In this document: positions 1 to 64,000 of the stretch, piece by piece | Position numbering within the stretch: position 1 is the stretch's first letter | Layout: every line of letters starts with the position of its first letter | Assembly: GCA_963748215.1 (NCBI GenBank) | Contig: CAVVHS010000005.1 | Location: 1 to 64,000 of the forward strand | Length of the DNA: 64,000 nt | From: an uncultured Gammaproteobacteria bacterium | GTDB lineage: Bacteria; Pseudomonadota; Gammaproteobacteria; UBA9214 | Direction: 5' to 3' | Translations under genes and position numbers: made by a program | Notes under the pieces: generated by a model | The model's database searches: none | Told to the model about the DNA's origin: nothing | The model's input: only the letters and a program-made list of their open reading frames with translations

Positions 1-584
1 CGATGCAGCCGGCCCATTCGTCGATCACAATCTGTGCCTCGACAGGACTGAGTCTGGCGACTTTCTCCAGGGCCGCATCCCGCAGCTCATCCGGCACCCA
101 GGTGGCGAATTCCACAACGCCGTTTTCATTTTCACTACTACTACGCTCTTTGGTAGTAGTCGGTGTTGTAGTAGTAGTTCTTTTTAGGTTTACATCAGTA
201 GTAGGTAATGCTCCCGGGCTTGACCGGACACGGTTCGGCCGTGTCCGGCTCAACCGTATCCGGCAATTCCGGATGTGGTGAAGTCTGCGATTTCCCGAAC
301 AAAGTAGGTGCCGCCACGGATGCGGCCGTGCCGGTCACGTGATGCGCACGTATCGCACATAACCGGCATCGCGGAGTTCCCGGAGCAGACGTGTAGATGC
401 CGTCGCGTCCTAGGTCGCCGCGCTTGCGCAGATCGTTGACCAGCACCTTCCAGTCGTCCGGCCGGGACAGCAGGTAGCCGAGCAGCCCCCTGGCCGCCCA
501 GGACAGGCGGCTATCCTCGACGGCGTGCTGGTCGATGATGACAAATCGATGGCGGCGGGGCGAACGGATAATGGTCTGACTCAT
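1..584 (-). CDS. Phage/IME replication-initiator-like HTH protein (frameshifted, runs off window start)
   Basis: N-term MSQTIIRSPRRHRFVIIDQHAVEDSRLSWAARGLLGYLLSRPDDW resembles phage replisome-organizer HTH N-termini. It is followed by PDT-type repeats and, in another frame, TTTTT/SSSS linker and DEWAG. At least two apparent frameshifts. Confidence 0.6.
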
Positions 585-832
585 GACCTCACCGGTACCG
601 ATGATGATCCGGGCGACCTCGAGGCCGGGTAATACACACGCCGACCGATCTTGCGACCGCAGGCCTTGAGCGCGCGCGTACTCGGGTCACTCGGGTAACT
701 GAGGCTGTAGCGCAGGCCACCGGTGGTACGACCGAGCAGTTCGGCCAGTTGCGTCTGCGATATCAGCAGACCGTAACGTTCGGTGATGTGGTTCTCCAGC
801 GTTACCGCGCTGGTGTTGATTTGCTCTTGCAT
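581..832 (-). CDS. Small DNA-binding HTH protein of the integrative element
   Basis: MQEQIN..RYGLLISQTQLAELLGRTTGGLRYSL..RKIGRRVYY excisionase-like winged HTH pattern; RBS AAGGAG upstream; stop overlaps the Rep start. Confidence 0.6.
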   Translation of the reverse strand: MQEQINTSAVTLENHITERYGLLISQTQLAELLGRTTGGLRYSLSYPSDPSTRALKACGRKIGRRVYYPASRSPGSSSVPVRS

Positions 833-1319
833 AGTCCGTGTTCTCCTTGTGTTTGACCTGGAGACACGAGATTGCACAACGCATTACACGTTTTCCAGAA
901 CAAAATGTTTAGCAGTACGCGAAGTTAATCGCCGGCGTTTATTGCTGAATAGCCTTGTCATTGACGTGCAATATTTTTCATTCATGTTCAATTGCTTTTT
1001 GAAGATTGCTTCGTCACTGCGTTCCTCGCAATGACTGGATGCGTTATGACTTCACCGCTAAAAACAGGCAAAAAACGCTACCGTTTTGCTAAACATTTAT
1101 TTTTGATTTGGCGATTTGTCCGGTGTTAGTGTCAGTGCATGCACGTGATGAGCAATCTGTGTCTCCAGTGGTTACTTGTGGACACACCAGCTTGCCATTA
1201 CGCGTGTACAAAAACACGTTCGAAAGATGGGCTCAAAAGGCGATCTTTCGAACATGATTCCGAACCGACTCGGAGCTATGCTCAACCGTTGGTCAACAGG
1301 AGATGCAATACAACCGCAC

Positions 1320-1543
1320 ATGAAACAACCTGAACCTATCACCCCGCGCCTGATCCGCTTCCGGGACGCACCCCGCTACCTGGGCATGGACCGGAACCGC
1401 TTTAACGCGAGGTCCGGCCCGTATCTGACGGAAATTCCGCATCGGACAACAAGGTATTGCCTTTGATCGACTTGAACTGGATGCCTGGGTAGACCACTAT
1501 AAGTCCCGCAACGGGCGTTCCGGTCAACTCAGAGGAGAATTGA
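1320..1543 (+). CDS. Excisionase/AlpA-like protein (frameshifted)
   Basis: MKQPEPITPRLIRFRDAPRYLGMDRNRFNA..PYLTEIP..GIAFDRLELDAWVDHYKSRNG pieced across frames, directly upstream of the integrase. Confidence 0.6.
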
Positions 1544-1544
1544 C

Positions 1545-2650
1545 ATGGGACGCAAAAGAACTGCCGGACTCTACAAGCGCAGCGGAATCTGGCACATCGA
1601 CAAACAGATCCGAGGCAGTCCGCATTTGCGAAAGCACTGGAGAAAGCAGCCTCGCAAAGGCGGAAGAATACCTCGCCAAGAAAACGGAGGAAGTCAGACA
1701 AGCGGTCATCTACGGTGTAAGGCCGAAACGCGCATTTCGGCTGGCCGCTACCAAGTACCTGAATGAGAACCAGCAGAAACGCCGCATCGCCGATACAGCG
1801 CTGCATCTGAAACAACTGGATCCCTACATCGGTAACCTGCCGATCGAATCGGTCCATATGGGAACATTGCAGCCCTTTATCGAGGCACGGCGCAAGCAGG
1901 GGATCAAGACCAAGAGCATCAACCTCGCTCTGGGCGTGGTACGGCACATTCTTAATCTGGCAGCATCGGAATGGCTGGATAAGAACAACCTGACCTGGTT
2001 GCACTCTCCACCAAAGATCAAGTTGCTGCCGGTGACAGACGCACGCAAGCCCTATCCGTTGTCCTGGGAAGAGCAGACGCGGCTGTTTAAGGAACTGCCT
2101 CCACATCTGGCACGGATGGCGCTGTTCAAGGTCAATACGGGTGCCGGAGAAAAGGAAGTGTGTTACCTGCGCTGGGAATGGGAAGTACCCGTTGCCGAAC
2201 TGGGTACCAGCGTATTCATCATCCCGGAAGATCGGGTGAAGAATGGTGAAGAACGCTTGCTGGTACTTAACCGGGTTGCAATGTCAGTCATCGAAGACGT
2301 CCGTGGTGAGCATCCTGATTACGTGTTCACCTATCGCGGCCATCCGATCACTGCCATGAACAACTCGGGTTGGCAACAGCGCACGCAAGCGTGTTGGTCT
2401 TTCTCTGGTTCGTGTCCACGACCTCAAGCACACATTCGGCCGTCGTTTACGGGCAGCAGGAGTAAGTTACGAGGATCGGCAGGACTTGTTGGGACACAAG
2501 TCAGGAAGAATCACCACACACTACTCGGCGGCTGAACTGGAGAACCTGATTGAAGCGGCCAACCGGGTGTGCGGAGAAAACTCCCGCAAAAGTCCCGCAC
2601 TGGTTTTGTTGAAACAAAAAGCGGCTACGGGACATACCGTAACCGCTTAA
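1545..2650 (+). CDS. Tyrosine recombinase/integrase (several frameshifts)
   Basis: MGRKRTAGLYKRSGIWHIDK start, middle part in ORF 1540..2535, C-term in another frame HDLKHTFGRRLRAAGVSYEDRQDLLGHKSGRITTHYS ending TAA at 2650. Confidence 0.85.
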
Positions 2651-2665
2651 TTTAACTTCGTAAAT

Positions 2666-2742
2666 TGGCGCGCCCGGAGAGATTCGAACTCCCGACCGCC
2701 TGGTTCGTAGCCAGGTACTCTATCCAGCTGAGCTACGGGCGC
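2666..2742 (-). tRNA. tRNA-Arg(ACG)
   Basis: Reverse complement GCGCCCGTAGCTCAGCTGGATAGAGTACCTGGCT-ACG-AACCAGGCGGTCGGGAGTTCGAATCTCTCCGGGCGCGCCA. Confidence 0.97.
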
Positions 2743-3082
2743 GTGGATAACAGGCGAGGAATTATACAGAAAAATCCCCGGCCGTCATGGCCGCACCGGC
2801 AGGATTTGCGGATTATTTCATTCGGTCCGGCAGGTGGAGGGGGAACTCATCGAAATGGGTGGTCACTGAACAAACCCAGGCACCCTCGCATGAGCGGCAT
2901 GCCAGCGCAGGAATGCAGGGGCCGCGCTCACTTCCTGACAAGCTGTCTGCGCCGTTGCCTGTATCCCATTGTATTAACGGGCGATTGGTATCACGCTCCG
3001 ATAACATCAGCCATTCGTGGGGAGGACCAGCGGTCGGGAAGGCGGTCCGGGAACCTCCTGCAGCAGCTTACCGCGGATCGTG

Positions 3083-3631
3083 CTACCAGCCCGACGTGCC
3101 GGGCTCACCCTTGAACGGGCCGACGATATCGTCGGTGATCCAGCCACCGTAGAAGCCACCCGCCTGCGCGCGCACCCGCTCGCCATCGACATAGCATTCC
3201 AGCCGGCCCGGATAAAACGCCAGATAATTTCGTATCGCGGCGAACTGGGCAGAGGGTTCCGGGTAAGTCCAGGCCGCCTGCTCCACACAGTCCTCACCCG
3301 CGCAGACATCGAAATAGTTTGCCCGCCCCTTCCATTCACAATAGCTGCCCTGCGTACCGAGGCGCAGGCAGTTGCGTTGTACGGAATCCGGCGGCAGGTA
3401 AAAGGTCGGCGGGCTGGCGGTCTCCAGTATCCGCCGGGCAGCACGGGTCTCGGCAATGAGCACATCATGTAGCCGGACCTGGACGAGGCGTGTGTCAGCC
3501 ACGATCACCGGCGGGCGCGGGTAATCCCATACCGATTCCTGACCGGGGCCCGGCACCACCGCACCGGCGGGCCGTGCCTGGCCGTGCAGCTGCCAGCCAT
3601 GCAGGGTGTGCCTGGGGTCGTCGTCAGTCAT
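3083..3631 (-). CDS. DUF427 family protein
   Basis: QESVWDYPRPP, ILETASPPTFYLP, SYCEWKG, FYGGWIT motifs. Confidence 0.85.
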   Translation of the reverse strand: MTDDDPRHTLHGWQLHGQARPAGAVVPGPGQESVWDYPRPPVIVADTRLVQVRLHDVLIAETRAARRILETASPPTFYLPPDSVQRNCLRLGTQGSYCEWKGRANYFDVCAGEDCVEQAAWTYPEPSAQFAAIRNYLAFYPGRLECYVDGERVRAQAGGFYGGWITDDIVGPFKGEPGTSGW

Positions 3632-3803
3632 GGTGATTCAGAGTATAGACAAGCGCAAAAGATTTAATCTCCGGTTGTTGCCCGCACCGGCCCCTGTCGA
3701 TACGCGCCCACCGAAGGTATTTATCATGGTGTGACGCATGCTCCCAAAGGCAGGCCGAACGTTTTTTCAGACGATGTGTGTGCCTGAATAACGGTAGCCT
3801 CTC

Positions 3804-3962
3804 TCAACGTCCGCCGTTACCCGCGCCCCGCCGGTACAGGATGCGTGCCGTAATGAGCACCAGCAGCAACAGCAGGCCAACGGGATAGGGAATGATGCCC
3901 GCAAGGAAGGCCAGCAGGGTCGCTGACAACAGCACCACCAGCACGACAAGCACAGGGTCCAT
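3804..3962 (-). CDS. Small membrane protein (52 aa)
   Basis: MDPVLVVLVVLLSATLLAFLAGIIPYPVGLLLLLVLITARIL two-TM hairpin just downstream of the permease. Confidence 0.6.
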   Translation of the reverse strand: MDPVLVVLVVLLSATLLAFLAGIIPYPVGLLLLLVLITARILYRRGAGNGGR

Positions 3963-3978
3963 GAAATTTGCCCATCCG

Positions 3979-6468
3979 TCACTGGTTGCGCAACAGCAGC
4001 ATCGGGCTGCGCTCGAGCACGGACCGCGTACCCCAGAAGCCGGCCGCGCCGATGAGCAGCGCGCCCGCGACCGGCGTGATAACCCATACCGGCCACTGGA
4101 GACTGTGCTCGAGGTGCAGCACCTCCCGGTACAACACCCAGGCCAGGCATTCCGTGCCCATCGCCGCCAGCAGGCCCGCCAGTCCGCCCAGTGCGGCGAA
4201 CTCGGCCAGGTGTCCGGCCCGCAGCTGGCGGCGGCTGCCACCGAGCGCGCGCAGGAGTGCCCCTTCATACAGCCGGTCATCCTGGCTGGCCTGCAGGGCG
4301 GCGAACAGCACGGCAAAACCCGCCAGCAGGGTAAAGACCAGCACGTACTCCACCGCCAGCGAGACCTGCCGCAGGATACGCCCGACCTGCTCGATCACCT
4401 GGTCCATCTCCAGCACGGTCACCGACGGGAATCGGGCCACCAGCTCGCGCAGCAACGACTTGTCTGCTTTCTGCAGATAGAAACTGGTGATGTAGGTGGC
4501 GGGAAACTGCTCGATGACCTGCGGCGGGAACACCATGTAGAAGTTCGGGCGGAACGAGTCCCACTGCACGCTGCGGATACTGGCCACCTCAGCGGTGAAG
4601 CGCTGTTCGCCGACCGCGAAGCGCAGCGCGTCACCCTGCTCTATTCCCATGCGCTCGGCGAGCTTCGCTTCCACCGATACCAGCGGCTTGCCCGTGTCGT
4701 CCGGCTGCCACCAGCGTCCCGCGAGGATGTGATTGTCTGCCTGCAGGGTCGTACTCCAGGTCAGGTTGAGTTCCCGGTTCAGGGCATTGTCATCGCGCGC
4801 CTCCTTGGTCACGGCCTCGCGCACGGCCGTGCCGTTGATCTCCACCAGCCGGCCGCGCACCATGGGATAGAGCTGCGCGGTTTCGATGCCGGCCTCGTCC
4901 ATGAACGCACTAAACGCCGCGACCTGCTCCGGCAGGATGTTGATGGCGAAGTGATCGGGCGCGTCAACGGGCAGCTGACGCTGCCAGGTCGTGACCAGGT
5001 CCGTGCGCACCAGGGCGACCACCGCCATCGCCATCAGCGTCAGGCCGAATGCCATGATCTGGCTGACACTGCCGCCGCGGCGGCGCCAGAGATTGTTCAG
5101 GCCGAATCGCCACGCCACGCCGACGCGGGTATTCAGGCGCCGGCTCAGCACCAGCAACAGCAAGGCAAACAGACCCAGCAAGGCGGCCAGCGCGCTACCG
5201 CCGGCCAGCACCGACAGCGTTAACGGCCAGCTGTCGGTATAGCGCCACATCAGCGCCACGATGGCGCCCAGGGCGGCACCATAGACCAGCCAGGCCTGGC
5301 TCGGCATGGGCAGCAGGTCACGCCGCAGCACCCGCAGGGGCGGCACCCCTTTCAGGCGCAGCACGGGCGGCAGCGCGAAGCCGACCAGCGTGATCAGGCC
5401 GGTGGCGAATCCCGCCAGCAGCGGCCAGGCCTGCGGCGCCGAGCGCGCGGCGGGCAGCAGGTCGGCCAGCAGATAGACCAGGCCGTACTGGGCCACCCAG
5501 CCGATGAAACAGCCGACGGCCGAGGCGACCAGGCCGATCACCAGCAGCTGCGGCAGGTAGAGACCGAGCAGATCGCGCTGCGAGGCACCCATGCAGCGCA
5601 GGATGGCGCTCATATCGAAATGCCGTTCGCTGTAGCGCCGCGCCGCCATGGCCACCGCGACCCCGGCGAGCACGATCGCCGCCAGCACGGCGAGACCGAG
5701 GTAACGTTCCGCCCGTTCCAGGGCCGAGCCCACGGCCCGGCGACCTTCTTTCACGCCGACCAGTTCGTGGCTGGGGCCCAGGCGCGGCTCGAGCCAGCCC
5801 CGGAATTCCGCCAGCTCGGCCTCGCCGCCCGCAAACAGGTACCGGTAGGACAGCCGGCTGCCCGGCTGGACCACGCCGGTTGCCGGGACATCCGCCAGCC
5901 GGATCAGGAGACGCGGCGAGATACCGAACGGATTCCCGACCTGGCCGGGTTCGAAGGTGATCACACGGGTTATGGTAAACGCCGTGGCGCCGACCTCCAC
6001 GGCGTCGCCCACCTGCAGGCCGAGGGTCGTAAGCAGGCGCGGCGCCGCCCACGCCTCCCCAGGCCGGGGCAGCGCTGTCGTCTCGACATCGGCGTCGAAC
6101 GGGGCCGGCGCGGTCCGCAACCGGCCCCGCAGCGGGAAGCCGTCCTGCACCGCCTTCACACTGGACAGCTGCAGGTCGTCGCCACCCACCACCACGCTGG
6201 CGAACTCGAGGGTCTCGATTGCCTGCAGCCCGGTGGCCCGGGCCTCATGGAGCCAGGCGGCATCCACCGGTCGCGGGCTGGTCAGGGCCAGGTCGGCGCC
6301 GAGAAAGTCCGCTGACTGGTTGACCATGCCGCGTCCCAGCCGGTCGGTGAAGAAGCCGATGGTCGTGCTGGCCGCCACGGCAATCACCAGGGCGACGACC
6401 AGGATACGCTGTTCCCCGGAGCGCCAGCTCCGGGCCAGCAGCCGCATGGACAGGCGCCAGCGGATCAC
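3979..6468 (-). CDS. ybbP: ABC transporter permease, FtsX/YbbP-like
   Basis: Two FtsX-type halves, VQWDSFRPNF motif, GTGA overlap with the ATPase. Confidence 0.88.
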   Translation of the reverse strand: MIRWRLSMRLLARSWRSGEQRILVVALVIAVAASTTIGFFTDRLGRGMVNQSADFLGADLALTSPRPVDAAWLHEARATGLQAIETLEFASVVVGGDDLQLSSVKAVQDGFPLRGRLRTAPAPFDADVETTALPRPGEAWAAPRLLTTLGLQVGDAVEVGATAFTITRVITFEPGQVGNPFGISPRLLIRLADVPATGVVQPGSRLSYRYLFAGGEAELAEFRGWLEPRLGPSHELVGVKEGRRAVGSALERAERYLGLAVLAAIVLAGVAVAMAARRYSERHFDMSAILRCMGASQRDLLGLYLPQLLVIGLVASAVGCFIGWVAQYGLVYLLADLLPAARSAPQAWPLLAGFATGLITLVGFALPPVLRLKGVPPLRVLRRDLLPMPSQAWLVYGAALGAIVALMWRYTDSWPLTLSVLAGGSALAALLGLFALLLLVLSRRLNTRVGVAWRFGLNNLWRRRGGSVSQIMAFGLTLMAMAVVALVRTDLVTTWQRQLPVDAPDHFAINILPEQVAAFSAFMDEAGIETAQLYPMVRGRLVEINGTAVREAVTKEARDDNALNRELNLTWSTTLQADNHILAGRWWQPDDTGKPLVSVEAKLAERMGIEQGDALRFAVGEQRFTAEVASIRSVQWDSFRPNFYMVFPPQVIEQFPATYITSFYLQKADKSLLRELVARFPSVTVLEMDQVIEQVGRILRQVSLAVEYVLVFTLLAGFAVLFAALQASQDDRLYEGALLRALGGSRRQLRAGHLAEFAALGGLAGLLAAMGTECLAWVLYREVLHLEHSLQWPVWVITPVAGALLIGAAGFWGTRSVLERSPMLLLRNQ

Positions 6469-7172
6469 GCGGGGCGCGCCTCCTGTTGATCGGAGACCAC
6501 CCGGCCGGCCTCCAGGCGGATAAGGCGCTCGCAACGGCCGGCCAGGTGCTCGTCATGGGTGACGAGCACCAGGGTGGTGCCCTTGTCCTGGTTGAGACGA
6601 AACAGTACATCGATCACCCGTTCGCCGGTCACATTGTCGAGATTGCCCGTCGGCTCGTCGGCAAACAGGATGGCGGGATCGGTGGCGAAGGCGCGCGCAA
6701 TCGCCACCCGCTGCTGTTCGCCGCCCGAGAGCTGTTTCGGATAATGCTGCAGGCGCCCTGCCAGTCCGACGCGACCCAGCAACTCCGACGCACGCGCCTG
6801 CGGCTCCGGCCGCCCGGCCAGTTCCAGCGGCAGCATGACATTCTCGAGCGCCGTCAGTCCGGGCAACAGCTGGAAGGACTGGAACACGAAACCCACCAGT
6901 TCGCCGCGCACCCGGGCCCGGCCGTCTTCATCCAGGTCATTGAGTCGATAGCGGGACAGGAACACCTCGCCGTCGGAAGGGAGATCCAGCCCGGCAAGCA
7001 GTCCCAGCAGGGTCGACTTGCCAGACCCGGAAACGCCGGTAATGGCCACGGTCTCCCCGAGCCGGATCTCGAATCCGATGTCCGTGAGGATATCCAGCGG
7101 ACCGGCGGCAGTATCCACACGTTTACTCAAGTTTCGGGCGGCTATCATGGTGGTATGCTTTGATCTCGCCAT
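6465..7172 (-). CDS. ybbA: ABC transporter ATP-binding protein
   Basis: GVSGSGKST, LSGGEQQRV, FADEPTGNLD. Confidence 0.9.
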   Translation of the reverse strand: MARSKHTTMIAARNLSKRVDTAAGPLDILTDIGFEIRLGETVAITGVSGSGKSTLLGLLAGLDLPSDGEVFLSRYRLNDLDEDGRARVRGELVGFVFQSFQLLPGLTALENVMLPLELAGRPEPQARASELLGRVGLAGRLQHYPKQLSGGEQQRVAIARAFATDPAILFADEPTGNLDNVTGERVIDVLFRLNQDKGTTLVLVTHDEHLAGRCERLIRLEAGRVVSDQQEARPA

Positions 7173-7848
7173 GCTGAATAGAATCCTGCTCCTGCTGTTG
7201 CTGTGCCTGCCGAATACGGCGCCTGCCGGTATCATACTGGTTGTCGGCGACAGTCTCAGCGCCGCCTACGGCATACCTGTTGAACAGGGCTGGGTCGCCC
7301 TGCTCGCCGAGCGCCTGGATACCCGGGAATATCCCTTCCGGATCGTCAATGCCAGCATCAGCGGCGACACCACCGCCAATGCCCGCGCCCGCTTGCCCGA
7401 TGCCCTGGCCAGCCATGCACCGTCCGTGGTGTTGCTGGCGCTCGGTGGCAATGACGGCCTGCGCGCCCTGTCCCTCGAAGCAATGAAGGACAATCTGGCT
7501 GCCATGATTGCCAGCGCGCGGAAAGCAGGCGCACAAATACTGCTTATCGGTGTGCAGCTGCCTCCCAACTATGGTCCCCGATACACCGAAAGGTTCCAGG
7601 CCGTTTACCGCGAACTTGCCCGGGAACATGACACGGCCCTGCTGCCTTCGCTCGTGGACGGCATCGGCACAAAGCAAAGCCTGATGCAGCCGGATGGCAT
7701 TCATCCCAATGCCGCCGCCCAGCCCCTGATACGGGACCGCGTCTGGGAGACACTGGAGCCGCTGCTGGAGCGGACAGATAATATCCGGGCCTTGGCCAAC
7801 CCGGGTCAGAACGCAGTTTCCGCTGATACTGAAAAACCTGCGCCCTGA
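7171..7848 (+). CDS. tesA: Arylesterase/acyl-CoA thioesterase I (SGNH)
   Basis: GDSLSAAYG, NASISGDTT, GGNDGLR, DGIHP; divergent from ybbA as in E. coli. Confidence 0.9.
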   Translation: MLNRILLLLLLCLPNTAPAGIILVVGDSLSAAYGIPVEQGWVALLAERLDTREYPFRIVNASISGDTTANARARLPDALASHAPSVVLLALGGNDGLRALSLEAMKDNLAAMIASARKAGAQILLIGVQLPPNYGPRYTERFQAVYRELAREHDTALLPSLVDGIGTKQSLMQPDGIHPNAAAQPLIRDRVWETLEPLLERTDNIRALANPGQNAVSADTEKPAP

Positions 7849-8128
7849 CAGGCTGCAATCCGCACGCTGTCATGACGTCGACGCTGCACTTTTTGCATGG
7901 CGCAGTGTCGAGCCTGCTCATGCTGAAACTGGCGAGTGGCTGGCAACAGGGATTGCGTGGCCTGCATCTCGCCGGGGTTGTTCGCTGCGCTCGCGCTTCA
8001 TCGCTCCCGGCGAGTATGAACAGCGACACAAGACGGCGCTGGCCCGAAGGGCGGAGAACCTGAATGTACAGAGTAATCCACCATCAATCATTCATAGAAA
8101 AAAGGGCCTCGCGACCCCTTTTTTTGCA

Positions 8129-8147
8129 TGGCGGAGAGGGAGGGATT
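8129..8147 (-). repeat. Copy of tRNA-Ser 3' 19 nt (att-like/RtT-like unit end)
   Basis: TGGCGGAGAGGGAGGGATT identical to 12665, 12841 and 13018; terminator hairpin AAAAAAGGGCCTCGCGACCCCTTTTTT next to it. Confidence 0.85.
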
Positions 8148-8330
8148 GCCGGGCACTTCCCTGTGTCCGGCCCTTCAGGTTCGCTGCGCAAAACGCTGGG
8201 AGCCCACCGAATCAGCCCGCCACTGCGTCAATCCCTTCGTCCATGCAAGCATTGCAATGACACTATTATTCAGTGTGTTATATAGTACTTCTGCGGTACT
8301 TTCACAAAATAACGCCCCGTTAGACTCAGG

Positions 8331-8948
8331 TCAGTCGTCCCATCGACCCACACCCGGAATCACCACCTGGTGCTCGTTGTAGACGCCGGTATCGGCGCTG
8401 CGATGACAGGCCTGGCAGTTACTGAAACTGCCCACCGCCGTATTACCCTGAATGAATCTCGCCGGAATCTCGTAGTGCTCGCGGCGGAAATAGTCCGTCT
8501 CCGTGATTCGAGGTAGCGCATTTGAGGCAGCCGAACCCCTGGCGAAAGCACGCGAGCGGGACTGGCCTGCATGATCAGCCGCGTTGACGATGAGATAACG
8601 ACGAATTTCATCGGCCGTTTGCTGGTCGAGTGACGCATCATCGCCGTAATGGTCATCCAGTGCGCTGATGATACGTTCCCAGGACTGTTGTGGCAGCAAC
8701 CCCGGCTGATAGGCGAAGTGACAGGCACCACACTCATTGCTGTAGGTGTCGCTCACAACCGGTCGCACATCCGGGCGCGATCCGGGCCAGGCACTTCGGC
8801 GGACGCTGTCCTCACGGTCGTCCGACTCGCGATGGTTTTGATAGCGCACTTCATCTTCCCGTTCGTCCTCTCCGGAGGAACTCATTACGGTGCCGATGGT
8901 GGCGACGGAAAGGATTCCGATAACAATCATGATAATGGTCTTTTTCAT
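8331..8948 (-). CDS. Diheme cytochrome c (DHC family)
   Basis: Signal anchor; ECGACH and NCQACH; YQPGLLP..SW, LDDHYGDDASLD, PRITET. Confidence 0.88.
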   Translation of the reverse strand: MKKTIIMIVIGILSVATIGTVMSSSGEDEREDEVRYQNHRESDDREDSVRRSAWPGSRPDVRPVVSDTYSNECGACHFAYQPGLLPQQSWERIISALDDHYGDDASLDQQTADEIRRYLIVNAADHAGQSRSRAFARGSAASNALPRITETDYFRREHYEIPARFIQGNTAVGSFSNCQACHRSADTGVYNEHQVVIPGVGRWDD

Positions 8949-8971
8949 GGCAATGCTCCTTTGTGTATTTC

Positions 8972-9367
8972 TCATTGACTGGTCAGGTATTGAATGAAGT
9001 CGCCCTTTTCCTGCGGCGTACATTCACGCCCGAGTGTCCACCGGCAGTTCCGGCGGAACCATTTCTCGACCTTTTCCGGGTCACTCAGTCGTGCGGGATT
9101 GACCGAAACAGCCATGGGCTCGATAGGCTTTCCGGTTTCGATGTGCTTGCCGGGCCGGCCTGGATCCGTCCCGTGACAAGTGGCACAACTCCGCGTGCCC
9201 GCAGCGCCGGCAGATTGATGTGTCTGTGTCCATGCGGACCCACCCGCCTCCGCCGAAAAGGGTCCAGCACCGGCACTTCGATAGCCCTGCATCAGATCCG
9301 CGCCGGACGCAAGGGCCGCGCCGGTGAACAGGATCCCTGCCACGCCAAAGACAATCTTCGATTTCAT
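8972..9367 (-). CDS. SHP-like/DUF1924 monoheme cytochrome c
   Basis: Signal peptide, SCATCH, GKPIEPMAVSVNP, KVEKWFRRNCRWTLGRECT. Confidence 0.85.
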   Translation of the reverse strand: MKSKIVFGVAGILFTGAALASGADLMQGYRSAGAGPFSAEAGGSAWTQTHQSAGAAGTRSCATCHGTDPGRPGKHIETGKPIEPMAVSVNPARLSDPEKVEKWFRRNCRWTLGRECTPQEKGDFIQYLTSQ

Positions 9368-9978
9368 TGTGTTTCCCTCCGTTTCTTTCCCGTGACCATG
9401 GCCACGATCAGGTTTTCGCGATGCTGCAAACTGGCCCACACCACCCCGACGACATGCAGGACGACGAGCAGCAGCGTCAGGTTGGCCAGGAACTCGTGCA
9501 TAACCTCGAATCCGGGTACCCAGCCCACCGGCAGGCCACCGAGCAACGGCGCCATGGGGCCCGACAGTTCCTGCGCGCCATAGACAGCCAGCCCGCTGAG
9601 GCCAGTGGCGGCCAGGCTCACGATGAGCGCTACCACCATGGCACCACCTGCAGGATTGTGTCCGAGGAAACGGGCAGCCCTCGATCGGACGGCGTCTTTC
9701 AGATAGGCAACGATTTCGGCCGGCTCCTTCACAAAGTCTGACCAGCGGGCGTGGCGCGGCCCCGCAAATCCCCACAGCAGCCGGACGGCAATCAGGCCGA
9801 GGATGACGTAGCCTGCCCACACATGCAGGGCAAGCCAGTCATCTTCGGCCACGTACGCAATCGTGAAACCCGCTGCCAGACTCCAGTGGAACAGGCGCAC
9901 CAGCGGATCCCAGACGCGCACCATCCCTGGCTGTGCCACAGGGGTGGTGCTGGTGGATAAACATGTTGTTTCGTTCAT
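9364..9978 (-). CDS. Cytochrome b/b6-domain protein (Ni/Fe-hydrogenase b-type)
   Basis: VWDPLVRLFHW, HVWAGY, GHNPAG, HEFLAN, LHVVGV, ENLIVAMVTG. Confidence 0.88.
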   Translation of the reverse strand: MNETTCLSTSTTPVAQPGMVRVWDPLVRLFHWSLAAGFTIAYVAEDDWLALHVWAGYVILGLIAVRLLWGFAGPRHARWSDFVKEPAEIVAYLKDAVRSRAARFLGHNPAGGAMVVALIVSLAATGLSGLAVYGAQELSGPMAPLLGGLPVGWVPGFEVMHEFLANLTLLLVVLHVVGVVWASLQHRENLIVAMVTGKKRRETQ

Positions 9979-10209
9979 GGCTGGCCTCTCGATAGTTGCC
10001 TTTCAGGGTCAAGCGTCACTGGATGTGCCTGCGCCGGTGGCGGATGTCCTCGACTGCCGATACGCCCGTGGACGCGGCACCGGAGGTGACGCCGGACAGG
10101 AATGGAATCAGGCTTTGTTTCATGGGTGATGCCTCCGTCGCCAGGCCGGCATCGAAGTCGTCATCAGACACGACTCCGCTTCCGATGCTTGTTAATCTAG
10201 CGCAAGGGT

Positions 10210-10249
10210 CCTGACCGACCCCTGAACACCGTTGTCAGCCTTTTGTCAG
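10210..10249. promoter_or_regulatory. OmpR-family tandem half-sites in a divergent promoter
   Basis: CCTGAC(10210), CCTGAA(10221), TTGTCAG(10232), TTGTCAG(10243), all 11-bp phased. Confidence 0.55.
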
Positions 10250-10274
10250 GTAACACTGCGCCATAATCAGGGCC

Positions 10275-10620
10275 ATGAAGCATCAGTTGATTTTGAATGT
10301 TCTGAAAACGGCGCCTCGCTGTCGCGCTGCTGACCGCGAGCCACATCGCATCGACCGGCGACCATGAATACCAGTGGGAGGATGACGACCATGCCTATGA
10401 CCGCGCACGCCGGGCGGTCGATCGCGGCGAGGCCCTGCCGATTGCGGAACTGCTGGAGCGCTTGAAAACCCGGGTTCCCGGCGAAGTGGTCGGGATCGAA
10501 TTCACGCGCGAGCACGGGAGATGGGTTTACGAGTTCAAGATCGTTGACGACAGCGGACTCCTGCTCGAAGTCTATGTCGATGCGAAAACCGGCAAGATAC
10601 TGTCGATGGAGGAAGACTGA
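10275..10620 (+). CDS. PepSY-domain protein (apparent frameshift near 10315; missed by ORF track)
   Basis: DRARRAVDRGEALPIAELL..PGEVVGIEF..GRWVYEFKIV..LEVYVDAKTGKIL; TGA overlaps the RR ATG. Confidence 0.8.
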
Positions 10621-11285
10621 TGCGCATTCTCCTGGTAGAAGACGACGACCAGACAGCCGCAGCCGTGCTCGCCTCTCTCGCCAGTGCCGGGTACGTGGTC
10701 GACCATGAAAGCGAGGGTGAAAAGGCCTGGTTCAGGGGGGATACCGAATCCTACGCCGCGGTCATCCTCGACCTGGGACTGCCGGGCATGGACGGGTTGT
10801 CGATACTCCGGAAATGGCGCCAGGCCGGACAGACCTTCCCGGTCCTGATTCTCACCGCCCGCGGCAACTGGAATGAACGTGTCGAGGGTATCGATGCGGG
10901 GGCAGATGACTACCTGCCCAAACCGTTCCAGATGCAGGAACTACAGGCCCGCTTGCGTGCCATCCTGCGGCGGTCTGCGGGACAGGCAACCCCCGTTATC
11001 ACGATCGGTCCCCTGTCACTCGACACCCGTCAGATGCGCGTCAGTGTGAACGATGTGCCTGTCCACCTGTCACCGCAGGAATACCGTCTGGTCCACTATC
11101 TCATACTGCATGCGGGACGCGTGGTATCACAGCTTGAACTGACCGAGCAGTTGTACGCCCGTGATTTCGAACGTGACTCCAATGCCGTTGAGGTGCTGAT
11201 CGGGCGCGTGCGCAAAAAGCTCGGCATCGACCTGATCCAGACGCGCCGGGGCTTCGGCTACGTCATCGAGACGCCGGAGCCGTGA
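10620..11285 (+). CDS. OmpR/PhoP-family response regulator
   Basis: MRILLVEDD, LDLGLPGMDG, GADDYLPKPF, TRRGFGY. Confidence 0.93.
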   Translation: MRILLVEDDDQTAAAVLASLASAGYVVDHESEGEKAWFRGDTESYAAVILDLGLPGMDGLSILRKWRQAGQTFPVLILTARGNWNERVEGIDAGADDYLPKPFQMQELQARLRAILRRSAGQATPVITIGPLSLDTRQMRVSVNDVPVHLSPQEYRLVHYLILHAGRVVSQLELTEQLYARDFERDSNAVEVLIGRVRKKLGIDLIQTRRGFGYVIETPEP

Positions 11286-12640
11286 CGCAACGTTCGCTTC
11301 GCTTCCGCCTGCTGGCATCTGCCGGTGTTTCAGTGGTTGTCGCGCTGCTCATTGCCGGCATGAGCCTGACAGTGATATTCGAGCACCACGTCAAACGCCG
11401 GATCGGCACCGAACTGGAAACCTATCTGAAGCAGATTGTCGCCGGCGTCAGTCTGATGCCGGATGGTCGTATCACCTCAACCGCAGCGCTGGCCGATCCG
11501 CGCTTCGATCAGCCGCTCAGTGGACTCTACTGGCAGGTCCAGGACGAGCAGCGCCCGCGACTCCTGCGCTCCCGCTCACTGTGGGACGATGTCATCACGC
11601 TCCCCGAGGACAGACTCGCACTCGGCACCGTCCATGAACACGACCTGCCGGGACCTGCCGGACAATCCCTGCTGGTTCGGGAACGCCAGATTGCCCTCCG
11701 CCACGCCGGCGACGAACGCCGGATCCGGATCGCCGTGGCCACGGACAAGCGCAGTCTTGCCGAGGCACGCAACGCCTTCGCTGCCGATATGCTGCCCTAT
11801 CTTGCGGTGATGGCAGCGGTCCTGCTGGCAGCGGCCTGGATACAGGTCCGTATCGGACTGGCGCCGCTGGATAATGTACGCCGCGGCGTCATGGAAATCC
11901 GCTCAGGGACATCGCGTCGCCTCGAAAGCCTGCATCCCGATGAAGTCATGCCACTCGTCGATGAGATAAACGGATTACTCGAAGCACAGGAGAAAACGAT
12001 TGAACGCGCGCGCGCATGGACCGCGGATCTTGCCCATGGACTCAAGACGCCACTGATGGTGCTGACGGCCGATGCGCAACGCTTGCGTGAAGAAGGCAAT
12101 ACGACGATCGCTGACGATCTGGATCAACTCTCCGAAACCATGCGCCGGCGCGTCGACCGGGAACTGATACGCGCCCGTGTTCGCTCGGGCGTTCAGAGCA
12201 GACGGGCGCGTGCCGAAGTGGTCGAGACAGTCAACCGCATTGTCCGCACCCTGAAACGCACACCGCGCGGCTCTGTCCTCGGCTGGACTGTCGAGACGCC
12301 TGACCGTGCGGATGCCGCCATTCCGGGCGATGACCTGACCGAACTCCTGGGCAACATCCTGGAAAATGCAACCAAGTGGGCCAACGAGATGGTTTCTGTC
12401 GCCATAGCCACGGGCAACGGTGTCATTATTACGATCGAGGATGACGGGCCCGGCGTGCCGGCAGGCCAGCTGGACAACCTGGGATTGCGTGGCATGAGGC
12501 TAGATGAGCAGAAGCAAGGCACCGGTCTGGGGCTTGCCATTGCCCGGGATATCGTCGAGGCCTATCACGGTGACTTGCTATTCAGCCATGCACCAACGGG
12601 AGGCCTGGCGGTGGTTGTTCGACTGCCAGCCGCGCCGTGA
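11282..12640 (+). CDS. Sensor histidine kinase
   Basis: Two TM segments, DLAHGLKTPL, NILENATKWA, DDGPG, GTGLGL. Confidence 0.93.
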   Translation: MTQRSLRFRLLASAGVSVVVALLIAGMSLTVIFEHHVKRRIGTELETYLKQIVAGVSLMPDGRITSTAALADPRFDQPLSGLYWQVQDEQRPRLLRSRSLWDDVITLPEDRLALGTVHEHDLPGPAGQSLLVRERQIALRHAGDERRIRIAVATDKRSLAEARNAFAADMLPYLAVMAAVLLAAAWIQVRIGLAPLDNVRRGVMEIRSGTSRRLESLHPDEVMPLVDEINGLLEAQEKTIERARAWTADLAHGLKTPLMVLTADAQRLREEGNTTIADDLDQLSETMRRRVDRELIRARVRSGVQSRRARAEVVETVNRIVRTLKRTPRGSVLGWTVETPDRADAAIPGDDLTELLGNILENATKWANEMVSVAIATGNGVIITIEDDGPGVPAGQLDNLGLRGMRLDEQKQGTGLGLAIARDIVEAYHGDLLFSHAPTGGLAVVVRLPAAP

Positions 12641-12664
12641 GGCGGTCTTTACACCCTGACCGGA

Positions 12665-13017
12665 TGGCGGAGAGGGAGGGATTACTCGCGCTGCGCGCTC
12701 GCCCTGCGGGCCGTTGCCGCTGCGCGGCAACGTTCTTCGGCGCGTTCCGCGCCTTGTCGAACCAGCCAATTGAATATCGAGGGTTCGAATCCGACCGATT
12801 CCACAAATCGAAAAGGCCCCATACAGGGGCCTTTTCAATTTGGCGGAGAGGGAGGGATTACTCGGCGCTGCGCGCTCGCCCTTCGGGCCGTTGCCGCTGC
12901 GCGGCAACGTTCTTCGGCGCGTTCCGCGCCTTGTCGAACCAGCCAATTGAATATCGAGGGTTCGAATCCGACCGCTTCCACAAATCGAAAAGGCCCCATA
13001 CAGGGGCCTTTTCAATT
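12665..13017 (-). repeat. Two tandem RtT-like tRNA-linked repeats (176 and 177 bp)
   Basis: Units 12665-12840 and 12841-13017 are near-identical; each has the tRNA 3' 19 nt and the terminator GAAAAGGCCCC-ATACA-GGGGCCTTTTC. Confidence 0.9.
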
Positions 13018-13108
13018 TGGCGGAGAGGGAGGGATTCGAACCCTCGATGGGCTTTTGACCCATACTCCCTTAGCAGGGGAGCGCCTTCGGCCTCTCGGCC
13101 ACCTCTCC
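13018..13108 (-). tRNA. tRNA-Ser(GCT)
   Basis: GGAGAGGTGGCCGAGAGGCCGAAGGCGCTCCCCT-GCT-AAGGGAGT..long variable arm..GGTTCGAATCCCTCCCTCTCCGCCA; follows csrA. Confidence 0.97.
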
Positions 13109-13268
13109 TGAACGACGTAAAACGTTGCAGACGGGATTATAACGAGAAACAACCGGAATTGTTCAAATCATTGCTGCGTGTAGCCCGGATGTCGTCACCT
13201 GTCCGGCACCGCTGGCATTACCCTGGCAATTTGTGGGTAAAGATTTTGCCGAAACTTGCACGAACCCG

Positions 13269-13463
13269 TCAGGACTGGTTGGTACCATCCTTGTGGCTCT
13301 GCTCGTCCTTGATGCGTTCGTAAATTTCCTCGCGGTGCACGGCAACATTCTTAGGTGCATTTACCCCGATCCGGACCTGATTTCCTTTCACACCCAGTAC
13401 GGTGATGGTGATGTCATCACCGACCATGAGGGTTTCTCCAACTCTGCGAGTAAGTATCAACAT
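13269..13463 (-). CDS. csrA: Carbon storage regulator
   Basis: [39 protein letters not shown]. Confidence 0.97.
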
Positions 13464-13678
13464 CTTTTCAACCTCTTGTTATCGTGTGTCCCTGCCAAGG
13501 TTTGTGCCATTGTTTGTTATTCTGTTCAGCCCGCCGGAATGGTTGAAACACCGGCGAAAGCAATATCCTGTGGTCCAATTTCGATTGATGTAGAAGTATA
13601 TATGAAAGTCGAGATAAGAGAATATCCTGGAAAGCATATTAACAGGATTTTTTACCATATTGTTTATATTGATAAATA

Positions 13679-14905
13679 TCATGCCTTCGCCTGATCGAGA
13701 TGGAAGGCGTCATGTAGCGCCCGCACACCCAGCTCCAGGTACTTTTCATCGACTACCACGGAGATCTTGATCTCCGAGGTCGAGATCATGCGGATGTTGA
13801 TGCCCTCGCGGGCCAGCGCCTCGAACATGGTCGAGGCAATACCGGCATGCGAGCGCATGCCGACACCGACCAGCGAGATCTTCACGATCCTGTTATCGCC
13901 GCTGACCTCGCGCGCGCCCAGCTCGCGTGCGGTACTCTCCAGGATCGACATGGCGCGCTTGTAGTCGTTGCGGTGTACGGTAAAGGTGAAGTCGGTGGTC
14001 GCACCGTCCGGGGCGATGTTCTGCACGATCATGTCCACCTCGATATTCGCCGCCGCGATCGGACCGAGCAGCTTGAACGCGACGCCAGGGGTGTCCGGCA
14101 CGCCGATCACGGTCAGCTTGGCCTCGTCCCGGTTGAACGCGATACCGGATATCAATACGTCTTCCATCTTCTCTTCCTCGTAGGTGATCAACGTGCCCTC
14201 GCCTTCCTCGAACGACGACAGTACGCGTAACGGGACATTGTAGCGGCCGGCAAAACTGACCGAGCGGATCTGCAGCACCTTGGAACCCAGGCTGGCCATC
14301 TCCAGCATTTCCTCGAAGGTAATGCGGTCGAGCCGGCGTGCATTCGGCACCACGCGTGGGTCCGTGGTGTAGACGCCATCCACATCGGTATAGATCTGGC
14401 ACTCGTCCGCCTTCAGCGCCGCGGCCAGCGCCACGGCCGTGGTATCCGAACCACCGCGCCCCAGCGTGGTGATGTTGCCGTGCTCGTCCGCGCCCTGGAA
14501 TCCGGCCACCACCACGACGCGTCCCGCGCGCAGGTCGGCATGAACGCGCTTGTCATCGATTTCCCGAATGCGTGCCTTGTTGTGCGCACTGTCGGTCAGG
14601 ATGTGCACCTGCGAACCGGTATAGGAACGCGCCGGACAGCCGCGTTTTTCAAGCGCCATGCTGAGCAGCGCAATCGTCACCTGTTCACCGGTCGCAAGCA
14701 GCACGTCGAGCTCGCGCGGCGACGGCGCATCGCTGATCGCGCCGGCGAGGTCGATCAGGCGGTTGGTCTCGCCGCTCATCGCGGAGACCACGACCACCAG
14801 GTCGTTGCCGCGATTGCGCCAGTCGATGACCTTGTCGGCCACGTGCCCGATCCGTTCGGGCGACCCGACCGAGGTGCCGCCGTATTTCTGAACGATGAGT
14901 GCCAT
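13679..14905 (-). CDS. lysC: Aspartate kinase
   Basis: MALIVQKYGGTSVG, TTLGRGGSDTTAV, ACT domains. Confidence 0.95.
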   Translation of the reverse strand: MALIVQKYGGTSVGSPERIGHVADKVIDWRNRGNDLVVVVSAMSGETNRLIDLAGAISDAPSPRELDVLLATGEQVTIALLSMALEKRGCPARSYTGSQVHILTDSAHNKARIREIDDKRVHADLRAGRVVVVAGFQGADEHGNITTLGRGGSDTTAVALAAALKADECQIYTDVDGVYTTDPRVVPNARRLDRITFEEMLEMASLGSKVLQIRSVSFAGRYNVPLRVLSSFEEGEGTLITYEEEKMEDVLISGIAFNRDEAKLTVIGVPDTPGVAFKLLGPIAAANIEVDMIVQNIAPDGATTDFTFTVHRNDYKRAMSILESTARELGAREVSGDNRIVKISLVGVGMRSHAGIASTMFEALAREGINIRMISTSEIKISVVVDEKYLELGVRALHDAFHLDQAKA

Positions 14906-14951
14906 GATGGGGTTATTCCTGAACTTAAAGAAACGGTATACCTGGGCGCAA

Positions 14952-17556
<2,605 letters not shown>

Positions 17557-17688
17557 GCTGATTCTGCCTGATTCTGTCCGGTTGAGTGCGGACGTTATTA
17601 TTCAGGGATTTGGGGACGATTGGAACACCTGTTTGCCGGGTTTTGCACGGGCGCTGCCCGGGCGGGCTGTTACCGGCATCAGGAAATT

Positions 17689-18156
17689 CTATTCGCTGTC
17701 GCGGAACACCCGCCCGATCTGTTCCGCGGTGAAGCCGCGCTGCTGCAGGAACCGCATCTGACGGCTGCGCTCGCGGAAATCCGCCGGCAGCGCGCTGCCG
17801 AACTTTTTTTCGCGGACCTCGCGCAGCAGCCCCTGCCAGTCATCCGCCAGGGCCTCGATACTGTGCTCGATGAGGGTCTCGTCGACTCCGCGCTCGCGCA
17901 GCTCGGCATGAATCTTGTGCGGTCCCGAGCCGCGCTGGAAGCGAGACCAGACGAACTGTTCGGCAAAACGCGTATCGCTGAGCAGGCCTTCCGCCTCCAG
18001 CACAACCAGCGCCGCATCCACCGTGTCATCATCGAAGCCGCGCGAGCACAGCTTGCGGGACAGCTCGCGCCGGCTGTGTTCCCGGCGTGCCAGCAGGTCC
18101 AGCGCCGCCTGGCGCGCGACGGCGCCGTCCGCGACCTGCTCAGGCCTCGGCTTCAA
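17689..18156 (-). CDS. recX: Regulatory protein RecX
   Basis: [28 protein letters not shown]; downstream of recA. Confidence 0.92.
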
Positions 18157-19174
18157 GCGCCTCCTCTGGGACGGCCTTCACCGGCTTGGCCAGCAGCAAC
18201 GCGCGCAGCTTGCCCTCGATTTCGGCGGCGATGTCCCGGTTCTGCTTCAGGAACTCGCGCACGTTGTCCTTGCCCTGGCCGATACGGTCGTCGCCGTAGC
18301 TGTACCAGGCGCCGGATTTGTCGACGATGCCGTGCTGCACGCCCAGGTCGATCAGCTCGGCCTCGCGCGAAATGCCCTCACCGTACAGGATCTGGAACTC
18401 GGCCTGCCTGAACGGCGGCGCCATCTTGTTTTTCACCACCTTGACGCGGGTCTCGTTGCCGGTGATTTCGTCGCCTTTCTTGATGGCGCCGATACGGCGT
18501 ATGTCCATGCGCACGGAGGCGTAGAACTTGAGCGCGTTACCGCCGGTGGTCGTTTCCGGGTTACCGAACATGACGCCGATCTTCATGCGGATCTGGTTAA
18601 TGAAGATCACCATGGTGTTGGAGCGCTGTATGTTGGCAGTCAGCTTGCGCAGCGCCTGGGACATCAGCCGCGCCTGCAGGCCCATGTGCGAATCACCCAT
18701 GTCACCCTCGATCTCGGCCTTCGGCGTCAGCGCCGCCACCGAGTCGACCACCACCACGTCGATGGAGCCGGAACGCACCAGCATGTCGGTGATCTCCAGT
18801 GCCTGCTCACCGGTGTCCGGCTGCGACACCAGCAGTTCGTCGACGTTGACGCCGAGCTTCTCCGCGTAGCCGGGATCGAGCGCATGCTCGGCGTCGATGA
18901 ACGCCGCCGTGCCGCCGAGCTTCTGCGCCTCGGCGATCACCTGCAGCGTCAGCGTGGTCTTGCCGGACGACTCCGGGCCGTAGATCTCGATCACGCGCCC
19001 GCGCGGCAGGCCGCCGATACCGAGTGCGATATCCAGTCCAAGCGAGCCGGTCGAAATGGCTGCAACATCGCGCACTGCGCTGACATCGCCCATGCGCATC
19101 ACCGCGCCCTTGCCGAACTGCTTTTCGATCTGCCCCAGGGCTGCGCTCAGGGCCTTGCGTTTGTTGTCTTCCAT
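18140..19174 (-). CDS. recA: Recombinase RecA
   Basis: [26 protein letters not shown]. Confidence 0.98.
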
Positions 19175-19246
19175 CAATCTCCTCCGGAATATGTGCATGG
19201 CATGCCGTTCCCTGGCGCGCCGGACGCGCGGATTATCACATAGAAC

Positions 19247-19789
19247 TCAGCCACCCTCTAGCGGCCAGCAGCGCAGCGGCCGATAAACACTGCCGTTTTC
19301 CGTACTGGCTGACTCCACCAGACAGAAATTACTGACCGGCCAGGTCACGGCGGGAATTTCCGGGTCATCCACACCCCGGGCAAGCTTGCGCGCGAGGGTG
19401 ATATGCGCCTGGAAGCCACGCGTCTCCGGCTCGATACCACAGCCGGCCAGGGTATTGCGCAGCGAACCGGCCAGGTCCCACAACGCGGGTGGCACGTGGG
19501 TCGGACCGATCCACAGGATGCGCGGCCGCGGCCAGTAGCCGGCATGGTCGATGCGGAGTTCAAACGGCGCCGACCGAATCGTGGCCGCGGTACGCTCCAG
19601 GCAGGCCGCGATCTCCGCCGTGACCGGACCGGCGAAGGCCAGCGTCAGGTGCAGGTTGGCCGCCGGCACCCGCCTGACGCGTTTGCCGGTCAGTCCCTTG
19701 CCGGCCACATCCAGTGCCGTGCGCACGCCATCGTCCGGCCACAGCGCGAAGAACAGCCGGCGTTTCGGCTCAGGCACCGGTATTGCCAA
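19247..19789 (-). CDS. thpR: RNA 2',3'-cyclic phosphodiesterase
   Basis: RLFFALWP and two HxT motifs (HLTL, HITL). Confidence 0.9.
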   Translation of the reverse strand: MAIPVPEPKRRLFFALWPDDGVRTALDVAGKGLTGKRVRRVPAANLHLTLAFAGPVTAEIAACLERTAATIRSAPFELRIDHAGYWPRPRILWIGPTHVPPALWDLAGSLRNTLAGCGIEPETRGFQAHITLARKLARGVDDPEIPAVTWPVSNFCLVESASTENGSVYRPLRCWPLEGG

Positions 19790-20264
19790 CCAGCTCGATC
19801 AGCCCGGTGATGCCATGGATCACCGCGGCGCGGCGCACCTGCTCGCGGTCACCGGCAAACCGGCGGGTCTCGATGCGGCTGGCGCCCTGCCGGCCGGCCC
19901 AGGCAAAACATACCGTGCCGACCGGCTTTCCCGGCACCGCGCCGCCCGGTCCGGCGATGCCGCTGATCGCCAGCGCAAAGTCGGCGCGGCTATGCGCCAG
20001 TATGCCGGCGGCCATGGCCGCCACGGTGGCCTCGCTGACTGCGCCGTACTGTTGCAGGATCGCCGGCGTTACGCCGAGCATGTCCTGCTTGGCCGCGTTG
20101 CTGTAGGTCACGAAGCCCCGATCGAACCACTGCGAGCTGCCGGGCACGTCGGTCAGGCACTTGGCCACCCAACCCCCGGTGCAGGACTCCGCCACGGCCA
20201 GCCACTGGCCGTGCGCCAGCAACAGGACACCGAGGCGTTCGGACAATTTGAACAGATCCGACAT
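19770..20264 (-). CDS. pncC: CinA C-terminal/NMN amidohydrolase
   Basis: AESCTGG, GSSQWF, VTYSN, SGIAGPGG, KPVGTV. Confidence 0.9.
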   Translation of the reverse strand: MSDLFKLSERLGVLLLAHGQWLAVAESCTGGWVAKCLTDVPGSSQWFDRGFVTYSNAAKQDMLGVTPAILQQYGAVSEATVAAMAAGILAHSRADFALAISGIAGPGGAVPGKPVGTVCFAWAGRQGASRIETRRFAGDREQVRRAAVIHGITGLIELVGNTGA

Positions 20265-20348
20265 CAGCAGCTTAATCCAGATATAAACAAAGTTTTCTAT
20301 AAGATTGATTAATAGCGTTTTAATGTTCCCGCGCGTCGCCGGCAGAGC

Positions 20349-20420
20349 GTAGGGTGCGTTTTACGCACCATTTACGGTGCACGAAGTGCACCCTACCCCG
20401 TATGGTGCGTTTTATGCACC
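20349..20420. repeat. GTAG-type REP doublet plus third copy
   Basis: GTAGGGTGCGTTTTACGCACC / GGTGCACGAAGTGCACCCTAC / GTATGGTGCGTTTTATGCACC. Confidence 0.85.
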
Positions 20421-20492
20421 ATTTGTACCGCGCTGCACAGGGTACACCGCATCCCTGCGCAAAGTGTACGCAATCGGGTAGACTTGCCGGCC

Positions 20493-23063
20493 ATGATCAG
20501 CACCGCGTCCGCCCATACCCCGATGATGCAGCAGTACCTCGGCATCAAGTCGGAACACCCGGATATCCTGTTGTTCTACCGCATGGGCGATTTCTACGAG
20601 CTGTTCTTCGATGATGCCCAGCGCGCCGCCCGGCTGCTGGACATCACCCTCACCGCGCGCGGCAAGTCCGCCGGCCAGGCCATCCCCATGGCCGGGGTGC
20701 CGGTGCACGCCATCGACCAGTACCTGGGCCGGCTGGTGCGCCAGGGCGAGTCGGTCGCCATCTGCGAACAGGTCGGCGATCCCGCCACCAGCAAGGGGCC
20801 GGTCGAACGCAAGGTGGTGCGCATCGTCACTCCCGGCACGCTGACCGAGGAGGCGCTGCTCAACGAGCGCCGGGACAACCTGCTGGTCGCCATTCATCCG
20901 CAGGGCAAGGACTGGGGCATCGCCGCGCTCGACCTCGCCGGCGGTCGCTTCGTCGTGCAGCAATGCCAGGGCAGCGAGGCCCTGCTCGGCGAGATCACCC
21001 GCCTCGACCCGGCCGAACTCGTCACCGGCGAAGGCGTCGAACTACCACCCGAACTGGCGGCGCATCCATGCCTGCGCCGCCAGGCACCCTGGTTGTTCGA
21101 GACCGACAGCGCGCGTCGCCAGCTCAACGAGCAATTCGGCACTCGCGATTTGAGCGGCTTCGGCTGCGAACAGCTGCCGACGGCGATCGGCGCGGCCGGC
21201 GGCCTGCTCGAGTATGTGAAAAATACCCAGCTCACCAGCCTGCCGCACCTGCGCGGCCTGCGTGTCGAGTCGCGCCACGACAGCCTGGTGCTGGACGCTG
21301 CCACGCGCCGCAACCTGGAACTGGAAAGCGCCGGTTCCGGCAAGCGGGAACATACCGTGGCGGGTGTGCTCGACCAGACCGCCACGGCCATGGGCGGCCG
21401 CCAGCTGCGCCGCTGGCTGCACCGCCCGCTGCGCGATCACGCGCTGCTGGAACAACGCCACCAGTGCGTGGCCGCGTTCGCGGAAGCCGGACTCGATGGC
21501 GCCATTCACGATCTGCTGCGCGGCTGTTCAGATATCGAGCGCATCCTGGCGCGCATCGCCCTGAAATCGGCGCGTCCGCGTGACCTGTCCGGCCTGCGCG
21601 ACAGCCTTGCCCTGCTGCCGGCGCTGCAGGAGATACTGGCAGGCAGCGACGACCCGCTGGCCCGCGATATGGCCACGCGCATCGGCGTACATGCGGACAC
21701 CCACGATCTGCTGGCGCGTGCCGTCAGGGATCTCCCGCCGCAACTGATCCGCGACGGCGGCGTGCTGGCCGCGGGTTATCACGCGGAACTCGACGAGCTG
21801 CGCACCCTGAGCGAGCGCGGCGATGCCTGCCTGCTCGACATGGAGAGCAGCGAGCGCGAACGCACCGGCATCAATAACCTGAAAATCCGCTACAACAGGG
21901 TGCACGGCTATTACATCGAGGTCAGCCGCCTGCAGGCCGACCGGGTACCGGACAATTACCAGCGCCGCCAGACGCTGAAGGGCGTGGAACGCTACATCAC
22001 GCCGGAGCTGAAGGCGCACGAGGACAGGGTGCTGAGCGCGCACGAACGCGCGCTGGCGCTGGAGAAGGCGCTCTACGACGCCCTGCTCGACGAACTGATC
22101 GCGGTGCTCGATCCGCTGACACGCGCGGCAGAGGGTATCGCCGAACTCGACGTGCTCGCCAACTTCGCCGAGCGCAGCCGCACCCTGAACCTGTGCCGCC
22201 CGCAACTCGGCGCGCGCAACGGTATCAGTATCGCGGGCGGCCGCCACCTGGTGGTCGAGCAGTTGCTGGACGACCCCTTCATCCCCAACGACACCCGGCT
22301 CAACGACAGCCAGCGCATGCTGATCATCACCGGCCCGAACATGGGCGGCAAGTCCACCTACATGCGCCAGACCGCGCTGATCGTGCTGCTGGCACATATC
22401 GGCTGCTATGTGCCGGCGGACAGCGCCGTGATCGGCCCGGTGGACCGCATCTTCTCGCGCATCGGCGCGGCCGACGACCTCGCCGGCGGGCGTTCCACCT
22501 TCATGGTGGAAATGACCGAGACGGCGAACATCCTGCACAACGCCACCGAACACAGCCTGGTGCTGATGGACGAGATCGGCCGCGGCACCAGCACCTACGA
22601 CGGGCTGGCACTGGCGTGGGCCTGCGCCGTGGACCTTGCCGCGCGCATCAAGGCCTACACCCTGTTCGCGACCCATTACTTCGAACTCACCGCGCTGCCG
22701 GAACACTATGACGGCATCGCCAACGTGCACCTCGACGCCACCGAGCATGAGGACCGCATCGTGTTCCTGCACAGCGTGCGCGACGGCGCGGCGGACCGCA
22801 GCTACGGCCTGCATGTCGCGGCCCTGGCCGGCGTGCCGAAAGCCGTCATCCGCCAGGCACAGGCCCGGCTGGCGGACCTGGAGCGCCGGCAACAGGGCGT
22901 GGCGGCGCCGGCCTCGCCGCAGATGCCGCTGTTTCTGGCCACGCAGGACCATCCGCTGCTGAGTGCGCTGAACGAGCTGGACCCGGACAGCCTGTCACCG
23001 CGCGAGGCGCTCGCACAGCTCTATGCCCTGAAGGAGCTGGCGCAGCAGGATCTGCATTCATAA
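20493..23063 (+). CDS. mutS: DNA mismatch repair protein MutS
   Basis: [35 protein letters not shown]. Confidence 0.98.
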
Positions 23064-23223
23064 ACGCAGCACTTTGCGGGTATACTGACACCCCGGCGCC
23101 GGTTTCCGGCCACAGCTTGTTTGTGGTAATAGAGCAGCTTACGCGATGTACGTGAGAATCTGCCTGACACTGGAGAGATTGCGGACCGGCACACGCGCCG
23201 CCGCTGACTGACTGGAGAGTTGC

Positions 23224-23547
23224 ATGACATTCGTTGTGACCGAAAACTGTATCAAGTGCAAGTACACGGACTGTGTCGAGGTGTGTCCGGTCGACTGCTT
23301 CCACGAGGGCCCCAACTTCCTCGTCATTGACCCGGACGAGTGCATCGACTGCACGCTGTGCGAACCGGAATGCCCGATCGGCGCCATCTTCGACGAAGGC
23401 GACCTGCCGCCTGGCCAGGAGCAGTTCCTGGAACTGAATGCCGAGCTGTCGAGGGAATGGCCGGTCATCACGCAAATGAAAGACGCGCCGCCCGATGCCG
23501 ACGAGTGGAAGGACAAGCCCGACAAGCTGAAACTCCTGGAGCGTTGA
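23224..23547 (+). CDS. fdxA: 7Fe ferredoxin
   Basis: [30 protein letters not shown]. Confidence 0.95.
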
Positions 23548-23623
23548 ATCACGCGCCAACCGGCAGCAGCGCAGCATCGCGGCACACCGGCCGCACGCTG
23601 CTGTATTTCACTCGGCAACACGC

Positions 23624-26497
23624 ATGAACGCACGGGTGATCCAGGTCCCCTGCCACGCTGACCTGCTGGCCGTGCTGGCACGGCATATCGTCACGCACGC
23701 CTCGTCCCTGCCCGACCTGACCGACACCGTTATCCTGTTGCCCGACCTGCAGTTCGCGCCCGACCTGCGCTTCGCCCTGCTCACCGCCGCCGCCACCGCG
23801 GGGCACACCGCCCTGCTCGGTCCGCACATCGACACGCCGGAACACTGGCTGAGTGCGCACACCCCGCTCGATGCGGCGATACCCGGACGCGCACGCCGCG
23901 AACTGCTGCTGGTCGAGGCCATCCGCCAGCACCCGAAGGTATTCGGCACGCAGGATCCCTGGCAACTCGCCGGCGTGCTGATCACGCTGTTCGACGAACT
24001 GACCCTGAACCGCATCCCGGTACCGCCGGACCTGGAGGATTTTACCGCCCTGCTCGCCAGCGCCTACGGCATCGCGCAACAGCTGCCGGAACCGTTCGGA
24101 CTGGAGGCGCGCGTGGTGCACCGGCTGTGGCAGGCCTGGCATGCGCAGCTGCAGGCGGAAGACCTCCTCGATCCGGGCCTGGCCATGCTGCAGCGCCTGG
24201 CCGCGCACACACTTGACGATGACCTGCACTACGTGTTCGCCGGGCTCGATGACCTGAGCGGTGCGGAAGCGGAATGGATCGGGCGCCTGCTCGAGGCCGG
24301 GCGCGCGCACTGCTTCCTGTACCGGCGCCTGCCCGCGACCGACACGCAACGCCCGACCCCGGCACAAGGGCTGATGACAGACGCGGCAGCGGTACAGGAG
24401 CGCACGCCGCTCGGCGACTGCCTCGACAGTGTGTACGCCAGTGGCACGCAGCCCTTGCCGGAGCGTGCCAGGACACTGCGCGCGCAGCATGCCGACCCGC
24501 CGCTGGCCGGCGCCATTCGCACCCTGGCCGCGGCCTCCGCCGAGCAGGAGGCGCGCGCCATCGAGCTGCAGGTGCGGCGCTGGCTGATCGACGGCCACCA
24601 GCCGATCGGTATCGTGACCGAGGACCGGCGCCTGGGGCGGCGTGTACGCGCGCTGCTGGAACGTGCCGGCGTCACCCTGCAGGACCCGGGCGGCTGGGCA
24701 CTGTCCACCACCAGCGCGGCCGCCGCGCTGGAGCGCTGGCTGGAAACAGTGGAAGAGGACTTCGCCCATGCGCCGCTGCTGGACGTGCTGAAATCGCCGT
24801 TCACCTTCACGCACGATGACCCCGCGGCCTTCAGCAACACGGTATTCCGGCTGGAGCGCGATATCGTGCGGCACGAGGGCATCGCGCGCGGCCTGGCGCG
24901 TTACCGCGCACACATCGACAGCCGGCTCGAGCATTACAAAACCGCCTGGACGGCCGCCACCGCGGAACGCCTGCACCAGCTGCTCAACGAGCTGGACCAG
25001 GCCGCGGGCCCGCTGCGCGACTGCCTGACGGGCACCCACCCGCCGGCGCACCTGCTGGCGGCGCTGCGCGCCAGCCTGGAGCGGCTCGGCATGTGGGCCG
25101 CGTTCGAACACGATCCGGCCGGCGAGCGCATCCTGCAGGAATGGCAGCAGCTCGATGCCGCGGCCCGGCACTGCGCCATGCGCCTGACCTGGCTGGAGTT
25201 CCGCGGCTGGCTGGGCAATACGCTGGAGCGACACGATTTCCGCCCGCCGGCCGGCGACAGCGTGGTGTCCCTGCTCACCCTGCAGCAGGCCCGGCTGGGC
25301 CGCTTTGCCGGCCTGGTGATCGGCGCCTGCGACAGCCAGCACCTGCCGACCGCCACCGCCGGCTCACCGTTTTTCAACGACCGGGTGCGCGGCGAGCTCG
25401 GCCTGCCGGTATGGCCCGACCAGTATCATCTGCAGCGCGACCGCCTGCGCCGCCTGCTGGAGTCCGCGCCGCGGGTGCTCATGACCTGGCACAGCGAGGA
25501 CAACGGCGAGCTGCGCACGCCCAGCGCCTGGCTTGCCGCCGTGGAGGATATCCAGCAGCTCGGCTGGCAGTCGTCGCTGCACGATGCACAACTGCAGGCG
25601 CTGCTCGATCAGCCCGGCGCACGGGTCGCCGGCCGACACCCCTTGCCCCAACCCGCGCTCACGCCCCGCCCCGCGCCGGTACTGCCCGCCGCGCGGCTGC
25701 CGCAACGGCTCAGCGTCACCGCGCACGGCAACCTGATCGATTGCCCGTACCGTTTCTTCGCCGCCAGCGGGCTCGGACTCAGGCCACGCGAGGAAGTCAA
25801 ACTCGCTTTCGAAAAGGCCGACTACGGGAACCTCGTGCACCAGGTGCTGCACCGCTTTCACCAGGGCGGCACGGGTTTCCCGGCGCCGTTCATGCGCATT
25901 GACCCGCACTCCCGGGACGGGGCCATGGCACAGCTTGAGGACGTCTCGCGGCGCGTGTTCGAACGGGAACTGGAAGACAACTACGAACACCGTGCCTGGC
26001 TGCGACGCTGGCTGGCGCTGGTCCCGTACTACATCGACTGGCAGATGGCGCACCAGCAGGACTGGCGTTTCAGCGCCGGGGAACTGGGCGGCGAACGGCT
26101 GCTCGCCTCGGGCCAGGTGCTGGAAGGCCGGCTCGACCGGCTCGACAGCGGGGCCGCGGGTGACGCCATCCTCGACTACAAGACCGGCGGCATGCCGGAC
26201 CAGGACGACGTCAACAGCGGCGAGGCCGTGCAGCTGCCGTCCTACGCCCTGCTGGCGGAGCGGCTGCCGGTGCGGGTCGAGTACGTGCATGTCGATAAGA
26301 AGGTGTCCACCGGCCCGGCGCTGGAAGGCGAGGCGCTGACGCAGCTGACGCGCGACGTGCAGGTCCGCCTGGTTGCGCTGCTCGAGGCCATCGCGGCGGG
26401 TACGGCCCTGCCCGCCTGGGGTGACAGCAAGACCTGCAAACACTGCGACATGGATGGCCTGTGCCGGCGGCAGGCGTGGCCGGAGTCTGCGCCATGA
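23624..26497 (+). CDS. addB: AddB-like PD-(D/E)XK nuclease subunit
   Basis: C-term CPYRFF..GRLDRLD..LDYKTG..VQLPSY..CKHCDMDGLC (Fe-S staple). Confidence 0.8.
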   Translation: MNARVIQVPCHADLLAVLARHIVTHASSLPDLTDTVILLPDLQFAPDLRFALLTAAATAGHTALLGPHIDTPEHWLSAHTPLDAAIPGRARRELLLVEAIRQHPKVFGTQDPWQLAGVLITLFDELTLNRIPVPPDLEDFTALLASAYGIAQQLPEPFGLEARVVHRLWQAWHAQLQAEDLLDPGLAMLQRLAAHTLDDDLHYVFAGLDDLSGAEAEWIGRLLEAGRAHCFLYRRLPATDTQRPTPAQGLMTDAAAVQERTPLGDCLDSVYASGTQPLPERARTLRAQHADPPLAGAIRTLAAASAEQEARAIELQVRRWLIDGHQPIGIVTEDRRLGRRVRALLERAGVTLQDPGGWALSTTSAAAALERWLETVEEDFAHAPLLDVLKSPFTFTHDDPAAFSNTVFRLERDIVRHEGIARGLARYRAHIDSRLEHYKTAWTAATAERLHQLLNELDQAAGPLRDCLTGTHPPAHLLAALRASLERLGMWAAFEHDPAGERILQEWQQLDAAARHCAMRLTWLEFRGWLGNTLERHDFRPPAGDSVVSLLTLQQARLGRFAGLVIGACDSQHLPTATAGSPFFNDRVRGELGLPVWPDQYHLQRDRLRRLLESAPRVLMTWHSEDNGELRTPSAWLAAVEDIQQLGWQSSLHDAQLQALLDQPGARVAGRHPLPQPALTPRPAPVLPAARLPQRLSVTAHGNLIDCPYRFFAASGLGLRPREEVKLAFEKADYGNLVHQVLHRFHQGGTGFPAPFMRIDPHSRDGAMAQLEDVSRRVFERELEDNYEHRAWLRRWLALVPYYIDWQMAHQQDWRFSAGELGGERLLASGQVLEGRLDRLDSGAAGDAILDYKTGGMPDQDDVNSGEAVQLPSYALLAERLPVRVEYVHVDKKVSTGPALEGEALTQLTRDVQVRLVALLEAIAAGTALPAWGDSKTCKHCDMDGLCRRQAWPESAP

Positions 26498-29400
26498 CCG
26501 CCGCTGCTACCCGCGATCCGCTGCTGGCGACCGATCCTGCGCGCAACGCCAGCGTGCACGCCTCGGCCGGCACCGGCAAGACCTGGCTGCTGGTGACGCG
26601 CATCCTGCGCCTGTTGCTCACGGGCGTGCGTCCCGACAGCATTCTCGCCGTCACCTTCACGCGCAAGGCGGCGGGCGAAATGGAACAGCGCATCATGGAA
26701 CGCCTGCGGGAACTGATGTGCGCCTCGCTCGAACGGCTCGACATCCTGCTCGCGCAATGCGGCATCACGCCGGATGACGACGTCCGCGCGCGCGCCCGGC
26801 AATTGTACGAGCAGGTCCTGTTCAATCCCTGGCGACTGCGGGCCACCACCTTTCACGCCTTCTGCCAGGAACTGCTGCAGCGCTTTCCGCTGGAGGCCGG
26901 CGTCATGCCCGGCTTCGAGATTCTCGAGGCCACCGGGCTGTCGGAGCAGGCCGCGCGTGATGCGCTGCTGGCGGAAACGGCCGCGCAACCCGATGGCGCT
27001 CTGGCGCAGGCACTTGCCACGCTGGTGGAAGGCTGCAACGGCCTGCACAACGCGGTCGCGTCCCTGCGCGCGTTCCTGGCGCGGCGCAGCGACTGGTGGG
27101 CCTGGGTGCAGGACGAACCCGATGCGCATGGCTTTGCCTGTCGCCGGCTCGCTGATTTTCTTGCCATCGAGCCGGAACGCGATCCGCTGCAGGGCTTTCC
27201 CTCCGCCGCGCTGCGTGGGCAGCTGGCGGAATTCGCCGCCCTGCTGGAACGCAACACCAGCACCGACAAGGACCTCGCCGTCGGACTGTCCGATGCACTG
27301 GCCGGAAAGGCGGATCAAGCGGCGCTGCTCGATGCCATCAGCCCGGTGTTTCTTACCGCGAAAGGTGAACCGCGCGCACGCAAGGCCAGCAAGGCGCAAC
27401 AGCAGCGACTCGGCGTGGCTGGCGAGGCGCGTTACCTGGCGCTGCACGCCGAACTGAGCGAGACACTGGTTACGCTGCACGACATGCTTGCACGCCACCG
27501 GACCTGGCGCACCACCACGGCGTGGTACACCGCCGGCTTGCGCCTGCTGGAGCACTTTATGCGCATCAAGCGCGAACAGCGCGTGCTCGATTTCTCCGAC
27601 CTCGAGTGGCAGGCCTGCGAACTGCTCAACCGCAGTGCGCACGCCAGCTGGGTGCAGTACAAGCTGGACGCACGCATCGATCACCTGCTGGTGGATGAAT
27701 TCCAGGACACCAATCCCACCCAGTGGCGCCTGCTGTTGCCGCTGCTGGAGGAACTGGCCGCCGGCGGCGCCGAGCGCGCGCGCTCGGTGTTCCTGGTCGG
27801 CGACCGCAAGCAGTCCATCTACAGTTTCCGGCGCGCCAATCCGGCCCTGCTGGGCCAGGCCTCAGACTGGCTGGCGCAGCGACTCGACGCACAACGTTTC
27901 CCGCTGGATGCCTCGCGGCGCTCGGCGCAGGCGGTCATGGACTGTGTCAACGCCGTGTTCGGCCGGCCGCCGCTCAACACACTGCTCAGCGACTTCACCC
28001 CCCACACCACCCACCTGGCCGACGACTTCGGTCACGTGGAACTGCTGCCGCTGGTCACGGCGGCAGACCCGCCGGACACCGTCGCGGCAGCGCGCAGCGG
28101 CCTGCGCAACCCGTTGCAGGAACCGCGCAGGGTCGCCGAGGATGTGCGTTACGCAACCGAGGGCCGCCTGATCGCAACGCGCATCGGGCAGCTCGTCGCG
28201 GCGCATACGCCCGTGACCCGTGACGGAGCGGTGCGCACACTCGGTTACGGCGACGTCATGATCCTGCTGCGCCAGCGCACCCATGCCGGCGCCTACGAGG
28301 ATGCACTGCGCGCAGCCGGCATCCCCTACCTCAGCGCCAGCAAGGGCCTGCTGCTGGAGAATCTGGAAGTGCGCGACCTGGTCGCGCTGCTGAATACCCT
28401 GATCGCGCCCTACGACAACCTGGCGCTGGCGCAGGTGCTGCGCGCACCGCTGTTCGGGCTGGACAGCGAGCAGCTGGTGCCACTGGCCAGCGGCGATGCG
28501 GTTTACTGGTACGAGCGTCTTGTGCAGCTTGCCGACACCGGACAGACACCCTACGACGCCATCCACGCGCAGCTGGAACGCTGGCGCATGCTGGCCGGCC
28601 AGGTGCCGGTGCATGACCTGCTGGACCGCATCTTTCACGAAGGCGAAATCGTGCAGCGCTACGAGGCTGCCTTCCCGGCCGCACTGCTGCCGCGCGTGCG
28701 CGCCAGCCTGACGCGCTTCATCGAACTGGCGCTGGAGATCGACCACGGCCGCTACCCGAGCCTGCCGCGCTTCCTCGAGCAGCTCAACCGGCTGCGCGGC
28801 TCCGACCAGGACCAGCCCGATGAAAGCACACCGGACGACGCCGGCGGGGACCGCGTACGACTGCTCACCATCCACGGCGCCAAGGGCCTGGAGGCACCGG
28901 TAGTCTTCCTCGCCGACACTGCCGCGACGCCGCGCAGCCGGGACGCCTATACAGTACTGCTTCGGCAGGCAAGCGACAGCGCCAGGCCCGACCTGTTCAC
29001 GCTGGCCGGCCGGCGCGCGGACGCGGATGCGGCCACGCGCACCCTGCTGGCACAGCAGGAGGTGGAGCAGCGCGCCGAGGACGCCAACCTGCTGTACGTG
29101 GCGCTGACGCGCGCACGTCAGTACCTGTTCATCTCCGGCAGCCAGCCGGACCGTGGCCATGCCGGCAGCTGGTATGCACAGATCGACAGCGCGCTCGCCG
29201 ACTGGCCGCAGACAACGGATGGCCATCGCTATCGCAGCACCGGTACACCCGCTGCGCTCTCACCACGGACCGTCGAGCCTGCCCCGGCCATCGCGGTCGA
29301 CCCGAGACTTGCGCAAGCGCTCACGGTCAGGCCCGCGTACATCCGCATCGCGCCCAGCCTGCAGGCGCATGCCGCCACCGATACCGCGGGCGACCCGGAT

Positions 29401-29898
29401 GGCCGAGAACGCGGCATCGCCATCCATACCCTGCTCGAGCACCTGAGCCGCGCGCCGCAACCGGCCGATGCCGCCCTGCGCGCACGGCTCGCCGGCCTGC
29501 TGCGGCGCGAGACCGGCGACCCCGAGTTCATGCACTGGTGGCAACACGCCCTCGAGGTCGTGCAGGACGCGCGGCTGGCGGCACTGTTCGATGCCGGCCG
29601 TTTCACGCAGGCCTGGAACGAGGTGCCGGTGCAGTACCTCGAGGATGACCGCCTCGTGCACGGCATTATCGACCGCGTAGTGCTTATCGAAAACAGTGTC
29701 ACGCTGATCGATTACAAGACGCACCGCCATGCCGCACCCGGTACGCTGGGCGAGCTGGTCGACGCCTACCGTGCACAGATGCGATGCTATGCCAGTGCGG
29801 CGCACCGGCTCTGGCCACAACACCGCCTGCATACCTGCCTGCTGTTCACGGCCTGCCGTGAACTGGTCAGCGTGGATGGGTTACAATCCGGCGCCTGA
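26494..29898 (+). CDS. addA: AddA-like UvrD helicase-nuclease
   Basis: ASAGTGKT, VDEFQDT, VGDRKQSIYSFR, TIHGAKGLE, YVALTRA, GIIDR..IDYKT. Confidence 0.88.
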   Translation: MTAAATRDPLLATDPARNASVHASAGTGKTWLLVTRILRLLLTGVRPDSILAVTFTRKAAGEMEQRIMERLRELMCASLERLDILLAQCGITPDDDVRARARQLYEQVLFNPWRLRATTFHAFCQELLQRFPLEAGVMPGFEILEATGLSEQAARDALLAETAAQPDGALAQALATLVEGCNGLHNAVASLRAFLARRSDWWAWVQDEPDAHGFACRRLADFLAIEPERDPLQGFPSAALRGQLAEFAALLERNTSTDKDLAVGLSDALAGKADQAALLDAISPVFLTAKGEPRARKASKAQQQRLGVAGEARYLALHAELSETLVTLHDMLARHRTWRTTTAWYTAGLRLLEHFMRIKREQRVLDFSDLEWQACELLNRSAHASWVQYKLDARIDHLLVDEFQDTNPTQWRLLLPLLEELAAGGAERARSVFLVGDRKQSIYSFRRANPALLGQASDWLAQRLDAQRFPLDASRRSAQAVMDCVNAVFGRPPLNTLLSDFTPHTTHLADDFGHVELLPLVTAADPPDTVAAARSGLRNPLQEPRRVAEDVRYATEGRLIATRIGQLVAAHTPVTRDGAVRTLGYGDVMILLRQRTHAGAYEDALRAAGIPYLSASKGLLLENLEVRDLVALLNTLIAPYDNLALAQVLRAPLFGLDSEQLVPLASGDAVYWYERLVQLADTGQTPYDAIHAQLERWRMLAGQVPVHDLLDRIFHEGEIVQRYEAAFPAALLPRVRASLTRFIELALEIDHGRYPSLPRFLEQLNRLRGSDQDQPDESTPDDAGGDRVRLLTIHGAKGLEAPVVFLADTAATPRSRDAYTVLLRQASDSARPDLFTLAGRRADADAATRTLLAQQEVEQRAEDANLLYVALTRARQYLFISGSQPDRGHAGSWYAQIDSALADWPQTTDGHRYRSTGTPAALSPRTVEPAPAIAVDPRLAQALTVRPAYIRIAPSLQAHAATDTAGDPDGRERGIAIHTLLEHLSRAPQPADAALRARLAGLLRRETGDPEFMHWWQHALEVVQDARLAALFDAGRFTQAWNEVPVQYLEDDRLVHGIIDRVVLIENSVTLIDYKTHRHAAPGTLGELVDAYRAQMRCYASAAHRLWPQHRLHTCLLFTACRELVSVDGLQSGA

Positions 29899-29933
29899 AC
29901 CCGGCAATCCGACGACATAACGATCAACTTGAT

Positions 29934-30797
29934 ATGAATGACTTGCAGAATATTACTGATGTAACACTCGAAACATTTCCCACGCAGGTGCTGGAACGTT
30001 CGCGGCAGGTCCCGGTGCTGGTCGACTACTGGGCGGACTGGTGCGGACCGTGCCAGATGCAGATGCCGGTGCTGAAGAAACTGGTCGAGGACTACGCCGG
30101 CAAGTTCGTGCTGGCCAAGGTCGATACCGACCAGCAGCGCGAGCTGGCCGTACAGCACAACATCCGCAGCCTGCCGACCATGCGGCTGTACCGGAATGGC
30201 GACATGGCCGAGGAAATCCTTGGCGCGCAGACCGAGTCGACCCTGCGCATCCTCCTTGATCGCTATGTCGAGCGCGAGTCGGACCAGCTCCGCAACCAGG
30301 CGCGTGCCCTGTTCGAACAGGGCGAACGGGCACAGGCGCTGGAGCTGCTGGCCACAACGCATGCGCAGGAACCCGACAATCACCAGGTCACGCTGGATTA
30401 CGCGGAACTCTGCCTGGGGACCGGCAGTGTGCAGCTGGCGGAACAGCTGCTGGGCGAACTGCCCTTCGATGTGCGCAACGAACCCGAGGCCGTGCGCCTG
30501 CGTGCGCTGCTTGATTTCACACTGGCCGCCGGCGCAACGGAGGATCTGGCCGACCTGGAACAAGCCGTCGCGGCATCCCCCGACGACAGTTCGTTGCGCT
30601 ACCGGCTGGGCGCCGCCTGCGTGCTGTCCGACCGGCTGGACGCGGCACTGGAACACTTCCTGTACCTGCTGCAGCACGACCGCGCGTTCCAGGACGACGC
30701 CGGCCGCAAGGCCATGCTGGCCGTTTTCGACCTGCTCGGCAACGAGGGTGAGCTGGTGAGCAGCTACCGGCGCAGGATGTCGACTGCGCTGCTGTGA
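29934..30797 (+). CDS. ybbN: Thioredoxin-TPR co-chaperone (YbbN/CnoX)
   Basis: WADWCGPC plus TPR C-term ending YRRRMSTALL. Confidence 0.88.
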   Translation: MNDLQNITDVTLETFPTQVLERSRQVPVLVDYWADWCGPCQMQMPVLKKLVEDYAGKFVLAKVDTDQQRELAVQHNIRSLPTMRLYRNGDMAEEILGAQTESTLRILLDRYVERESDQLRNQARALFEQGERAQALELLATTHAQEPDNHQVTLDYAELCLGTGSVQLAEQLLGELPFDVRNEPEAVRLRALLDFTLAAGATEDLADLEQAVAASPDDSSLRYRLGAACVLSDRLDAALEHFLYLLQHDRAFQDDAGRKAMLAVFDLLGNEGELVSSYRRRMSTALL

Positions 30798-30818
30798 GCC
30801 TGCGCACCCCGGAAATCA

Positions 30819-31564
30819 CTCGCGCGTAGACGCAGGTGTCACAGAGGATTCAGCACAATTCTGTCTCGCGCCAAGGCGCCAAGGCGCAAAGAAAAATAAT
30901 TGCCACAGCGGGCGCGGAGTACACAGAGAAAATCTGTTACTGCCCACTGCTGATGGTATGGACCCATCCCACTTTTAACCGGCCTCGCAATGGGCCAAGA
31001 TGCAGGACGTTCTTTTCCCGGAGCGCATCCCTTTTTGTAGGAGCGCATCTCATGGCCGTTCCCGCAAATCCATGTGCTCCACGGCACTTGTACATCCTGG
31101 ACATCGCGCGATAGATAATGGCCACGGAATCACACGGAAGGACACGGAAAGAAAAAACCAGCATCCTTCAGGCACGCAACGCGCCGGGACCTGCAGGAGC
31201 GGACATTGTCCGCGATCTTTTCACATCCCGCAAAGATCGCGCATAAGATGCGCTCCTGAAAAAAAACGCCATGAATTTATTTTTCCGTGTATTTCCGTGT
31301 GCTTTCGTGGCTACATATTATGCAGGGTGCACTCCGTGCACCCTTTTCGGTGCGTAAAACGCACCCTACGGCCGTAATGAATAACATGTAATTTTTCCGT
31401 GTGCTTCCGTGGATTCCGTGGCCATTTTATATAGGCGCTCTCCCTGCGCACCGCTAACGGTGCGTAAAACGCACCCTACATCTCACCCGGCATTGGTTAT
31501 TATTTCCGTGTTATTCCGTGTGATTCCGTGGCCATTATTCTTTTCACGTTTCACGTCTTACGTC
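30819..31564. repeat. Mosaic intergenic repeat cluster (REP doublets alternating with short-period triplets)
   Basis: GTAGGAGCG- and GTAGGGTGC-type REPs; TTCCGTG triplets at 31283, 31395, 31504 and inverted at 31122; CGCMAAG, CACAGAG and TCACGT triplets. Confidence 0.85.
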
Positions 31565-31598
31565 ATATGGCAATAATGCCATAGTAAATGGCTGATGT

Positions 31599-32330
31599 TC
31601 ACAGCCCGTTCTGCTCGAGCACCTGGGCGAGCTTCTTCGGCGTTACATAACCTGGCAGCAACTGGCCGTCGTCGAGCAGCAGCGCGGGGGTGCCACTGAC
31701 ACCCAGCTGGCGTCCGAGGTCGAGACTTGCCCTGACAGGGTTGTCGCAGGTTGCGCGCGGCATCTCCGCACCGGCCTTGGCACGTGTCAGTGCAGCCTGA
31801 CGATCGTCGCTGCACCACACCGAGACGGCCTTGAAGTAGGACGGTGTGTCCGGCCCGCTGCGCGGGAACAGCATGTAACGCACAGTGATGCCTTCCTTGT
31901 TGTACCCGGCGATGTCATTGTGCAGCTTGCGGCAGTAACCGCAATCGATGTCCGTGAACACCGTCATCGTGTGGCGCGGCTTGTCGGCCGGGAAGATGAT
32001 CATGTCCTTCTCGCTGACCTTCTTGATCAGCTCGTGGCGCACGCTGCTCAGGCGCTTTTCACTGAGGTCGGTGCGCGTTGCCAGCTCGATCAGGGTGCCA
32101 TCGAATATGTACTTGCCGTCGTTGGTGACATAGAACAGCTTGGTCCCGATCAGGACCTCGGACATCCCGGCCATCGGTGCCGGCGTAATGGAATCGACGG
32201 TGACGTCAGGCAGCACGTTCCTGATCGCCTTGCGCACGGCGTCATCCGTACCGGTCCCGGCATTGACGAGGTGAACCGCCAGCGCCCCCAGGCCCAGCAG
32301 GCAGACAGCAAAGAGTTGTTTTGTTTTCAT
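31599..32330 (-). CDS. dsbC: Disulfide isomerase DsbC
   Basis: Signal peptide, FTDIDCGYCRKLH, GTP; downstream of xerD. Confidence 0.92.
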   Translation of the reverse strand: MKTKQLFAVCLLGLGALAVHLVNAGTGTDDAVRKAIRNVLPDVTVDSITPAPMAGMSEVLIGTKLFYVTNDGKYIFDGTLIELATRTDLSEKRLSSVRHELIKKVSEKDMIIFPADKPRHTMTVFTDIDCGYCRKLHNDIAGYNKEGITVRYMLFPRSGPDTPSYFKAVSVWCSDDRQAALTRAKAGAEMPRATCDNPVRASLDLGRQLGVSGTPALLLDDGQLLPGYVTPKKLAQVLEQNGL

Positions 32331-32434
32331 AATGAATTCCAGGTTTGTTTTCAGGACAGGTGAAAGCTCTGACAGCAAAGCGGCAGGCAGGGTTCAGGCG
32401 GACGTTCAAGCAACCAATCGCGCCTAAACCGTTC

Positions 32435-33376
32435 TCATCCGCGCGGGTGGTGTTGTGCATGCAGATCCTTGAGACGCTCACGTGCCACATGAGTATAGAT
32501 CTGTGTCGTCGACAGGTCACTATGCCCCAGCAGCATCTGCACCACGCGCAGGTCCGCGCCGTGGTTGAGCAGGTGGGTCGCGAAGGCGTGACGCAGGGTA
32601 TGCGGTGACAAGTGCTTGTTTATTCCGGCTTTTATAGCATGCAGTCGGAGTCGGTGCCAGAATGTCTGGCGAGTCATGCCCTGGCCGCGGCGCGACACAA
32701 ACAGGTGGTGGGACGCCACCGCCAGCTGCGGGCGCGACTCATCGAGGTAGCGCTGCAGCCACTCCACGGCCTCCTCGCCCAGCGGCACCAGGCGTTCCTT
32801 GCTGCCCTTGCCCATCAGTCGTACCACACCCTGGGTAAGGTTGACCTGGTCGGTGGTCAGGCCGACCAGCTCGGACACGCGCAGGCCACAGGCGTACAGC
32901 AGTTCCAGCATGGCGCGGTCGCGCAGGCCCAGGGCGTCGCCGGTATCCGGGGCGTGTAACAGCTCGTCCACTTCCTGCTCGCTCAGGGTGTCCGGCAACG
33001 GCCGGCCGATACGCGGTGATTCGATGCGCACGCTGGGGTCTTCGGTAATGCGGCCCTCACGCACCAGGTGCCGGTAGAAACGGCGCAGCGAGGACAGCAG
33101 GCGGGCCGTGGTGCGGGGTTTTGCCCCGTCCATCACCCGCGCCGAGAGATAGTCCAGCAGATCCTGGCGCCGGGCCTCCAGCAGCGTCCGGCCCTGCGGC
33201 AGCAGCCAGGCGGCCAGCCCGGCGAGGTCGTTGCGGTAGGCCGCCAGCGTGTGATCGCTCAGGCCGCGCTCCATCCACAGCGCATCGGCGAAATGCTCGA
33301 TCTCGCGCAACTCGGCCGCCAGCGCCGCAGCCTCCGGCGTTTCAGCCGCAGTCACGGCGGGACGGGTTCGCTTCAC
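32435..33376 (-). CDS. xerD: Tyrosine recombinase XerD
   Basis: LYACGLRVSEL, GKGSKERLVP, SPHTLRHAFATHLLNHGADLR..TTQIYTHV. Confidence 0.95.
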   Translation of the reverse strand: MKRTRPAVTAAETPEAAALAAELREIEHFADALWMERGLSDHTLAAYRNDLAGLAAWLLPQGRTLLEARRQDLLDYLSARVMDGAKPRTTARLLSSLRRFYRHLVREGRITEDPSVRIESPRIGRPLPDTLSEQEVDELLHAPDTGDALGLRDRAMLELLYACGLRVSELVGLTTDQVNLTQGVVRLMGKGSKERLVPLGEEAVEWLQRYLDESRPQLAVASHHLFVSRRGQGMTRQTFWHRLRLHAIKAGINKHLSPHTLRHAFATHLLNHGADLRVVQMLLGHSDLSTTQIYTHVARERLKDLHAQHHPRG

Positions 33377-33441
33377 GGCGGGTCTGTATCAGGCTATTCT
33401 GCACCCCCGCACCATACGATCACAGCGAAACAACCGCAACC

Positions 33442-34560
33442 ATGACCGATTCACACACACCTGCCACGTCTGTCCGGCAACCGCCGGAAATGAGCGCCCT
33501 GCTCGCGATCGTCCGCGACATGGTGGGCCAGGTGCACCCGAAATGGAAAAACCTGCACTTCACGCCCAACACCCACCTGGAACGGGAACTGGGCCTGGAC
33601 AGTATCGCGCGCACGGAGTTGCATGTGCGCCTGGAACAGGCACTCGAAGTGTCCCTGGCCGAAGGCGCCGGGGTGTGCGCCGCCACACCCCACGACCTGA
33701 TGCGGGCCGTGCGCGCCGCGCTGGCCAGCGATGCCAGCTACCGGCCCTGCCCGGAACAGACCGGGGCCAGCGAGTCCGCCGATCTGCTGATGGGCGAGTT
33801 CGTCAATCCGGCGGATACCACCGCCATCGACCGTCGGCATACCCCGGGCGAATGGCTGTATGCCATCTACACCTGGCCGGTGTTCGTCATCCTCGGGATA
33901 CTGGCCTGGATACTGGTGGTCTTCACGCCGACCGAGCACGGCCGCCGCAAGATGGCGCACTGGTGCGCGCGGCTGCTGTGCTACTGCACCTTCACGCCCC
34001 TGAAGGTGAGCGGCCACGAGCACCTCGACCCGCATCAGGCGCAGATCATCGTCGCCAACCACGCCAGTTACCTGGACGGCTTCATCGTCACCGCGGCGCT
34101 GGACGTACCGATCCACTTCATCGTCAAGGGCGAACTGGCGCGCATCCTGCCGGTACGCCTGATCCTGGAACGCTTCGGCGTGGAATTCGTCGACCGCTTC
34201 AATGCCAACAAGGGCAGCAGCGACGTCAAGCGCATCGCCGACAAGTCGCGCAACGGCCAGTCCATCGTGTTCTTCCCGGAAGGCACCTTCACCACCTTCG
34301 AGGGCCTGCAGCCATTCCGCATGGGCGCCTTCGTCACCGCCGCCCGCGCCCGTGTGCCGGTGGTACCGGTCGCCATCCGCGGCGCCCGCAACATGGTGCG
34401 CGGCGACGACTGGTTCCCGCGCCGCGGCAGCATCGATGTCACGATCTGCGAGCCGATCCAGCCCCGGGGCGAAGGCTGGCAGGTCGCGCTGGACCTGCGC
34501 GACGCCGCACGTCACGAGATTGCAAAGTATTGCGGGGAACCTGATTTGGTCGGCGAGTGA
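33442..34560 (+). CDS. ACP-like domain fused to PlsC acyltransferase
   Basis: ELGLDSIARTEL phosphopantetheine-site motif; NHASYLD, FFPEGT, PVVPVAI. Confidence 0.82.
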   Translation: MTDSHTPATSVRQPPEMSALLAIVRDMVGQVHPKWKNLHFTPNTHLERELGLDSIARTELHVRLEQALEVSLAEGAGVCAATPHDLMRAVRAALASDASYRPCPEQTGASESADLLMGEFVNPADTTAIDRRHTPGEWLYAIYTWPVFVILGILAWILVVFTPTEHGRRKMAHWCARLLCYCTFTPLKVSGHEHLDPHQAQIIVANHASYLDGFIVTAALDVPIHFIVKGELARILPVRLILERFGVEFVDRFNANKGSSDVKRIADKSRNGQSIVFFPEGTFTTFEGLQPFRMGAFVTAARARVPVVPVAIRGARNMVRGDDWFPRRGSIDVTICEPIQPRGEGWQVALDLRDAARHEIAKYCGEPDLVGE

Positions 34561-34767
34561 TTCAGCTTGGCCGGGATTCACCACAGCAAGCACCGGGAAC
34601 CCGCAGGATGCGGTGAGCCTGTGAACCGCATCAAGCGAGGATAACGCGTGCACATCCGTGGAAAACCCGGCCTGGCGGGTGATTCAAACCGGTCAATCGA
34701 ATTCAGCCACAGAGGGCGATCTATAGAAAAACGGGCTCTTCCCCGAATCGAGTGGGTAGATTACCGT

Positions 34768-35020
34768 TGCAGGACCGAATTCATTCGGCCAACAGCCTGT
34801 TGCCACTGGAGACAAGGTGGTCTCCACGTCCTGTCGCGCATTGGGCAGGTGAGCGTCATTCCCTGCACCATCAAGTCTATTGCATCACCACGGTTAACCG
34901 CGGTCGTCATACTTTGTTTACGGATATCACCGCAGCACGCCTGCTGGTTCGCGAATGGTCGAATGAATTCGACCCTACAGGTCTGATTGTGAAACACCGT
35001 TGGCCGAATTCATTCGACCA
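34768..35020. mobile_element. REP pair enclosing a truncated RAYT (TnpA-REP) 5' fragment, plus a third REP
   Basis: TGCAGGACCGAATTCATTCGGCC(34768) / GGTCGAATGAATTCGACCCTACA(34957); inside reads RHSLHHQVYCITTVNRGRHTLFTDITAARLLVRE. Confidence 0.7.
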
Positions 35021-35173
35021 ACAACCTTGCCATCAGAAGGAGTGCGTATCGTCTAAATTGAGTGTTACCCACTCAGTCAGGGGAAGATCCAAAAATGTAT
35101 CCGGCCCTGTTATTGACAGATAAACGGGGTAAACACGCATCTCGGGATCAGCACCACCCCGACAGCCGGCCTG

Positions 35174-35545
35174 TTATTGCATTGAATGCAGGCCGAACAT
35201 ATTACCTTCGGTATCCAGCACCAGGGCAATGAAACCGTATTCGCCGATGGATATTTTCTCCCGCTGCACGCGCCCACCATTCGCGGCAACGCGCCCTGCC
35301 TCGACGGCGCAGTCCGCGCAGCCGAAATAGACCAGGGTACTGTTGCCGCCCGAAGGCACGCCGTCCATCCTGACCAGCGAACCACCGGCACCGGGACGGC
35401 CCGGCTCCATCGGGAACCGCCACATCTCGATATCCGGCATGGTCAGGCGTTCCAGGCTGACCTGGAACACTGCTTCGTAGAAAGCCCTGGCACGCGGCAT
35501 GTCCTGCACGTAGATTTCAAACCAGCCTACCGGGTTGTTGGTCAT
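35174..35545 (-). CDS. VOC/glyoxalase family protein
   Basis: NPVGWFEIYV..RARAFYE..DTEGNMFGLHS. Confidence 0.9.
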   Translation of the reverse strand: MTNNPVGWFEIYVQDMPRARAFYEAVFQVSLERLTMPDIEMWRFPMEPGRPGAGGSLVRMDGVPSGGNSTLVYFGCADCAVEAGRVAANGGRVQREKISIGEYGFIALVLDTEGNMFGLHSMQ

Positions 35546-35685
35546 GACTGCCTCCAGCGAATGGTCGAACGGCTGGATCAAGCGTAGTCACTGTGGCCGT
35601 TTTTTTTCCATGCCCGGTTGCCGGGTGCAGCGTTTCGGCCATGACCAGAGGGGTAATAAGGGGACCCCGTCCCCATTCCCCTCGG

Positions 35686-35976
35686 CTACAGATTGGCGGC
35701 TCGCTCGAAAAGACACTCGAATGACCCCATCTCGAATTCACGGCAAACCCATGGCCGCCGCTCGTAAATCGTACAAAGCATGGTGTTTCGATCCAGCGCC
35801 GAACACCAGCCATCGTCCAGCCGTGCCATGCGCCTCCCGCCCCACCGGTCTGTTTCAATATAAGTCTCCGGCACACCGGTTTCGGTAATGAGCAAGACTT
35901 CCAGGCGGCAACAGCAGGCCTCGCAGTTTGCACAGGTCACTTTTGTATCAGGCAGAGTTGTTGCATCGATGCTCAT
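35686..35976 (-). CDS. YkgJ-family cysteine cluster protein
   Basis: CANCEACCC..CSALD..CTIYERRPWVC. Confidence 0.85.
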   Translation of the reverse strand: MSIDATTLPDTKVTCANCEACCCRLEVLLITETGVPETYIETDRWGGRRMARLDDGWCSALDRNTMLCTIYERRPWVCREFEMGSFECLFERAANL

Positions 35977-36013
35977 GAATCACGCGTGATGGGTGTCAGT
36001 ACACCAGTAATCA

Positions 36014-36124
36014 GGGAATCTCTGGTTAATTCGTCATGCCGGCGAAGGCCGGCATCCAGGTCATTGAAAAATCTGGATCCCGGCATGCGCCGGGATGACA
36101 ATGAGTGAATTAATCAGAGGCTCC
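36014..36124. mobile_element. MITE with IS-like TIRs containing a CGTC-type REP pair (copy 1)
   Basis: GGAATCTCTGGTTAATTC..GAATTAATCAGAGGCTCC around CGTCATGCCGGCGAAGGCCGGCATCCAG..CTGGATCCCGGCATGCGCCGGGATGAC. Confidence 0.75.
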
Positions 36125-36178
36125 TCGAAATATAAGTGAAAATTGTGCTCTGACACCCTTTGTACCTGCGCGAGACAG

Positions 36179-36880
36179 CTATGGCATCACCAGTTCGATC
36201 GTCCCGTTTACCGTCACCCGCACCTCGCTCTCCCCGCCTTCCACCGCAACCGGCGCATCCGCGGTCTCCATGGCCATGGTCGCGACGCGCGCGCGGTACA
36301 GGATCGGCGGCTGCTGCGCGGAGGTGCCGACATTGATGGCGACGACCCGGTAATCGCCGGCCTTGAGGTTGGCGCTGACGATCTTCGCACGGGTCTTGAA
36401 CGCCTCCAGCGCGCTGTCGATCAGGCGATTCTCGACGGCGACGCGTTTCTCGTCGGAGACGGTGAAATTCATGGAGTTGATCTTCAGGCGTGCCTGCAGT
36501 TTTCCGACCAGTTCGCTGAGCACCTCGCTGTCGCGGCTCTCCAGCGTCAGGGTTTGCTGACCGCGCCAGCCCTTGGTGGTCAGATTGTCCTTGGACGGCA
36601 GCGGCCAGGTCTGGTAGCCGCCGGTACTGACCTTGACCGTCTTGTGCTGCTTCGCCAGCGACAGCGCCCACTCCATGTCCTGGTTGATCTGCGCCGCCAG
36701 TTTCGTCGCCTCGCGGTGCTCGCCAAAGGTGTTCATGCTCACGTGCATGGTGTCGTTGCTGACCTGTTCGGATACCTGCGCGTCCAGGTTGACCTGGTTG
36801 TAGCGTGGCGCCTCCCCGGCCAAGGCCGGCATAGCGCCGCACAGTCCGGCCAGCAGCCACAGTGTCGCCAGCGTCTTCAT
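36179..36880 (-). CDS. SIMPL/DUF541 periplasmic protein
   Basis: Signal peptide, YNQVNL..VSNDTM, GWRGQQ, VNGTIEL. Confidence 0.82.
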   Translation of the reverse strand: MKTLATLWLLAGLCGAMPALAGEAPRYNQVNLDAQVSEQVSNDTMHVSMNTFGEHREATKLAAQINQDMEWALSLAKQHKTVKVSTGGYQTWPLPSKDNLTTKGWRGQQTLTLESRDSEVLSELVGKLQARLKINSMNFTVSDEKRVAVENRLIDSALEAFKTRAKIVSANLKAGDYRVVAINVGTSAQQPPILYRARVATMAMETADAPVAVEGGESEVRVTVNGTIELVMP

Positions 36881-37257
36881 GCCTTGTTGTCCTGTTGCGC
36901 GCCCTGCTCGGCCACCTGGCGGCGCACCTCGTCCATGTCGAGTTCCTTCACTTTCTCGACAATCGAGGCCAGCGCGGCGGGCGGCAGCGCACCCGGCTCT
37001 GCATAGACGATGATCTGCTGGCGGAACACCATCAGCGTGGGTATGGAGCGAATCTGGAAGTGCCCGGCAAGTTCGCGCTCCTCCTCGGTATTGATCTTGG
37101 CGAATACGACGTCCGGGTGCGACTCCGACATGGATTCGAATACCGGCGCGAACTGCCGGCACGGGCCGCACCATGGCGCCCAGAAATCCAGCAGTACGAT
37201 GTCGTTGCCGGTGACGGTGCTGTCGAAGGTGTCCCTGGTGATTTCGATGACTGCCAT
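36877..37257 (-). CDS. Thioredoxin
   Basis: DFWAPWCGPC, IRSIPTLM. Confidence 0.92.
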   Translation of the reverse strand: MAVIEITRDTFDSTVTGNDIVLLDFWAPWCGPCRQFAPVFESMSESHPDVVFAKINTEEERELAGHFQIRSIPTLMVFRQQIIVYAEPGALPPAALASIVEKVKELDMDEVRRQVAEQGAQQDNKA

Positions 37258-37345
37258 AACCCTGCTCTCCGGAAATTAGCCATGCCGGTAAGTATAACGC
37301 AGCGGGTACAGGGAATGGATTCAGCAAACCCGGAACGAGGTCGGA

Positions 37346-39013
37346 CTACTGGTCGGAACTGCGACGCCTGGGCGCGACGTCGCTGCTTTCCTGCTGATAG
37401 GTCATGTCGAGTTCGATGCGGTTGCGACCCAGGCGCTTGGCACGGTACAGCGCCTTGTCGGCGCGTTCGATGAAAGCGCCGGCCGATTCGCCCGGTTTGT
37501 ACAGCGACACGCCGGCGGAGAAGGTCGGCACGTCGGAGACCGTGCCATTGGACTGCCAGCGCGTCTCGTTGGCACGGCGCCGCACCTTGTTGAGCGCGCG
37601 GATGGTGCCATCGGAGTCGGTGTTCGGCAGCAGCACGGCGAATTCCTCGCCGCCGTAGCGCGCCACCATATCGTGGTGACGGAAGATGGACAGGATATTG
37701 CGCGAATACACGCGCAGCACCTCGTCACCGGCGGCGTGACCGTGCTCGTCGTTCACCGCCTTGAAATGGTCGAGGTCGATCAGCACGAACGACAGCGGGA
37801 AGCCGTAACGCTGCACGCGCGCCACCTCGTCTTCCAGGCGGCGCATGAAGGCGCGCCGGTTCGGCAGCCCGGTGAGTTCATCGGTCAGGCTGAGCAGGCG
37901 CACCCGCGTCAGCTCGTCGGTCAGCTGGCGGCTGTCGGATTCGTAGAGCTGCAGGTAGTGGTGCGTGGTGTCGAGCTTGTCGGCCAGGTCGTGATGACCG
38001 CCCAGCGCCTTCTCGACTTCGCGGATGAGCTTCCAGCGGACATTCTCCAGTTCCGCGGGATCCTCGATCTGGCGCAGCTCGTCGAGGGTCTTTTCCAGCA
38101 CCACGCCGAATTCCTCGTTCTTGCCGATGGTCTCGATGACCTGCTCGCCCAGCGTCGCCTGCAGCTTGGCGATGTCATCGCGGCGCGCCTCCAGCTCGCT
38201 GCGGTGGAGTGACTTGAGATCCTGTCCGGCCGGGATTTCCTCGCTGATTTCCGGCGCAGCCGGTTCCGGTTCAGCCGGCAAGGACCCGGCAGTCTCTTCG
38301 ACGCCGGCCTGCTCTGCCGGCAAGGGCCCGGCAATGTCTTCGACGCCGGCCTGCTCCGCCGGCAAGGGTCCGGTAACGGCTTCGGGCGCGGCCTGCAGGC
38401 GCCGCTCGGGTGCCAGCGAGATCGGCCGCATCACCTCGGCGAGATGCTCCACCGCCTCCAGTGCAGCATCGTCTTCTTCCGTCTCCAGGTCCTCTTCCGG
38501 CTCGGCCACCGGTACAACACTCTCCGCCGCCGTGGCGAAACTTTCCACCTCGGGATAACGCCGCGGCGCATCGGGCACGGCGTCGATGCCGAACGCAGCG
38601 AGCAGCGGGTTGATGGCAGCGAGCATGACATCGGCTTGCAGCGTTTTGCTGTCACGCATCTGTTGCGCACAGTCATCGATGAAGCCGCGCATGGTGACAA
38701 GTTCGGACGAGGTCAGCGGTGGCTGCAGGCGCGCCTGCAACAGCCTGATCTGGAGGTAGGCCGAGGTACCGGGGGTGTGGTGCGCGCTGAAGGCCTCGAG
38801 CAGAACGTTGACGAAGCCGGCATAGGCCATCTGGGACTCGAGGTGGCTGGTGGCCATATCATCCAGCATGCCCTCGACCTGGCGGTAGATGACGGTGCCG
38901 GCTGGCGAGTTGCGCAGCGAGCCGAGCAGCTGCAACAGCTTGCGCATGCCGCTGGGATCAAGCTCCTCCGGTCTGTCCAAACCCGCCGCCATAAAGGTCT
39001 CCTGCCTGTCCAT
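37346..39013 (-). CDS. Diguanylate cyclase (GGDEF) with coiled/acidic N-terminus
   Basis: TDELTGLPNRR, DLDHFKAVND, RHHD I-site, YGGEEF, ADKALYRAK. Confidence 0.92.
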   Translation of the reverse strand: MDRQETFMAAGLDRPEELDPSGMRKLLQLLGSLRNSPAGTVIYRQVEGMLDDMATSHLESQMAYAGFVNVLLEAFSAHHTPGTSAYLQIRLLQARLQPPLTSSELVTMRGFIDDCAQQMRDSKTLQADVMLAAINPLLAAFGIDAVPDAPRRYPEVESFATAAESVVPVAEPEEDLETEEDDAALEAVEHLAEVMRPISLAPERRLQAAPEAVTGPLPAEQAGVEDIAGPLPAEQAGVEETAGSLPAEPEPAAPEISEEIPAGQDLKSLHRSELEARRDDIAKLQATLGEQVIETIGKNEEFGVVLEKTLDELRQIEDPAELENVRWKLIREVEKALGGHHDLADKLDTTHHYLQLYESDSRQLTDELTRVRLLSLTDELTGLPNRRAFMRRLEDEVARVQRYGFPLSFVLIDLDHFKAVNDEHGHAAGDEVLRVYSRNILSIFRHHDMVARYGGEEFAVLLPNTDSDGTIRALNKVRRRANETRWQSNGTVSDVPTFSAGVSLYKPGESAGAFIERADKALYRAKRLGRNRIELDMTYQQESSDVAPRRRSSDQ

Positions 39014-39281
39014 GGGCCAGTGCAGGACGTTCCGTGTCCTGTGATTTTTCTTGGCCCAACCTTACAGGGTGTTCACTCGTTCGCCCAGTCCGTTGCTTGC
39101 GTTGTTCTTGTAAACAAGGGGTTACAGGACATTGTTACGACCGCATGTCACATAATTGACGGTGAAAGTGTAACAGGTAAGGTCTGCCGTTTAACAGTGG
39201 TACAAAAGTACTAATCACAGCCTGAAGCCGCCACGAAAAAGGCCGGCATGCGGCCGGCCTGGTTCGCGTAGCAGCAGGTAA

Positions 39282-39983
<702 letters not shown>

Positions 39984-40050
39984 TTATCCCTGCCCGCCCC
40001 GCCAATGGCCAGACAACAGAATAAATGGGGGGATGTAGGGTATTTATGTG

Positions 40051-40105
40051 TAGAACCTGTCTCATAATCCCCCGCGCGCCGCGGGGGATTATGAGACAGG
40101 TTCTA
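40051..40105. mobile_element. 55-bp perfect palindromic mini-MITE
   Basis: 26-bp perfect arms TAGAACCTGTCTCATAATCCCCCGCG with a 3-nt loop. Confidence 0.75.
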
Positions 40106-40106
40106 T

Positions 40107-41330
40107 TCAATTCAGCTGGATGCGCTGTCCCCAGGGCACCGGGCCGCGCCCCTTGACCAGCCACAGCACCGGGAAACGCGGCTCGCGTTTGGGGAATTCG
40201 CCTTCCGCGTCAGTGAAATACACCAGCAGGTCCGGATTGCAGCCACTCTCGTCCACCCACTCGAACGGCGGCGTGAAGCGGGTGCCACCCCCGCCGCGGA
40301 TGTCCGCTGGCAGTTCGAAGGCCTCCCAGGGCTCGAACACCCAGGGTCCCTCCGGCGACAGCGCCGCGTCGCAGGCCAGCAGCGTGACGCGTGCCCGCAC
40401 CTGGCCCTTGATGGCATCGATCTCGGTGACAAACTCGCGCATCTCCTCCGCCCGGATCGAGCCGCTGGTGTCCAGCACCACGACGATGTCGGTCTGCGTG
40501 CTGCGCAGGCTGGGGAAGATGGCCTCGCCTTCGCGGCGCGAGGGACGCATGTAGCTGTAGTCGTCGCGCGCGACCGCGGTCATGTAGCGTGCCAGCAGCA
40601 TGCGCCACGGCAACTGCGGCTGCAGCAGGTGGTCAACCAGCCGGCGCAGCGCGCCGCCGAGCTTGCCGGCCTGCATGGCCTGCTGCGCGGCACCGGCCAG
40701 ACGCTGCCGCCACTGAATGGAAAGCTGTTCTTTTTCAGCTTCGCTGAGTGCTTGCGGCGCGCCGGCGTCGTGCTCCTCCGTCCCGGCACCCGAACCACCG
40801 CCAGCCCCTTCCTCGCTGCTGTCGTCCGGCTTGTCCGGCTGGCTGTCCTCACCCGGATCCTGCTGCTGGTTCGACTTCGTCTCCTTGCCGTACAGGTGCT
40901 GGTCGTGCGGTTCTTCCTCGTTGTTCTCCTTGACCAGCGGGTAGATCTCCTCCGCCATCATGCCTTCGTAGCCGATGTTGTACAGCGCGCCCGGCACCGC
41001 CGTCATGCCTTCCCTGATCAGGATCGGGTTGATGGCGAGGTCGCAGGCCACGTCCCAGCGCTGGCGGTTGCGGTGTTCGCGACGCGCGAAGTGGGACAGC
41101 GCGCAGTGCAGCGCCTCGTGCGCCAGTGCGAACTGGGTCTGCTCCAGCGACAGACTGTCGATCCAGTCCGGGTTGTAGTAGAACGCGCGTGCGTCGGTGC
41201 CGATGGTCTTGCACCACTTCGGATCCGCCACCTTCATCGGCATGCGCAGCACCAGCGCGCCCAGGAACGGCCGGTCGAGGATCAGCCGCGTGCGCGCGGC
41301 GGAGAGCTTGGTTTCTATTTCATCGGACAT
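40107..41330 (-). CDS. DUF2201 family metallopeptidase-VWA protein
   Basis: HEALH zinc motif, WDVACDLAIN, DTSGS MIDAS, GGGGT, YFTDAEG. Confidence 0.85.
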   Translation of the reverse strand: MSDEIETKLSAARTRLILDRPFLGALVLRMPMKVADPKWCKTIGTDARAFYYNPDWIDSLSLEQTQFALAHEALHCALSHFARREHRNRQRWDVACDLAINPILIREGMTAVPGALYNIGYEGMMAEEIYPLVKENNEEEPHDQHLYGKETKSNQQQDPGEDSQPDKPDDSSEEGAGGGSGAGTEEHDAGAPQALSEAEKEQLSIQWRQRLAGAAQQAMQAGKLGGALRRLVDHLLQPQLPWRMLLARYMTAVARDDYSYMRPSRREGEAIFPSLRSTQTDIVVVLDTSGSIRAEEMREFVTEIDAIKGQVRARVTLLACDAALSPEGPWVFEPWEAFELPADIRGGGGTRFTPPFEWVDESGCNPDLLVYFTDAEGEFPKREPRFPVLWLVKGRGPVPWGQRIQLN

Positions 41331-41397
41331 TTCTCCATTTTGCCACAAGTATCAATAGCGATTGTGACTTCGCTATCTCTGGATTTTCTTAGCATCA

Positions 41398-41992
41398 GGT
41401 TTCGCCCTGTCGGGCGAGGTACTTTTCTTTGCTTCGCCAAAGACTAATTCGCCGGGAGCGGATTTGGACAGCCGCAGGCTGGCCCGCAGGGCGAAGTCCA
41501 TGGACGGACTTCGCAAAAGTACCCAACAACGACTGCCCCGGAGGCTGGGTTGTCAAAACACCCAGATATACAAGGCCGCTGCGCAGCCTTGCCCATGCGC
41601 TTCTCGACGGTTTGGGACCATTTCTACAAGCCCGCTACGCAGGCTTGCCCGTCAGGATTTGCCGCGCCTTCGGCTAGCAAATCCAGCTCGACAGGGCGGC
41701 TCGCACTGATACTAAAATCCCGCTACGCAGGATTTGGCTGCGATGCTCGGCTGTGCCTGGCGGGACCAAAATGCACCACCCTTTCCCCGTTGGCCGCGCC
41801 GAGTACCGCAGTCAAGCCGGGATCAAGGCGCGCACCCTGTCCGAGGCAAGCCGGAGCGGGATGAACATCCCGCTCCGGCTCCGAGTTGTGCGCGCCCCCG
41901 GCTTGGCGAGGAACGGAGGTGTTCGGCGAAGCCGACGCGGCCAGCGGGTGCCCTTCTCTTTGGGTACTTTCTCTTGGGCACGCGAGAGTACC
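41398..41992. mobile_element. ~600-bp non-coding multi-hairpin element with nested inserts
   Basis: Ends GGTACTTTTCTTTG..AAAGTACC and TCTCTTTGGGTACTTTCTCTTGGGCACGCGAGAG; many GNA-triloop hairpins; no credible ORF. Confidence 0.6.
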
Positions 41993-41993
41993 T

Positions 41994-43040
41994 TCACCTG
42001 TCGTACAGCATCACATCCGCGACGATGTTCGCCCACTTCGAGAACTGCGGTACGGCGAAGATATCCTGGCCGATGGCGCGGTACATGTCGGAGACCAGCA
42101 TCACGCCCATCTCGCGCTGCGCGAAGGAGCCGGCGTAGTCGAGGATATGCCCGTAGATCTCCGCCGAGTTGGCCTCGCTGCGGGCGCGGATGGCGCGGCC
42201 GACCAGCGCGGCGGCGACCGCGTACTGCAGGTCGGTTTCCTTCGGCACGCGCACCTTCTCGCCGCGCACGATGGCGTCGATGTCCGGCAGCTTGTCGAGG
42301 TTCTCGACGAAGGCGGACAGCTCGATACCGGCGGCCGGTCCCACGCAGGCCTGCAGCGATCCGATCAGCAGGTCCTGCACGTCGCCGAACTTGTGCAGCG
42401 CGCGGTGCGCGAATTCCCAGGAGCGTGGCGAGGGAAACGCCACCGGGTTGTGCGCCGGGTCGAATTCGAACAGCAGCTCGGGACGGAAGCGCAGGAAGGC
42501 GATCAGGCGCTCGTCGATGTCGTGGGCATAGGCCCAGGCCACCCAGTCGTCGAGGTTGATATCGACGTCGAAATGCGAGAAGCGGTTGGCGAGCGGCGCC
42601 GGCATGGTGTAGGTCACACCGCGGTCGCCCTGGCGGTTGCCGGCGGCGAAGATTGCCCAGCCGTCCGGCACGGTGTACGCCCCGAGGCGCCGGTCGAGGA
42701 TCAGCTGGTAGGCCGCCGCGGATACGCTCGGCGGCACCGAGGTGATTTCGTCGAGAAACAGGATGCCCTGCCCGCCGTGGCGCTGCGCATCCGGCAGCAT
42801 GGACGGCACCGCCCATTCGACCTGGTTCTCGACACGGAACGGGATGCCGCGCAGGTCGCTCGGCTCCATCTGCGACAGGCGGATATCGATCACCGGCATG
42901 CCGTGGCGTTCCGCGATCTGCGCCACCATCTGCGACTTGCCCACGCCCGGCGGACCCCACAGCATGACCGGGGTGTGTTGTCCGTGGACGGCGGCCTGAA
43001 ACTCGCGTTCAAGCACGGTAAGCAGCTGGGCTGGGCGCAT
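41994..43040 (-). CDS. MoxR-like AAA+ ATPase
   Basis: WGPPGVGKS, DLRGIP, LFLDE, AAGNR, LANRF, SPRSW. Confidence 0.9.
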   Translation of the reverse strand: MRPAQLLTVLEREFQAAVHGQHTPVMLWGPPGVGKSQMVAQIAERHGMPVIDIRLSQMEPSDLRGIPFRVENQVEWAVPSMLPDAQRHGGQGILFLDEITSVPPSVSAAAYQLILDRRLGAYTVPDGWAIFAAGNRQGDRGVTYTMPAPLANRFSHFDVDINLDDWVAWAYAHDIDERLIAFLRFRPELLFEFDPAHNPVAFPSPRSWEFAHRALHKFGDVQDLLIGSLQACVGPAAGIELSAFVENLDKLPDIDAIVRGEKVRVPKETDLQYAVAAALVGRAIRARSEANSAEIYGHILDYAGSFAQREMGVMLVSDMYRAIGQDIFAVPQFSKWANIVADVMLYDR

Positions 43041-43153
43041 GGGATTCCCTTGAAATACGGTGATTCGTCAACTCGGCATCGGCAGGCGCATTCTACTGGC
43101 TTTACCCGCCAAAATCATGGCCGGAACCGCCAGGCCTGACCTCCCCGCACTGG

Positions 43154-44062
43154 TTACTGGCGCTGGCTCAGCCGCGCCAGGCCGTCGAGGATCTGCCGGC
43201 GCACATCGCCCGGCGCATCGACCAGTGTTTCCACCAGCCCGAACAAGGGATAGTTTTCCACCTCGACCAGGCGGTACTTTCTGACCATTGCCAGGGTGTG
43301 GATACCCTCGCCGGTCAGCCTGCCACAGTCGCCGTGCGCCAGCCGCCGGCCGAGTTCACGGTGATGCGAGCCGGCGCTGGTAGCGGTGGTGACGAGGTCA
43401 CCAAGGCCGGCCAGCTGCTGCGCGGTCGCCGCCTGGCCGCCTTTGCCAATGATGATGGCCTGCATTTCACTGAGCGCCTTCACGGTGAGAAAACCGCGTA
43501 CATTGTCGCCCAGCTGCAGCTCATCGGCGGCACCGAACAGTATGGCGTAGACGTTCTTGAGCACCGAGGCCCAGGAAATGCCGGTGATGTCTGCGGAATA
43601 TTCCAGTGAAAGCCCGCTGCCGTCAAACAGGCCGGTGACCGTGGCATAGCTGCCAGGCAGCGACACGCCCACCTGCGCAAAGGCAGGTCGGCCGGCGCGG
43701 ATCTCTTCGGCAATCATCGGTCCGTACAGCACGCCGTAGCGTCGCGTATCGCCATACACCCCGGCGAGGATCTGCGCAGCCGGACGGCCCTGCGCATCCA
43801 GTCCCTTCGCCACGCTCAGCGAGAGGCTTGCCGGTGCCATGACCGGCAGCACGCGCGCCGCCAGCTCGCCCAGCGGCGTGACCGGCACGCAAAAGAGAAC
43901 GCAGTCCGCACTGGCAGCGGCCGTCTCCAGATCCACAACCGGGTGGCCCTCGACCGGCCGGATATCCCAGTACGACAGCCGGTGCCGCGTCCCCAGCAGC
44001 CGCTCCATGGCATGCCCCATCTCGCCATAGCCGATAATGAGGACGGATTTTCCGGTTGCCAT
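43154..44062 (-). CDS. NAD(P)-dependent glycerol-3-phosphate dehydrogenase-like protein
   Basis: GYGEMG Rossmann motif, VAKG, LKNVYAI, AGLGDLVTT. Confidence 0.8.
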   Translation of the reverse strand: MATGKSVLIIGYGEMGHAMERLLGTRHRLSYWDIRPVEGHPVVDLETAAASADCVLFCVPVTPLGELAARVLPVMAPASLSLSVAKGLDAQGRPAAQILAGVYGDTRRYGVLYGPMIAEEIRAGRPAFAQVGVSLPGSYATVTGLFDGSGLSLEYSADITGISWASVLKNVYAILFGAADELQLGDNVRGFLTVKALSEMQAIIIGKGGQAATAQQLAGLGDLVTTATSAGSHHRELGRRLAHGDCGRLTGEGIHTLAMVRKYRLVEVENYPLFGLVETLVDAPGDVRRQILDGLARLSQRQ

Positions 44063-44090
44063 CGCTATATCCGTTGAGCGCGTAAGGGCG

Positions 44091-44405
44091 CTACCTGATG
44101 AAGCTGCAGATGTAGTCGGTCGGGGCCCTGACCCGGACGGTGAACGTCGCGGCACCCGGCACGCTGAAGGACCCGCCCGCACCGACCGTTCTCCATTCCG
44201 TGCTGCCGGGCAGCAACACCTCCAGCTCGCCAGCCTGGATATCCATGACCTCCGGGTCAGCGGTATTGAACTCGTATTCCCCCGGCAACATGAAGCCCAG
44301 CGTCTTCAGCGAACCATCGGCAAAGCGCAGCGTGCGACTGCTGACATTGCCGTTGAAATAGACATTGGCTTTTTTTACCACCGTGACATTGCTGAATTCA
44401 GGCAT
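44091..44405 (-). CDS. ppnP: Pyrimidine/purine nucleoside phosphorylase
   Basis: ANVYFNGNVSSR..KTLGFMLPGEYEF. Confidence 0.88.
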   Translation of the reverse strand: MPEFSNVTVVKKANVYFNGNVSSRTLRFADGSLKTLGFMLPGEYEFNTADPEVMDIQAGELEVLLPGSTEWRTVGAGGSFSVPGAATFTVRVRAPTDYICSFIR

Positions 44406-44537
44406 TGCGTTTTCCTTTCGTGAACATGATCCAGGTGCACCCATGGTAGAAAATAATGCCGCCGAACACCATTCACCGGTATACGCCTTCAGTGCGTTTT
44501 GAACGATAGGGAAAGGTATTTGGCGAAGTCAGCCGGT

Positions 44538-44969
44538 TCAGCGCAGCGGCGCGACCTGGCCGTGCTCCAGATAATGCAGGTAGTCGGCGATGATCAGGTC
44601 ATGGTCGAAGACCAGTCGCGGACAGAACTGCGGCAGATACAGCTCCAGCTTTTTTGCGTCGTCGGCGGCACGCGGCTCACCCGTGGCTTCTGCAATGTAC
44701 ACGGGCGTGATGGTATGTCCGCGTGGATCGCGTGCAGGATCTGAATAGACCCCCAGCAGCAGCTTGAGCCGGACATCCAGCGTGGTTTCTTCTTTCGCCT
44801 CGCGCACGGCGGCCGCCTCCAGCGTCTCGCCGACATCGACAAAGCCGCCGGGAATGGCCCAGCCATGCGGCGGGTTCCTGCGTTCGATCAGTACGATGGG
44901 CCGGCCCGGCCGGTCGGCCATTTCGATAAGGGTGTCCACTGCGACGGCCGGTGTTTCTGGTCGGCTCAT
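44538..44969 (-). CDS. NUDIX hydrolase
   Basis: [32 protein letters not shown]. Confidence 0.92.
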
Positions 44970-45367
44970 GTCGGGTCCTGTTGCTTGAAACGGTGAATGA
45001 GGCGGCGCGTACGCTTGTCCGGGCGCCGTTCGCGCACCCTGGCATGATGGCCTTCCAGCTTGCGCTGCGCAAACAGGGCATGGCGCGTGTCGGCGCTTTG
45101 TTCGGATTCGATATACAGGGTGCGCGCCTCCCCGGCCGGGCGCCGCTGCGCGGACAGCTTCACCACGCTCACCTCGAACCGGTACGGGCCCTTGCGGATG
45201 GTCAGCACGTCGCCCGCCGCGAGCTGGCGCGAGGGCTTGATGCGATTGCCGTTGTGATGCACCTTGCCGCCGTTGATGGCCTCGGTGGCCAGCGCACGGG
45301 TCTTGTAGAAGCGCGCCGCCCACAGCCACTTGTCGATGCGCATGGTTTGTCTTGATTCGTCGCCCAT
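44966..45367 (-). CDS. hslR: Ribosome-associated heat shock protein Hsp15 (S4 domain)
   Basis: [23 protein letters not shown]. Confidence 0.92.
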
Positions 45368-45377
45368 CAGCTCATTG

Positions 45378-45566
45378 TCGCGCAAAGGTGCAAAGAAAAG
45401 CCACAGAGGGCACGGTGTACACAGAGATCAATCATGCAATGTAGGGTGCGTTTCACGCACCGGAAACGGTGCGCACAGCGCACCCTACGAAAACCTTTCG
45501 CGACACTCTCCGCAGGGAGACAGGATGCAGCGTTTATTTCCGTGTTATTCCGTGTGCTTCCGTGGC
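45378..45566. repeat. Mosaic repeat: triplets plus GTAG REP doublet
   Basis: CGCAAAG and CACAGAG repeats, REP doublet at 45441-45488, TTCCGTG triplet at 45538. Confidence 0.8.
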
Positions 45567-45591
45567 GATTTTTAAATATTCTTGATAAGTC

Positions 45592-46245
45592 CTACAGTTG
45601 CTGCCCCTGCCGCTGTTGCGAGGCCAGGCCGGCGCGCGCGGTCGACACGAACCGTGCATAGGGCATGGCGCCGTCCAGGCGGTGCTGTTCACTGAAAAAC
45701 ACCGTCGGTGTCGCACGTACCGCGTACTTGCCGGCCGCCGCCAGGTTCTGCTGCAGCGTTTCCACGTACTGCGGATCGGACCAGGCCTTTTCCACGATGT
45801 CCGCCGGCACCCCGCACTCGGCGGCCAGCTGCCGCAGCAGCGCCGTATCACCGATATTAAGACCGTCAACGAAATACGCCTCGAACAGGCGCCGGTGCAG
45901 CACGTAGAAGGTATCGGCACCGGCCTGCTTGGCGGCCTCGGCCAGCAGCAGGGCCTGGTGCGAATTGGCGTTGATCGTCTGCTCACGCAGTGTCACACCC
46001 TCCTCTGCCGCCAGGTGTGCCAGGTTGTCCATCATCAGGCGCCAGCGGGCATCGTCATAGCCGAGATCGGTGATCGGCATGCCCCCGGCCGGCGTCTCGG
46101 GATGGATCTCGAGCAACATCCAGTTGATCTTCAGATCGAAATGTTCGCGCAGGCGGTCCAGGCGCAGGTCGCCGATGTAACAGAACGGACAGATGTAATC
46201 GGAGAATACAGTAGCGAGCAGGACGGGTTTTTCGGTAGCGGACAT
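45592..46245 (-). CDS. DsbA/FrnE-family oxidoreductase
   Basis: FSDYICPFCYIG, EIHPETP, ATPT. Confidence 0.85.
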   Translation of the reverse strand: MSATEKPVLLATVFSDYICPFCYIGDLRLDRLREHFDLKINWMLLEIHPETPAGGMPITDLGYDDARWRLMMDNLAHLAAEEGVTLREQTINANSHQALLLAEAAKQAGADTFYVLHRRLFEAYFVDGLNIGDTALLRQLAAECGVPADIVEKAWSDPQYVETLQQNLAAAGKYAVRATPTVFFSEQHRLDGAMPYARFVSTARAGLASQQRQGQQL

Positions 46246-46261
46246 GAAGACCTCTCGAAGA

Positions 46262-46289
46262 GCCCCTCTCCCGGACGGGGGAGAGGGGC
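46262..46289. repeat. CCCCTCTCC..GGAGAGGGG hairpin (terminator or repeat family)
   Basis: GCCCCTCTCC-cggacggg-GGAGAGGGGC. Confidence 0.55.
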
Positions 46290-46356
46290 ACATAAAGCTG
46301 CGGCATGGTGGATCACAGCCGCCGGCCCCGGGTTAAGCCCGACTGGCCACCAATGT

Positions 46357-48270
46357 CTATTGACCGCCAGTCACCGGGCTGGTCATCGCCTGCAGCAACT
46401 GGTTCAACCGGTTGACGAAGGACACCGGGTCCTCAAGCTGGCCGCCCTCGCTGAGCATGGCCTGGTCGAGCAGGATGTTCGACCAGTCGGCAAAGCGCAC
46501 GTTGTCCGCCTCATCCTGCAGGCGGCTCACCAGCGGGTGGGTCGGGTTGACTTCCAGTACCGGCTTGCTGACCGGCACCTCGTGACCGGCCTGGCGCAGC
46601 ATGTGCTGCATGTGCACGGGCATGTCCTGCTCGCCCATCACCAGGCAGGACGGCGATTCGGTCAGGCGCTGGCTCACCCGCACCTCCGCGACGCGCTCGC
46701 CCAGCGTCTCCTGCATGCGCCTGACCAGGCCGGCGTACTCTTCCCCGGTCTTTTTCGCCGCGGCTTTTTCCGCTTCATCGGCCAGCTTGTCGAGGTCCAG
46801 CTCGCCCTTGGCTACCGAGGCCAGCGGCTTGCCGTCGTACTCGTGCAGGTGCGACACCAGCCACTCGTCGACGCGGTCGGACAGCAGCAGCACCTCGATG
46901 CCCTTGCGTCGGAAGATCTGCAGGTGCGGGCTGTTTTTCGCCGCGGCGAAGGTCTCGGCGGTGATGTAGTAGATTTTGTCCTGGCCATCCTTCATGCGCT
47001 TGATGTAGTCGTCCAGCGCAACCGTCTGCTCCGCGCTGTCGGCCGCGGTACTGGCGAAGCGCAGCAGTTTCGAAATGCGTTCACGATTGGCAAAGTCCTC
47101 GCCCGGCCCCTCCTTCAGCACGCGGCCGAACTGCTGCCAGAACTGCGCATACAGCTCCGGCTTCTCGCCTGCCATGCCCTCGAGCATGCCCAGAACCTTC
47201 TTGACCGAGCCCGCGCGGATGGTGTCGATCAGCCGGTTGTGCTGCAGGATTTCACGCGATACATTCAGCGGCAGATCGTCGGAGTCCACCAGGCCGCGCA
47301 CGAAGCGCAGGTAATAGGGCATCAGCTGCTCGGCGTCGTCCATGATGAACACACGCCGCACGTACAGCTTGATGCCGTGCCGGCTGTCGCGGTCGTACAG
47401 GTCGAACGGCGCGCGCGTCGGCACGTAGAACAGCGAAGTGTAGGACTGCGTGCCCTCGACGTGGCTGTGCACCCACCGCATCGGGTCTTCGAAATCGTGC
47501 GCGACGTGCTTGTAGAATTCGGTGTATTCCTCGTCGCTGATTTCGCTGCGCGGCCGGGTCCACAGCGCGGAGGCCTTGTTGACCGCCTCGAATTCGCCCG
47601 TGGCCTGCTCCTCGTCCGCGGCCTGCTTCGGCATCTCGATCGGCAGCGGGATGTGGTCGGAGTACTTGCTGACGATGCTGCGCAGCCGGAAGCCGTCGAG
47701 GAACTCGTCCTCGCCCTCGCGCAGGTGCAGCACGATTTCGGTGCCGCGAGCGGCCTTCTCGACTGTCTCCAGGGTGTAGCTGCCGTCTCCGGCCGAAACC
47801 CAGCGCACGCCCTGGGCGGCCGGCAGGCCGGCCTTGCGCGTGGTCAGGGTCACCTTGTCGGCGACGATGAAAGCGGAGTAGAAACCGACGCCGAACTGGC
47901 CGATCAGCTGCGTATCCTTCGCCTGGTCGCCGGTCAGCGATTCGAAGAACTGCCGGGTGCCGGACCTGGCGATGGTGCCGATGTTGTCGACCACCTCGTC
48001 ACGCGTCATGCCGATGCCACTGTCAGACACCGTAACGGTACGCGCTGTCTTGTCGAAATCGATACGGATACCGAGCTGCGTGTCACCCTCGTATAGCGCG
48101 TCGTTGGCGAGCGCCTCGAAGCGCAGCTTGTCGCAGGCATCGGAACCGTTGGAGATCAGTTCGCGCAGGAAGATTTCCTTGTTCGAATACAGCGAATGGA
48201 TCATCAGGTGCAGCAGCTGCTTCACCTCGGTCTGGAATTCGAGGGTTTCTCTCTGTGCATCAACTGTCAT
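46357..48270 (-). CDS. htpG: Chaperone HtpG (Hsp90)
   Basis: [34 protein letters not shown]. Confidence 0.98.
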
Positions 48271-48324
48271 GCGTCATACTCCTGAAAATGCTGTGGATAG
48301 TCGCCAGATGGGGGCAGATCAGCG

Positions 48325-48834
48325 CTATTTCAAGCCCTTGAGGTCGACACCCTCGTGCCCCAGCAGCCAGCGCTTGCGGCGCAGCGGCGGCCCCGACATG
48401 TGGCCGCTATAACCGCCCGCGCCGCTGCTGCTGACCACGCGATGGCAAGGCACCACCACGGGCACCGGGTTGTGCCGGCAGGCATTGCCCACGGCACGCG
48501 CACCGCTGCCGAGCTGCCGCGCGAGCTCGCCGTAGGTGCGCGTCTGGCCCTGAGGAATCGCGCACAGGGCCTGCCACACGCGCTGCTGGAAGTCCGTGCC
48601 GTCCAGCTGCACGGGCAGGCCAACCGGCCGGCTGCCATCAGTGAAATACCGTTCCAGCGCGCGTGCCACGCGGCGCGCACCGGCGCTGCTGCCATCCACC
48701 GGCTGGCGGGAGGCCGGCAGGTAGTCGATGCAGGTCACGGCGTTGTGTTCCAGGCGAATGCCCAGCGGACCGAGTGGCGAGGCGAATATCAGCGCATAGT
48801 CCGGGGCCGGATGCTGTTTTTTTCCTGCAGTCAT
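48325..48834 (-). CDS. ogt: Methylated-DNA--protein-cysteine methyltransferase
   Basis: GTDFQQRVW, ARAVGNAC, PCHRV. Confidence 0.92.
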   Translation of the reverse strand: MTAGKKQHPAPDYALIFASPLGPLGIRLEHNAVTCIDYLPASRQPVDGSSAGARRVARALERYFTDGSRPVGLPVQLDGTDFQQRVWQALCAIPQGQTRTYGELARQLGSGARAVGNACRHNPVPVVVPCHRVVSSSGAGGYSGHMSGPPLRRKRWLLGHEGVDLKGLK

Positions 48835-48962
48835 GAAAATATCCTCCCTTCCCGGCATGACCGGAAAATTTCAACTTAACAGGGCTTCAATATCCATTTT
48901 TCACCAGGAACGCTGGAATTATGGCCCATGGTGGTCGATTTTGACTGGATTCCCTGGTCGCT

Positions 48963-49133
48963 GCGGGCATGGCCCAGGCCAGCTCTCGACCCGGGCTATG
49001 CCCGAAAAATGGTCTCTCCTTCTCCAGCCCTCTCGCGACGCTGGCAGAAGTCCGAGTGTCGCGAAGCACAGGGAGAAGGTGAGACCGCGTAGCGGTCGAG
49101 AGGCTGGCCTGGGCTATGTGCGAGAGCGCCCGC
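48963..49133 (+). ncRNA. Candidate multi-branched structured RNA/ssDNA element
   Basis: Three nested long stems with several G-T pairs on the + strand; non-coding. Confidence 0.4.
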
Positions 49134-49169
49134 TTGTACTTCACTGTACTTCGTACGCGGGAATGGCAT

Positions 49170-49271
49170 AAGAATTCTCTGATTAATTCGTCATGCCGGC
49201 GAAGGCCGGCATCCAGGTCATTGAAGAATCTGGATCCCGGCATGACGATGAGTGAATTAATCAGAGGTTCC
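49170..49271. mobile_element. MITE with CGTC REP pair (copy 2)
   Basis: Near-identical to 36014-36124, with a 10-bp internal deletion. Confidence 0.75.
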
Positions 49272-49280
49272 ATAAATAAA

Positions 49281-49352
49281 CTCTGTGCGCTCTGTTTTCT
49301 CTGTGGCTGTTTTTTATTCATTACCTTGGCGACTTTGCGTCTTGGCGCGAGA
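49281..49352 (-). repeat. CGCMAAG x3 + CACAGAG x3 triplet pair
   Basis: Reverse complement TCTCGCGCCAAGACGCAAAGTCGCCAAG..GCCACAGAGAAAACAGAGCGCACAGAG. Confidence 0.75.
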
Positions 49353-49394
49353 AAATCTGTAAATTCCCGATGCAGCGCATCTCCCCACAAACGC

Positions 49395-49425
49395 AAACGG
49401 GCACCCCGTTACCGGGGTGCCCGTC
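49395..49425 (-). terminator. Intrinsic terminator of the rpsP operon
   Basis: ACGGGCACCCCG-tta-CCGGGGTGCCCGT hairpin; T-run follows on the minus strand. Confidence 0.75.
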
Positions 49426-49456
49426 AGTATAGACCGCGAACCGGTTGCGGGGAGGC

Positions 49457-49801
49457 CTAGAGCTTTTCCTTGATGCGGGCGGACTTGCCGGACAGTTCGC
49501 GCAGGTAGTAGAGCTTGGCGCGACGCACGTCGCCCTTGCGCTTGACCTTGATGGAGCCGATCGCTGCGCTGTGGGTCTGGAACACGCGTTCCACGCCCTC
49601 GCCGTGAGAGATCTTGCGCACCGTGAAGGCCGAGTTCATGCCGCGATTGCGCTTGGCGATACACACTCCCTCGAACGCCTGCAGACGCTCGCGATCACCT
49701 TCCTTCACCTTCACCTCGACCACGACGGTGTCACCGGGACTGAAGTCCGGAATGTCCTTGCGCATCTGTTCCTGTTCAAGCTGTTCGATAATGTTGCTCA
49801 T
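49457..49801 (-). CDS. rplS: 50S ribosomal protein L19
   Basis: [27 protein letters not shown]. Confidence 0.98.
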
Positions 49802-49839
49802 GACTCGATCCTCGGTTTCAAAATACGGCGATTGATCAC

Positions 49840-50586
49840 TCAATTGCCTGGTTCATGCTCATTGATAAATTCATCCAGCAGCCGCTGCTGCTCGTCGCTC
49901 AGGCGCATCCGCGCCAGCAGGTCCGGGCGCCGCAGCCAGGTCCTGCCCAGCGCCTGCTTTTGGCGCCAGCGCCGGATCGCGGCGTGGTCACCGCTCAGCA
50001 GCACCGCCGGCACGTCCCTGCCCTCGATCCGCTCCGGCCGCGTGTAGTGCGGATAATCCAGCAGACCGTCCATGAAGGAGTCGGCAAGCGCCGAATCCGC
50101 CGCACCCAGCGCACCGGGCAGGAGCCGCGTCACCGCATCCATTACCAGCAGCGCCGGCAGTTCGCCGCCGCTCAGCACGAAATCGCCGACCGACAGCTCT
50201 TCATCGACTTCCAGCTCGACGAGCCGCTCGTCGATCCCCTCGTAGCGCCCCGCCACGAGGACCAGTCGTTCCTGCGTCGCCAGTTCGCGCGCACGCTGCT
50301 GGTCGAAGCGTGCACCCTGCGGCGACAGGCAGATTACCCGGGCCGCCCCCGATTCCGCCGACCGCGCCGCGCGGATCGCGTCGCGCAGCGGCTGCACCTG
50401 CATCACCATGCCGGGACCGCCGCCGTACGGCCGGTCATCGACGTTGCGGTGCCGGTCGGTGGTGAAATCACGTGGATTCCATGTCCCCAGTTCCAGCACG
50501 CCCTGCGCGATGGCGCGGCCCTGGATACCATAGCCGCTGAGATCCCGGATCATCTCCGGAAACAGCGTCACCACATCGATGCGCAT
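49840..50586 (-). CDS. trmD: tRNA (guanine-N1)-methyltransferase
   Basis: [26 protein letters not shown]. Confidence 0.98.
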
Positions 50587-50596
50587 CGTGCGCCGC

Positions 50597-51130
50597 TCAG
50601 TAATCGGGGTCCCAATCGACCCGTATCACGCGCTGCTCGAGATCAACCGCCTCGACCACCTGGCCGATCACGAACGGCACCAGGATTTCGCGCTCGCCCC
50701 TGACCACCAGGACATCGTTGGCGCCGGTCTCGACCAGGTGATCGACCGTGCCGAGTACCCGGCCCAGCTTCGTCATGACCTGCAGCCCGATCAGGTCATT
50801 CCAGTAATATTCGTTTTCACCGGCCGCCGGCAGCTGGCTGCGCCAGACACCGATTTCCGTGCCGGTCAGACCCATGGCGGCATCGCGGTCCGTACAGTCG
50901 GCCAGCAGCGCCACCAGGCCCTTGCCATGCGGTCGCGCATCCAGCACCTCGGCCTCGCGCCAGTCGCCGTCGTGGCCGAAATACCACGGCGTGTAATCCA
51001 GCAGGCCGTCGGACAGCTCGGTGAACGCGGTTATGCGCACCCAGCCCTTGACGCCGAAGGGTCCTGCAATGCGACCCATGACCAGCATCTCGTCCTGCGC
51101 ATCTCTGTCCGTACCTGCATTCCCGGGCAT
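50597..51130 (-). CDS. rimM: Ribosome maturation factor RimM
   Basis: [31 protein letters not shown]. Confidence 0.96.
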
Positions 51131-51152
51131 ACCGGCAACCCGAGCCCCCGCG

Positions 51153-51398
51153 TTACTGGGCCTGCTGTACCTTCAGCAAATGCGCCACACGATCGGATAT
51201 CACGGCACCCTGGCTTGCCCAGTGATCCGCACGTTCGGTATCGATGCGCAAACGCACCTCGCCGCCGGTTGCCACCGGGTTGAAAAATCCGATTCGCTCG
51301 ATATAGCGTCCGTCCCGGCGATTACGGCTATCCGTCACCACGATGTGGTAGAACGGACGCTTCTTGGCGCCGCCACGTGACATTCTGATTGTCACCAT
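51153..51398 (-). CDS. rpsP: 30S ribosomal protein S16
   Basis: [31 protein letters not shown]. Confidence 0.98.
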
Positions 51399-51812
51399 AA
51401 AACCTGTCCTCTGCCTGAAAATCCGCCCATGCACCCGCACCTGAAAAATGCGGCTGCTGAAAGCCGGGCAATTCTACGCGAATTCCGGGAAATGTGAAGG
51501 GTTGCAGGCAATTAACCCGTGACGGTTGCACGTCACCCGGGATCGATCTTCGTCACGTGACACGCCATGTCGGGACACGCTGCCATCGGCTGGACGATCG
51601 TCCAGGTTGTCGAGATTGGTTACAGTCACTTCACGACGCCATCCCCTGCGGCGCGCAGCCGATTAGTTATTGTTTTCTCGATATTTCTCCCGCGACAGCG
51701 GCACGCGCCAAGGCGGCCGGTCTGTCGGCATTTCTTACGCAGTCGCGCCGGCGCCGGCGCCGCAATTCGGGGCAGCCATCTAACCCATTCTGCTAAATAG
51801 GGTTTTCAAGGC

Positions 51813-51828
51813 TGGCACGGCATTTGCT
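51813..51828 (+). promoter_or_regulatory. sigma54 (-24/-12) promoter
   Basis: TGGCACG-GCAT-TTGCT matches the TGGCACG-N4-TTGCW consensus exactly. Confidence 0.8.
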
Positions 51829-51838
51829 TATTTACCAA

Positions 51839-52025
51839 GGCGAGCAAAGAAGAAAAGAACAAGGGGGGGAGGTAGTTCCAACGACACAAGAACAGGAGCT
51901 CTCTGCACAACAATTACAAGAACCGGCTTGCGCAGTGGTATCTGTACCAGCAGTACAAGAACAACAAATTCGATACCCTTATCGCGCAATGTTTGACGGT
52001 GGCCCAGGCCACCGTATTATTTTGT
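51839..52025 (+). ncRNA. Candidate CrcZ-like A-rich Hfq-sponge sRNA
   Basis: After the sigma54 promoter; repeated ACAAGAAC/AACAACAA tracts; terminator ACGGTGGC-CCAG-GCCACCGT-ATTATTTT. Confidence 0.6.
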
Positions 52026-52165
52026 GCGCCTTCCAGTCTAGCTAGCCCGCATTTCTCACCGGGCGGCGGTTATCCGACTCAAATGAACTGAACTATGAAA
52101 TTAATACTCATTCGGCAATAAACAATGTGTCATTGGCCGCTGCCTATCCCGGTGAGACATGCGGG

Positions 52166-53518
52166 CTAGAACGGCAGGCCCATCGGCCCCTTGCCTTTCA
52201 TGCCGCGCAGCATCTTGCCCATCCCGCCTTTCGACATCTTCTTCATCATTTTCTGCATCTGCAGGTGCTGTTTCAGCAGGCGGTTCACGTCCTGCACCTG
52301 GGTGCCGGAACCCGCCGCGATGCGACGCCGGCGCGAGCCGTTGATTACACCCGGGAAGCTGCGCTCGTGCGCTGTCATGGAATTGATGATCGCCTTCATG
52401 CGATGGACCTGTCCGTCATCGGCCATGGCGTTTTTCGGCAACTGGCCCATCCCGGGCAGCTTGTCCATCAGGCCGGCGAGCCCGCCCATGTTCAGCATCT
52501 GGTCGAGCTGGTCGCGGAAATCGTTCAGATCGAAACCCTTGCCCTTGCTGATCTTCTTCGCCAGCTTGGCGACGGCCTCCTTGTCGACCTTCTGCTCGGC
52601 CTCCTCGACCAGGCTCAGCACGTCGCCCATGCCGAGAATGCGCGAGGCCACGCGGTCGGGATAGAACGGCTCCAGCGCCGCCGTTTTCTCGCCCACGCCG
52701 ATGAACTTGATCGGCTTGCCGGTGACCGAGCGAATCGACAGCGCGGCACCGCCACGGGCGTCGCCATCGGTCTTGGTGAGCACCACGCCGGTCAGCGGCA
52801 GGACCTCGTTGAAGGTGCGCGCGGTATTGGCGGCGTCCTGGCCGGTCATGCTGTCGACCACGAACAGTGTCTCCACCGGGTCGATCGCCGCGTGCACGCG
52901 GCGGATCTCTTCCATCATCTCGTCATCGATGTGCAGGCGGCCGGCGGTGTCGACGATCACCACGTCGATGTGCTGCTTGCGCGCATGCGCGACCGCATCG
53001 CGGGCGATGGTGACCGGGTCCTGGTCGGCACGACTCGGGAAGAACACCGCGCCCACCTCGTTCGCCAGCGTCTGCAGCTGGTCGATGGCCGCGGGCCGGT
53101 AGATATCGCAACTGGCCAGCAGTACCGTCTTCTTCTCGCGTGCCATCAGCCTGCGCGCCAGCTTGGCGCTGCTGGTGGTCTTGCCGGAACCCTGCAGGCC
53201 GGCCATCAGGATCACCGCGGGCGGCTGCACGTTCAGATGCAGCGCGTCGTTGGCATCGCCCATCACGTGCACCAGCTCGTCGCTGACCACCTTGACGAGG
53301 GTCTGGCCCGGGGTCAGGCTCTTGAGCACATCCTGGCCAAGGGCGCGCTCGCGCACCCGGTCGATGAACTCTTTCACCACCGGCAGGGCGACATCCGCTT
53401 CCAGCAGCGCCATGCGCACGTCGCGCAGCGCGTCCCGGATATTGTCCTCGCTCAGGCGCCCCTGCCCGCGCAGGTTGCGGATCGTTTTGGAGAGGCGTTC
53501 GGATAGATTGTCAAACAT
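52166..53518 (-). CDS. ffh: Signal recognition particle protein
   Basis: GLQGSGKTT, DTAGR, TKTDGDARGG, ILGMGD. Confidence 0.98.
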   Translation of the reverse strand: MFDNLSERLSKTIRNLRGQGRLSEDNIRDALRDVRMALLEADVALPVVKEFIDRVRERALGQDVLKSLTPGQTLVKVVSDELVHVMGDANDALHLNVQPPAVILMAGLQGSGKTTSSAKLARRLMAREKKTVLLASCDIYRPAAIDQLQTLANEVGAVFFPSRADQDPVTIARDAVAHARKQHIDVVIVDTAGRLHIDDEMMEEIRRVHAAIDPVETLFVVDSMTGQDAANTARTFNEVLPLTGVVLTKTDGDARGGAALSIRSVTGKPIKFIGVGEKTAALEPFYPDRVASRILGMGDVLSLVEEAEQKVDKEAVAKLAKKISKGKGFDLNDFRDQLDQMLNMGGLAGLMDKLPGMGQLPKNAMADDGQVHRMKAIINSMTAHERSFPGVINGSRRRRIAAGSGTQVQDVNRLLKQHLQMQKMMKKMSKGGMGKMLRGMKGKGPMGLPF

Positions 53519-53642
53519 GGCGTCGTGTTCCGGTTCGTCCCGGGCCTGGCAGCAAGGACCGGATTATACCCGCTAATCACCTTACTGTGCGGGTAGCCGG
53601 CCGACTCTTCAATGCCCGCAGCAGTTGTGCGATGATGCCGCC

Positions 53643-54452
53643 ATGGTTCCGATACTGCCCGGCTTGCTTTCCATAGTCCTGTACCTGGCTGCGAGTTCGC
53701 TGCTGGTGATGCGGCTGGCGGGCGGCGGCACCGTGTTCAACTGCCACCGCAAGCAGATCCTCACCGTCAGCGCGGGTGCGATCATTATTCACGCGGGCTT
53801 CCTGTATCCGCTCGTTTTGCAGACCGAAGGCCTGAACCTGGGCTTTTTCTACGCGGCCTCGCTGATCGCGCTCACCTCGGCCCTGCTACTGGTGCTGGCT
53901 AACCTGTTCCAGCCGGTAGACAACCTGGGGATCGGCGTGTTTCCGCTCGCGGCACTGAGCATCGGCCTGCTGCTGGCCTTCCCGGCCGAGCACCTCATCA
54001 CTGAATCCTCGTCCTGGCAACTGGACAGCCATATCCTGCTTTCGCTGCTCGCCTACAGCATCCTGGGCCTCGCCGTCGTGCAGGCCATCCTACTGGCCAT
54101 CCAGGACCGGCATCTGCACAACCGCCAGCCGGGCGGCTTCATCCGCGCCCTGCCCCCGCTTGCCGTCATGGAGACGCTGCTGTTCCAGATGATCGCCGCC
54201 GGCTTTGTCCTGCTGACGCTGGCGCTGGTCACCGGCGCCCTGTTTCTCGAGGATATCTTCGCCCAGCACCTGGTGCACAAGACCGTTCTCTCGATCGTGG
54301 CCTGGCTCGTGTTCGCCATCCTGCTGTGGGGGCGCTGGCGCTTCGGCTGGCGCGGCCGTACCGCGCTGCGCTGGACGATCGGCGGCTTCATCTTTCTGAT
54401 GCTCGCCTACCTGGGCAGCAAGTTCGTGCTGGAACTGGTGCTGGGGCGCTAG
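53643..54452 (+). CDS. ypjD: Cytochrome c assembly (CcsA-like) inner membrane protein
   Basis: Multi-TM, HLVHKTVLS, FGWRG, LAYLGSKFV; divergent from ffh. Confidence 0.9.
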   Translation: MVPILPGLLSIVLYLAASSLLVMRLAGGGTVFNCHRKQILTVSAGAIIIHAGFLYPLVLQTEGLNLGFFYAASLIALTSALLLVLANLFQPVDNLGIGVFPLAALSIGLLLAFPAEHLITESSSWQLDSHILLSLLAYSILGLAVVQAILLAIQDRHLHNRQPGGFIRALPPLAVMETLLFQMIAAGFVLLTLALVTGALFLEDIFAQHLVHKTVLSIVAWLVFAILLWGRWRFGWRGRTALRWTIGGFIFLMLAYLGSKFVLELVLGR

Positions 54453-54649
54453 CCCGCGTTTCCCATCGCCCCAGGCATCGCCCATTGACACACTGTCTGG
54501 TGTCAAACCGGCATCATTTCCGTCATTTCCATCATTCCGGCTCGTGATATGGACAACCGCCGCCCGGCGAGAAGCGCGGGCTGAGCCTGACACATCCCGC
54601 GGTTTTGCGTACACTTGGGCCTCGATAATCAACCAGAGGCTGTCCCCGT

Positions 54650-55945
54650 TTGGACGACACCCCACTAAGCGTGCTGTTTGCGGCGCTGTTCTTCCTGATA
54701 CTGCTGTCCGCCTTTTTCTCCGGTTCCGAAACCGGCCTGATGACGCTGAACCGCTATCGCCTGCGCCACCTGGCCGATAAAAAACATCCCGGCGCCCTGC
54801 GCGCGCAGAAACTGCTGGAACGCCAGGACCGCCTGATCGGGTTGATCCTGCTCGGCAACAACTTCGTCAACATCCTCGCCTCCATCCTGATGACGCTGAT
54901 CGCACTGCGCATCAATGACGATGCAGGCTTCATCTTCGCAGCCGGCATGGTGCTGACCATCGTCATCCTGCTGTTTGCCGAGGTCACGCCCAAGACACTG
55001 GCCGCGCTGCACCCGGAACGCATCGCCTTCCCGGCGTCCTTCGTGTACGTACCGCTGCTGCGCCTGTTGTACCCGCTGGTGTGGGTCGTGAACATGATCG
55101 CCAACGGCCTGCTCAGGCTGCTGGGCGTGTCACCCGAAGGCGGCGCCTCGCAGGCACTGACCAAGGAGGAGTTGCGTACCGTGGTGCTGGAGGCCGGCGC
55201 GATGATTCCCGCGCGCCACCAATCGATGCTGCTGAACCTGATGGACCTCGAACATGTGAGCGTCGAGGACATCATGGTACCGCGCAACGAGGTCACCGGC
55301 ATCGACATCAACGACGACTGGGCCACCATCAGCAAGACGCTGACCGACAGCCAGTACACCCGCATGCCGCTGTACGATGAAAACATCGATCACGTCATCG
55401 GCATCCTGCACATGCGCGACGTGCTGCCGCACCTGTACCGCGGCGAACTCGATCACGCCGCGTTGAGGGACATCGCACGCGAACCCTATTTCATCCCCGA
55501 AACCACCTCGCTGAACCGGCAGCTGCTCAACTTCCAGCGCAAACGCCGGCGCATCGGCTTCGCCGTGGACGAGTACGGCGACATCCAGGGGCTGGTGACG
55601 CTGGAAGATATCCTCGAGGAGATCGTCGGTGAATTCACCTCGGACCCGTCCGCCCAGTTCGAGGATATCCAGCCGCAGGAGGACGGCACCTGGCTGGTGG
55701 ACGGCACGGTCAGCATTCGCACCCTGAACGCCGCACTCGACATGGCGCTATCCACCGACGGACCGAAGACGCTCAACGGGCTCATTATCGAGGAACTCGA
55801 AATGATCCCCGAGACCAACACCAGCCTGCTGCTCGATAACCACCCGGTCGACATCCTGCAGACCAAGGACAACCGGATCAAAACGGTACGCATCCACCCG
55901 GCGCTGAAGAAAGCGGAACCGGACGTGACGGAGCCCGGCACATGA
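54650..55945 (+). CDS. HlyC/CorC (CNNM) family transporter
   Basis: SAFFSGSET, ILLGNN, AEVTPKT, CBS pair, VDEYG. Confidence 0.92.
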   Translation: MDDTPLSVLFAALFFLILLSAFFSGSETGLMTLNRYRLRHLADKKHPGALRAQKLLERQDRLIGLILLGNNFVNILASILMTLIALRINDDAGFIFAAGMVLTIVILLFAEVTPKTLAALHPERIAFPASFVYVPLLRLLYPLVWVVNMIANGLLRLLGVSPEGGASQALTKEELRTVVLEAGAMIPARHQSMLLNLMDLEHVSVEDIMVPRNEVTGIDINDDWATISKTLTDSQYTRMPLYDENIDHVIGILHMRDVLPHLYRGELDHAALRDIAREPYFIPETTSLNRQLLNFQRKRRRIGFAVDEYGDIQGLVTLEDILEEIVGEFTSDPSAQFEDIQPQEDGTWLVDGTVSIRTLNAALDMALSTDGPKTLNGLIIEELEMIPETNTSLLLDNHPVDILQTKDNRIKTVRIHPALKKAEPDVTEPGT

Positions 55946-56214
55946 AACTCCTGTTCAATCTCGAGGTCATTGAAGGTAACCGTGTCCGGGCGCGCCCCAG
56001 CGATTACCTCAACTCGCTGGAACCGCAGGAACAGCTCGCCGCGGTCCGGGAATTCCTCGCCTGGGCCGAGCAGGAGGTGGCCGGCAACAGCGATCCGCAG
56101 GCACGCGCCGAGGCCGAAATCGGCATCGCCACGGCACGGCAGTTTCTCGACCGGCTGGAACAGACACAGGCACGGATCATCACCGATCCACGCGGGAGCC
56201 AGACGCATGACTGA
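55942..56214 (+). CDS. Hypothetical protein
   Basis: 90-aa ORF coupled by overlaps to both neighbours. Confidence 0.7.
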
Positions 56215-56608
56215 CAAGATCAGCAAGACCGACGACGAGTGGCGCGCACAGTTGACCACGGAACAGTACCAGGTCACGCGCCGGCACGGCACGGAACGGC
56301 CGTTTACCGGCAAGTACCTCGACTGCAAGGACGACGGCACCTATACCTGCGCCTGTTGCGGCGCGGAACTGTTCCGCTCGCAGGACAAGTTCGATTCCGG
56401 CAGCGGCTGGCCCAGCTTCGTGCGCGCCGGCAACAGTGAAAACATCCGCACGGTCACCGACTCCAGCCACGGCATGGTACGTACCGAAGTGACTTGCGCA
56501 CGCTGCGATGCGCACCTCGGTCACGTGTTCGAGGATGGCCCGGCGCCGACCGGGCTGCGCTACTGCATCAACTCGCTGTCGCTCGGTTTCGACGACGACC
56601 CGTCCTGA
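56207..56608 (+). CDS. msrB: Peptide methionine sulfoxide reductase B
   Basis: [31 protein letters not shown]. Confidence 0.96.
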
Positions 56609-56844
56609 CCCGTAGCGACGCGTCGCGTCGCGGGCCTCCAGCCGATTGATATCCATCAAGCCTGCCGCAATGAACGGATGCCGCCGACGGACAATGGGAG
56701 TATGGTGACTGTTGCAGGATCATCGCCACCTGATGGTTGCGATCACTTACACACGCTGGACGGAATAACATGAACGCGTCTCATCTGTCTTCCCGAAGAT
56801 CAGATCGAAGCGACGCTCGGCCAGCTCAGCCAGGAGACAACACC

Positions 56845-57444
56845 ATGCACAACATAACGATCAGACACTGCGCACTTTTCACGGCCGGCCTGTTGCTTGC
56901 GAGCACCGCCGGTGCATTCGATATGGGCAATATGATGAATCCAACCAAGTGGATGGGCGGCGATAACGATGATGACCGCTATGATGACTACGGCGGCGGC
57001 TATCCGGGTGGTTATGGCGGCGGCTATCCGGGCGGTTACGGCGGCGGCTATCCGGGTGGTTATGGCGGCGGCTATCCGGGCGGTTACGGCGGCGATCCCG
57101 GTTATGGGTATGGCACCACCTACGGCGCGCCCGGCTACGGCGGCATGCCCGGCTATGGCGGCGAGCCCGGTTATGGGTATGGCACCACCTACGGCGCACC
57201 CGGTTATGGCGGCGCGCCCGGTTACGGTGGCATGCCCGGTTACGGCGCCACGCCCGGTTACGGCGGCTCGCCCGGCGTTGGCGGCGTCTCCGGCTATACC
57301 GGCGCACCGCCCCCCAGCGCAACGCAGCCGGATAGCGGCAGTGACGAGGAGATCAAGCAGCTGAAAGCGCGCATACGCAAGCTCGAGGAGGCCAACAAGC
57401 CGGGGCAGCCGGTCTGGGGTCAGGAGGGCTACGGATACCGCTGA
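56845..57444 (+). CDS. Secreted Gly/Tyr/Pro-repeat protein, sulfur-globule-protein-like
   Basis: RBS AGGAG, signal peptide ending AGA-F, GGYPGGYG repeats, C-terminal coiled coil IKQLKARIRKLEE. Confidence 0.7.
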   Translation: MHNITIRHCALFTAGLLLASTAGAFDMGNMMNPTKWMGGDNDDDRYDDYGGGYPGGYGGGYPGGYGGGYPGGYGGGYPGGYGGDPGYGYGTTYGAPGYGGMPGYGGEPGYGYGTTYGAPGYGGAPGYGGMPGYGATPGYGGSPGVGGVSGYTGAPPPSATQPDSGSDEEIKQLKARIRKLEEANKPGQPVWGQEGYGYR

Positions 57445-57537
57445 TCTGCCGTCCGGAGACAGCTGCTCCGGCGTTCCGCACTGACTGTTCCGGACTTATT
57501 CCCGGGTCAGGGTAAGTGTCCGGCCATCGTCAAGCGC

Positions 57538-57572
57538 CCCCTGCAGCGTGTTTTCGTCAACACGCTGCAGGG
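57538..57572. terminator. Hairpin/terminator after the Gly-rich gene
   Basis: CCCTGCAGCGTGTT-ttcgtc-AACACGCTGCAGGG. Confidence 0.6.
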
Positions 57573-57646
57573 TGGCGATATTGTCCTTGCTATAGTCTGT
57601 ACAGACCTGTGACCGTTCACAGTCGAAAGCGACTGGCTGCCGCATT

Positions 57647-58867
57647 ATGAAACGCAGGGAGTTCATCAACTTTTCGATGCTCGCGCCGCTGGCCGCGGCG
57701 TTTCCACCCGGCGTGTTCGCCATGCCAGCCCCAAGCGCCCGCGCACAGACACAGATGCCAGATACCCTCACCCTGTTTCTCGCCGGGGATGTCATGACCG
57801 GGCGCGGCATCGACCAGATACTGCCGCATCCGGGCGACCCGCACATCTTCGAATCCTGGAGCCGCTCGGCGCTGGATTATGTGCAACTCGCCGAGCTGGC
57901 CAACGGGCCGATCCCCCGGCCGGTGGACTTTGGTTATATCTGGGGCGATGCGCTGCCGGTGCTCGAACAGGCGGCACCCGACGTGCGCCTCATCAACCTG
58001 GAGACAGCGATCACGGCGCGCGGCAAGCCCTGGCCACGCAAGGGCATCCAGTATCGCATGCACCCGGACAACATCGCCTGCCTCAGCGTCGCCGCGATCG
58101 ACTGCTGCGTGCTGGCCAACAACCACGTGCTGGACTGGGACTACGCGGGACTCGGGGAGACACTAGCCAGCCTGGATCACGCCGGACTGACGGGCGTGGG
58201 CGCCGGTCGTGACGCGACAGCGGCACGGGCGCCCGCCGTCATCGCACTGCCGGGAGGTGGCCGGCTACTGGTATTCGCCTGGGGCCTGCCCAGCAGCGGC
58301 ATCCCCGCGGCCTGGGCAGCCGCCGCGCACAAGGCGGGTGTCAAGCTGCTGCCCGACCTCTCGCAGCAGGCCATCGATCACGTTACCACTACCGTGGCGG
58401 CACATCGGCAACCCGGCGACGTGGTGGTCGTTTCCCTGCACTGGGGCGGTAACTGGGGCTATCAGGTGCCGGATGCACACCGCCGCTTTGCGCATGCCCT
58501 CATCGACCTTGCTGCAGCCGACCTGATTCATGGCCATTCCTCGCATCATCCGCTGGGGGTCGAGCTTTACCGGGACAAGCTGATTCTCTACGGCTGCGGC
58601 GACCTGATCGATGACTATGAAGGCATCAGCGGTCACGAGCAGTACCGGATCGACCTTGCCCTGCTCTACCTGGTGACGCTGGAAACTGGCAGTGGCAGAC
58701 TGCGCCAGCTGAAGATGGTGCCGATGCAACGCCGGCGCTTCCGCCTCAATCGTGCGGCCCATGCGGACAGCATCTGGCTGCAGGGCATGCTGGAACGGGA
58801 AAGCCGCGTGGCGGGCAGGCGGATCGAACTGTCGGATGACACCACGCTGCGACTGCAATGGAATTGA
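57647..58867 (+). CDS. CapA family metallophosphatase, Tat-like signal
   Basis: KRREF Tat motif, GDVMTGRG, NLET, LANNH, SLHWG, HGHSSHH. Confidence 0.88.
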   Translation: MKRREFINFSMLAPLAAAFPPGVFAMPAPSARAQTQMPDTLTLFLAGDVMTGRGIDQILPHPGDPHIFESWSRSALDYVQLAELANGPIPRPVDFGYIWGDALPVLEQAAPDVRLINLETAITARGKPWPRKGIQYRMHPDNIACLSVAAIDCCVLANNHVLDWDYAGLGETLASLDHAGLTGVGAGRDATAARAPAVIALPGGGRLLVFAWGLPSSGIPAAWAAAAHKAGVKLLPDLSQQAIDHVTTTVAAHRQPGDVVVVSLHWGGNWGYQVPDAHRRFAHALIDLAAADLIHGHSSHHPLGVELYRDKLILYGCGDLIDDYEGISGHEQYRIDLALLYLVTLETGSGRLRQLKMVPMQRRRFRLNRAAHADSIWLQGMLERESRVAGRRIELSDDTTLRLQWN

Positions 58868-58895
58868 TGCGCGACGCGGGGTTGAGAAACGACGC

Positions 58896-59975
58896 CTACT
58901 GATCCAGTGCAGGGTAATCGGTGTAGCCATGCTCGTCGCCGCCATAGAAGGTATCGGGGTCGGGTGTGTTGAGCGCGGCGCCCTGCCGGAAGCGCTCAAC
59001 CAGGTCCGGGTTGGCGATGTAGAGGGTACCGAAAGACACCATGTCCGCCGCGCCGGACTGAATGGCCTGCTGTGCGCGTGCCAGATCGTAGCCGGCGTTC
59101 GCCAGGTAACAGCCGCTGAACGCTGCGCGGATCCGGCCATAGTCCAGGGTTCGCACAAACGACGGCATGTCGCCCTCGACGACGTGCAGATAGGCCAGTC
59201 CGAAGCCGTCCAGCATGGCAGCAACCTGTTCGAAGGTGGCCTGCGGGTCGCTGTCGTGCATATCGTTGAAGCTGTTTTCCGGGGAGATGCGCACCCCGAC
59301 CCGTCCTGCACCCGTGACCCCGCACACCGCCGCGGTCACCTCGCGCAGCAGGCGCATGCGGTTTTCCAGGCTGCCGCCATAGAGATCGGTACGCCGGTTG
59401 CTGCCATCGCGCAGGAACTGGTCGAGGAGATAGCCGTTGGCGGCATGGATCTCGACACCATCGAATCCTGCCTGCAGCGCATGATGGGCGGCCTGCGCGT
59501 ACTGCTCAACGAGCGCCGGGAGTTCCTGCGTCTCCAGCGCCCGCGGCGTAACGAACGGCTGCATGCCCGTATAGGTGACTGCGTCTCCTGCCGGGCGGAT
59601 GGCCGATGGCGCCACCGGCAATACCCCGCCGGGTTGCAGTGACGGATGGGAAATACGCCCGACATGCCAGAGTTGCAGGACGATACGGCCGCCCCGGTCA
59701 TGCACGGCCAGAACCACATCCTGCCAGCCAGCCAGCTGTTGTGCGCTGTGGATGCCAGGTGTCGAGGGGTAGCCCAGGCCCTGCGGCGATATCTGGGTGG
59801 CCTCGGCGATGATCAGGCCGGCCGAGGCGCGTTGCCGGTAATACTCCACGTTCATGGCCTGCGGCACGTTGCCCTCACCTGCCCGGTTACGGGTCAGGGG
59901 CGCCATCACGACGCGGTTCGGCAACTCCAGCTGGCCGGCGGTGAGCGGTGTAAAAAGATCCCTGTCTGCAGTCAT
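58896..59975 (-). CDS. Alkene reductase (Old Yellow Enzyme, NemA-like)
   Basis: MAPLTR, QLWHVGR, EIHAANGYL, YGGSLENR, ANPDL. Confidence 0.93.
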   Translation of the reverse strand: MTADRDLFTPLTAGQLELPNRVVMAPLTRNRAGEGNVPQAMNVEYYRQRASAGLIIAEATQISPQGLGYPSTPGIHSAQQLAGWQDVVLAVHDRGGRIVLQLWHVGRISHPSLQPGGVLPVAPSAIRPAGDAVTYTGMQPFVTPRALETQELPALVEQYAQAAHHALQAGFDGVEIHAANGYLLDQFLRDGSNRRTDLYGGSLENRMRLLREVTAAVCGVTGAGRVGVRISPENSFNDMHDSDPQATFEQVAAMLDGFGLAYLHVVEGDMPSFVRTLDYGRIRAAFSGCYLANAGYDLARAQQAIQSGAADMVSFGTLYIANPDLVERFRQGAALNTPDPDTFYGGDEHGYTDYPALDQ

Positions 59976-60113
59976 TGCTGTCTCGCTGGCCCGGGGTACC
60001 CCGGGCTGCAAATTATCCATATATGAAATTCAAAACAAGTGACGGCCGAATGGCCATCAGCGGCAACCATCCCGGGAAACACCTTTTCGCGGGGCATTAT
60101 CTGCCCCGGTGAT

Positions 60114-60725
60114 TCAGACAAAGAGTGTGATATCCGCCCCTTTTGCGCTATCCAGATAGGTTGCCGCACCGGCCCATTCGGAGATTTCCGGGATGAAATC
60201 CTCCTGCTTCCAGCCAAACAGGTCGACCGTCATCTGGCAGGCAACCAGTTTGACCTCCGCCTCTATGCACAAATCACGCAGCTCCGGGATGGTCGCGATC
60301 CCATGGTTTTTAACCGTCATTTTCATGAACGATGTCGCCATGTTCTCGAATCCGGGCACACCGGCCATGAGCAGGTTGGGCATGTTCCACTCGACACCCT
60401 GAAACCATTTCGGTCCGAACGGCATTTTCATTGGCATGGCCGGATTGCCCAGGGGACTGATGTGCAGATTCAGATCCTTTTTCAACAGGGCCAGGCCGTA
60501 GAAGGTAAAAAACAGCGTGGCATCCCAGCCCATCGCGGCAGCAGTCGAGCCGACGATAAGGGGCGGATAGGCCCAGTCCAGCGTGCCTTTTGTCACCATG
60601 ATGGAGAGTTTTGGCGTCCGGCTCTCATCCTGCTCCCGCATCTTTTCCTCGAAGCGGCGATCAAACCACGCCTTCAAATCATCCGCCGACATCGCTGCAA
60701 GCGATTTACCTGAAATATCATTCAT
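60114..60725 (-). CDS. DsrE2-type (DsrE/DsrF/DrsH-like) sulfur carrier protein
   Basis: TKGTLDWAYPP, FFTFYGL, SPLGNPAMP, ACQMT. Confidence 0.85.
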   Translation of the reverse strand: MNDISGKSLAAMSADDLKAWFDRRFEEKMREQDESRTPKLSIMVTKGTLDWAYPPLIVGSTAAAMGWDATLFFTFYGLALLKKDLNLHISPLGNPAMPMKMPFGPKWFQGVEWNMPNLLMAGVPGFENMATSFMKMTVKNHGIATIPELRDLCIEAEVKLVACQMTVDLFGWKQEDFIPEISEWAGAATYLDSAKGADITLFV

Positions 60726-60920
60726 ACCAACCCTGAATACCTCCGTCAGTCCCGCCGGTCAGCCCGTGGCCAGCGAAGAATTGATGATGCATATCATTAC
60801 CGACCGCTGTCCCTGGCCAGCCCCCGCCACGGCTTTCAGCCGGTTCGCCCGGCGCCTGCGTCCTGGCCGTCGCGCAGTCGCGGCGGCGGACAAAGCCAGG
60901 GACAACCGTAACTGGCGCGA

Positions 60921-61190
60921 TCAGATCGGCCCGACCAGCCTGGCCTCCAGGTTCAGCGAGGTGAAGCTTTTCAGCACCTGCTGCGAGGAAAACATATCGC
61001 GGTCGTATTTCACCAGCAACAGATGATGACGCAACGGGCAAAATTCGGCTGCGCTGATGACATTCATCTGTTTCAGTTTAGAGACCACACGATCACGCTG
61101 TTGCTCCCCCAGGTCATCCTTTACATACACAACCACTTCAACAACACTTTTGACGTTATCAATCGGCATCTGTTCGGCTATCGCATCCAT
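60921..61190 (-). CDS. Small HMA-like-fold hypothetical protein
   Basis: RBS GAGGAG; VVVYV..HLLLVKYD..ARLVG. Confidence 0.65.
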   Translation of the reverse strand: MDAIAEQMPIDNVKSVVEVVVYVKDDLGEQQRDRVVSKLKQMNVISAAEFCPLRHHLLLVKYDRDMFSSQQVLKSFTSLNLEARLVGPI

Positions 61191-61431
61191 AAGTAGCTGT
61201 CTCCTCACTCGATCAATTACTGTTCTTTCACCCTGTCGTCGGTAACCCGCCACTCGCCCGGGTTACCTGACTGACAGCGCGATACTACTCGCCGGATTAC
61301 AAATTACAAAATGTTAATACACTGTTAGTCCGCTACTCGTATCAGAACGGTGCGTGTCTCACCGGCTTGCAGTAAAAAGACCGCGATGCATGCGACCCTG
61401 CTGTCCGGCCGTGACAGACGGCGTGCAGCCG

Positions 61432-62805
61432 TCAATCGAGTTCGACCATCGCATCCAGCACCTGCGACAGTCTGCCCACCGCAGTCACCTCGATGTCAGC
61501 GGGTGGCTTGCGCGGCCGGTTCGCCGCCGGAATGATGGCGCGCGTGAAGCCGTGCTTGACCGCCTCGTGCAGGCGTTCCTGGCCATTCGGCACCGGGCGC
61601 AGCTCGCCGGACAGGCCCACTTCGCCGAACACGATCAGCTGTTCCGGCAACGGCCGGTTGCGGAAACTGGACATCACGGCCAGCAGCACGGCCAGGTCTG
61701 CGGCGGTTTCCGTGACGCGCACACCGCCGACCACGTTGACGAACACGTCCTGGTCGCCCAGCGCCAGGCCGCCGTGGCGGTGCAGCACCGCCAGCAGCAT
61801 GGACAGCCGGTTCTGTTCCAGGCCCAGCGTCACCCGCCGTGGATTGCCCAGCTGGCTCTGGTCGACCAGCGCCTGCACCTCCACCAGCAGCGGGCGCGTG
61901 CCCTCCCAGGTCACCATCACCACGCTGCCCGGCACGGGCTGTTCGTGGCGCGACAGGAAGATGGCCGAGGGATTGCTCACCTCCTTCAGTCCCTTCTCCG
62001 TCATGGCGAACACGCCCAGTTCGTTGACGGCGCCGAAGCGGTTCTTGATGGCGCGCAGGATGCGGTAACGATCACCCGGGTCACCCTCGAAGTACAGCAC
62101 GGTGTCGACCATGTGCTCGAGCACGCGCGGACCGGCCAGTGTGCCTTCCTTGGTGACGTGCCCGACCAGGAACATGGCGATGCCGCTCTGCTTGGCGAAG
62201 CGCACCAGCTGGGCGGCACTCTCGCGCACCTGCGCGACCGAGCCGGGCGCGGACTGCAGGGCCTCGGTATACAGCGTCTGGATGGAATCCAGCACCATCA
62301 CCTGCGGTCGCTCGCGTGCAGCAGTCGCGATGATGCGCTCCACCGAAGTTTCCGAGTAGAGGCGGATTGCTTGACCGTCGATGCCCAGCCGCCCGGCGCG
62401 CAGGGAAATCTGCTGCAGCGATTCCTCGCCGGTGACGTACAGCGACGACAGGTCGCCGGACAGCGCCGCCAGCACCTGCAGCAGCAGGGTCGACTTGCCG
62501 ATGCCCGGGTCACCGCCCAGCAGCACCACCGAACCGGCCACCAGGCCGCCGCCAAGCACGCGATCGAGTTCCGCGAGACCGACCGAGCTGCGCAGATGGG
62601 CATCGGGCGTGACGGACGCCAGCGGCGTCACCACGCCACCGCTGCCGCCGCTGTAGCCGGCATGGCGTGACGGCGCCGCCGTGGAAGGTGCCATGACACC
62701 TTCCAGCAGCGTGTTCCAGTTACCGCATTCGCCGCACTGGCCTGCCCATTGCGGATACTGGCTGCCGCAGACGCTGCAGGTATAGATTGTTTTCACCTTG
62801 GCCAT
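61432..62805 (-). CDS. radA: DNA repair protein RadA/Sms
   Basis: Zn finger, GDPGIGKSTL, KNRFG, GEVGLSGE. Confidence 0.97.
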   Translation of the reverse strand: MAKVKTIYTCSVCGSQYPQWAGQCGECGNWNTLLEGVMAPSTAAPSRHAGYSGGSGGVVTPLASVTPDAHLRSSVGLAELDRVLGGGLVAGSVVLLGGDPGIGKSTLLLQVLAALSGDLSSLYVTGEESLQQISLRAGRLGIDGQAIRLYSETSVERIIATAARERPQVMVLDSIQTLYTEALQSAPGSVAQVRESAAQLVRFAKQSGIAMFLVGHVTKEGTLAGPRVLEHMVDTVLYFEGDPGDRYRILRAIKNRFGAVNELGVFAMTEKGLKEVSNPSAIFLSRHEQPVPGSVVMVTWEGTRPLLVEVQALVDQSQLGNPRRVTLGLEQNRLSMLLAVLHRHGGLALGDQDVFVNVVGGVRVTETAADLAVLLAVMSSFRNRPLPEQLIVFGEVGLSGELRPVPNGQERLHEAVKHGFTRAIIPAANRPRKPPADIEVTAVGRLSQVLDAMVELD

Positions 62806-62982
62806 CGTCGGCAGTAGAGTACCCGGAACGCCGTACGACGTCATCTCCGTCCGCCGCATGCTTCGGAGTGGACTTTACCGGCGCGCGCGGGTTATAAGCG
62901 CTTGAACCCGCCATGCATCTGCCGGCCTGCACAGCACCGGTTTCATGCCCTGCGACTTCAACCCGATGTGAGGAAACGCTTC

Positions 62983-64000
62983 ATGCACTGCCATTCGACT
63001 GACCGTCCCCTGGACGACCTCCGTACCTGCATGCGCCGCGCCTGCCGCCGACTGGTCCTGATGCTGGCACTCGGCCTGCCGCTCCTGGCGCCGCCGGGTA
63101 CGGCGACCGCGGCAGACGAGCCGGCACCGGCCGTCGACACCCAGGTCAGTGAAACCATCAATACCCTGAACTCGCTGCTCGACCTGGAGCGCCAGCTGCG
63201 GGATGACATCGAAAAACTGAATACTCGCCTGGAGGCGACCCAGGGAACTGCGGAAAAGAAAGAGATCCAGGCACAGCTCGACAAGCTGGACAAGGACCTG
63301 CAGACCACGACGAAGAACCTCAAGGAGATCGCCTCCGGTGCAGACATCACCAGCCTGCGCGCCACCGAGGAGACCAAGTTCGACTTCCAGGCCGAATTGT
63401 TTTCGCTGCTGCGTCCGGCGATGAAGGAAATGAAGGAGATGACCGTCCATGTCCGGCAGAAATCCGATCTCAAGGACAAGATCGCCTACTACAGCGCCAA
63501 GCTGCCGGTCACGGAACGCGCGGTCGCCAACATCACCCGCCTGCTGCAGGCCACCGACGACGCGGCGCTGGAGAAGAACCTGCAGGGCATGCTGGCGGAC
63601 TGGAACAAGCAGCTGACCTTCATGCAGAGCGAATTGCAGTCGGCCGAGCTGCAGCTGGAAAAGCTGGAGCGTTCGGAGGCGACGCTGGCCGAGGCCTCGC
63701 AAAGTTACCTGAAGACATTTTTCCAGGCACGCGGCCTGTACCTGATCGAGGCACTGCTGGTCATCGTCGGCGTCCTGCTGGTGTCGCGGCTGTCCTACGC
63801 TGCCATGGTGCGGCTGATTCCCGGCTACCGGGCCGAGCATCGCAGCTTCCGCCTGCGGCTGCTGGATCTGCTGCATCGCCTGGCCACCACGGTGCTGGTC
63901 ATCATCGGCCCGATGGTGGTGTTCTACCTGGTCGAGGACTGGGTGCTGTTCAGTCTCGGTATCCTGCTGCTCATCGGGCTCGGCCTGACCCTGCGCCATG
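62983..64000 (+). CDS. Coiled-coil/TM protein, probably MscS-family N-terminus (partial; not in ORF track)
   Basis: Open frame to the window end: signal peptide, long coiled coil, then TM helices ending EDWVLFSLGILLLIGL. Confidence 0.7.
   Translation, partial: MHCHSTDRPLDDLRTCMRRACRRLVLMLALGLPLLAPPGTATAADEPAPAVDTQVSETINTLNSLLDLERQLRDDIEKLNTRLEATQGTAEKKEIQAQLDKLDKDLQTTTKNLKEIASGADITSLRATEETKFDFQAELFSLLRPAMKEMKEMTVHVRQKSDLKDKIAYYSAKLPVTERAVANITRLLQATDDAALEKNLQGMLADWNKQLTFMQSELQSAELQLEKLERSEATLAEASQSYLKTFFQARGLYLIEALLVIVGVLLVSRLSYAAMVRLIPGYRAEHRSFRLRLLDLLHRLATTVLVIIGPMVVFYLVEDWVLFSLGILLLIGLGLTLRH

Follow-up and report, generated by a model that had tools for sequence, protein, structure and literature searches.

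The 75-nt insert that interrupts a T-loop sequence behind a tRNA-Ser gene in a 64,000-nt stretch of gammaproteobacterial DNA (the window) is, with a probability that we put at roughly 0.6, one of a family of 70–85-nt gene-less DNA modules that comprise four hairpins and insert precisely at ...GA^A..., and the repeats called RtT would be tRNA copies split by such modules. The comparisons presented here support the view of the insert as a discrete, site-selective module and suggest that the RtT repeats found behind tRNA genes arose when a tiny mobile element split tRNA fragments. Descriptions of the E. coli tyrT repeats go back to the late 1970s and, to our knowledge, no origin or function has been accepted for them to date. 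A literature search for RtT treated as an insertion module found none, the family being described as an RNA (the 1991 description was outside the scope of the search).

Tandem RtT units behind tRNA-Ser(GCT)

Two tandem units (177 + 176 nt) are located directly downstream of an intact tRNA-Ser(GCT) gene, on the minus strand of the window:

13018..13108, minus strand: intact tRNA-Ser(GCT) (ARAGORN; Rfam tRNA, 58 bits)
12841..13017, minus strand: RtT unit 1, 177 nt (Rfam RF00391 at 12841-12988, 52.5 bits; sequence)
12953..12973, minus strand: inverted copy of the tRNA-Ser T-arm within unit 1 (19/21 nt; sequence; outer helix in the Rfam RtT alignment)
12859..12933, minus strand: four-hairpin module, 75 nt, flanked by GGTTCGA (12934-12940) and ATCCCTCCCTCTCCGCCA (12841-12858)
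12665..12840, minus strand: RtT unit 2, 176 nt, built as unit 1 (Rfam RtT at 12665-12811, 42.2 bits)
12683..12756, minus strand: module copy of unit 2, 74 nt (sequence)

Each unit consists, in this order, of a terminator hairpin (one thus standing between tRNA-Ser and each unit), an inverted T-arm copy, the motif GGTTCGA, the insert (75 or 74 nt) and ATCCCTCCCTCTCCGCCA, which corresponds to the last 18 nt of tRNA-Ser(GCT) and closes both units. Once the insert is left out, GGTTCGA joined to ATCC... gives the exact T-loop, and the intact gene carries GGTTCGA^ATCC as the unsplit ('empty') form of the site; the T-loop split by a multi-hairpin insert of 75 nt that was proposed in the initial annotation is therefore borne out in both tandem units. 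The inverted T-arm copy of unit 1 is able to pair with the split T-arm. Folded with DNA parameters, the 75-mer forms four hairpins with GAA, GCA, GAA and GCA loops respectively, at -27.6 kcal/mol (z = -4.0 compared to 100 dinucleotide shuffles). The suggested comparison with Rfam RtT (RF00391, gathering score of 45 bits) places unit 1 in the family, above threshold, with unit 2 just below it; by position both units agree with RtT, being tandem, located 3' of a tRNA and ending in the tRNA's own 3' end including CCA.

Further downstream, the following features lead to tRNA-Arg:

8130..8148, minus strand: third copy of the tRNA-Ser 3' end (sequence), 4.5 kb further downstream
8149..~8215, minus strand: degenerate module remnant adjoining the third 3'-end copy (by eye)
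8014..8075, plus strand: degenerate module-like stretch in the opposite orientation, GGCCCGAAGGGCG...GAGTA/ATCC (sequence)
2666..2742, minus strand: tRNA-Arg(ACG) (ARAGORN)

Genes of a two-component system and cytochrome genes (Pfam) lie between the third 3'-end copy and the tandem units. The degenerate copies claimed for this region, at 8014-8075 and 8149-~8215, are weaker cases: the former scores only E = 0.53 against the module HMM (nhmmer), and the latter, which by eye resembles the module variant of a relative, G008 (...GCGYAGCGAACCYGAAGGGCCGGRCACAGGGAAGTGCCCGRCA), was matched neither by the module HMMs nor by Rfam; a Rfam search of 7800-8400 gave no RtT match. Since tRNA-Arg is located a few dozen bases past tRNA-Ser in four relatives (G007, G010, G015, G023), the ~10.3 kb that separate the two genes here (2743-13017) are inserted material divided by RtT units. 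Metagenome contigs from 4 runs were also compared with positions 1500-14500 of the window, and all four runs hold joints from tRNA-Arg (2742-2745) to tRNA-Ser (13018-13021) with 6-31 other letters between them, which most likely represent relatives without the 10.3-kb insert. None of the joints listed (15 of 31) removes one module or one unit alone, and these contigs break at repeats; they are silent on excision.

Module copies in tRNA loops and at other sites

The Rfam RtT model gave 25 matches (E<=1) in the whole 3.5-Mb genome, 7 of them over threshold, and the units examined, leaving aside some that are degenerate, contain the 3' end of one of the genome's own tRNA genes, in most cases the neighboring one; for these two reasons the RtT pattern is more than chance. 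The same split was observed at 10 tRNA genes (Ser four times, Gln twice, and Glu, Arg(ccg), Lys and Val), where the split sequence is TTCGA^(A/T)TCC and the 3' end matches the tRNA concerned. Further units with Arg(acg)- and Pro(ggg)-type 3' ends lie away from those genes. Additionally, the same genome harbors a D-loop insertion in a spare tRNA-Ser copy (C5:191665-191742) and D-loop insertions in tRNA-Ser copies arranged as three tandem units (C6:477221-477609). In the relatives G003, G013 and G015, a near full-length pseudo-tRNA just upstream of the intact gene has one module in its D-loop and a different one in its T-loop. Intact tRNAs adjoin the copies that carry a module in the D-loop and/or T-loop, and the arrays are polar, those with T-loop insertions being located downstream of the tRNA and those with D-loop insertions upstream. 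At the orthologous tRNA-Ser/tRNA-Arg locus of relatives, whole units are present or absent, and the module variants differ between species.

What the window adds to the RtT picture is the insertions outside tRNA sequences, in a repeat (repeat H) and in a Y2 transposase gene. The first of these involves two features:

41383..41988, plus strand: repeat H, ~600 bp, multi-copy in the genus, host of the module below
41444..41515, plus strand: module of a second kind, 72 nt, located at CAAAGA^AAAGTACC within the hairpin at the left end of repeat H

The ends of repeat H are inverted, ~80 bp long and each provided with a 14-bp hairpin; the hairpin that the module splits is GGTACTTTTCTTTG-CTTCGC-CAAAGA^AAAGTACC, with the insertion point in its 3' arm. 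A 72-bp insert with the same layout as the 12859 module had been claimed here, and it is real: the third hairpin is identical (GGCCC-GNA-GGGC) and the fold has a z of -4.5, while a Rfam search of 41300-42050, this module included, returned no RtT match. In the 30 loci fetched, 35 hairpins of repeat H are intact vs 7 filled; the filled ones occur in two configurations, both of which are AAGA^AAAGTACC on whichever strand carries that sequence. For the window's own H copy no orthologous empty site was found, as no relative shares its flanks. At the second site, the module interrupts the frame of an IS91-type Y2 transposase in antisense orientation (remnant at C6:837326-837684). Two Pfam matches of the interrupted gene abut at model position 149, its frame reads ..DGTTHVM before the module and FEPLDF.. 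after it, and in the alignment with an intact Y2 homolog (L090) the module is a clean 71-nt gap. The Y2 insertion site lies outside any hairpin whereas the T-loop and H sites lie in hairpins; hairpin context as an additional target determinant thus fits the latter and fails at the former.

Empty and filled sites agree with the precise GA^A junction that had been predicted, in the H hairpins, in the Y2 homolog and in intact versus split tRNAs, and they follow the rule ...GA^module^A... with one exception class, CA^A (tRNA-Pro-type). The junctions recorded were TTCGA^A, TTCA^A, CTGA^A, TTGA^A, TCGA^A, AAGA^A, CTCGA^A and GAGA^A, with a one-base (A) ambiguity. The module ends (C... and ...GAGTA) are no inverted copies of one another, and joining the flanks restores the empty site without any change; neither target duplication nor inverted ends were present at the junctions compared.

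Four hairpins are predicted for 13 of the 21 module copies, and RNAalifold detected double changes in 9/15 pairs, the stems varying between copies with pairing kept. The Rfam RtT covariance model and nhmmer HMMs served as module profiles in place of a purpose-built covariance model. An HMM built from 14 T-loop modules recovered no H-type (41444-type) copy at E<=10. An HMM built from 4 H-type copies recovered C3:715, C9:306637 (E = 3e-11), the Y2 copy (1e-9) and one T-loop-type copy beside tRNA-Val (0.007), and scored only E = 0.1-3.4 for other tRNA-linked copies. The kinship between the 12859 and 41444 copies, also claimed initially, is therefore drawn from intermediate forms, from the layout common to both and from a third hairpin that they share unchanged; the T-loop HMM, which misses the 41444-type copies, does not join them.

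How the units may have arisen

If the units are indeed tRNA copies split by modules, the module probably moves as DNA, in the form of a folded single strand, as its stable GNA-loop hairpins and seamless junctions suggest, and a putative trans-acting site-specific nuclease or recombinase would carry out the movement. The usual targets would be T-loop position 58/59 or the 3' edge of the D-loop in tRNA gene copies and occasionally look-alike sites elsewhere. An RtT repeat would then be a leftover, that is, a partial, redundant tRNA copy split by the module and kept beside one intact tRNA. T-loop insertion would build an array downstream and D-loop insertion an array upstream; recombination between repeats would then alter the number of units, and in large arrays the units would separate accessory gene blocks. 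Whole units or cargo blocks may travel when the tRNA's own ...GA^ is used as one of two cleavage sites, and the expected excision products are the joined module ends (...GAGTA to C...) and the resealed unit site GGTTCGAATCC. At orthologous sites, no module was seen to be present in one genome and missing by itself from another; empty sites relate to filled ones as paralogs or homologs, hence they make no case for a recent move. Other points against a mobile module are the lack of a linked mobilising gene (see below), the length of GA^A, which by itself is too short to account for the loop specificity, and the inverted T-arm of every downstream unit, which is left unaccounted for.

RtT might instead be a structured RNA domain evolved in place from an old tRNA-tail duplication that grew hairpins, spread by gene conversion via the GGTTCGA/ATCC flanks and was retained because its RNA, a tRNA-like minihelix ending in CCA, has a function. 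The match over the threshold of an RNA family would fit such an origin, and so would the build of the units, each of which closes with the acceptor strand of the tRNA, CCA included, and is able to pair with an inverted T-arm; additionally, the flanks are common to many tRNAs and could support conversion. RtT is reported to be transcribed in E. coli, the RNA has been reported for E. coli and Thioalkalivibrio, and a published analysis describes a tandem GA motif in RtT RNA as supported by covariation (PMC7657543), so that RNA function may underlie part of the conservation. Evolution in place nevertheless seems unlikely as the source of the units, given that modules without such flanks occur in D-loops, in H hairpins (on either strand) and antisense in the transposase frame, where only GA...A is shared, and that terminators separate the tRNA from the units at this locus.

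Another possibility is that the units are recombination sites of a tRNA-anchored gene capture, like integron attC, with cassettes entering the T-loop via an unlinked recombinase and solo modules as minimal 'empty cassettes'. The arrays are what speaks for it. The tRNA-Lys array (90 kb) consists of seven cargo blocks of ~1.5-25 kb each, which hold Wadjet, AbiE, transporters and APS reductase, and every block ends in a pseudo-tRNA-Lys plus module, followed by the same ~75-100 bp as found after the real tRNA; within the window, the region that follows tRNA-Ser shows the tRNA-[cargo-unit]n pattern too, as do tRNA-Arg-type units on C6. As in integrons, folded hairpin sites of single-strand type with a fixed junction close each array cassette next to a fixed entry point. 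Unlike in integrons, the entry point is a tRNA loop and no IntI was recognised among the 5 PF00589 matches of the genome; nor did inspection by eye reveal a palindrome layout of the attC type. Moreover, the PF00589 matches include neither an integron-type recombinase nor any other that is tied to the arrays, the long conserved arms at the tRNA-Lys units also permit plain homologous recombination, and most units are tandem copies without cargo, which makes such a capture system improbable.

Tyrosine integrases of tRNA-targeting integrative elements use the T-loop or the 3' end of tRNA genes (Williams 2002, tycheposons). The arrays resemble such elements in their duplicated tRNA 3' ends and the accessory blocks behind tRNA genes, and the tRNA 3' ends as direct repeats, the ~10.3 kb of accessory genes next to an integrase fragment (2378-2533, beside tRNA-Arg) and the build of the seven tRNA-Lys blocks could all be read as attachment-site scars of integrase-driven islands or phages, with the module as part of the element's arm, but this is quite improbable since no tyrosine recombinase was found within the arrays (including the 90-kb tRNA-Lys array and the C6 807-884 kb array), the PF00589 matches (5 genome-wide, two of them XerC/D-like) lying outside them with only the fragment beside tRNA-Arg, the 176-nt tandem units have no cargo, D-loops, repeat H and a gene harbor module copies as well, no match was found among 50,697 phage records, and a crossover 5' of the module, which lies inside the tRNA-homologous core, would destroy the tRNA.

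Candidate enzymes, known elements and spread of the module

Returning to the precisely inserting four-hairpin module, an HUH transposase had been put forward as its possible mover, and the data do not support this. Among the Y1, Y2, tyrosine recombinase, TnpB, reverse transcriptase and IS110 genes searched in the genome, no mobilising gene is linked to modules. The six Y1 genes (PF01797) are all RAYT-like and flanked by their own unrelated REPs; two identical Y1 copies are located 1.1-1.2 kb from tRNA-Lys-type units, and the sequence they share stops ~30 nt beyond the gene. As for Y2, a module breaks up the gene itself, and where relatives have intact IS91-like elements, the ends of these show no relation to the module; the 2574-bp element of G045, for example, which is present in 4 copies (one 93% and the other three ~100% identical), terminates in ...ACCGCGCGAGCGGTTTAGTCC, a sequence that differs from the module. 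A TnpB or IS200-type partner was not found, the single PF07282 match in the genome being below cut-off, and none of the remaining candidates (one reverse transcriptase and two IS110 genes) is near modules. Any bias of the copies toward the lagging-strand template is confounded by the orientation of the tRNA genes: the G-rich strand holds 35/44 copies and 34/43 tRNA genes, and for non-tRNA copies the figure is 3/6.

In build, tandem arrangement and variable unit number the units resemble the RtT/rttR repeats (178 bp, behind E. coli tyrT-tyrV, RF00391). They differ in following tRNA-Ser and nine other tRNA genes rather than tRNA-Tyr and, compared to RtT as described, in a core that is additionally present by itself at D-loop sites, within another repeat and inside a gene. 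Members of IS200/IS605 and their gene-less derivatives (PATEs) insert seamlessly 3' of a short fixed sequence with single-strand logic, make no duplication, have no inverted ends and carry hairpins near both ends. The module similarly inserts at a fixed short target without target duplication or terminal inverted repeats; unlike IS200/IS605, it has four hairpins instead of one per end and no cognate Y1 transposase or TnpB was found for it, hence the tests run place it outside the family. Like REP/BIME sequences, the module is short, GC-rich, hairpin-forming and gene-less, and RAYT-like genes are present in the genome. However, these genes are flanked by GTAGG-type or TAGGG-type REPs unrelated to the module, which differs from REPs in its fixed four-hairpin unit and fixed insertion site and lacks the GTAG tag; REP/RAYT systems are recognised by a GTAG/CGTC-tagged palindrome of 20-40 bp together with a RAYT gene that the same repeats flank, and the module does not fit this description. 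The absence of terminal inverted repeats and target-site duplication at the junctions compared also argues against a DDE-type MITE.

It is conceivable, although we hold it rather doubtful, that RtT modules constitute a novel class of non-autonomous insertion elements that are ~75 nt long, have four hairpins, lack both inverted ends and target duplication, home to GA^A at fixed positions in tRNA D- and T-loops, move as folded ssDNA via an enzyme without a known repeat family and seed integron-like tRNA arrays with captured and exchanged gene blocks. If, more simply, the repeats are tRNA fragments that a tiny site-specific mobile module has split, the origin of a classic repeat would be explained, and a possibly new mode of DNA movement could be tested in E. 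coli itself, even though no transposase candidate emerged here. It would also provide a candidate boundary element for the integrase-less accessory-gene hotspots behind tRNA genes, such as the tRNA-Lys hotspot of this genome with its Wadjet, AbiE, transporter and sulfur genes. For annotation, loop inserts of 70-85 nt in pseudo-tRNAs are not introns, and RtT matches mark more than simple small-RNA genes.

The spread of the module is patchy. It is present in 16/18 genomes of the genus sampled and in 1/12 other families of the class in one sample and 20/150 in another; the matches obtained from a plasmid collection belong to enterobacterial RtT, and several come from records of multi-megabase size. 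The 3' half of the module is 77-83% identical to enterobacterial RtT, which is found at 1-14 places per E. coli genome. In E. coli K-12, the tyrT/tyrV unit comprises an inverted T-arm, AAGGTTCGA, a four-hairpin module of 68-69 nt and then ATCCTTCCCCCACCACCA. Judged by sequence, the T-loop split is thus a general property of RtT, E. coli tyrT/tyrV included, and the idea that RtT units are split tRNA fragments, raised from the window alone, extends to both organisms. Raised mobilome coverage over tyrT-rttR is reported in a preprint (10.1101/2024.07.17.603846).

The RtT units behind tRNA-Ser(GCT)

The genome G000 of the uncultured gammaproteobacterium (3.5 Mb, 9 contigs, C1 to C9) carries on the minus strand of the window (C5:1-64000) lysC, csrA (both identified by Pfam) and tRNA-Ser(GCT) (13108 to 13018), in that order, followed by two tandem units. 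Each unit is a partial tRNA copy split by a gene-less four-hairpin insert, here called the module:

12841-13017, minus strand, 177 nt: tandem unit 1, directly after tRNA-Ser(GCT)
12859-12933, minus strand, 75 nt: module of unit 1, between GGTTCGA and ATCCCTCCCTCTCCGCCA
12665-12840, minus strand, 176 nt: tandem unit 2, after unit 1
12683-12756, minus strand, 74 nt: module of unit 2, between GGTTCGA and ATCCCTCCCTCTCCGCCA

Both units consist, 5' to 3', of a terminator hairpin, GGTCGGATTCGAACCCTCGAT (reverse complement of the tRNA-Ser T-arm region at 19 of 21 positions), a 12-nt spacer, GGTTCGA, the insert and ATCCCTCCCTCTCCGCCA, the 3'-terminal 18 nt of tRNA-Ser(GCT). Joining GGTTCGA to ATCC restores the T-loop with its flanks, and the description in the initial annotation of an insert that splits the T-loop was exact. 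Folding of the 75-mer with DNA energy parameters gives hairpin-GAAGAAC-hairpin-hairpin-GA-hairpin-GAGTA, in which each of the four hairpins has a GNA loop; its energy of -27.6 kcal/mol corresponds to z = -4.0 relative to 100 dinucleotide-shuffled sequences.

Against the Rfam RtT model (RF00391), whose gathering score is 45 bits, unit 1 scores 52.5 bits over 12841-12988, and unit 2 falls below that mark with 42.2 bits over 12665-12811. The family consensus itself reads ...GGUuCGA-hairpins-AUCCuuCcCccaCCACCA, and at tyrT-tyrV of E. coli K-12 the unit in the spacer and each of the three that follow tyrV consist of ...GGGGAAGGATGAGAAGCTTCGACCAAGGTTCGA, 68-69 nt with four hairpins and ATCCTTCCCCCACCACCA, so that the tRNA-Tyr T-loop is split at the place equivalent to that in the window units. 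The 3' half of the window unit shares 77-83% identity with enterobacterial RtT over ~70 nt. Judged by sequence, the window units are RtT repeats and the T-loop split is a general RtT feature. The passages covered by our literature search describe RtT only as an RNA or a variable repeat and not as an insertion (10.1101/2024.07.17.603846, PMC8092127, PMC3318445, PMC7657543, PMC2658671). What this window adds is insertions outside tRNAs and a D-loop/T-loop polarity.

G000 has 43 tRNA genes and a tmRNA (ARAGORN), 25 RtT matches at E<=1, 7 of them above threshold (Rfam model), and 47 module places at E<=1 with an nhmmer profile from 21 module copies, a count that includes these 21, which match by construction. 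Units adjoin each of the four tRNA-Ser genes (gct, gga, cga, tga), both tRNA-Gln genes (ctg, ttg), tRNA-Glu (ttc; 3 units), tRNA-Arg (ccg), tRNA-Val (gac) and tRNA-Lys (ttt); additional copies have tails of the tRNA-Arg(acg) type (C6, 807-884 kb) or of the tRNA-Pro(ggg) type (C6, 17-74 kb). The flanks of a unit copy the tRNA whose tail it carries, mostly the neighbouring one. The split sequence is TTCGA^ATCC (^ marks the insertion junction); tRNA-Arg(ccg) has TTCGA^TTCC instead and the Pro type TTCA^AATCC, so the split tracks loop position 58/59 and not strictly G-A.

Module insertions outside T-loops

Several modules occupy D-loops of tRNA-Ser copies. Upstream of tRNA-Ser(gga) lie a second promoter and tRNA positions 1-22 ending in GGTTGA, then a 78-nt module, decayed tRNA sequence, the true promoter and the intact gene. 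Three tandem 172-nt units (GGAGAGGTGGCTGAGTGGTCGA^module^AAGCGGCGG..., the third one partial) precede tRNA-Ser(tga). In three relatives (G003, G013, G015) a near full-length tRNA-Ser copy immediately upstream of the intact gene contains two different modules, one in the D-loop (GGCTGA^A) and one in the T-loop (GGTTCGA^ATCC).

The 72-nt insert 41444-41515 is located within repeat H (41383-41988), a ~600-bp repeat with ~80-bp inverted ends and a 14-bp perfect hairpin at each end; it matched no Rfam family and contains no gene that could be recognised clearly. Repeat H is multi-copy across the genus, being matched in 27 of 37 genomes with at most 15 matches per relative genome. Among 30 fetched loci, 44 parsed rows lacked the module (35 intact hairpins and 9 truncated or not H) and 8 contained it, representing 7 distinct insertions. 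Two configurations were observed: the left hairpin is interrupted in its inner arm, as CAAAGA^module^AAAGTACC, and the right hairpin on its other strand, as CAAGA^module^AAAAGTACC. The module hence tracks the sequence AAGA^AAAGTACC and not host orientation, and at least two independent insertion events are implied; copies sharing one configuration may have spread along with H.

A 71-nt module (C6:837421-837491) breaks a remnant of an IS91-type (PF04986) Y2 transposase gene, whose two Pfam matches meet at model position 149 (frames ...TVRYQLKTPYRDGTTHVM / module / FEPLDFMARLAALVPRPRVNLTRYHGVF...). An intact homolog in a relative (L090, genome G041; ...DGTTHVIFEPLDF...) aligns with both flanks and leaves the module as a clean gap; on the module strand the site is GGCTCGA^ACATG. 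Another copy (C9:306635-306706) stands at GTCAGAGA^...^A. The same junction in D-loops, repeat H and the IS91-type gene bears out the initial annotation's site-selective discrete module, and the contrast it sought between empty and filled sites is seen among homologs and paralogs in the 35 intact against 7 filled H hairpins and in L090. Target duplications and inverted ends are absent from all module copies. An A precedes the module and another closes it, which leaves a one-base ambiguity in the placement of the junction. T-loop and H sites are on the 3' side of hairpins, whereas the Y2 site is not.

The 12859 and 41444 copies have in common their layout and third hairpin (GGCCC-GNA-GGGC-GA); the remaining three stems are unlike in sequence and length, with pairing retained. 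With 21 copies aligned by MAFFT, RNAalifold predicted 15 pairs, 9 of them with both sides changed in at least one sequence; for H-type copies this alignment is poor over the 5' half. Built from 14 T-loop copies, a profile matches the D-loop copy C5:191675 (E = 2e-7) but, at E<=10, neither the H-type copies nor those in the Y2 gene and at C9:306635. One built from 4 H-type copies matches C3:715, C9:306637 (3e-11), the Y2 copy (1e-9) and the T-loop-type copy beside tRNA-Val (E = 0.007), and reaches the copies of the Pro type and of the Ser(tga) D-loop with E-values no better than 0.5-3.4. On sequence alone the link between the 12859 and 41444 copies is indirect. The H-type first hairpin AATCGCCGGGAGCGATT is also found in T-loop modules (Pro type, the tRNA-Ser unit of G008) and in the Ser(tga) D-loop, and the Y2 copy joins it to a T-loop-type GAGTA tail. 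Given these intermediate copies, the modules are read as one family with hairpins exchangeable among copies.

Another short repeat, ...ggaggtacgAGTCCATGGATGGACTcggtagagcgaagc... (C5:142843, C7:302967, C7:243979, C6:591153, C6:868402 and C6:221488, among others), has a hairpin near-identical to the fourth of the H-type module, which hints that module hairpins are common to other repeat families.

Polarity and tRNA-anchored arrays

T-loop insertions lie downstream of an intact tRNA and D-loop insertions upstream, one intact gene being retained in every case. All downstream units contain an inverted T-arm. At the orthologous csrA-tRNA-Ser-tRNA-Arg locus, four relatives (G007, G010, G015, G023) have tRNA-Arg a few dozen bases after tRNA-Ser, G008 has a single unit followed by that same spacer and tRNA-Arg, and G002 and G017 have units in tandem; the module variant differs from species to species. 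In the window the distance is ~10.3 kb (2743-13017), comprising in order the two units, a two-component system with cytochromes, a third copy of the tRNA tail together with what remains of a module (8130-8215), and a lipase with an ABC transporter. Metagenome contigs from 4 runs join 2742-2745 to 13018-13021 with 6-31 intervening letters, as expected of relatives without the 10.3-kb insert. The accessory genes of this interval are an ABC/FtsX transporter, a GDSL lipase, a dihaem cytochrome c, DUF1924, cytochrome b561 and the two-component system. A tyrosine integrase fragment (2378-2533, plus strand, PF00589 positions 116-168) adjoins tRNA-Arg(ACG) (2666-2742) and looks like a decayed island integrase.

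Behind tRNA-Lys(ttt), seven accessory blocks of ~1.5-25 kb (C9:310571-400758, loci L027-L031) carry AbiE, Wadjet JetABCD, PIN, MscK, an Mrp antiporter, APS reductase and efflux pumps. Each ends with a conserved arm and terminator, a pseudo-tRNA-Lys that extends from the anticodon loop as far as GGTTCGA, then an 82-nt module and ATCCAACACGACCCACCA, and most are followed by ~75-100 bp closely resembling the DNA behind the real gene. No integrase was found within this 90-kb array.

Proposed mobility, candidate enzymes and distribution

We consider it somewhat probable (about 60%) that the module is a small non-autonomous insertion which joins at ...GA^A... and favours fixed tRNA D- and T-loop positions, that its insertion into redundant tRNA fragments produced the RtT repeats, and that an enzyme acts in trans. 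GA^A by itself is too short a target to account for the preference for loops. Seamless junctions, the lack of inverted ends and the GNA-loop hairpins suggest a folded single strand that would be cut after ...GA and after the last A of the module; with one of the cuts at the tRNA's own site, the piece that moves would be a whole unit or cargo. On paper this resembles IS200/IS605 (single-strand logic, seamless junctions), but the module is not assigned to that family because no cognate transposase was found.

The HUH transposase suggested in the initial annotation found no support. All six Y1 matches in G000 are RAYT-like, each with its own GTAGG- or TAGGG-type REPs, and the IS91-like (Y2) elements of relatives have ends unlike those of the module. 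No candidate mover emerged in G000 among Y1, Y2/IS91, tyrosine recombinase, TnpB (one match, below cut-off), reverse transcriptase (one) or IS110 genes (two, elsewhere in the genome). The five tyrosine recombinase matches (two XerC/D-like, one with a stop and two fragments, including 2378-2533) all lie outside the arrays. Modules occupy the G-rich strand in 35 of 44 cases, in line with tRNA genes (34 of 43); among non-tRNA module copies the count is 3 of 6.

One of the only two intact tyrosine recombinases of the genome, full length and XerC/XerD-like, is in the window (32477-32989, minus strand; PF00589, 194 bits). Two identical RAYT-like genes (C9:315993-316769 and C9:333326-334102) are flanked by GAATAGGGGACAGACC-type repeats, and their identity stops ~30 nt beyond the gene, which would fit joint movement of gene and repeats as a ~850-bp unit. 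Two others sit within dense arrays of their own GTAGG-type REPs, with 80 and 534 (C9:59900-61120) and 80 and 31 (C2:111500-112460) other BLAST hits for their 600-bp flanks. The relative G045 (L092-L094, L080) has four copies of a 2574-bp IS91-like element with a 410-aa Y2 transposase and ends TGTTAAGGGTTGTAAG... and ...ACCGCGCGAGCGGTTTAGTCC; three are ~100% identical and one 93% (L080).

RtT matches were present in 16 of 18 sampled genomes of the genus against 1 of 12 other families (E<=0.01), G000 having the most (18), and in 20 of 150 other families of the class at E<=1e-4, 5 over threshold. This patchy spread, together with ~80% identity between this lineage and E. coli, fits horizontal spread or strong constraint. 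None of 50,697 phage records gave a match. In E. coli, RtT was found in 4741 of 5426 genomes at 1-14 places each (median 3), with no match in 685, and 18 RtT places of the collection lie on plasmid-labelled records.

Follow-up and report, generated by a model that had tools for sequence, protein, structure and literature searches.

Comparative sequence analysis identifies positions 51839-52024 on the plus strand of the window (the whole 64,000-nucleotide stretch of DNA that was analysed) as a genuine structured non-coding sRNA gene, which lies between rpsP and ffh and has a perfect sigma-54 promoter and an intrinsic terminator. The best reading of its function, to which we give roughly even chances, is that of a trans-acting, Hfq-binding riboregulator of the exosortase/exopolysaccharide regulon fired by sigma-54 and PrsR. 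The features named in the original prediction (the sigma-54 box, the A-rich motifs, and the hairpin) are all found where it had placed them, and its central claim of a sigma-54-driven, A-rich, non-coding sRNA is upheld (Table 1); the promoter, boxes, RNA, and terminator recur in 49 genomes of the host's order.

Table 1. Features of the rpsP-ffh region and of the second paired-box locus in the host genome (G000)
Feature	Position	Strand	Remarks
rpsP	51153-51398	-	flanks the sRNA gene
rpsP sigma-70-like promoter (TTCACA-16-TAGAAT)	51471..51498	-	divergent from the sRNA gene; block kept in relatives
Distal enhancer box 1, TGTCGAGATTGGTTACA	51608..51624	+	PEP-CTERM-box type; predicted PrsR site
Conserved block between the boxes, ATTGTTTT	51669..51676	+	aligned upstream regions, 10 homologues
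Proximal enhancer box 2, TGTCGGCATTTCTTACG	51723..51739	+	predicted PrsR site
Semi-conserved YAA-N4-TT element, TAACCCATTCTG	51781..51792	+	~30 nt upstream of -24; TGG-anchored alignment of 47 promoters
Sigma-54 promoter TGGCAC-N5-TTGCT (-24/-12), TGGCACGGCATTTGCT	51813..51828	+	perfect match, by sequence
sRNA, ~186 nt	51839..52024	+	CM R1 match 51838-52025, 197.7 bits
Helix P1 (GAGC 51842-51845 / GCUC 51898-51901)	51842..51901	+	encloses A-rich loop and G-run; RNAalifold
5' A-rich stretch, AAAGAAGAAAAGAACAAG	51846..51863	+	contains (ARN)4 run 51847-51858
Invariant G-run, GGGGGGGAGG	51863..51872	+	invariant alignment columns; consensus gGggGgaG, 48 sequences
Most conserved A-rich run, AAGAACAGGAGC	51888..51899	+	AGAACA invariant; immediately 5' to the closing strand of P1
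Helix P2 (UUGCGC/GCGCAA + GGUAUC/GAUACC)	51928..51989	+	loop holds ACAAGAACAACAAA; RNAalifold
Rho-independent terminator, 8-bp stem and U-rich tail	51996..52024	+	stem invariant or compensatory, 48 sequences
MITE-like inverted-repeat insertion	52040..52166	.	between sRNA terminator and ffh stop; outside the sRNA
ffh	52166-53518	-	flanks the sRNA gene
Paired boxes at the second locus	C4:22708 and C4:22842		precede PEP-CTERM gene C4:23063-23494

We infer the TSS, size, and abundance of the sRNA, with its 5' end set 12 nt past the C of the -12 GC (51839, +/-2). The promoter TGGCACGGCATTTGCT is the sole match to TGGCAC-N5-TTGCW in the 64-kb window (0.12 expected; at least one in 12 of 100 shuffles) and one of 15 in the whole genome of 3.52 Mb; the perfect box that had been reported here is kept as TGG(C/T)A(C/T)-N5-TTGC in 47 of the 50 loci of the order. 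The coding potential of ORF 51824-52045, which begins at a TTG within the -12 element, can be rejected, as just four of 47 homologues keep its frame free of stops through to the RNA's end, and a stop follows 2-3 codons in for the two closest relatives, in agreement with the earlier view that the region holds no credible ORF. The long stop-free stretches of many homologues result from low T content and not from a kept frame.

A covariance model built from 10 versions of the sRNA (CM R1) recovers it in 34 of the 37 genomes of the genus, including all 19 of the high-quality ones, and matches 50 of the 54 genomes of the order at E<=0.01; one of these matches (G017) is spurious on inspection, leaving 49 of 54 as carriers, and the homologues are kin, so that counts across them are not independent. 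The joint conservation of promoter, boxes, RNA, and terminator among these carriers is far beyond chance. A diverged copy occupies the same place in a sixth genus of the order (g21), and two other gammaproteobacterial families have positional counterparts with the same succession of rpsP, two boxes, a sigma-54 promoter, an RNA of ~200 nt, a terminator, and ffh. The position is hence kept in three families with sequences that have diverged past detection by the model: with filters off, CM R1 gives a best E of 0.037 on the other-family counterparts, i.e., no detectable homology, and Rfam at E<=0.1 returns nothing relevant for ten comparable loci from other families. One of these counterparts (f163) retains an A-rich hairpin loop of unrelated sequence, and G6-A runs are present both in it and in the g21 copy.

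Both flanking genes are on the minus strand, such that the sRNA gene is antisense in direction to both and convergent with ffh. The MITE-like repeat downstream occurs 32 more times in the genome in copies of 95 nt or longer and is missing from the rpsP-ffh spot in most relatives. The host encodes SoxB (697 bits; cut-off 550) and a RuBisCO large subunit, which fits the probable sulfur oxidiser that had been surmised; by gene content it looks like an autotrophic one. Two genes that the original prediction had suggested looking for, rpoN and hfq, are each found once in this genome.

The roughly 400 bp upstream, in which room for enhancer sites had been remarked upon, indeed contain two conserved 17-bp boxes of the form TGTCG-N7-TTACA. 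In the first 10 homologues box 1 keeps a place about 205 nt before the TGG of the -24 element, and box 2, conserved in all five genera with CM matches and in g21, starts 90-92 nt before the TGG in the 33 loci outside G023 showing both box 2 and promoter, and 96 nt before it in G023. Under a strict regex both boxes are at fixed distances in 40 of the 50 loci of the order, with a box-to-box distance of ~112-132 bp (115 in the host), and in the eight rpsP-ffh counterpart loci (other families and g21) with both boxes detected this distance is 113-117 bp. The semi-conserved TAACCCATTCTG element is, going by the IHF consensus, a possible IHF bend site, and an element similar to its YAA-N4-TT pattern is seen in promoters of other families. 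When set against the text description (as opposed to the logo) of motif 1 in Haft et al., 2006 (PMC1569441), the 17-bp boxes are by pattern the "PEP-CTERM box", a 17-nt motif ending TTTACA that lies 32-92 nt before a sigma-54 site and is found upstream of 99 of 167 proteobacterial PEP-CTERM genes; the spacer of 73 nt between box 2 and the TGG is inside that range.

An exact-pattern regex search of the 3.52-Mb genome finds paired boxes at two places only, namely the sRNA gene and a PEP-CTERM gene beside prsK-prsR-epsH. The three latter genes are recognized with scores above the cut-offs of their models (prsR: TIGR02915, 691 bits, cut-off 502.6; prsK: TIGR02916, 736 bits, cut-off 300; exosortase epsH: TIGR02602, 153 bits, cut-off 105.6), and the genome encodes ~2 PEP-CTERM proteins. 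Across the class, the pattern box-N70-80-sigma54 occurs in 25 of 401 genomes, with 28 matches versus one for the reversed control, and nine of the 10 downstream proteins tested exceed the cut-off of a PEP-CTERM or VPLPA-CTERM model. Among 23 pattern-positive genomes, 17 have a PrsR above cut-off, versus three of 23 pattern-negative ones, the latter set being the first genomes on the list and not a random draw; three of the six pattern-positive genomes without such a PrsR are 75-88% complete, and some of their pattern matches look spurious. Given that the boxes are PEP-CTERM boxes and are paired only at these two loci, the activator is most likely PrsR, and the motif together with this co-occurrence makes it quite probable that transcription of the sRNA is PrsR-dependent. 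PrsR-type regulators of D. vulgaris are reported to bind PEP-CTERM gene promoters (PMC3333781), and in Aquincola pepA needs RpoN and a prsK mutant is without flocs (PMC9850573). Our search of the literature, its scope being article texts without the supplementary tables, which might list extra motif sites, returned no paper tying PrsR or PEP-CTERM regulation to an sRNA.

The RNA itself is predicted to fold into two helices followed by the terminator. Across 48 sequences all four pairs of P1 and five of the five inner pairs of P2 show compensatory changes; in total such changes affect 12 of the 25 base pairs of the sRNA, and 91.6% of cells can pair versus 28-52% with slid partners. The 8-bp terminator hairpin (51996-52015) is followed by ATTATTTTGT, and most homologues have UUUUUAUUU as the tail. 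The A-rich runs occupy the loops of P1 and P2 and the linker. ACAAGAAC begins at 51886, 51916, and 51955, and ACAAGAACAACAAA of the P2 loop supplies an (ARN)4 run at 51957-51968. The sequence of the loops varies, with A-richness persisting. There are 2.9 AAnAAnAA motifs per RNA versus 0.36 in dinucleotide shuffles, and 41 of the 48 RNAs contain (ARN)>=4 runs (1.52 versus 0.23 expected), the remaining seven homologues being without any (ARN)4 run; stretches of both kinds, which lie in unpaired parts, are thus 6-8 times enriched. The host RNA has four overlapping AAnAAnAA motifs in 2-3 stretches.

The Hfq of the host aligns with that of P. aeruginosa (PDB 1u1s) with an E of 2e-36, is near-identical to it over chain residues 7-64, and retains Y25 and K56. 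CrcZ is reported to occupy the distal face of Hfq via A-rich stretches (PMC4063720). An RNA with (ARN)n and AAnAAnAA stretches in unpaired regions and a 3' U tail should bind both the distal and the proximal faces, and it is reasonably likely from these motifs that the sRNA binds Hfq. With just 2-3 A-rich sites per molecule, titration of Hfq would need a high copy number. Hfq binding does not account for two other conserved elements, the invariant G-run and the CAUUGCAC block, which rather resemble a pairing seed. Among the predicted start regions of the host's genes, A-rich motifs are present in 125 of 3327 (16 by both definitions), and these have no obvious link to the exosortase locus.

Taken together, we propose that a sigma-54 activator acting from the two upstream 17-bp boxes would fire the promoter, the sRNA being made only then. 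This activator would most likely be the response regulator PrsR, and with PrsK/PrsR switching on PEP-CTERM (exosortase-sorted) surface proteins, the sRNA would be the post-transcriptional arm of the exopolysaccharide/floc regulon. The two helices and terminator would present the unpaired A-rich stretches and the 3' U tail to the distal and proximal faces of Hfq, respectively; the RNA might then compete for or titrate Hfq in the manner of CrcZ, allowing A-rich mRNAs to escape Hfq, perhaps in combination with base pairing via the invariant G-run block. As to the main mode of action, base pairing is a plausible choice that falls somewhat short of even chances, and Hfq titration is a little less plausible still. 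More speculatively, PrsK/PrsR might possess a conserved RNA arm in the form of an Hfq-titrating sRNA of an origin independent of CrcZ, held at rpsP-ffh in several gammaproteobacterial orders, by which the decision to build an exopolysaccharide/PEP-CTERM protein matrix is coupled to the freeing of Hfq-repressed mRNAs on a global scale; this full version we consider rather unlikely.

The strongest alternative retains control by PrsR and sigma-54 and sees in the RNA an ordinary class II-like Hfq-dependent base-pairing sRNA, with the G-run (51863-51872) and CUCUCUGCAC (51899-51908) as seeds, motility or exopolysaccharide mRNAs, for example, as targets, and the A-rich stretches serving only to dock Hfq. 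We hold this to be a tentative possibility, with a standing below that of the reading preferred above. Most known Hfq sRNAs act through base pairing, and the size and terminator of this one are typical of such RNAs; further, its unpaired blocks are exactly conserved and the diverged counterparts also carry the G6-A runs. Against this, the block following P1 is not uniform, being CUCUCU or CUCUUU in the host and its two closest relatives versus CUCAUU in the rest, and five unpaired segments scanned against the 3327 predicted start regions gave duplex energies no better than shuffled ones, which, with a single genome, rough gene calls, and accessibility ignored, is weak evidence. In that scan prsK, prsR, epsH, the PEP-CTERM genes, ffh, and rpsP were not prominent (best z -1.84). 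A run of duplexfold with the whole RNA against 3325 start regions was discarded for yielding meaningless full-length duplexes.

Three further explanations appear improbable. One is a cis-acting role, in which convergent sigma-54 transcription or antisense pairing tunes either the 3' end of ffh or the extent to which ffh transcription reads through into the operon rpsP-rimM-trmD-rplS. In its favour are the retention of the rpsP-ffh position in three families despite sequence divergence and the want of a T-run behind the shared hairpin on the minus strand, such that transcripts of ffh may continue across the sRNA gene in antisense. However, the ffh-rpsP junction is conserved anyway, making synteny alone weak evidence; the sRNA invariably terminates short of the ffh stop codon; and its conserved fold and A-rich loops suggest that the RNA itself has a function, leaving this role little probability. 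Marginally less credible is a CsrA/RsmA-titrating RNA of the CsrB/RsmZ kind that under PrsR would derepress exopolysaccharide genes: csrA is present in the window (13308-13463), and GGA-rich short transcripts do follow the same promoter type elsewhere (L093, L094, L097, and the g21 copy), but GGA is depleted in the rpsP-ffh sRNA family (2.0 per RNA versus 3.2 expected from composition), with A-N-GGA missing from 42 of 48 RNAs and a single conserved GGA in the G-run, and for this family we reject the idea on that depletion. We likewise disfavour, as having only a slim chance, another of the 11 sigma-54 enhancer-binding proteins as the activator, e.g., a GlrR/QseF-like one, with the RNA as an analogue of GlmY/GlmZ. 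The genome has a GlrR-like protein (628 bits, under the cut-off of 763), and the sRNA boxes start with TGTC, as presumably does the GlrR site; yet next to the glrR-like gene there is a perfect palindrome of 18 bp, TGTC-N10-GACA, that has a sigma-54 promoter to itself, suggesting a separate GlrR box and target, whereas the sRNA boxes are 17 bp long, asymmetric, and common to PEP-CTERM genes, and GlmY/GlmZ have no Rfam match at the sRNA locus.

PrsK/PrsR is common among environmental Proteobacteria, and to our knowledge its outputs known so far are PEP-CTERM protein genes only. Sigma-54-dependent sRNAs are, as far as we know, few (CrcZ/Y, Qrr, GlmY/Z, and NrsZ), each being the main output of its two-component system. 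An sRNA behind PEP-CTERM boxes would give PrsK/PrsR a post-transcriptional output, and it is one of just two paired-box loci in a genome with ~2 PEP-CTERM proteins. The system is genetically tied to floc and biofilm formation (PMC9850573). The sRNA would also serve as a simple reporter of PrsK activity. If it does occupy Hfq, the CrcZ principle would have been invented twice, independently, and here be connected to surface-matrix production and not to carbon choice. Some of the other-family species with a positional counterpart may be in culture, in which case these ideas could be tested.

Among known systems, the original prediction had likened the RNA to CrcZ/CrcY, and that likeness stands with respect to the sigma-54 promoter and A-rich motifs but not to kinship, there being no Rfam match, half the length, and another locus. 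The least probable of all the readings, a short member or analogue of CrcZ/CrcY that is run by a CbrB-type activator and relieves Hfq/Crc carbon catabolite repression, can draw on the promoter with upstream enhancer sites, the A-rich motifs, and the Pseudomonas-like Hfq, but is opposed by the Rfam result, the length, the rpsP-ffh locus, the boxes common to PEP-CTERM genes and not to a cbrB neighbourhood, the failure of NCBIfam to name any of the 11 activators CbrB (such a model may not exist), the scoring of both ExoIII-family proteins as exodeoxyribonuclease III, and the consideration that Pseudomonas-style catabolite repression is not expected in an autotrophic sulfur oxidiser. Run over 51300-52300 with an E limit of 10, the Rfam cmscan returned two irrelevant weak matches and neither CrcZ nor GlmY/GlmZ. 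A search for Crc found four Exo_endo_phos proteins, two scoring as exodeoxyribonuclease III and two matching no NCBIfam model. The placement of the gene away from cbrB-pcnB was anticipated correctly, whereas control by CbrB is not supported, the boxes pointing to PrsR as the probable activator and the gene not being beside cbrB. Shared with CrcZ/CrcY are thus an RpoN-dependent promoter with a (here predicted) two-component response regulator as activator and several unpaired AAnAAnAA/(ARN)n stretches; in contrast, CrcZ has 407 nt with six stretches (PMC4063720) versus 186 nt with ~3 here, and lies beside cbrB and not at rpsP-ffh behind PEP-CTERM-type boxes, and the present host is an apparent autotroph, with no Crc identified by NCBIfam models among its four Exo_endo_phos proteins.

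Other sigma-54-dependent sRNAs are GlmY/GlmZ of Enterobacteriaceae, Qrr1-5 of Vibrio, and NrsZ of Pseudomonas, with which the present RNA has in common a sigma-54 promoter driving an sRNA of 100-200 nt, a dedicated two-component regulator, distant enhancer boxes, and a probable bend site, but from which it differs in its activator, predicted physiology, and want of an Rfam match. With class II Hfq sRNAs such as ChiX and MgrR it shares the ARN motif and U-tailed terminator; those RNAs have sigma-70 promoters and known pairing targets, whereas the target scan predicted none here. The closest parallel in promoter architecture is with PEP-CTERM genes of the PrsK/PrsR/PrsT regulon: the product here is a non-coding RNA and not a secreted protein, and the box ends TTACA or TTACG versus the TTTACA of most PEP-CTERM gene boxes, but both have a 17-nt box, sometimes repeated, 73 nt before a -24/-12 promoter, in a genome with prsK, prsR, epsH, and PEP-CTERM proteins.

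The genes rplS, trmD, rimM, rpsP, and ffh all lie on the minus strand of the window, and the 767-bp spacer between rpsP and ffh carries on its plus strand each of the features named in the original prediction of a sigma-54-driven, A-rich sRNA, at the predicted positions. Within the 64 kb, where 0.12 matches are expected, TGGCAC-N5-TTGCW is matched only by the sigma-54 promoter, which is one of 15 such sites genome-wide. The neighboring MITE-like inverted repeat has 32 further genomic copies of at least 95 nt and is missing here in most relatives. On the rpsP side, relatives keep a sigma-70-like promoter of that gene (TTCACA-16-TAGAAT, 51471-51498, minus strand), which only ~110 bp separate from enhancer box 1; cross-talk between the divergent rpsP and sRNA promoters is conceivable.

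Features of the rpsP-ffh spacer (window coordinates) and elements of the predicted sRNA fold
Feature	Position	Strand	Remark
rpsP	51153-51398	-	flank of spacer
Box 1	51608-51624		
Box 2	51723-51739		
Sigma-54 promoter TGGCACGGCATTTGCT	51813-51828	+	
A-rich stretch AAAGAAGAAAAGAACAAG	51846-51863	+	
ACAAGAAC	starts 51886, 51916, 51955	+	
GC-rich 8-bp hairpin, then ATTATTTTGT	hairpin 51996-52015	+	
MITE-like inverted repeat, ~125 bp	52040-52166		between sRNA terminator and ffh stop codon; separate element
ffh	52166-53518	-	flank of spacer
P1			GAGC/GCUC; closes 52-nt loop
P2			UUGCGC..GGUAUC / GAUACC..GCGCAA; large loop
Terminator			third part of sRNA fold

By blastn, the sRNA stretch was recovered in 5 of 24 sampled same-genus genomes, and an exact scan for the terminator sequence, with one genome per species, returned 17 loci, nine being the sRNA element in uncultured Gammaproteobacteria MAGs and eight unrelated coding sequence. 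A covariance model derived from the 10 distinct versions alignable from promoter through terminator matches 34 of 37 genus genomes, with all 19 high-quality ones among them, and at the level of the order 50 of 54 genomes (E<=0.01) in five of six genera. The weakest match, in the genome G017, proved on inspection to be only a terminator behind a coding gene. The sixth genus (genome G064) has a diverged copy in the same place that the model missed, and the other three genomes without a match are 64-83% complete. One MAG, G045, has two versions on two contigs (C520 and C226; loci L019 and L012), one of which is identical to that of the window and sits at a contig edge, which points to a bin of mixed strains.

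Across 48 full-length sequences, compensatory change is seen in 12 of the 25 predicted pairs, and 91.6% of cells pair, as against 28-52% with the partners slid; having been fitted to the model, this alignment is somewhat favorable to the structure, and RNAalifold on an independent MAFFT alignment yields the same helices. A 73-codon ORF starts within the -12 element; its frame is open in 4 of 47 homologs, and the nearest relatives have a stop 2-3 codons in, so the element is not coding, as the earlier judgment of no credible ORF had it. These comparisons indicate that the element is a conserved gene and that its product is a structured, non-coding RNA.

The promoter TGG(C/T)A(C/T)-N5-TTGC is found in 47 of 50 loci, and when the upstream sequences were aligned, two conserved 17-bp boxes emerged, TGTCG-N7-TTAC(A/G), in the stretch where the original prediction had noted room for enhancer sites. 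In the 33 loci that show both box 2 and promoter and are not from the genome G023, box 2 starts 90-92 nt upstream of the TGG (96 nt in G023; distances recomputed from positions). From there it is about another 112-132 nt upstream to box 1 (115 in G000, the window's own genome). With a strict regular expression, both boxes are found in 40 of the 50 loci, one in eight, and none in two, namely a locus without upstream sequence and the spurious G017 match. Between box 2 and the promoter, a T-tract accompanies a semi-conserved YAA-N4-TT element; going by the IHF consensus, they may be a bend site.

The boxes and sigma-54 promoter correspond to the arrangement preceding PEP-CTERM genes, as compared with the text description, rather than the logo, in Haft et al. 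2006 (PMC1569441): there 'motif 1' is 17 nt long with TTTACA at its end, is sometimes repeated, lies 32-92 nt upstream of a sigma-54 motif, precedes 99 of 167 proteobacterial PEP-CTERM genes, and has a phylogenetic profile exactly matching PrsR, PrsK, and PrsT. The sRNA promoter shows every feature of a PEP-CTERM-box promoter that could be tested. A search of 401 genomes across the class for box-N70-80-sigma54 gave 28 matches in 25 genomes versus one in the reversed control; outside the order most of them precede secreted-protein genes, and nine of 10 tested downstream proteins pass curated PEP-CTERM or VPLPA-CTERM sorting-domain cut-offs. Among pattern-positive genomes from outside the order, 17 of 23 have a PrsR (TIGR02915) above cut-off, as against 3 of 23 pattern-negative genomes, the latter being the top of the list and not a random draw; all five order genomes without a good model match have one too. 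In G000, prsK, prsR, and the exosortase gene epsH are consecutive (C4:17477-22570), and divergent from prsK is a gene for a PEP-CTERM protein that has two boxes and a GG-N10-GC promoter upstream. The relaxed box occurs 39 times in the whole of G000 versus 30 in the reversed control, and box pairs within 250 bp are found at only two loci, this prsK-adjoining gene and the sRNA. Within the exosortase locus, a third PEP-CTERM-box/sigma-54 promoter (C4:26050-26990; box at 26986, TGGCAC-N5-ATGC at 26768) precedes a gene whose secreted product has 207 aa. Given the boxes shared with PEP-CTERM genes, the co-occurrence with PrsR, and the G000 box pairs, we consider it likely that the sRNA belongs to the PrsK/PrsR regulon. 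In D. vulgaris, a PrsR-type regulator is reported to bind the promoters of PEP-CTERM genes (PMC3333781), and in Aquincola, RpoN is described as needed for pepA and a prsK mutant as lacking flocs (PMC9850573).

A GlrR-like activator, our initial guess, is disfavored by the different perfect palindrome and own sigma-54 promoter adjoining its gene. This GlrR/QseF-like sigma-54 activator (G000, C8:480520-482332) reaches 628 bits, short of its cut-off of 763. The perfect palindrome just downstream of its gene is 18 bp long (C8:480839) and, along with a TGGCAT-N5-TTGC promoter, precedes the gene for a 587-aa protein.

Beyond the order, the layout of rpsP, two boxes, sigma-54 promoter, ~200-nt RNA, terminator, and ffh recurs in eight genomes of family f163 and the rpsP-ffh layout in one of f189; the eight rpsP-ffh loci from outside genus g1 with both boxes detected have a box spacing of 113-117 bp. 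The promoter pattern is present somewhere in 19 of 41 sampled f163 genomes, eight of those matches being at rpsP-ffh. The model has no detectable match to the counterpart RNAs of other families (best E 0.037), and these match no Rfam family. For those of f163 a fold of their own is well supported, 15 of 38 pairs being compensatory; it includes a hairpin whose 19-nt loop is again built from AAY repeats, with a G6-A run after it. The same layout around RNAs undetectable by the model indicates that the design is kept among rpsP-ffh RNAs despite sequence drift.

Directly behind PEP-CTERM-box/sigma-54 promoters of at least two families, we also observed a conserved ~60-aa protein without a signal peptide (L127, L128, L135, L136, L139, and L140 in f163; L114 and L115 in f35), which may be an unrecognized PrsR regulon member. 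Elsewhere, the same promoter type precedes short, terminator-ended, ORF-less transcripts away from ffh (L093 and L094 in f122; L099, L109, L118), some of them GGA-rich and none with an Rfam match; PrsR may thus drive several unrelated sRNAs.

The regulatory and mechanistic steps past sequence conservation are all ones that we infer. The sRNA is 31-41% A, and the genome ~60% G+C. AAnAAnAA occurs 2.9 times per RNA versus 0.36 in dinucleotide shuffles, and 41 of 48 RNAs contain runs of at least four ARN triplets (1.52 vs 0.23 expected), located in the 5' and 3' parts of the P1 loop, the P1-P2 linker, and the P2 loop. The sequence of these runs differs between genera while their periodic A-rich make-up persists, a pattern more in keeping with protein recognition than with pairing to a fixed target. 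The genome has one hfq copy, whose product is almost identical to P. aeruginosa Hfq (1u1s) across residues 7-64, including Y25 and K56, the residues reportedly used to show that the A-rich stretches of CrcZ bind the Hfq distal face, so titrating Hfq (PMC4063720). The A-rich runs and U-tailed terminator represent both canonical Hfq handles; together with the Pseudomonas-like Hfq, they suggest that the sRNA is probably an Hfq-binding riboregulator.

As to its mode, we commit, tentatively, to the attractive reading that it would titrate Hfq in the manner of CrcZ, which we hold to be distinctly short of an even bet. Conventional base pairing comes a little nearer to one: there are only 2-3 A-rich sites per molecule for titration, and Hfq explains neither an invariant G-run (51863-51872) nor the block that follows P1. 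When pairing partners were sought in one genome, no candidate rose above the shuffled controls, a result that weighs little for or against pairing. The window also encodes CsrA (13308-13463, minus strand; PF02599, 91.6 bits), so that CsrA and Hfq are both available as RNA-binding regulators, but a CsrA-titrating role is unlikely since GGA is, if anything, depleted in the sRNA.

The interest of the sRNA lies mainly in the poorly understood PrsK/PrsR system, which would gain a directly testable post-transcriptional output; a literature search, supplements excluded, found no sRNA in this PEP-CTERM regulon. The CrcZ/CrcY resemblance originally proposed holds for the logic, which joins a two-component system, sigma-54, and an A-rich Hfq ligand (here predicted from sequence), but does not extend to family membership, from which the sRNA is set apart by its lack of a model match, its size, its locus, and its predicted activator. 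By this comparison, the predicted sRNA is a new family with a new regulatory connection.
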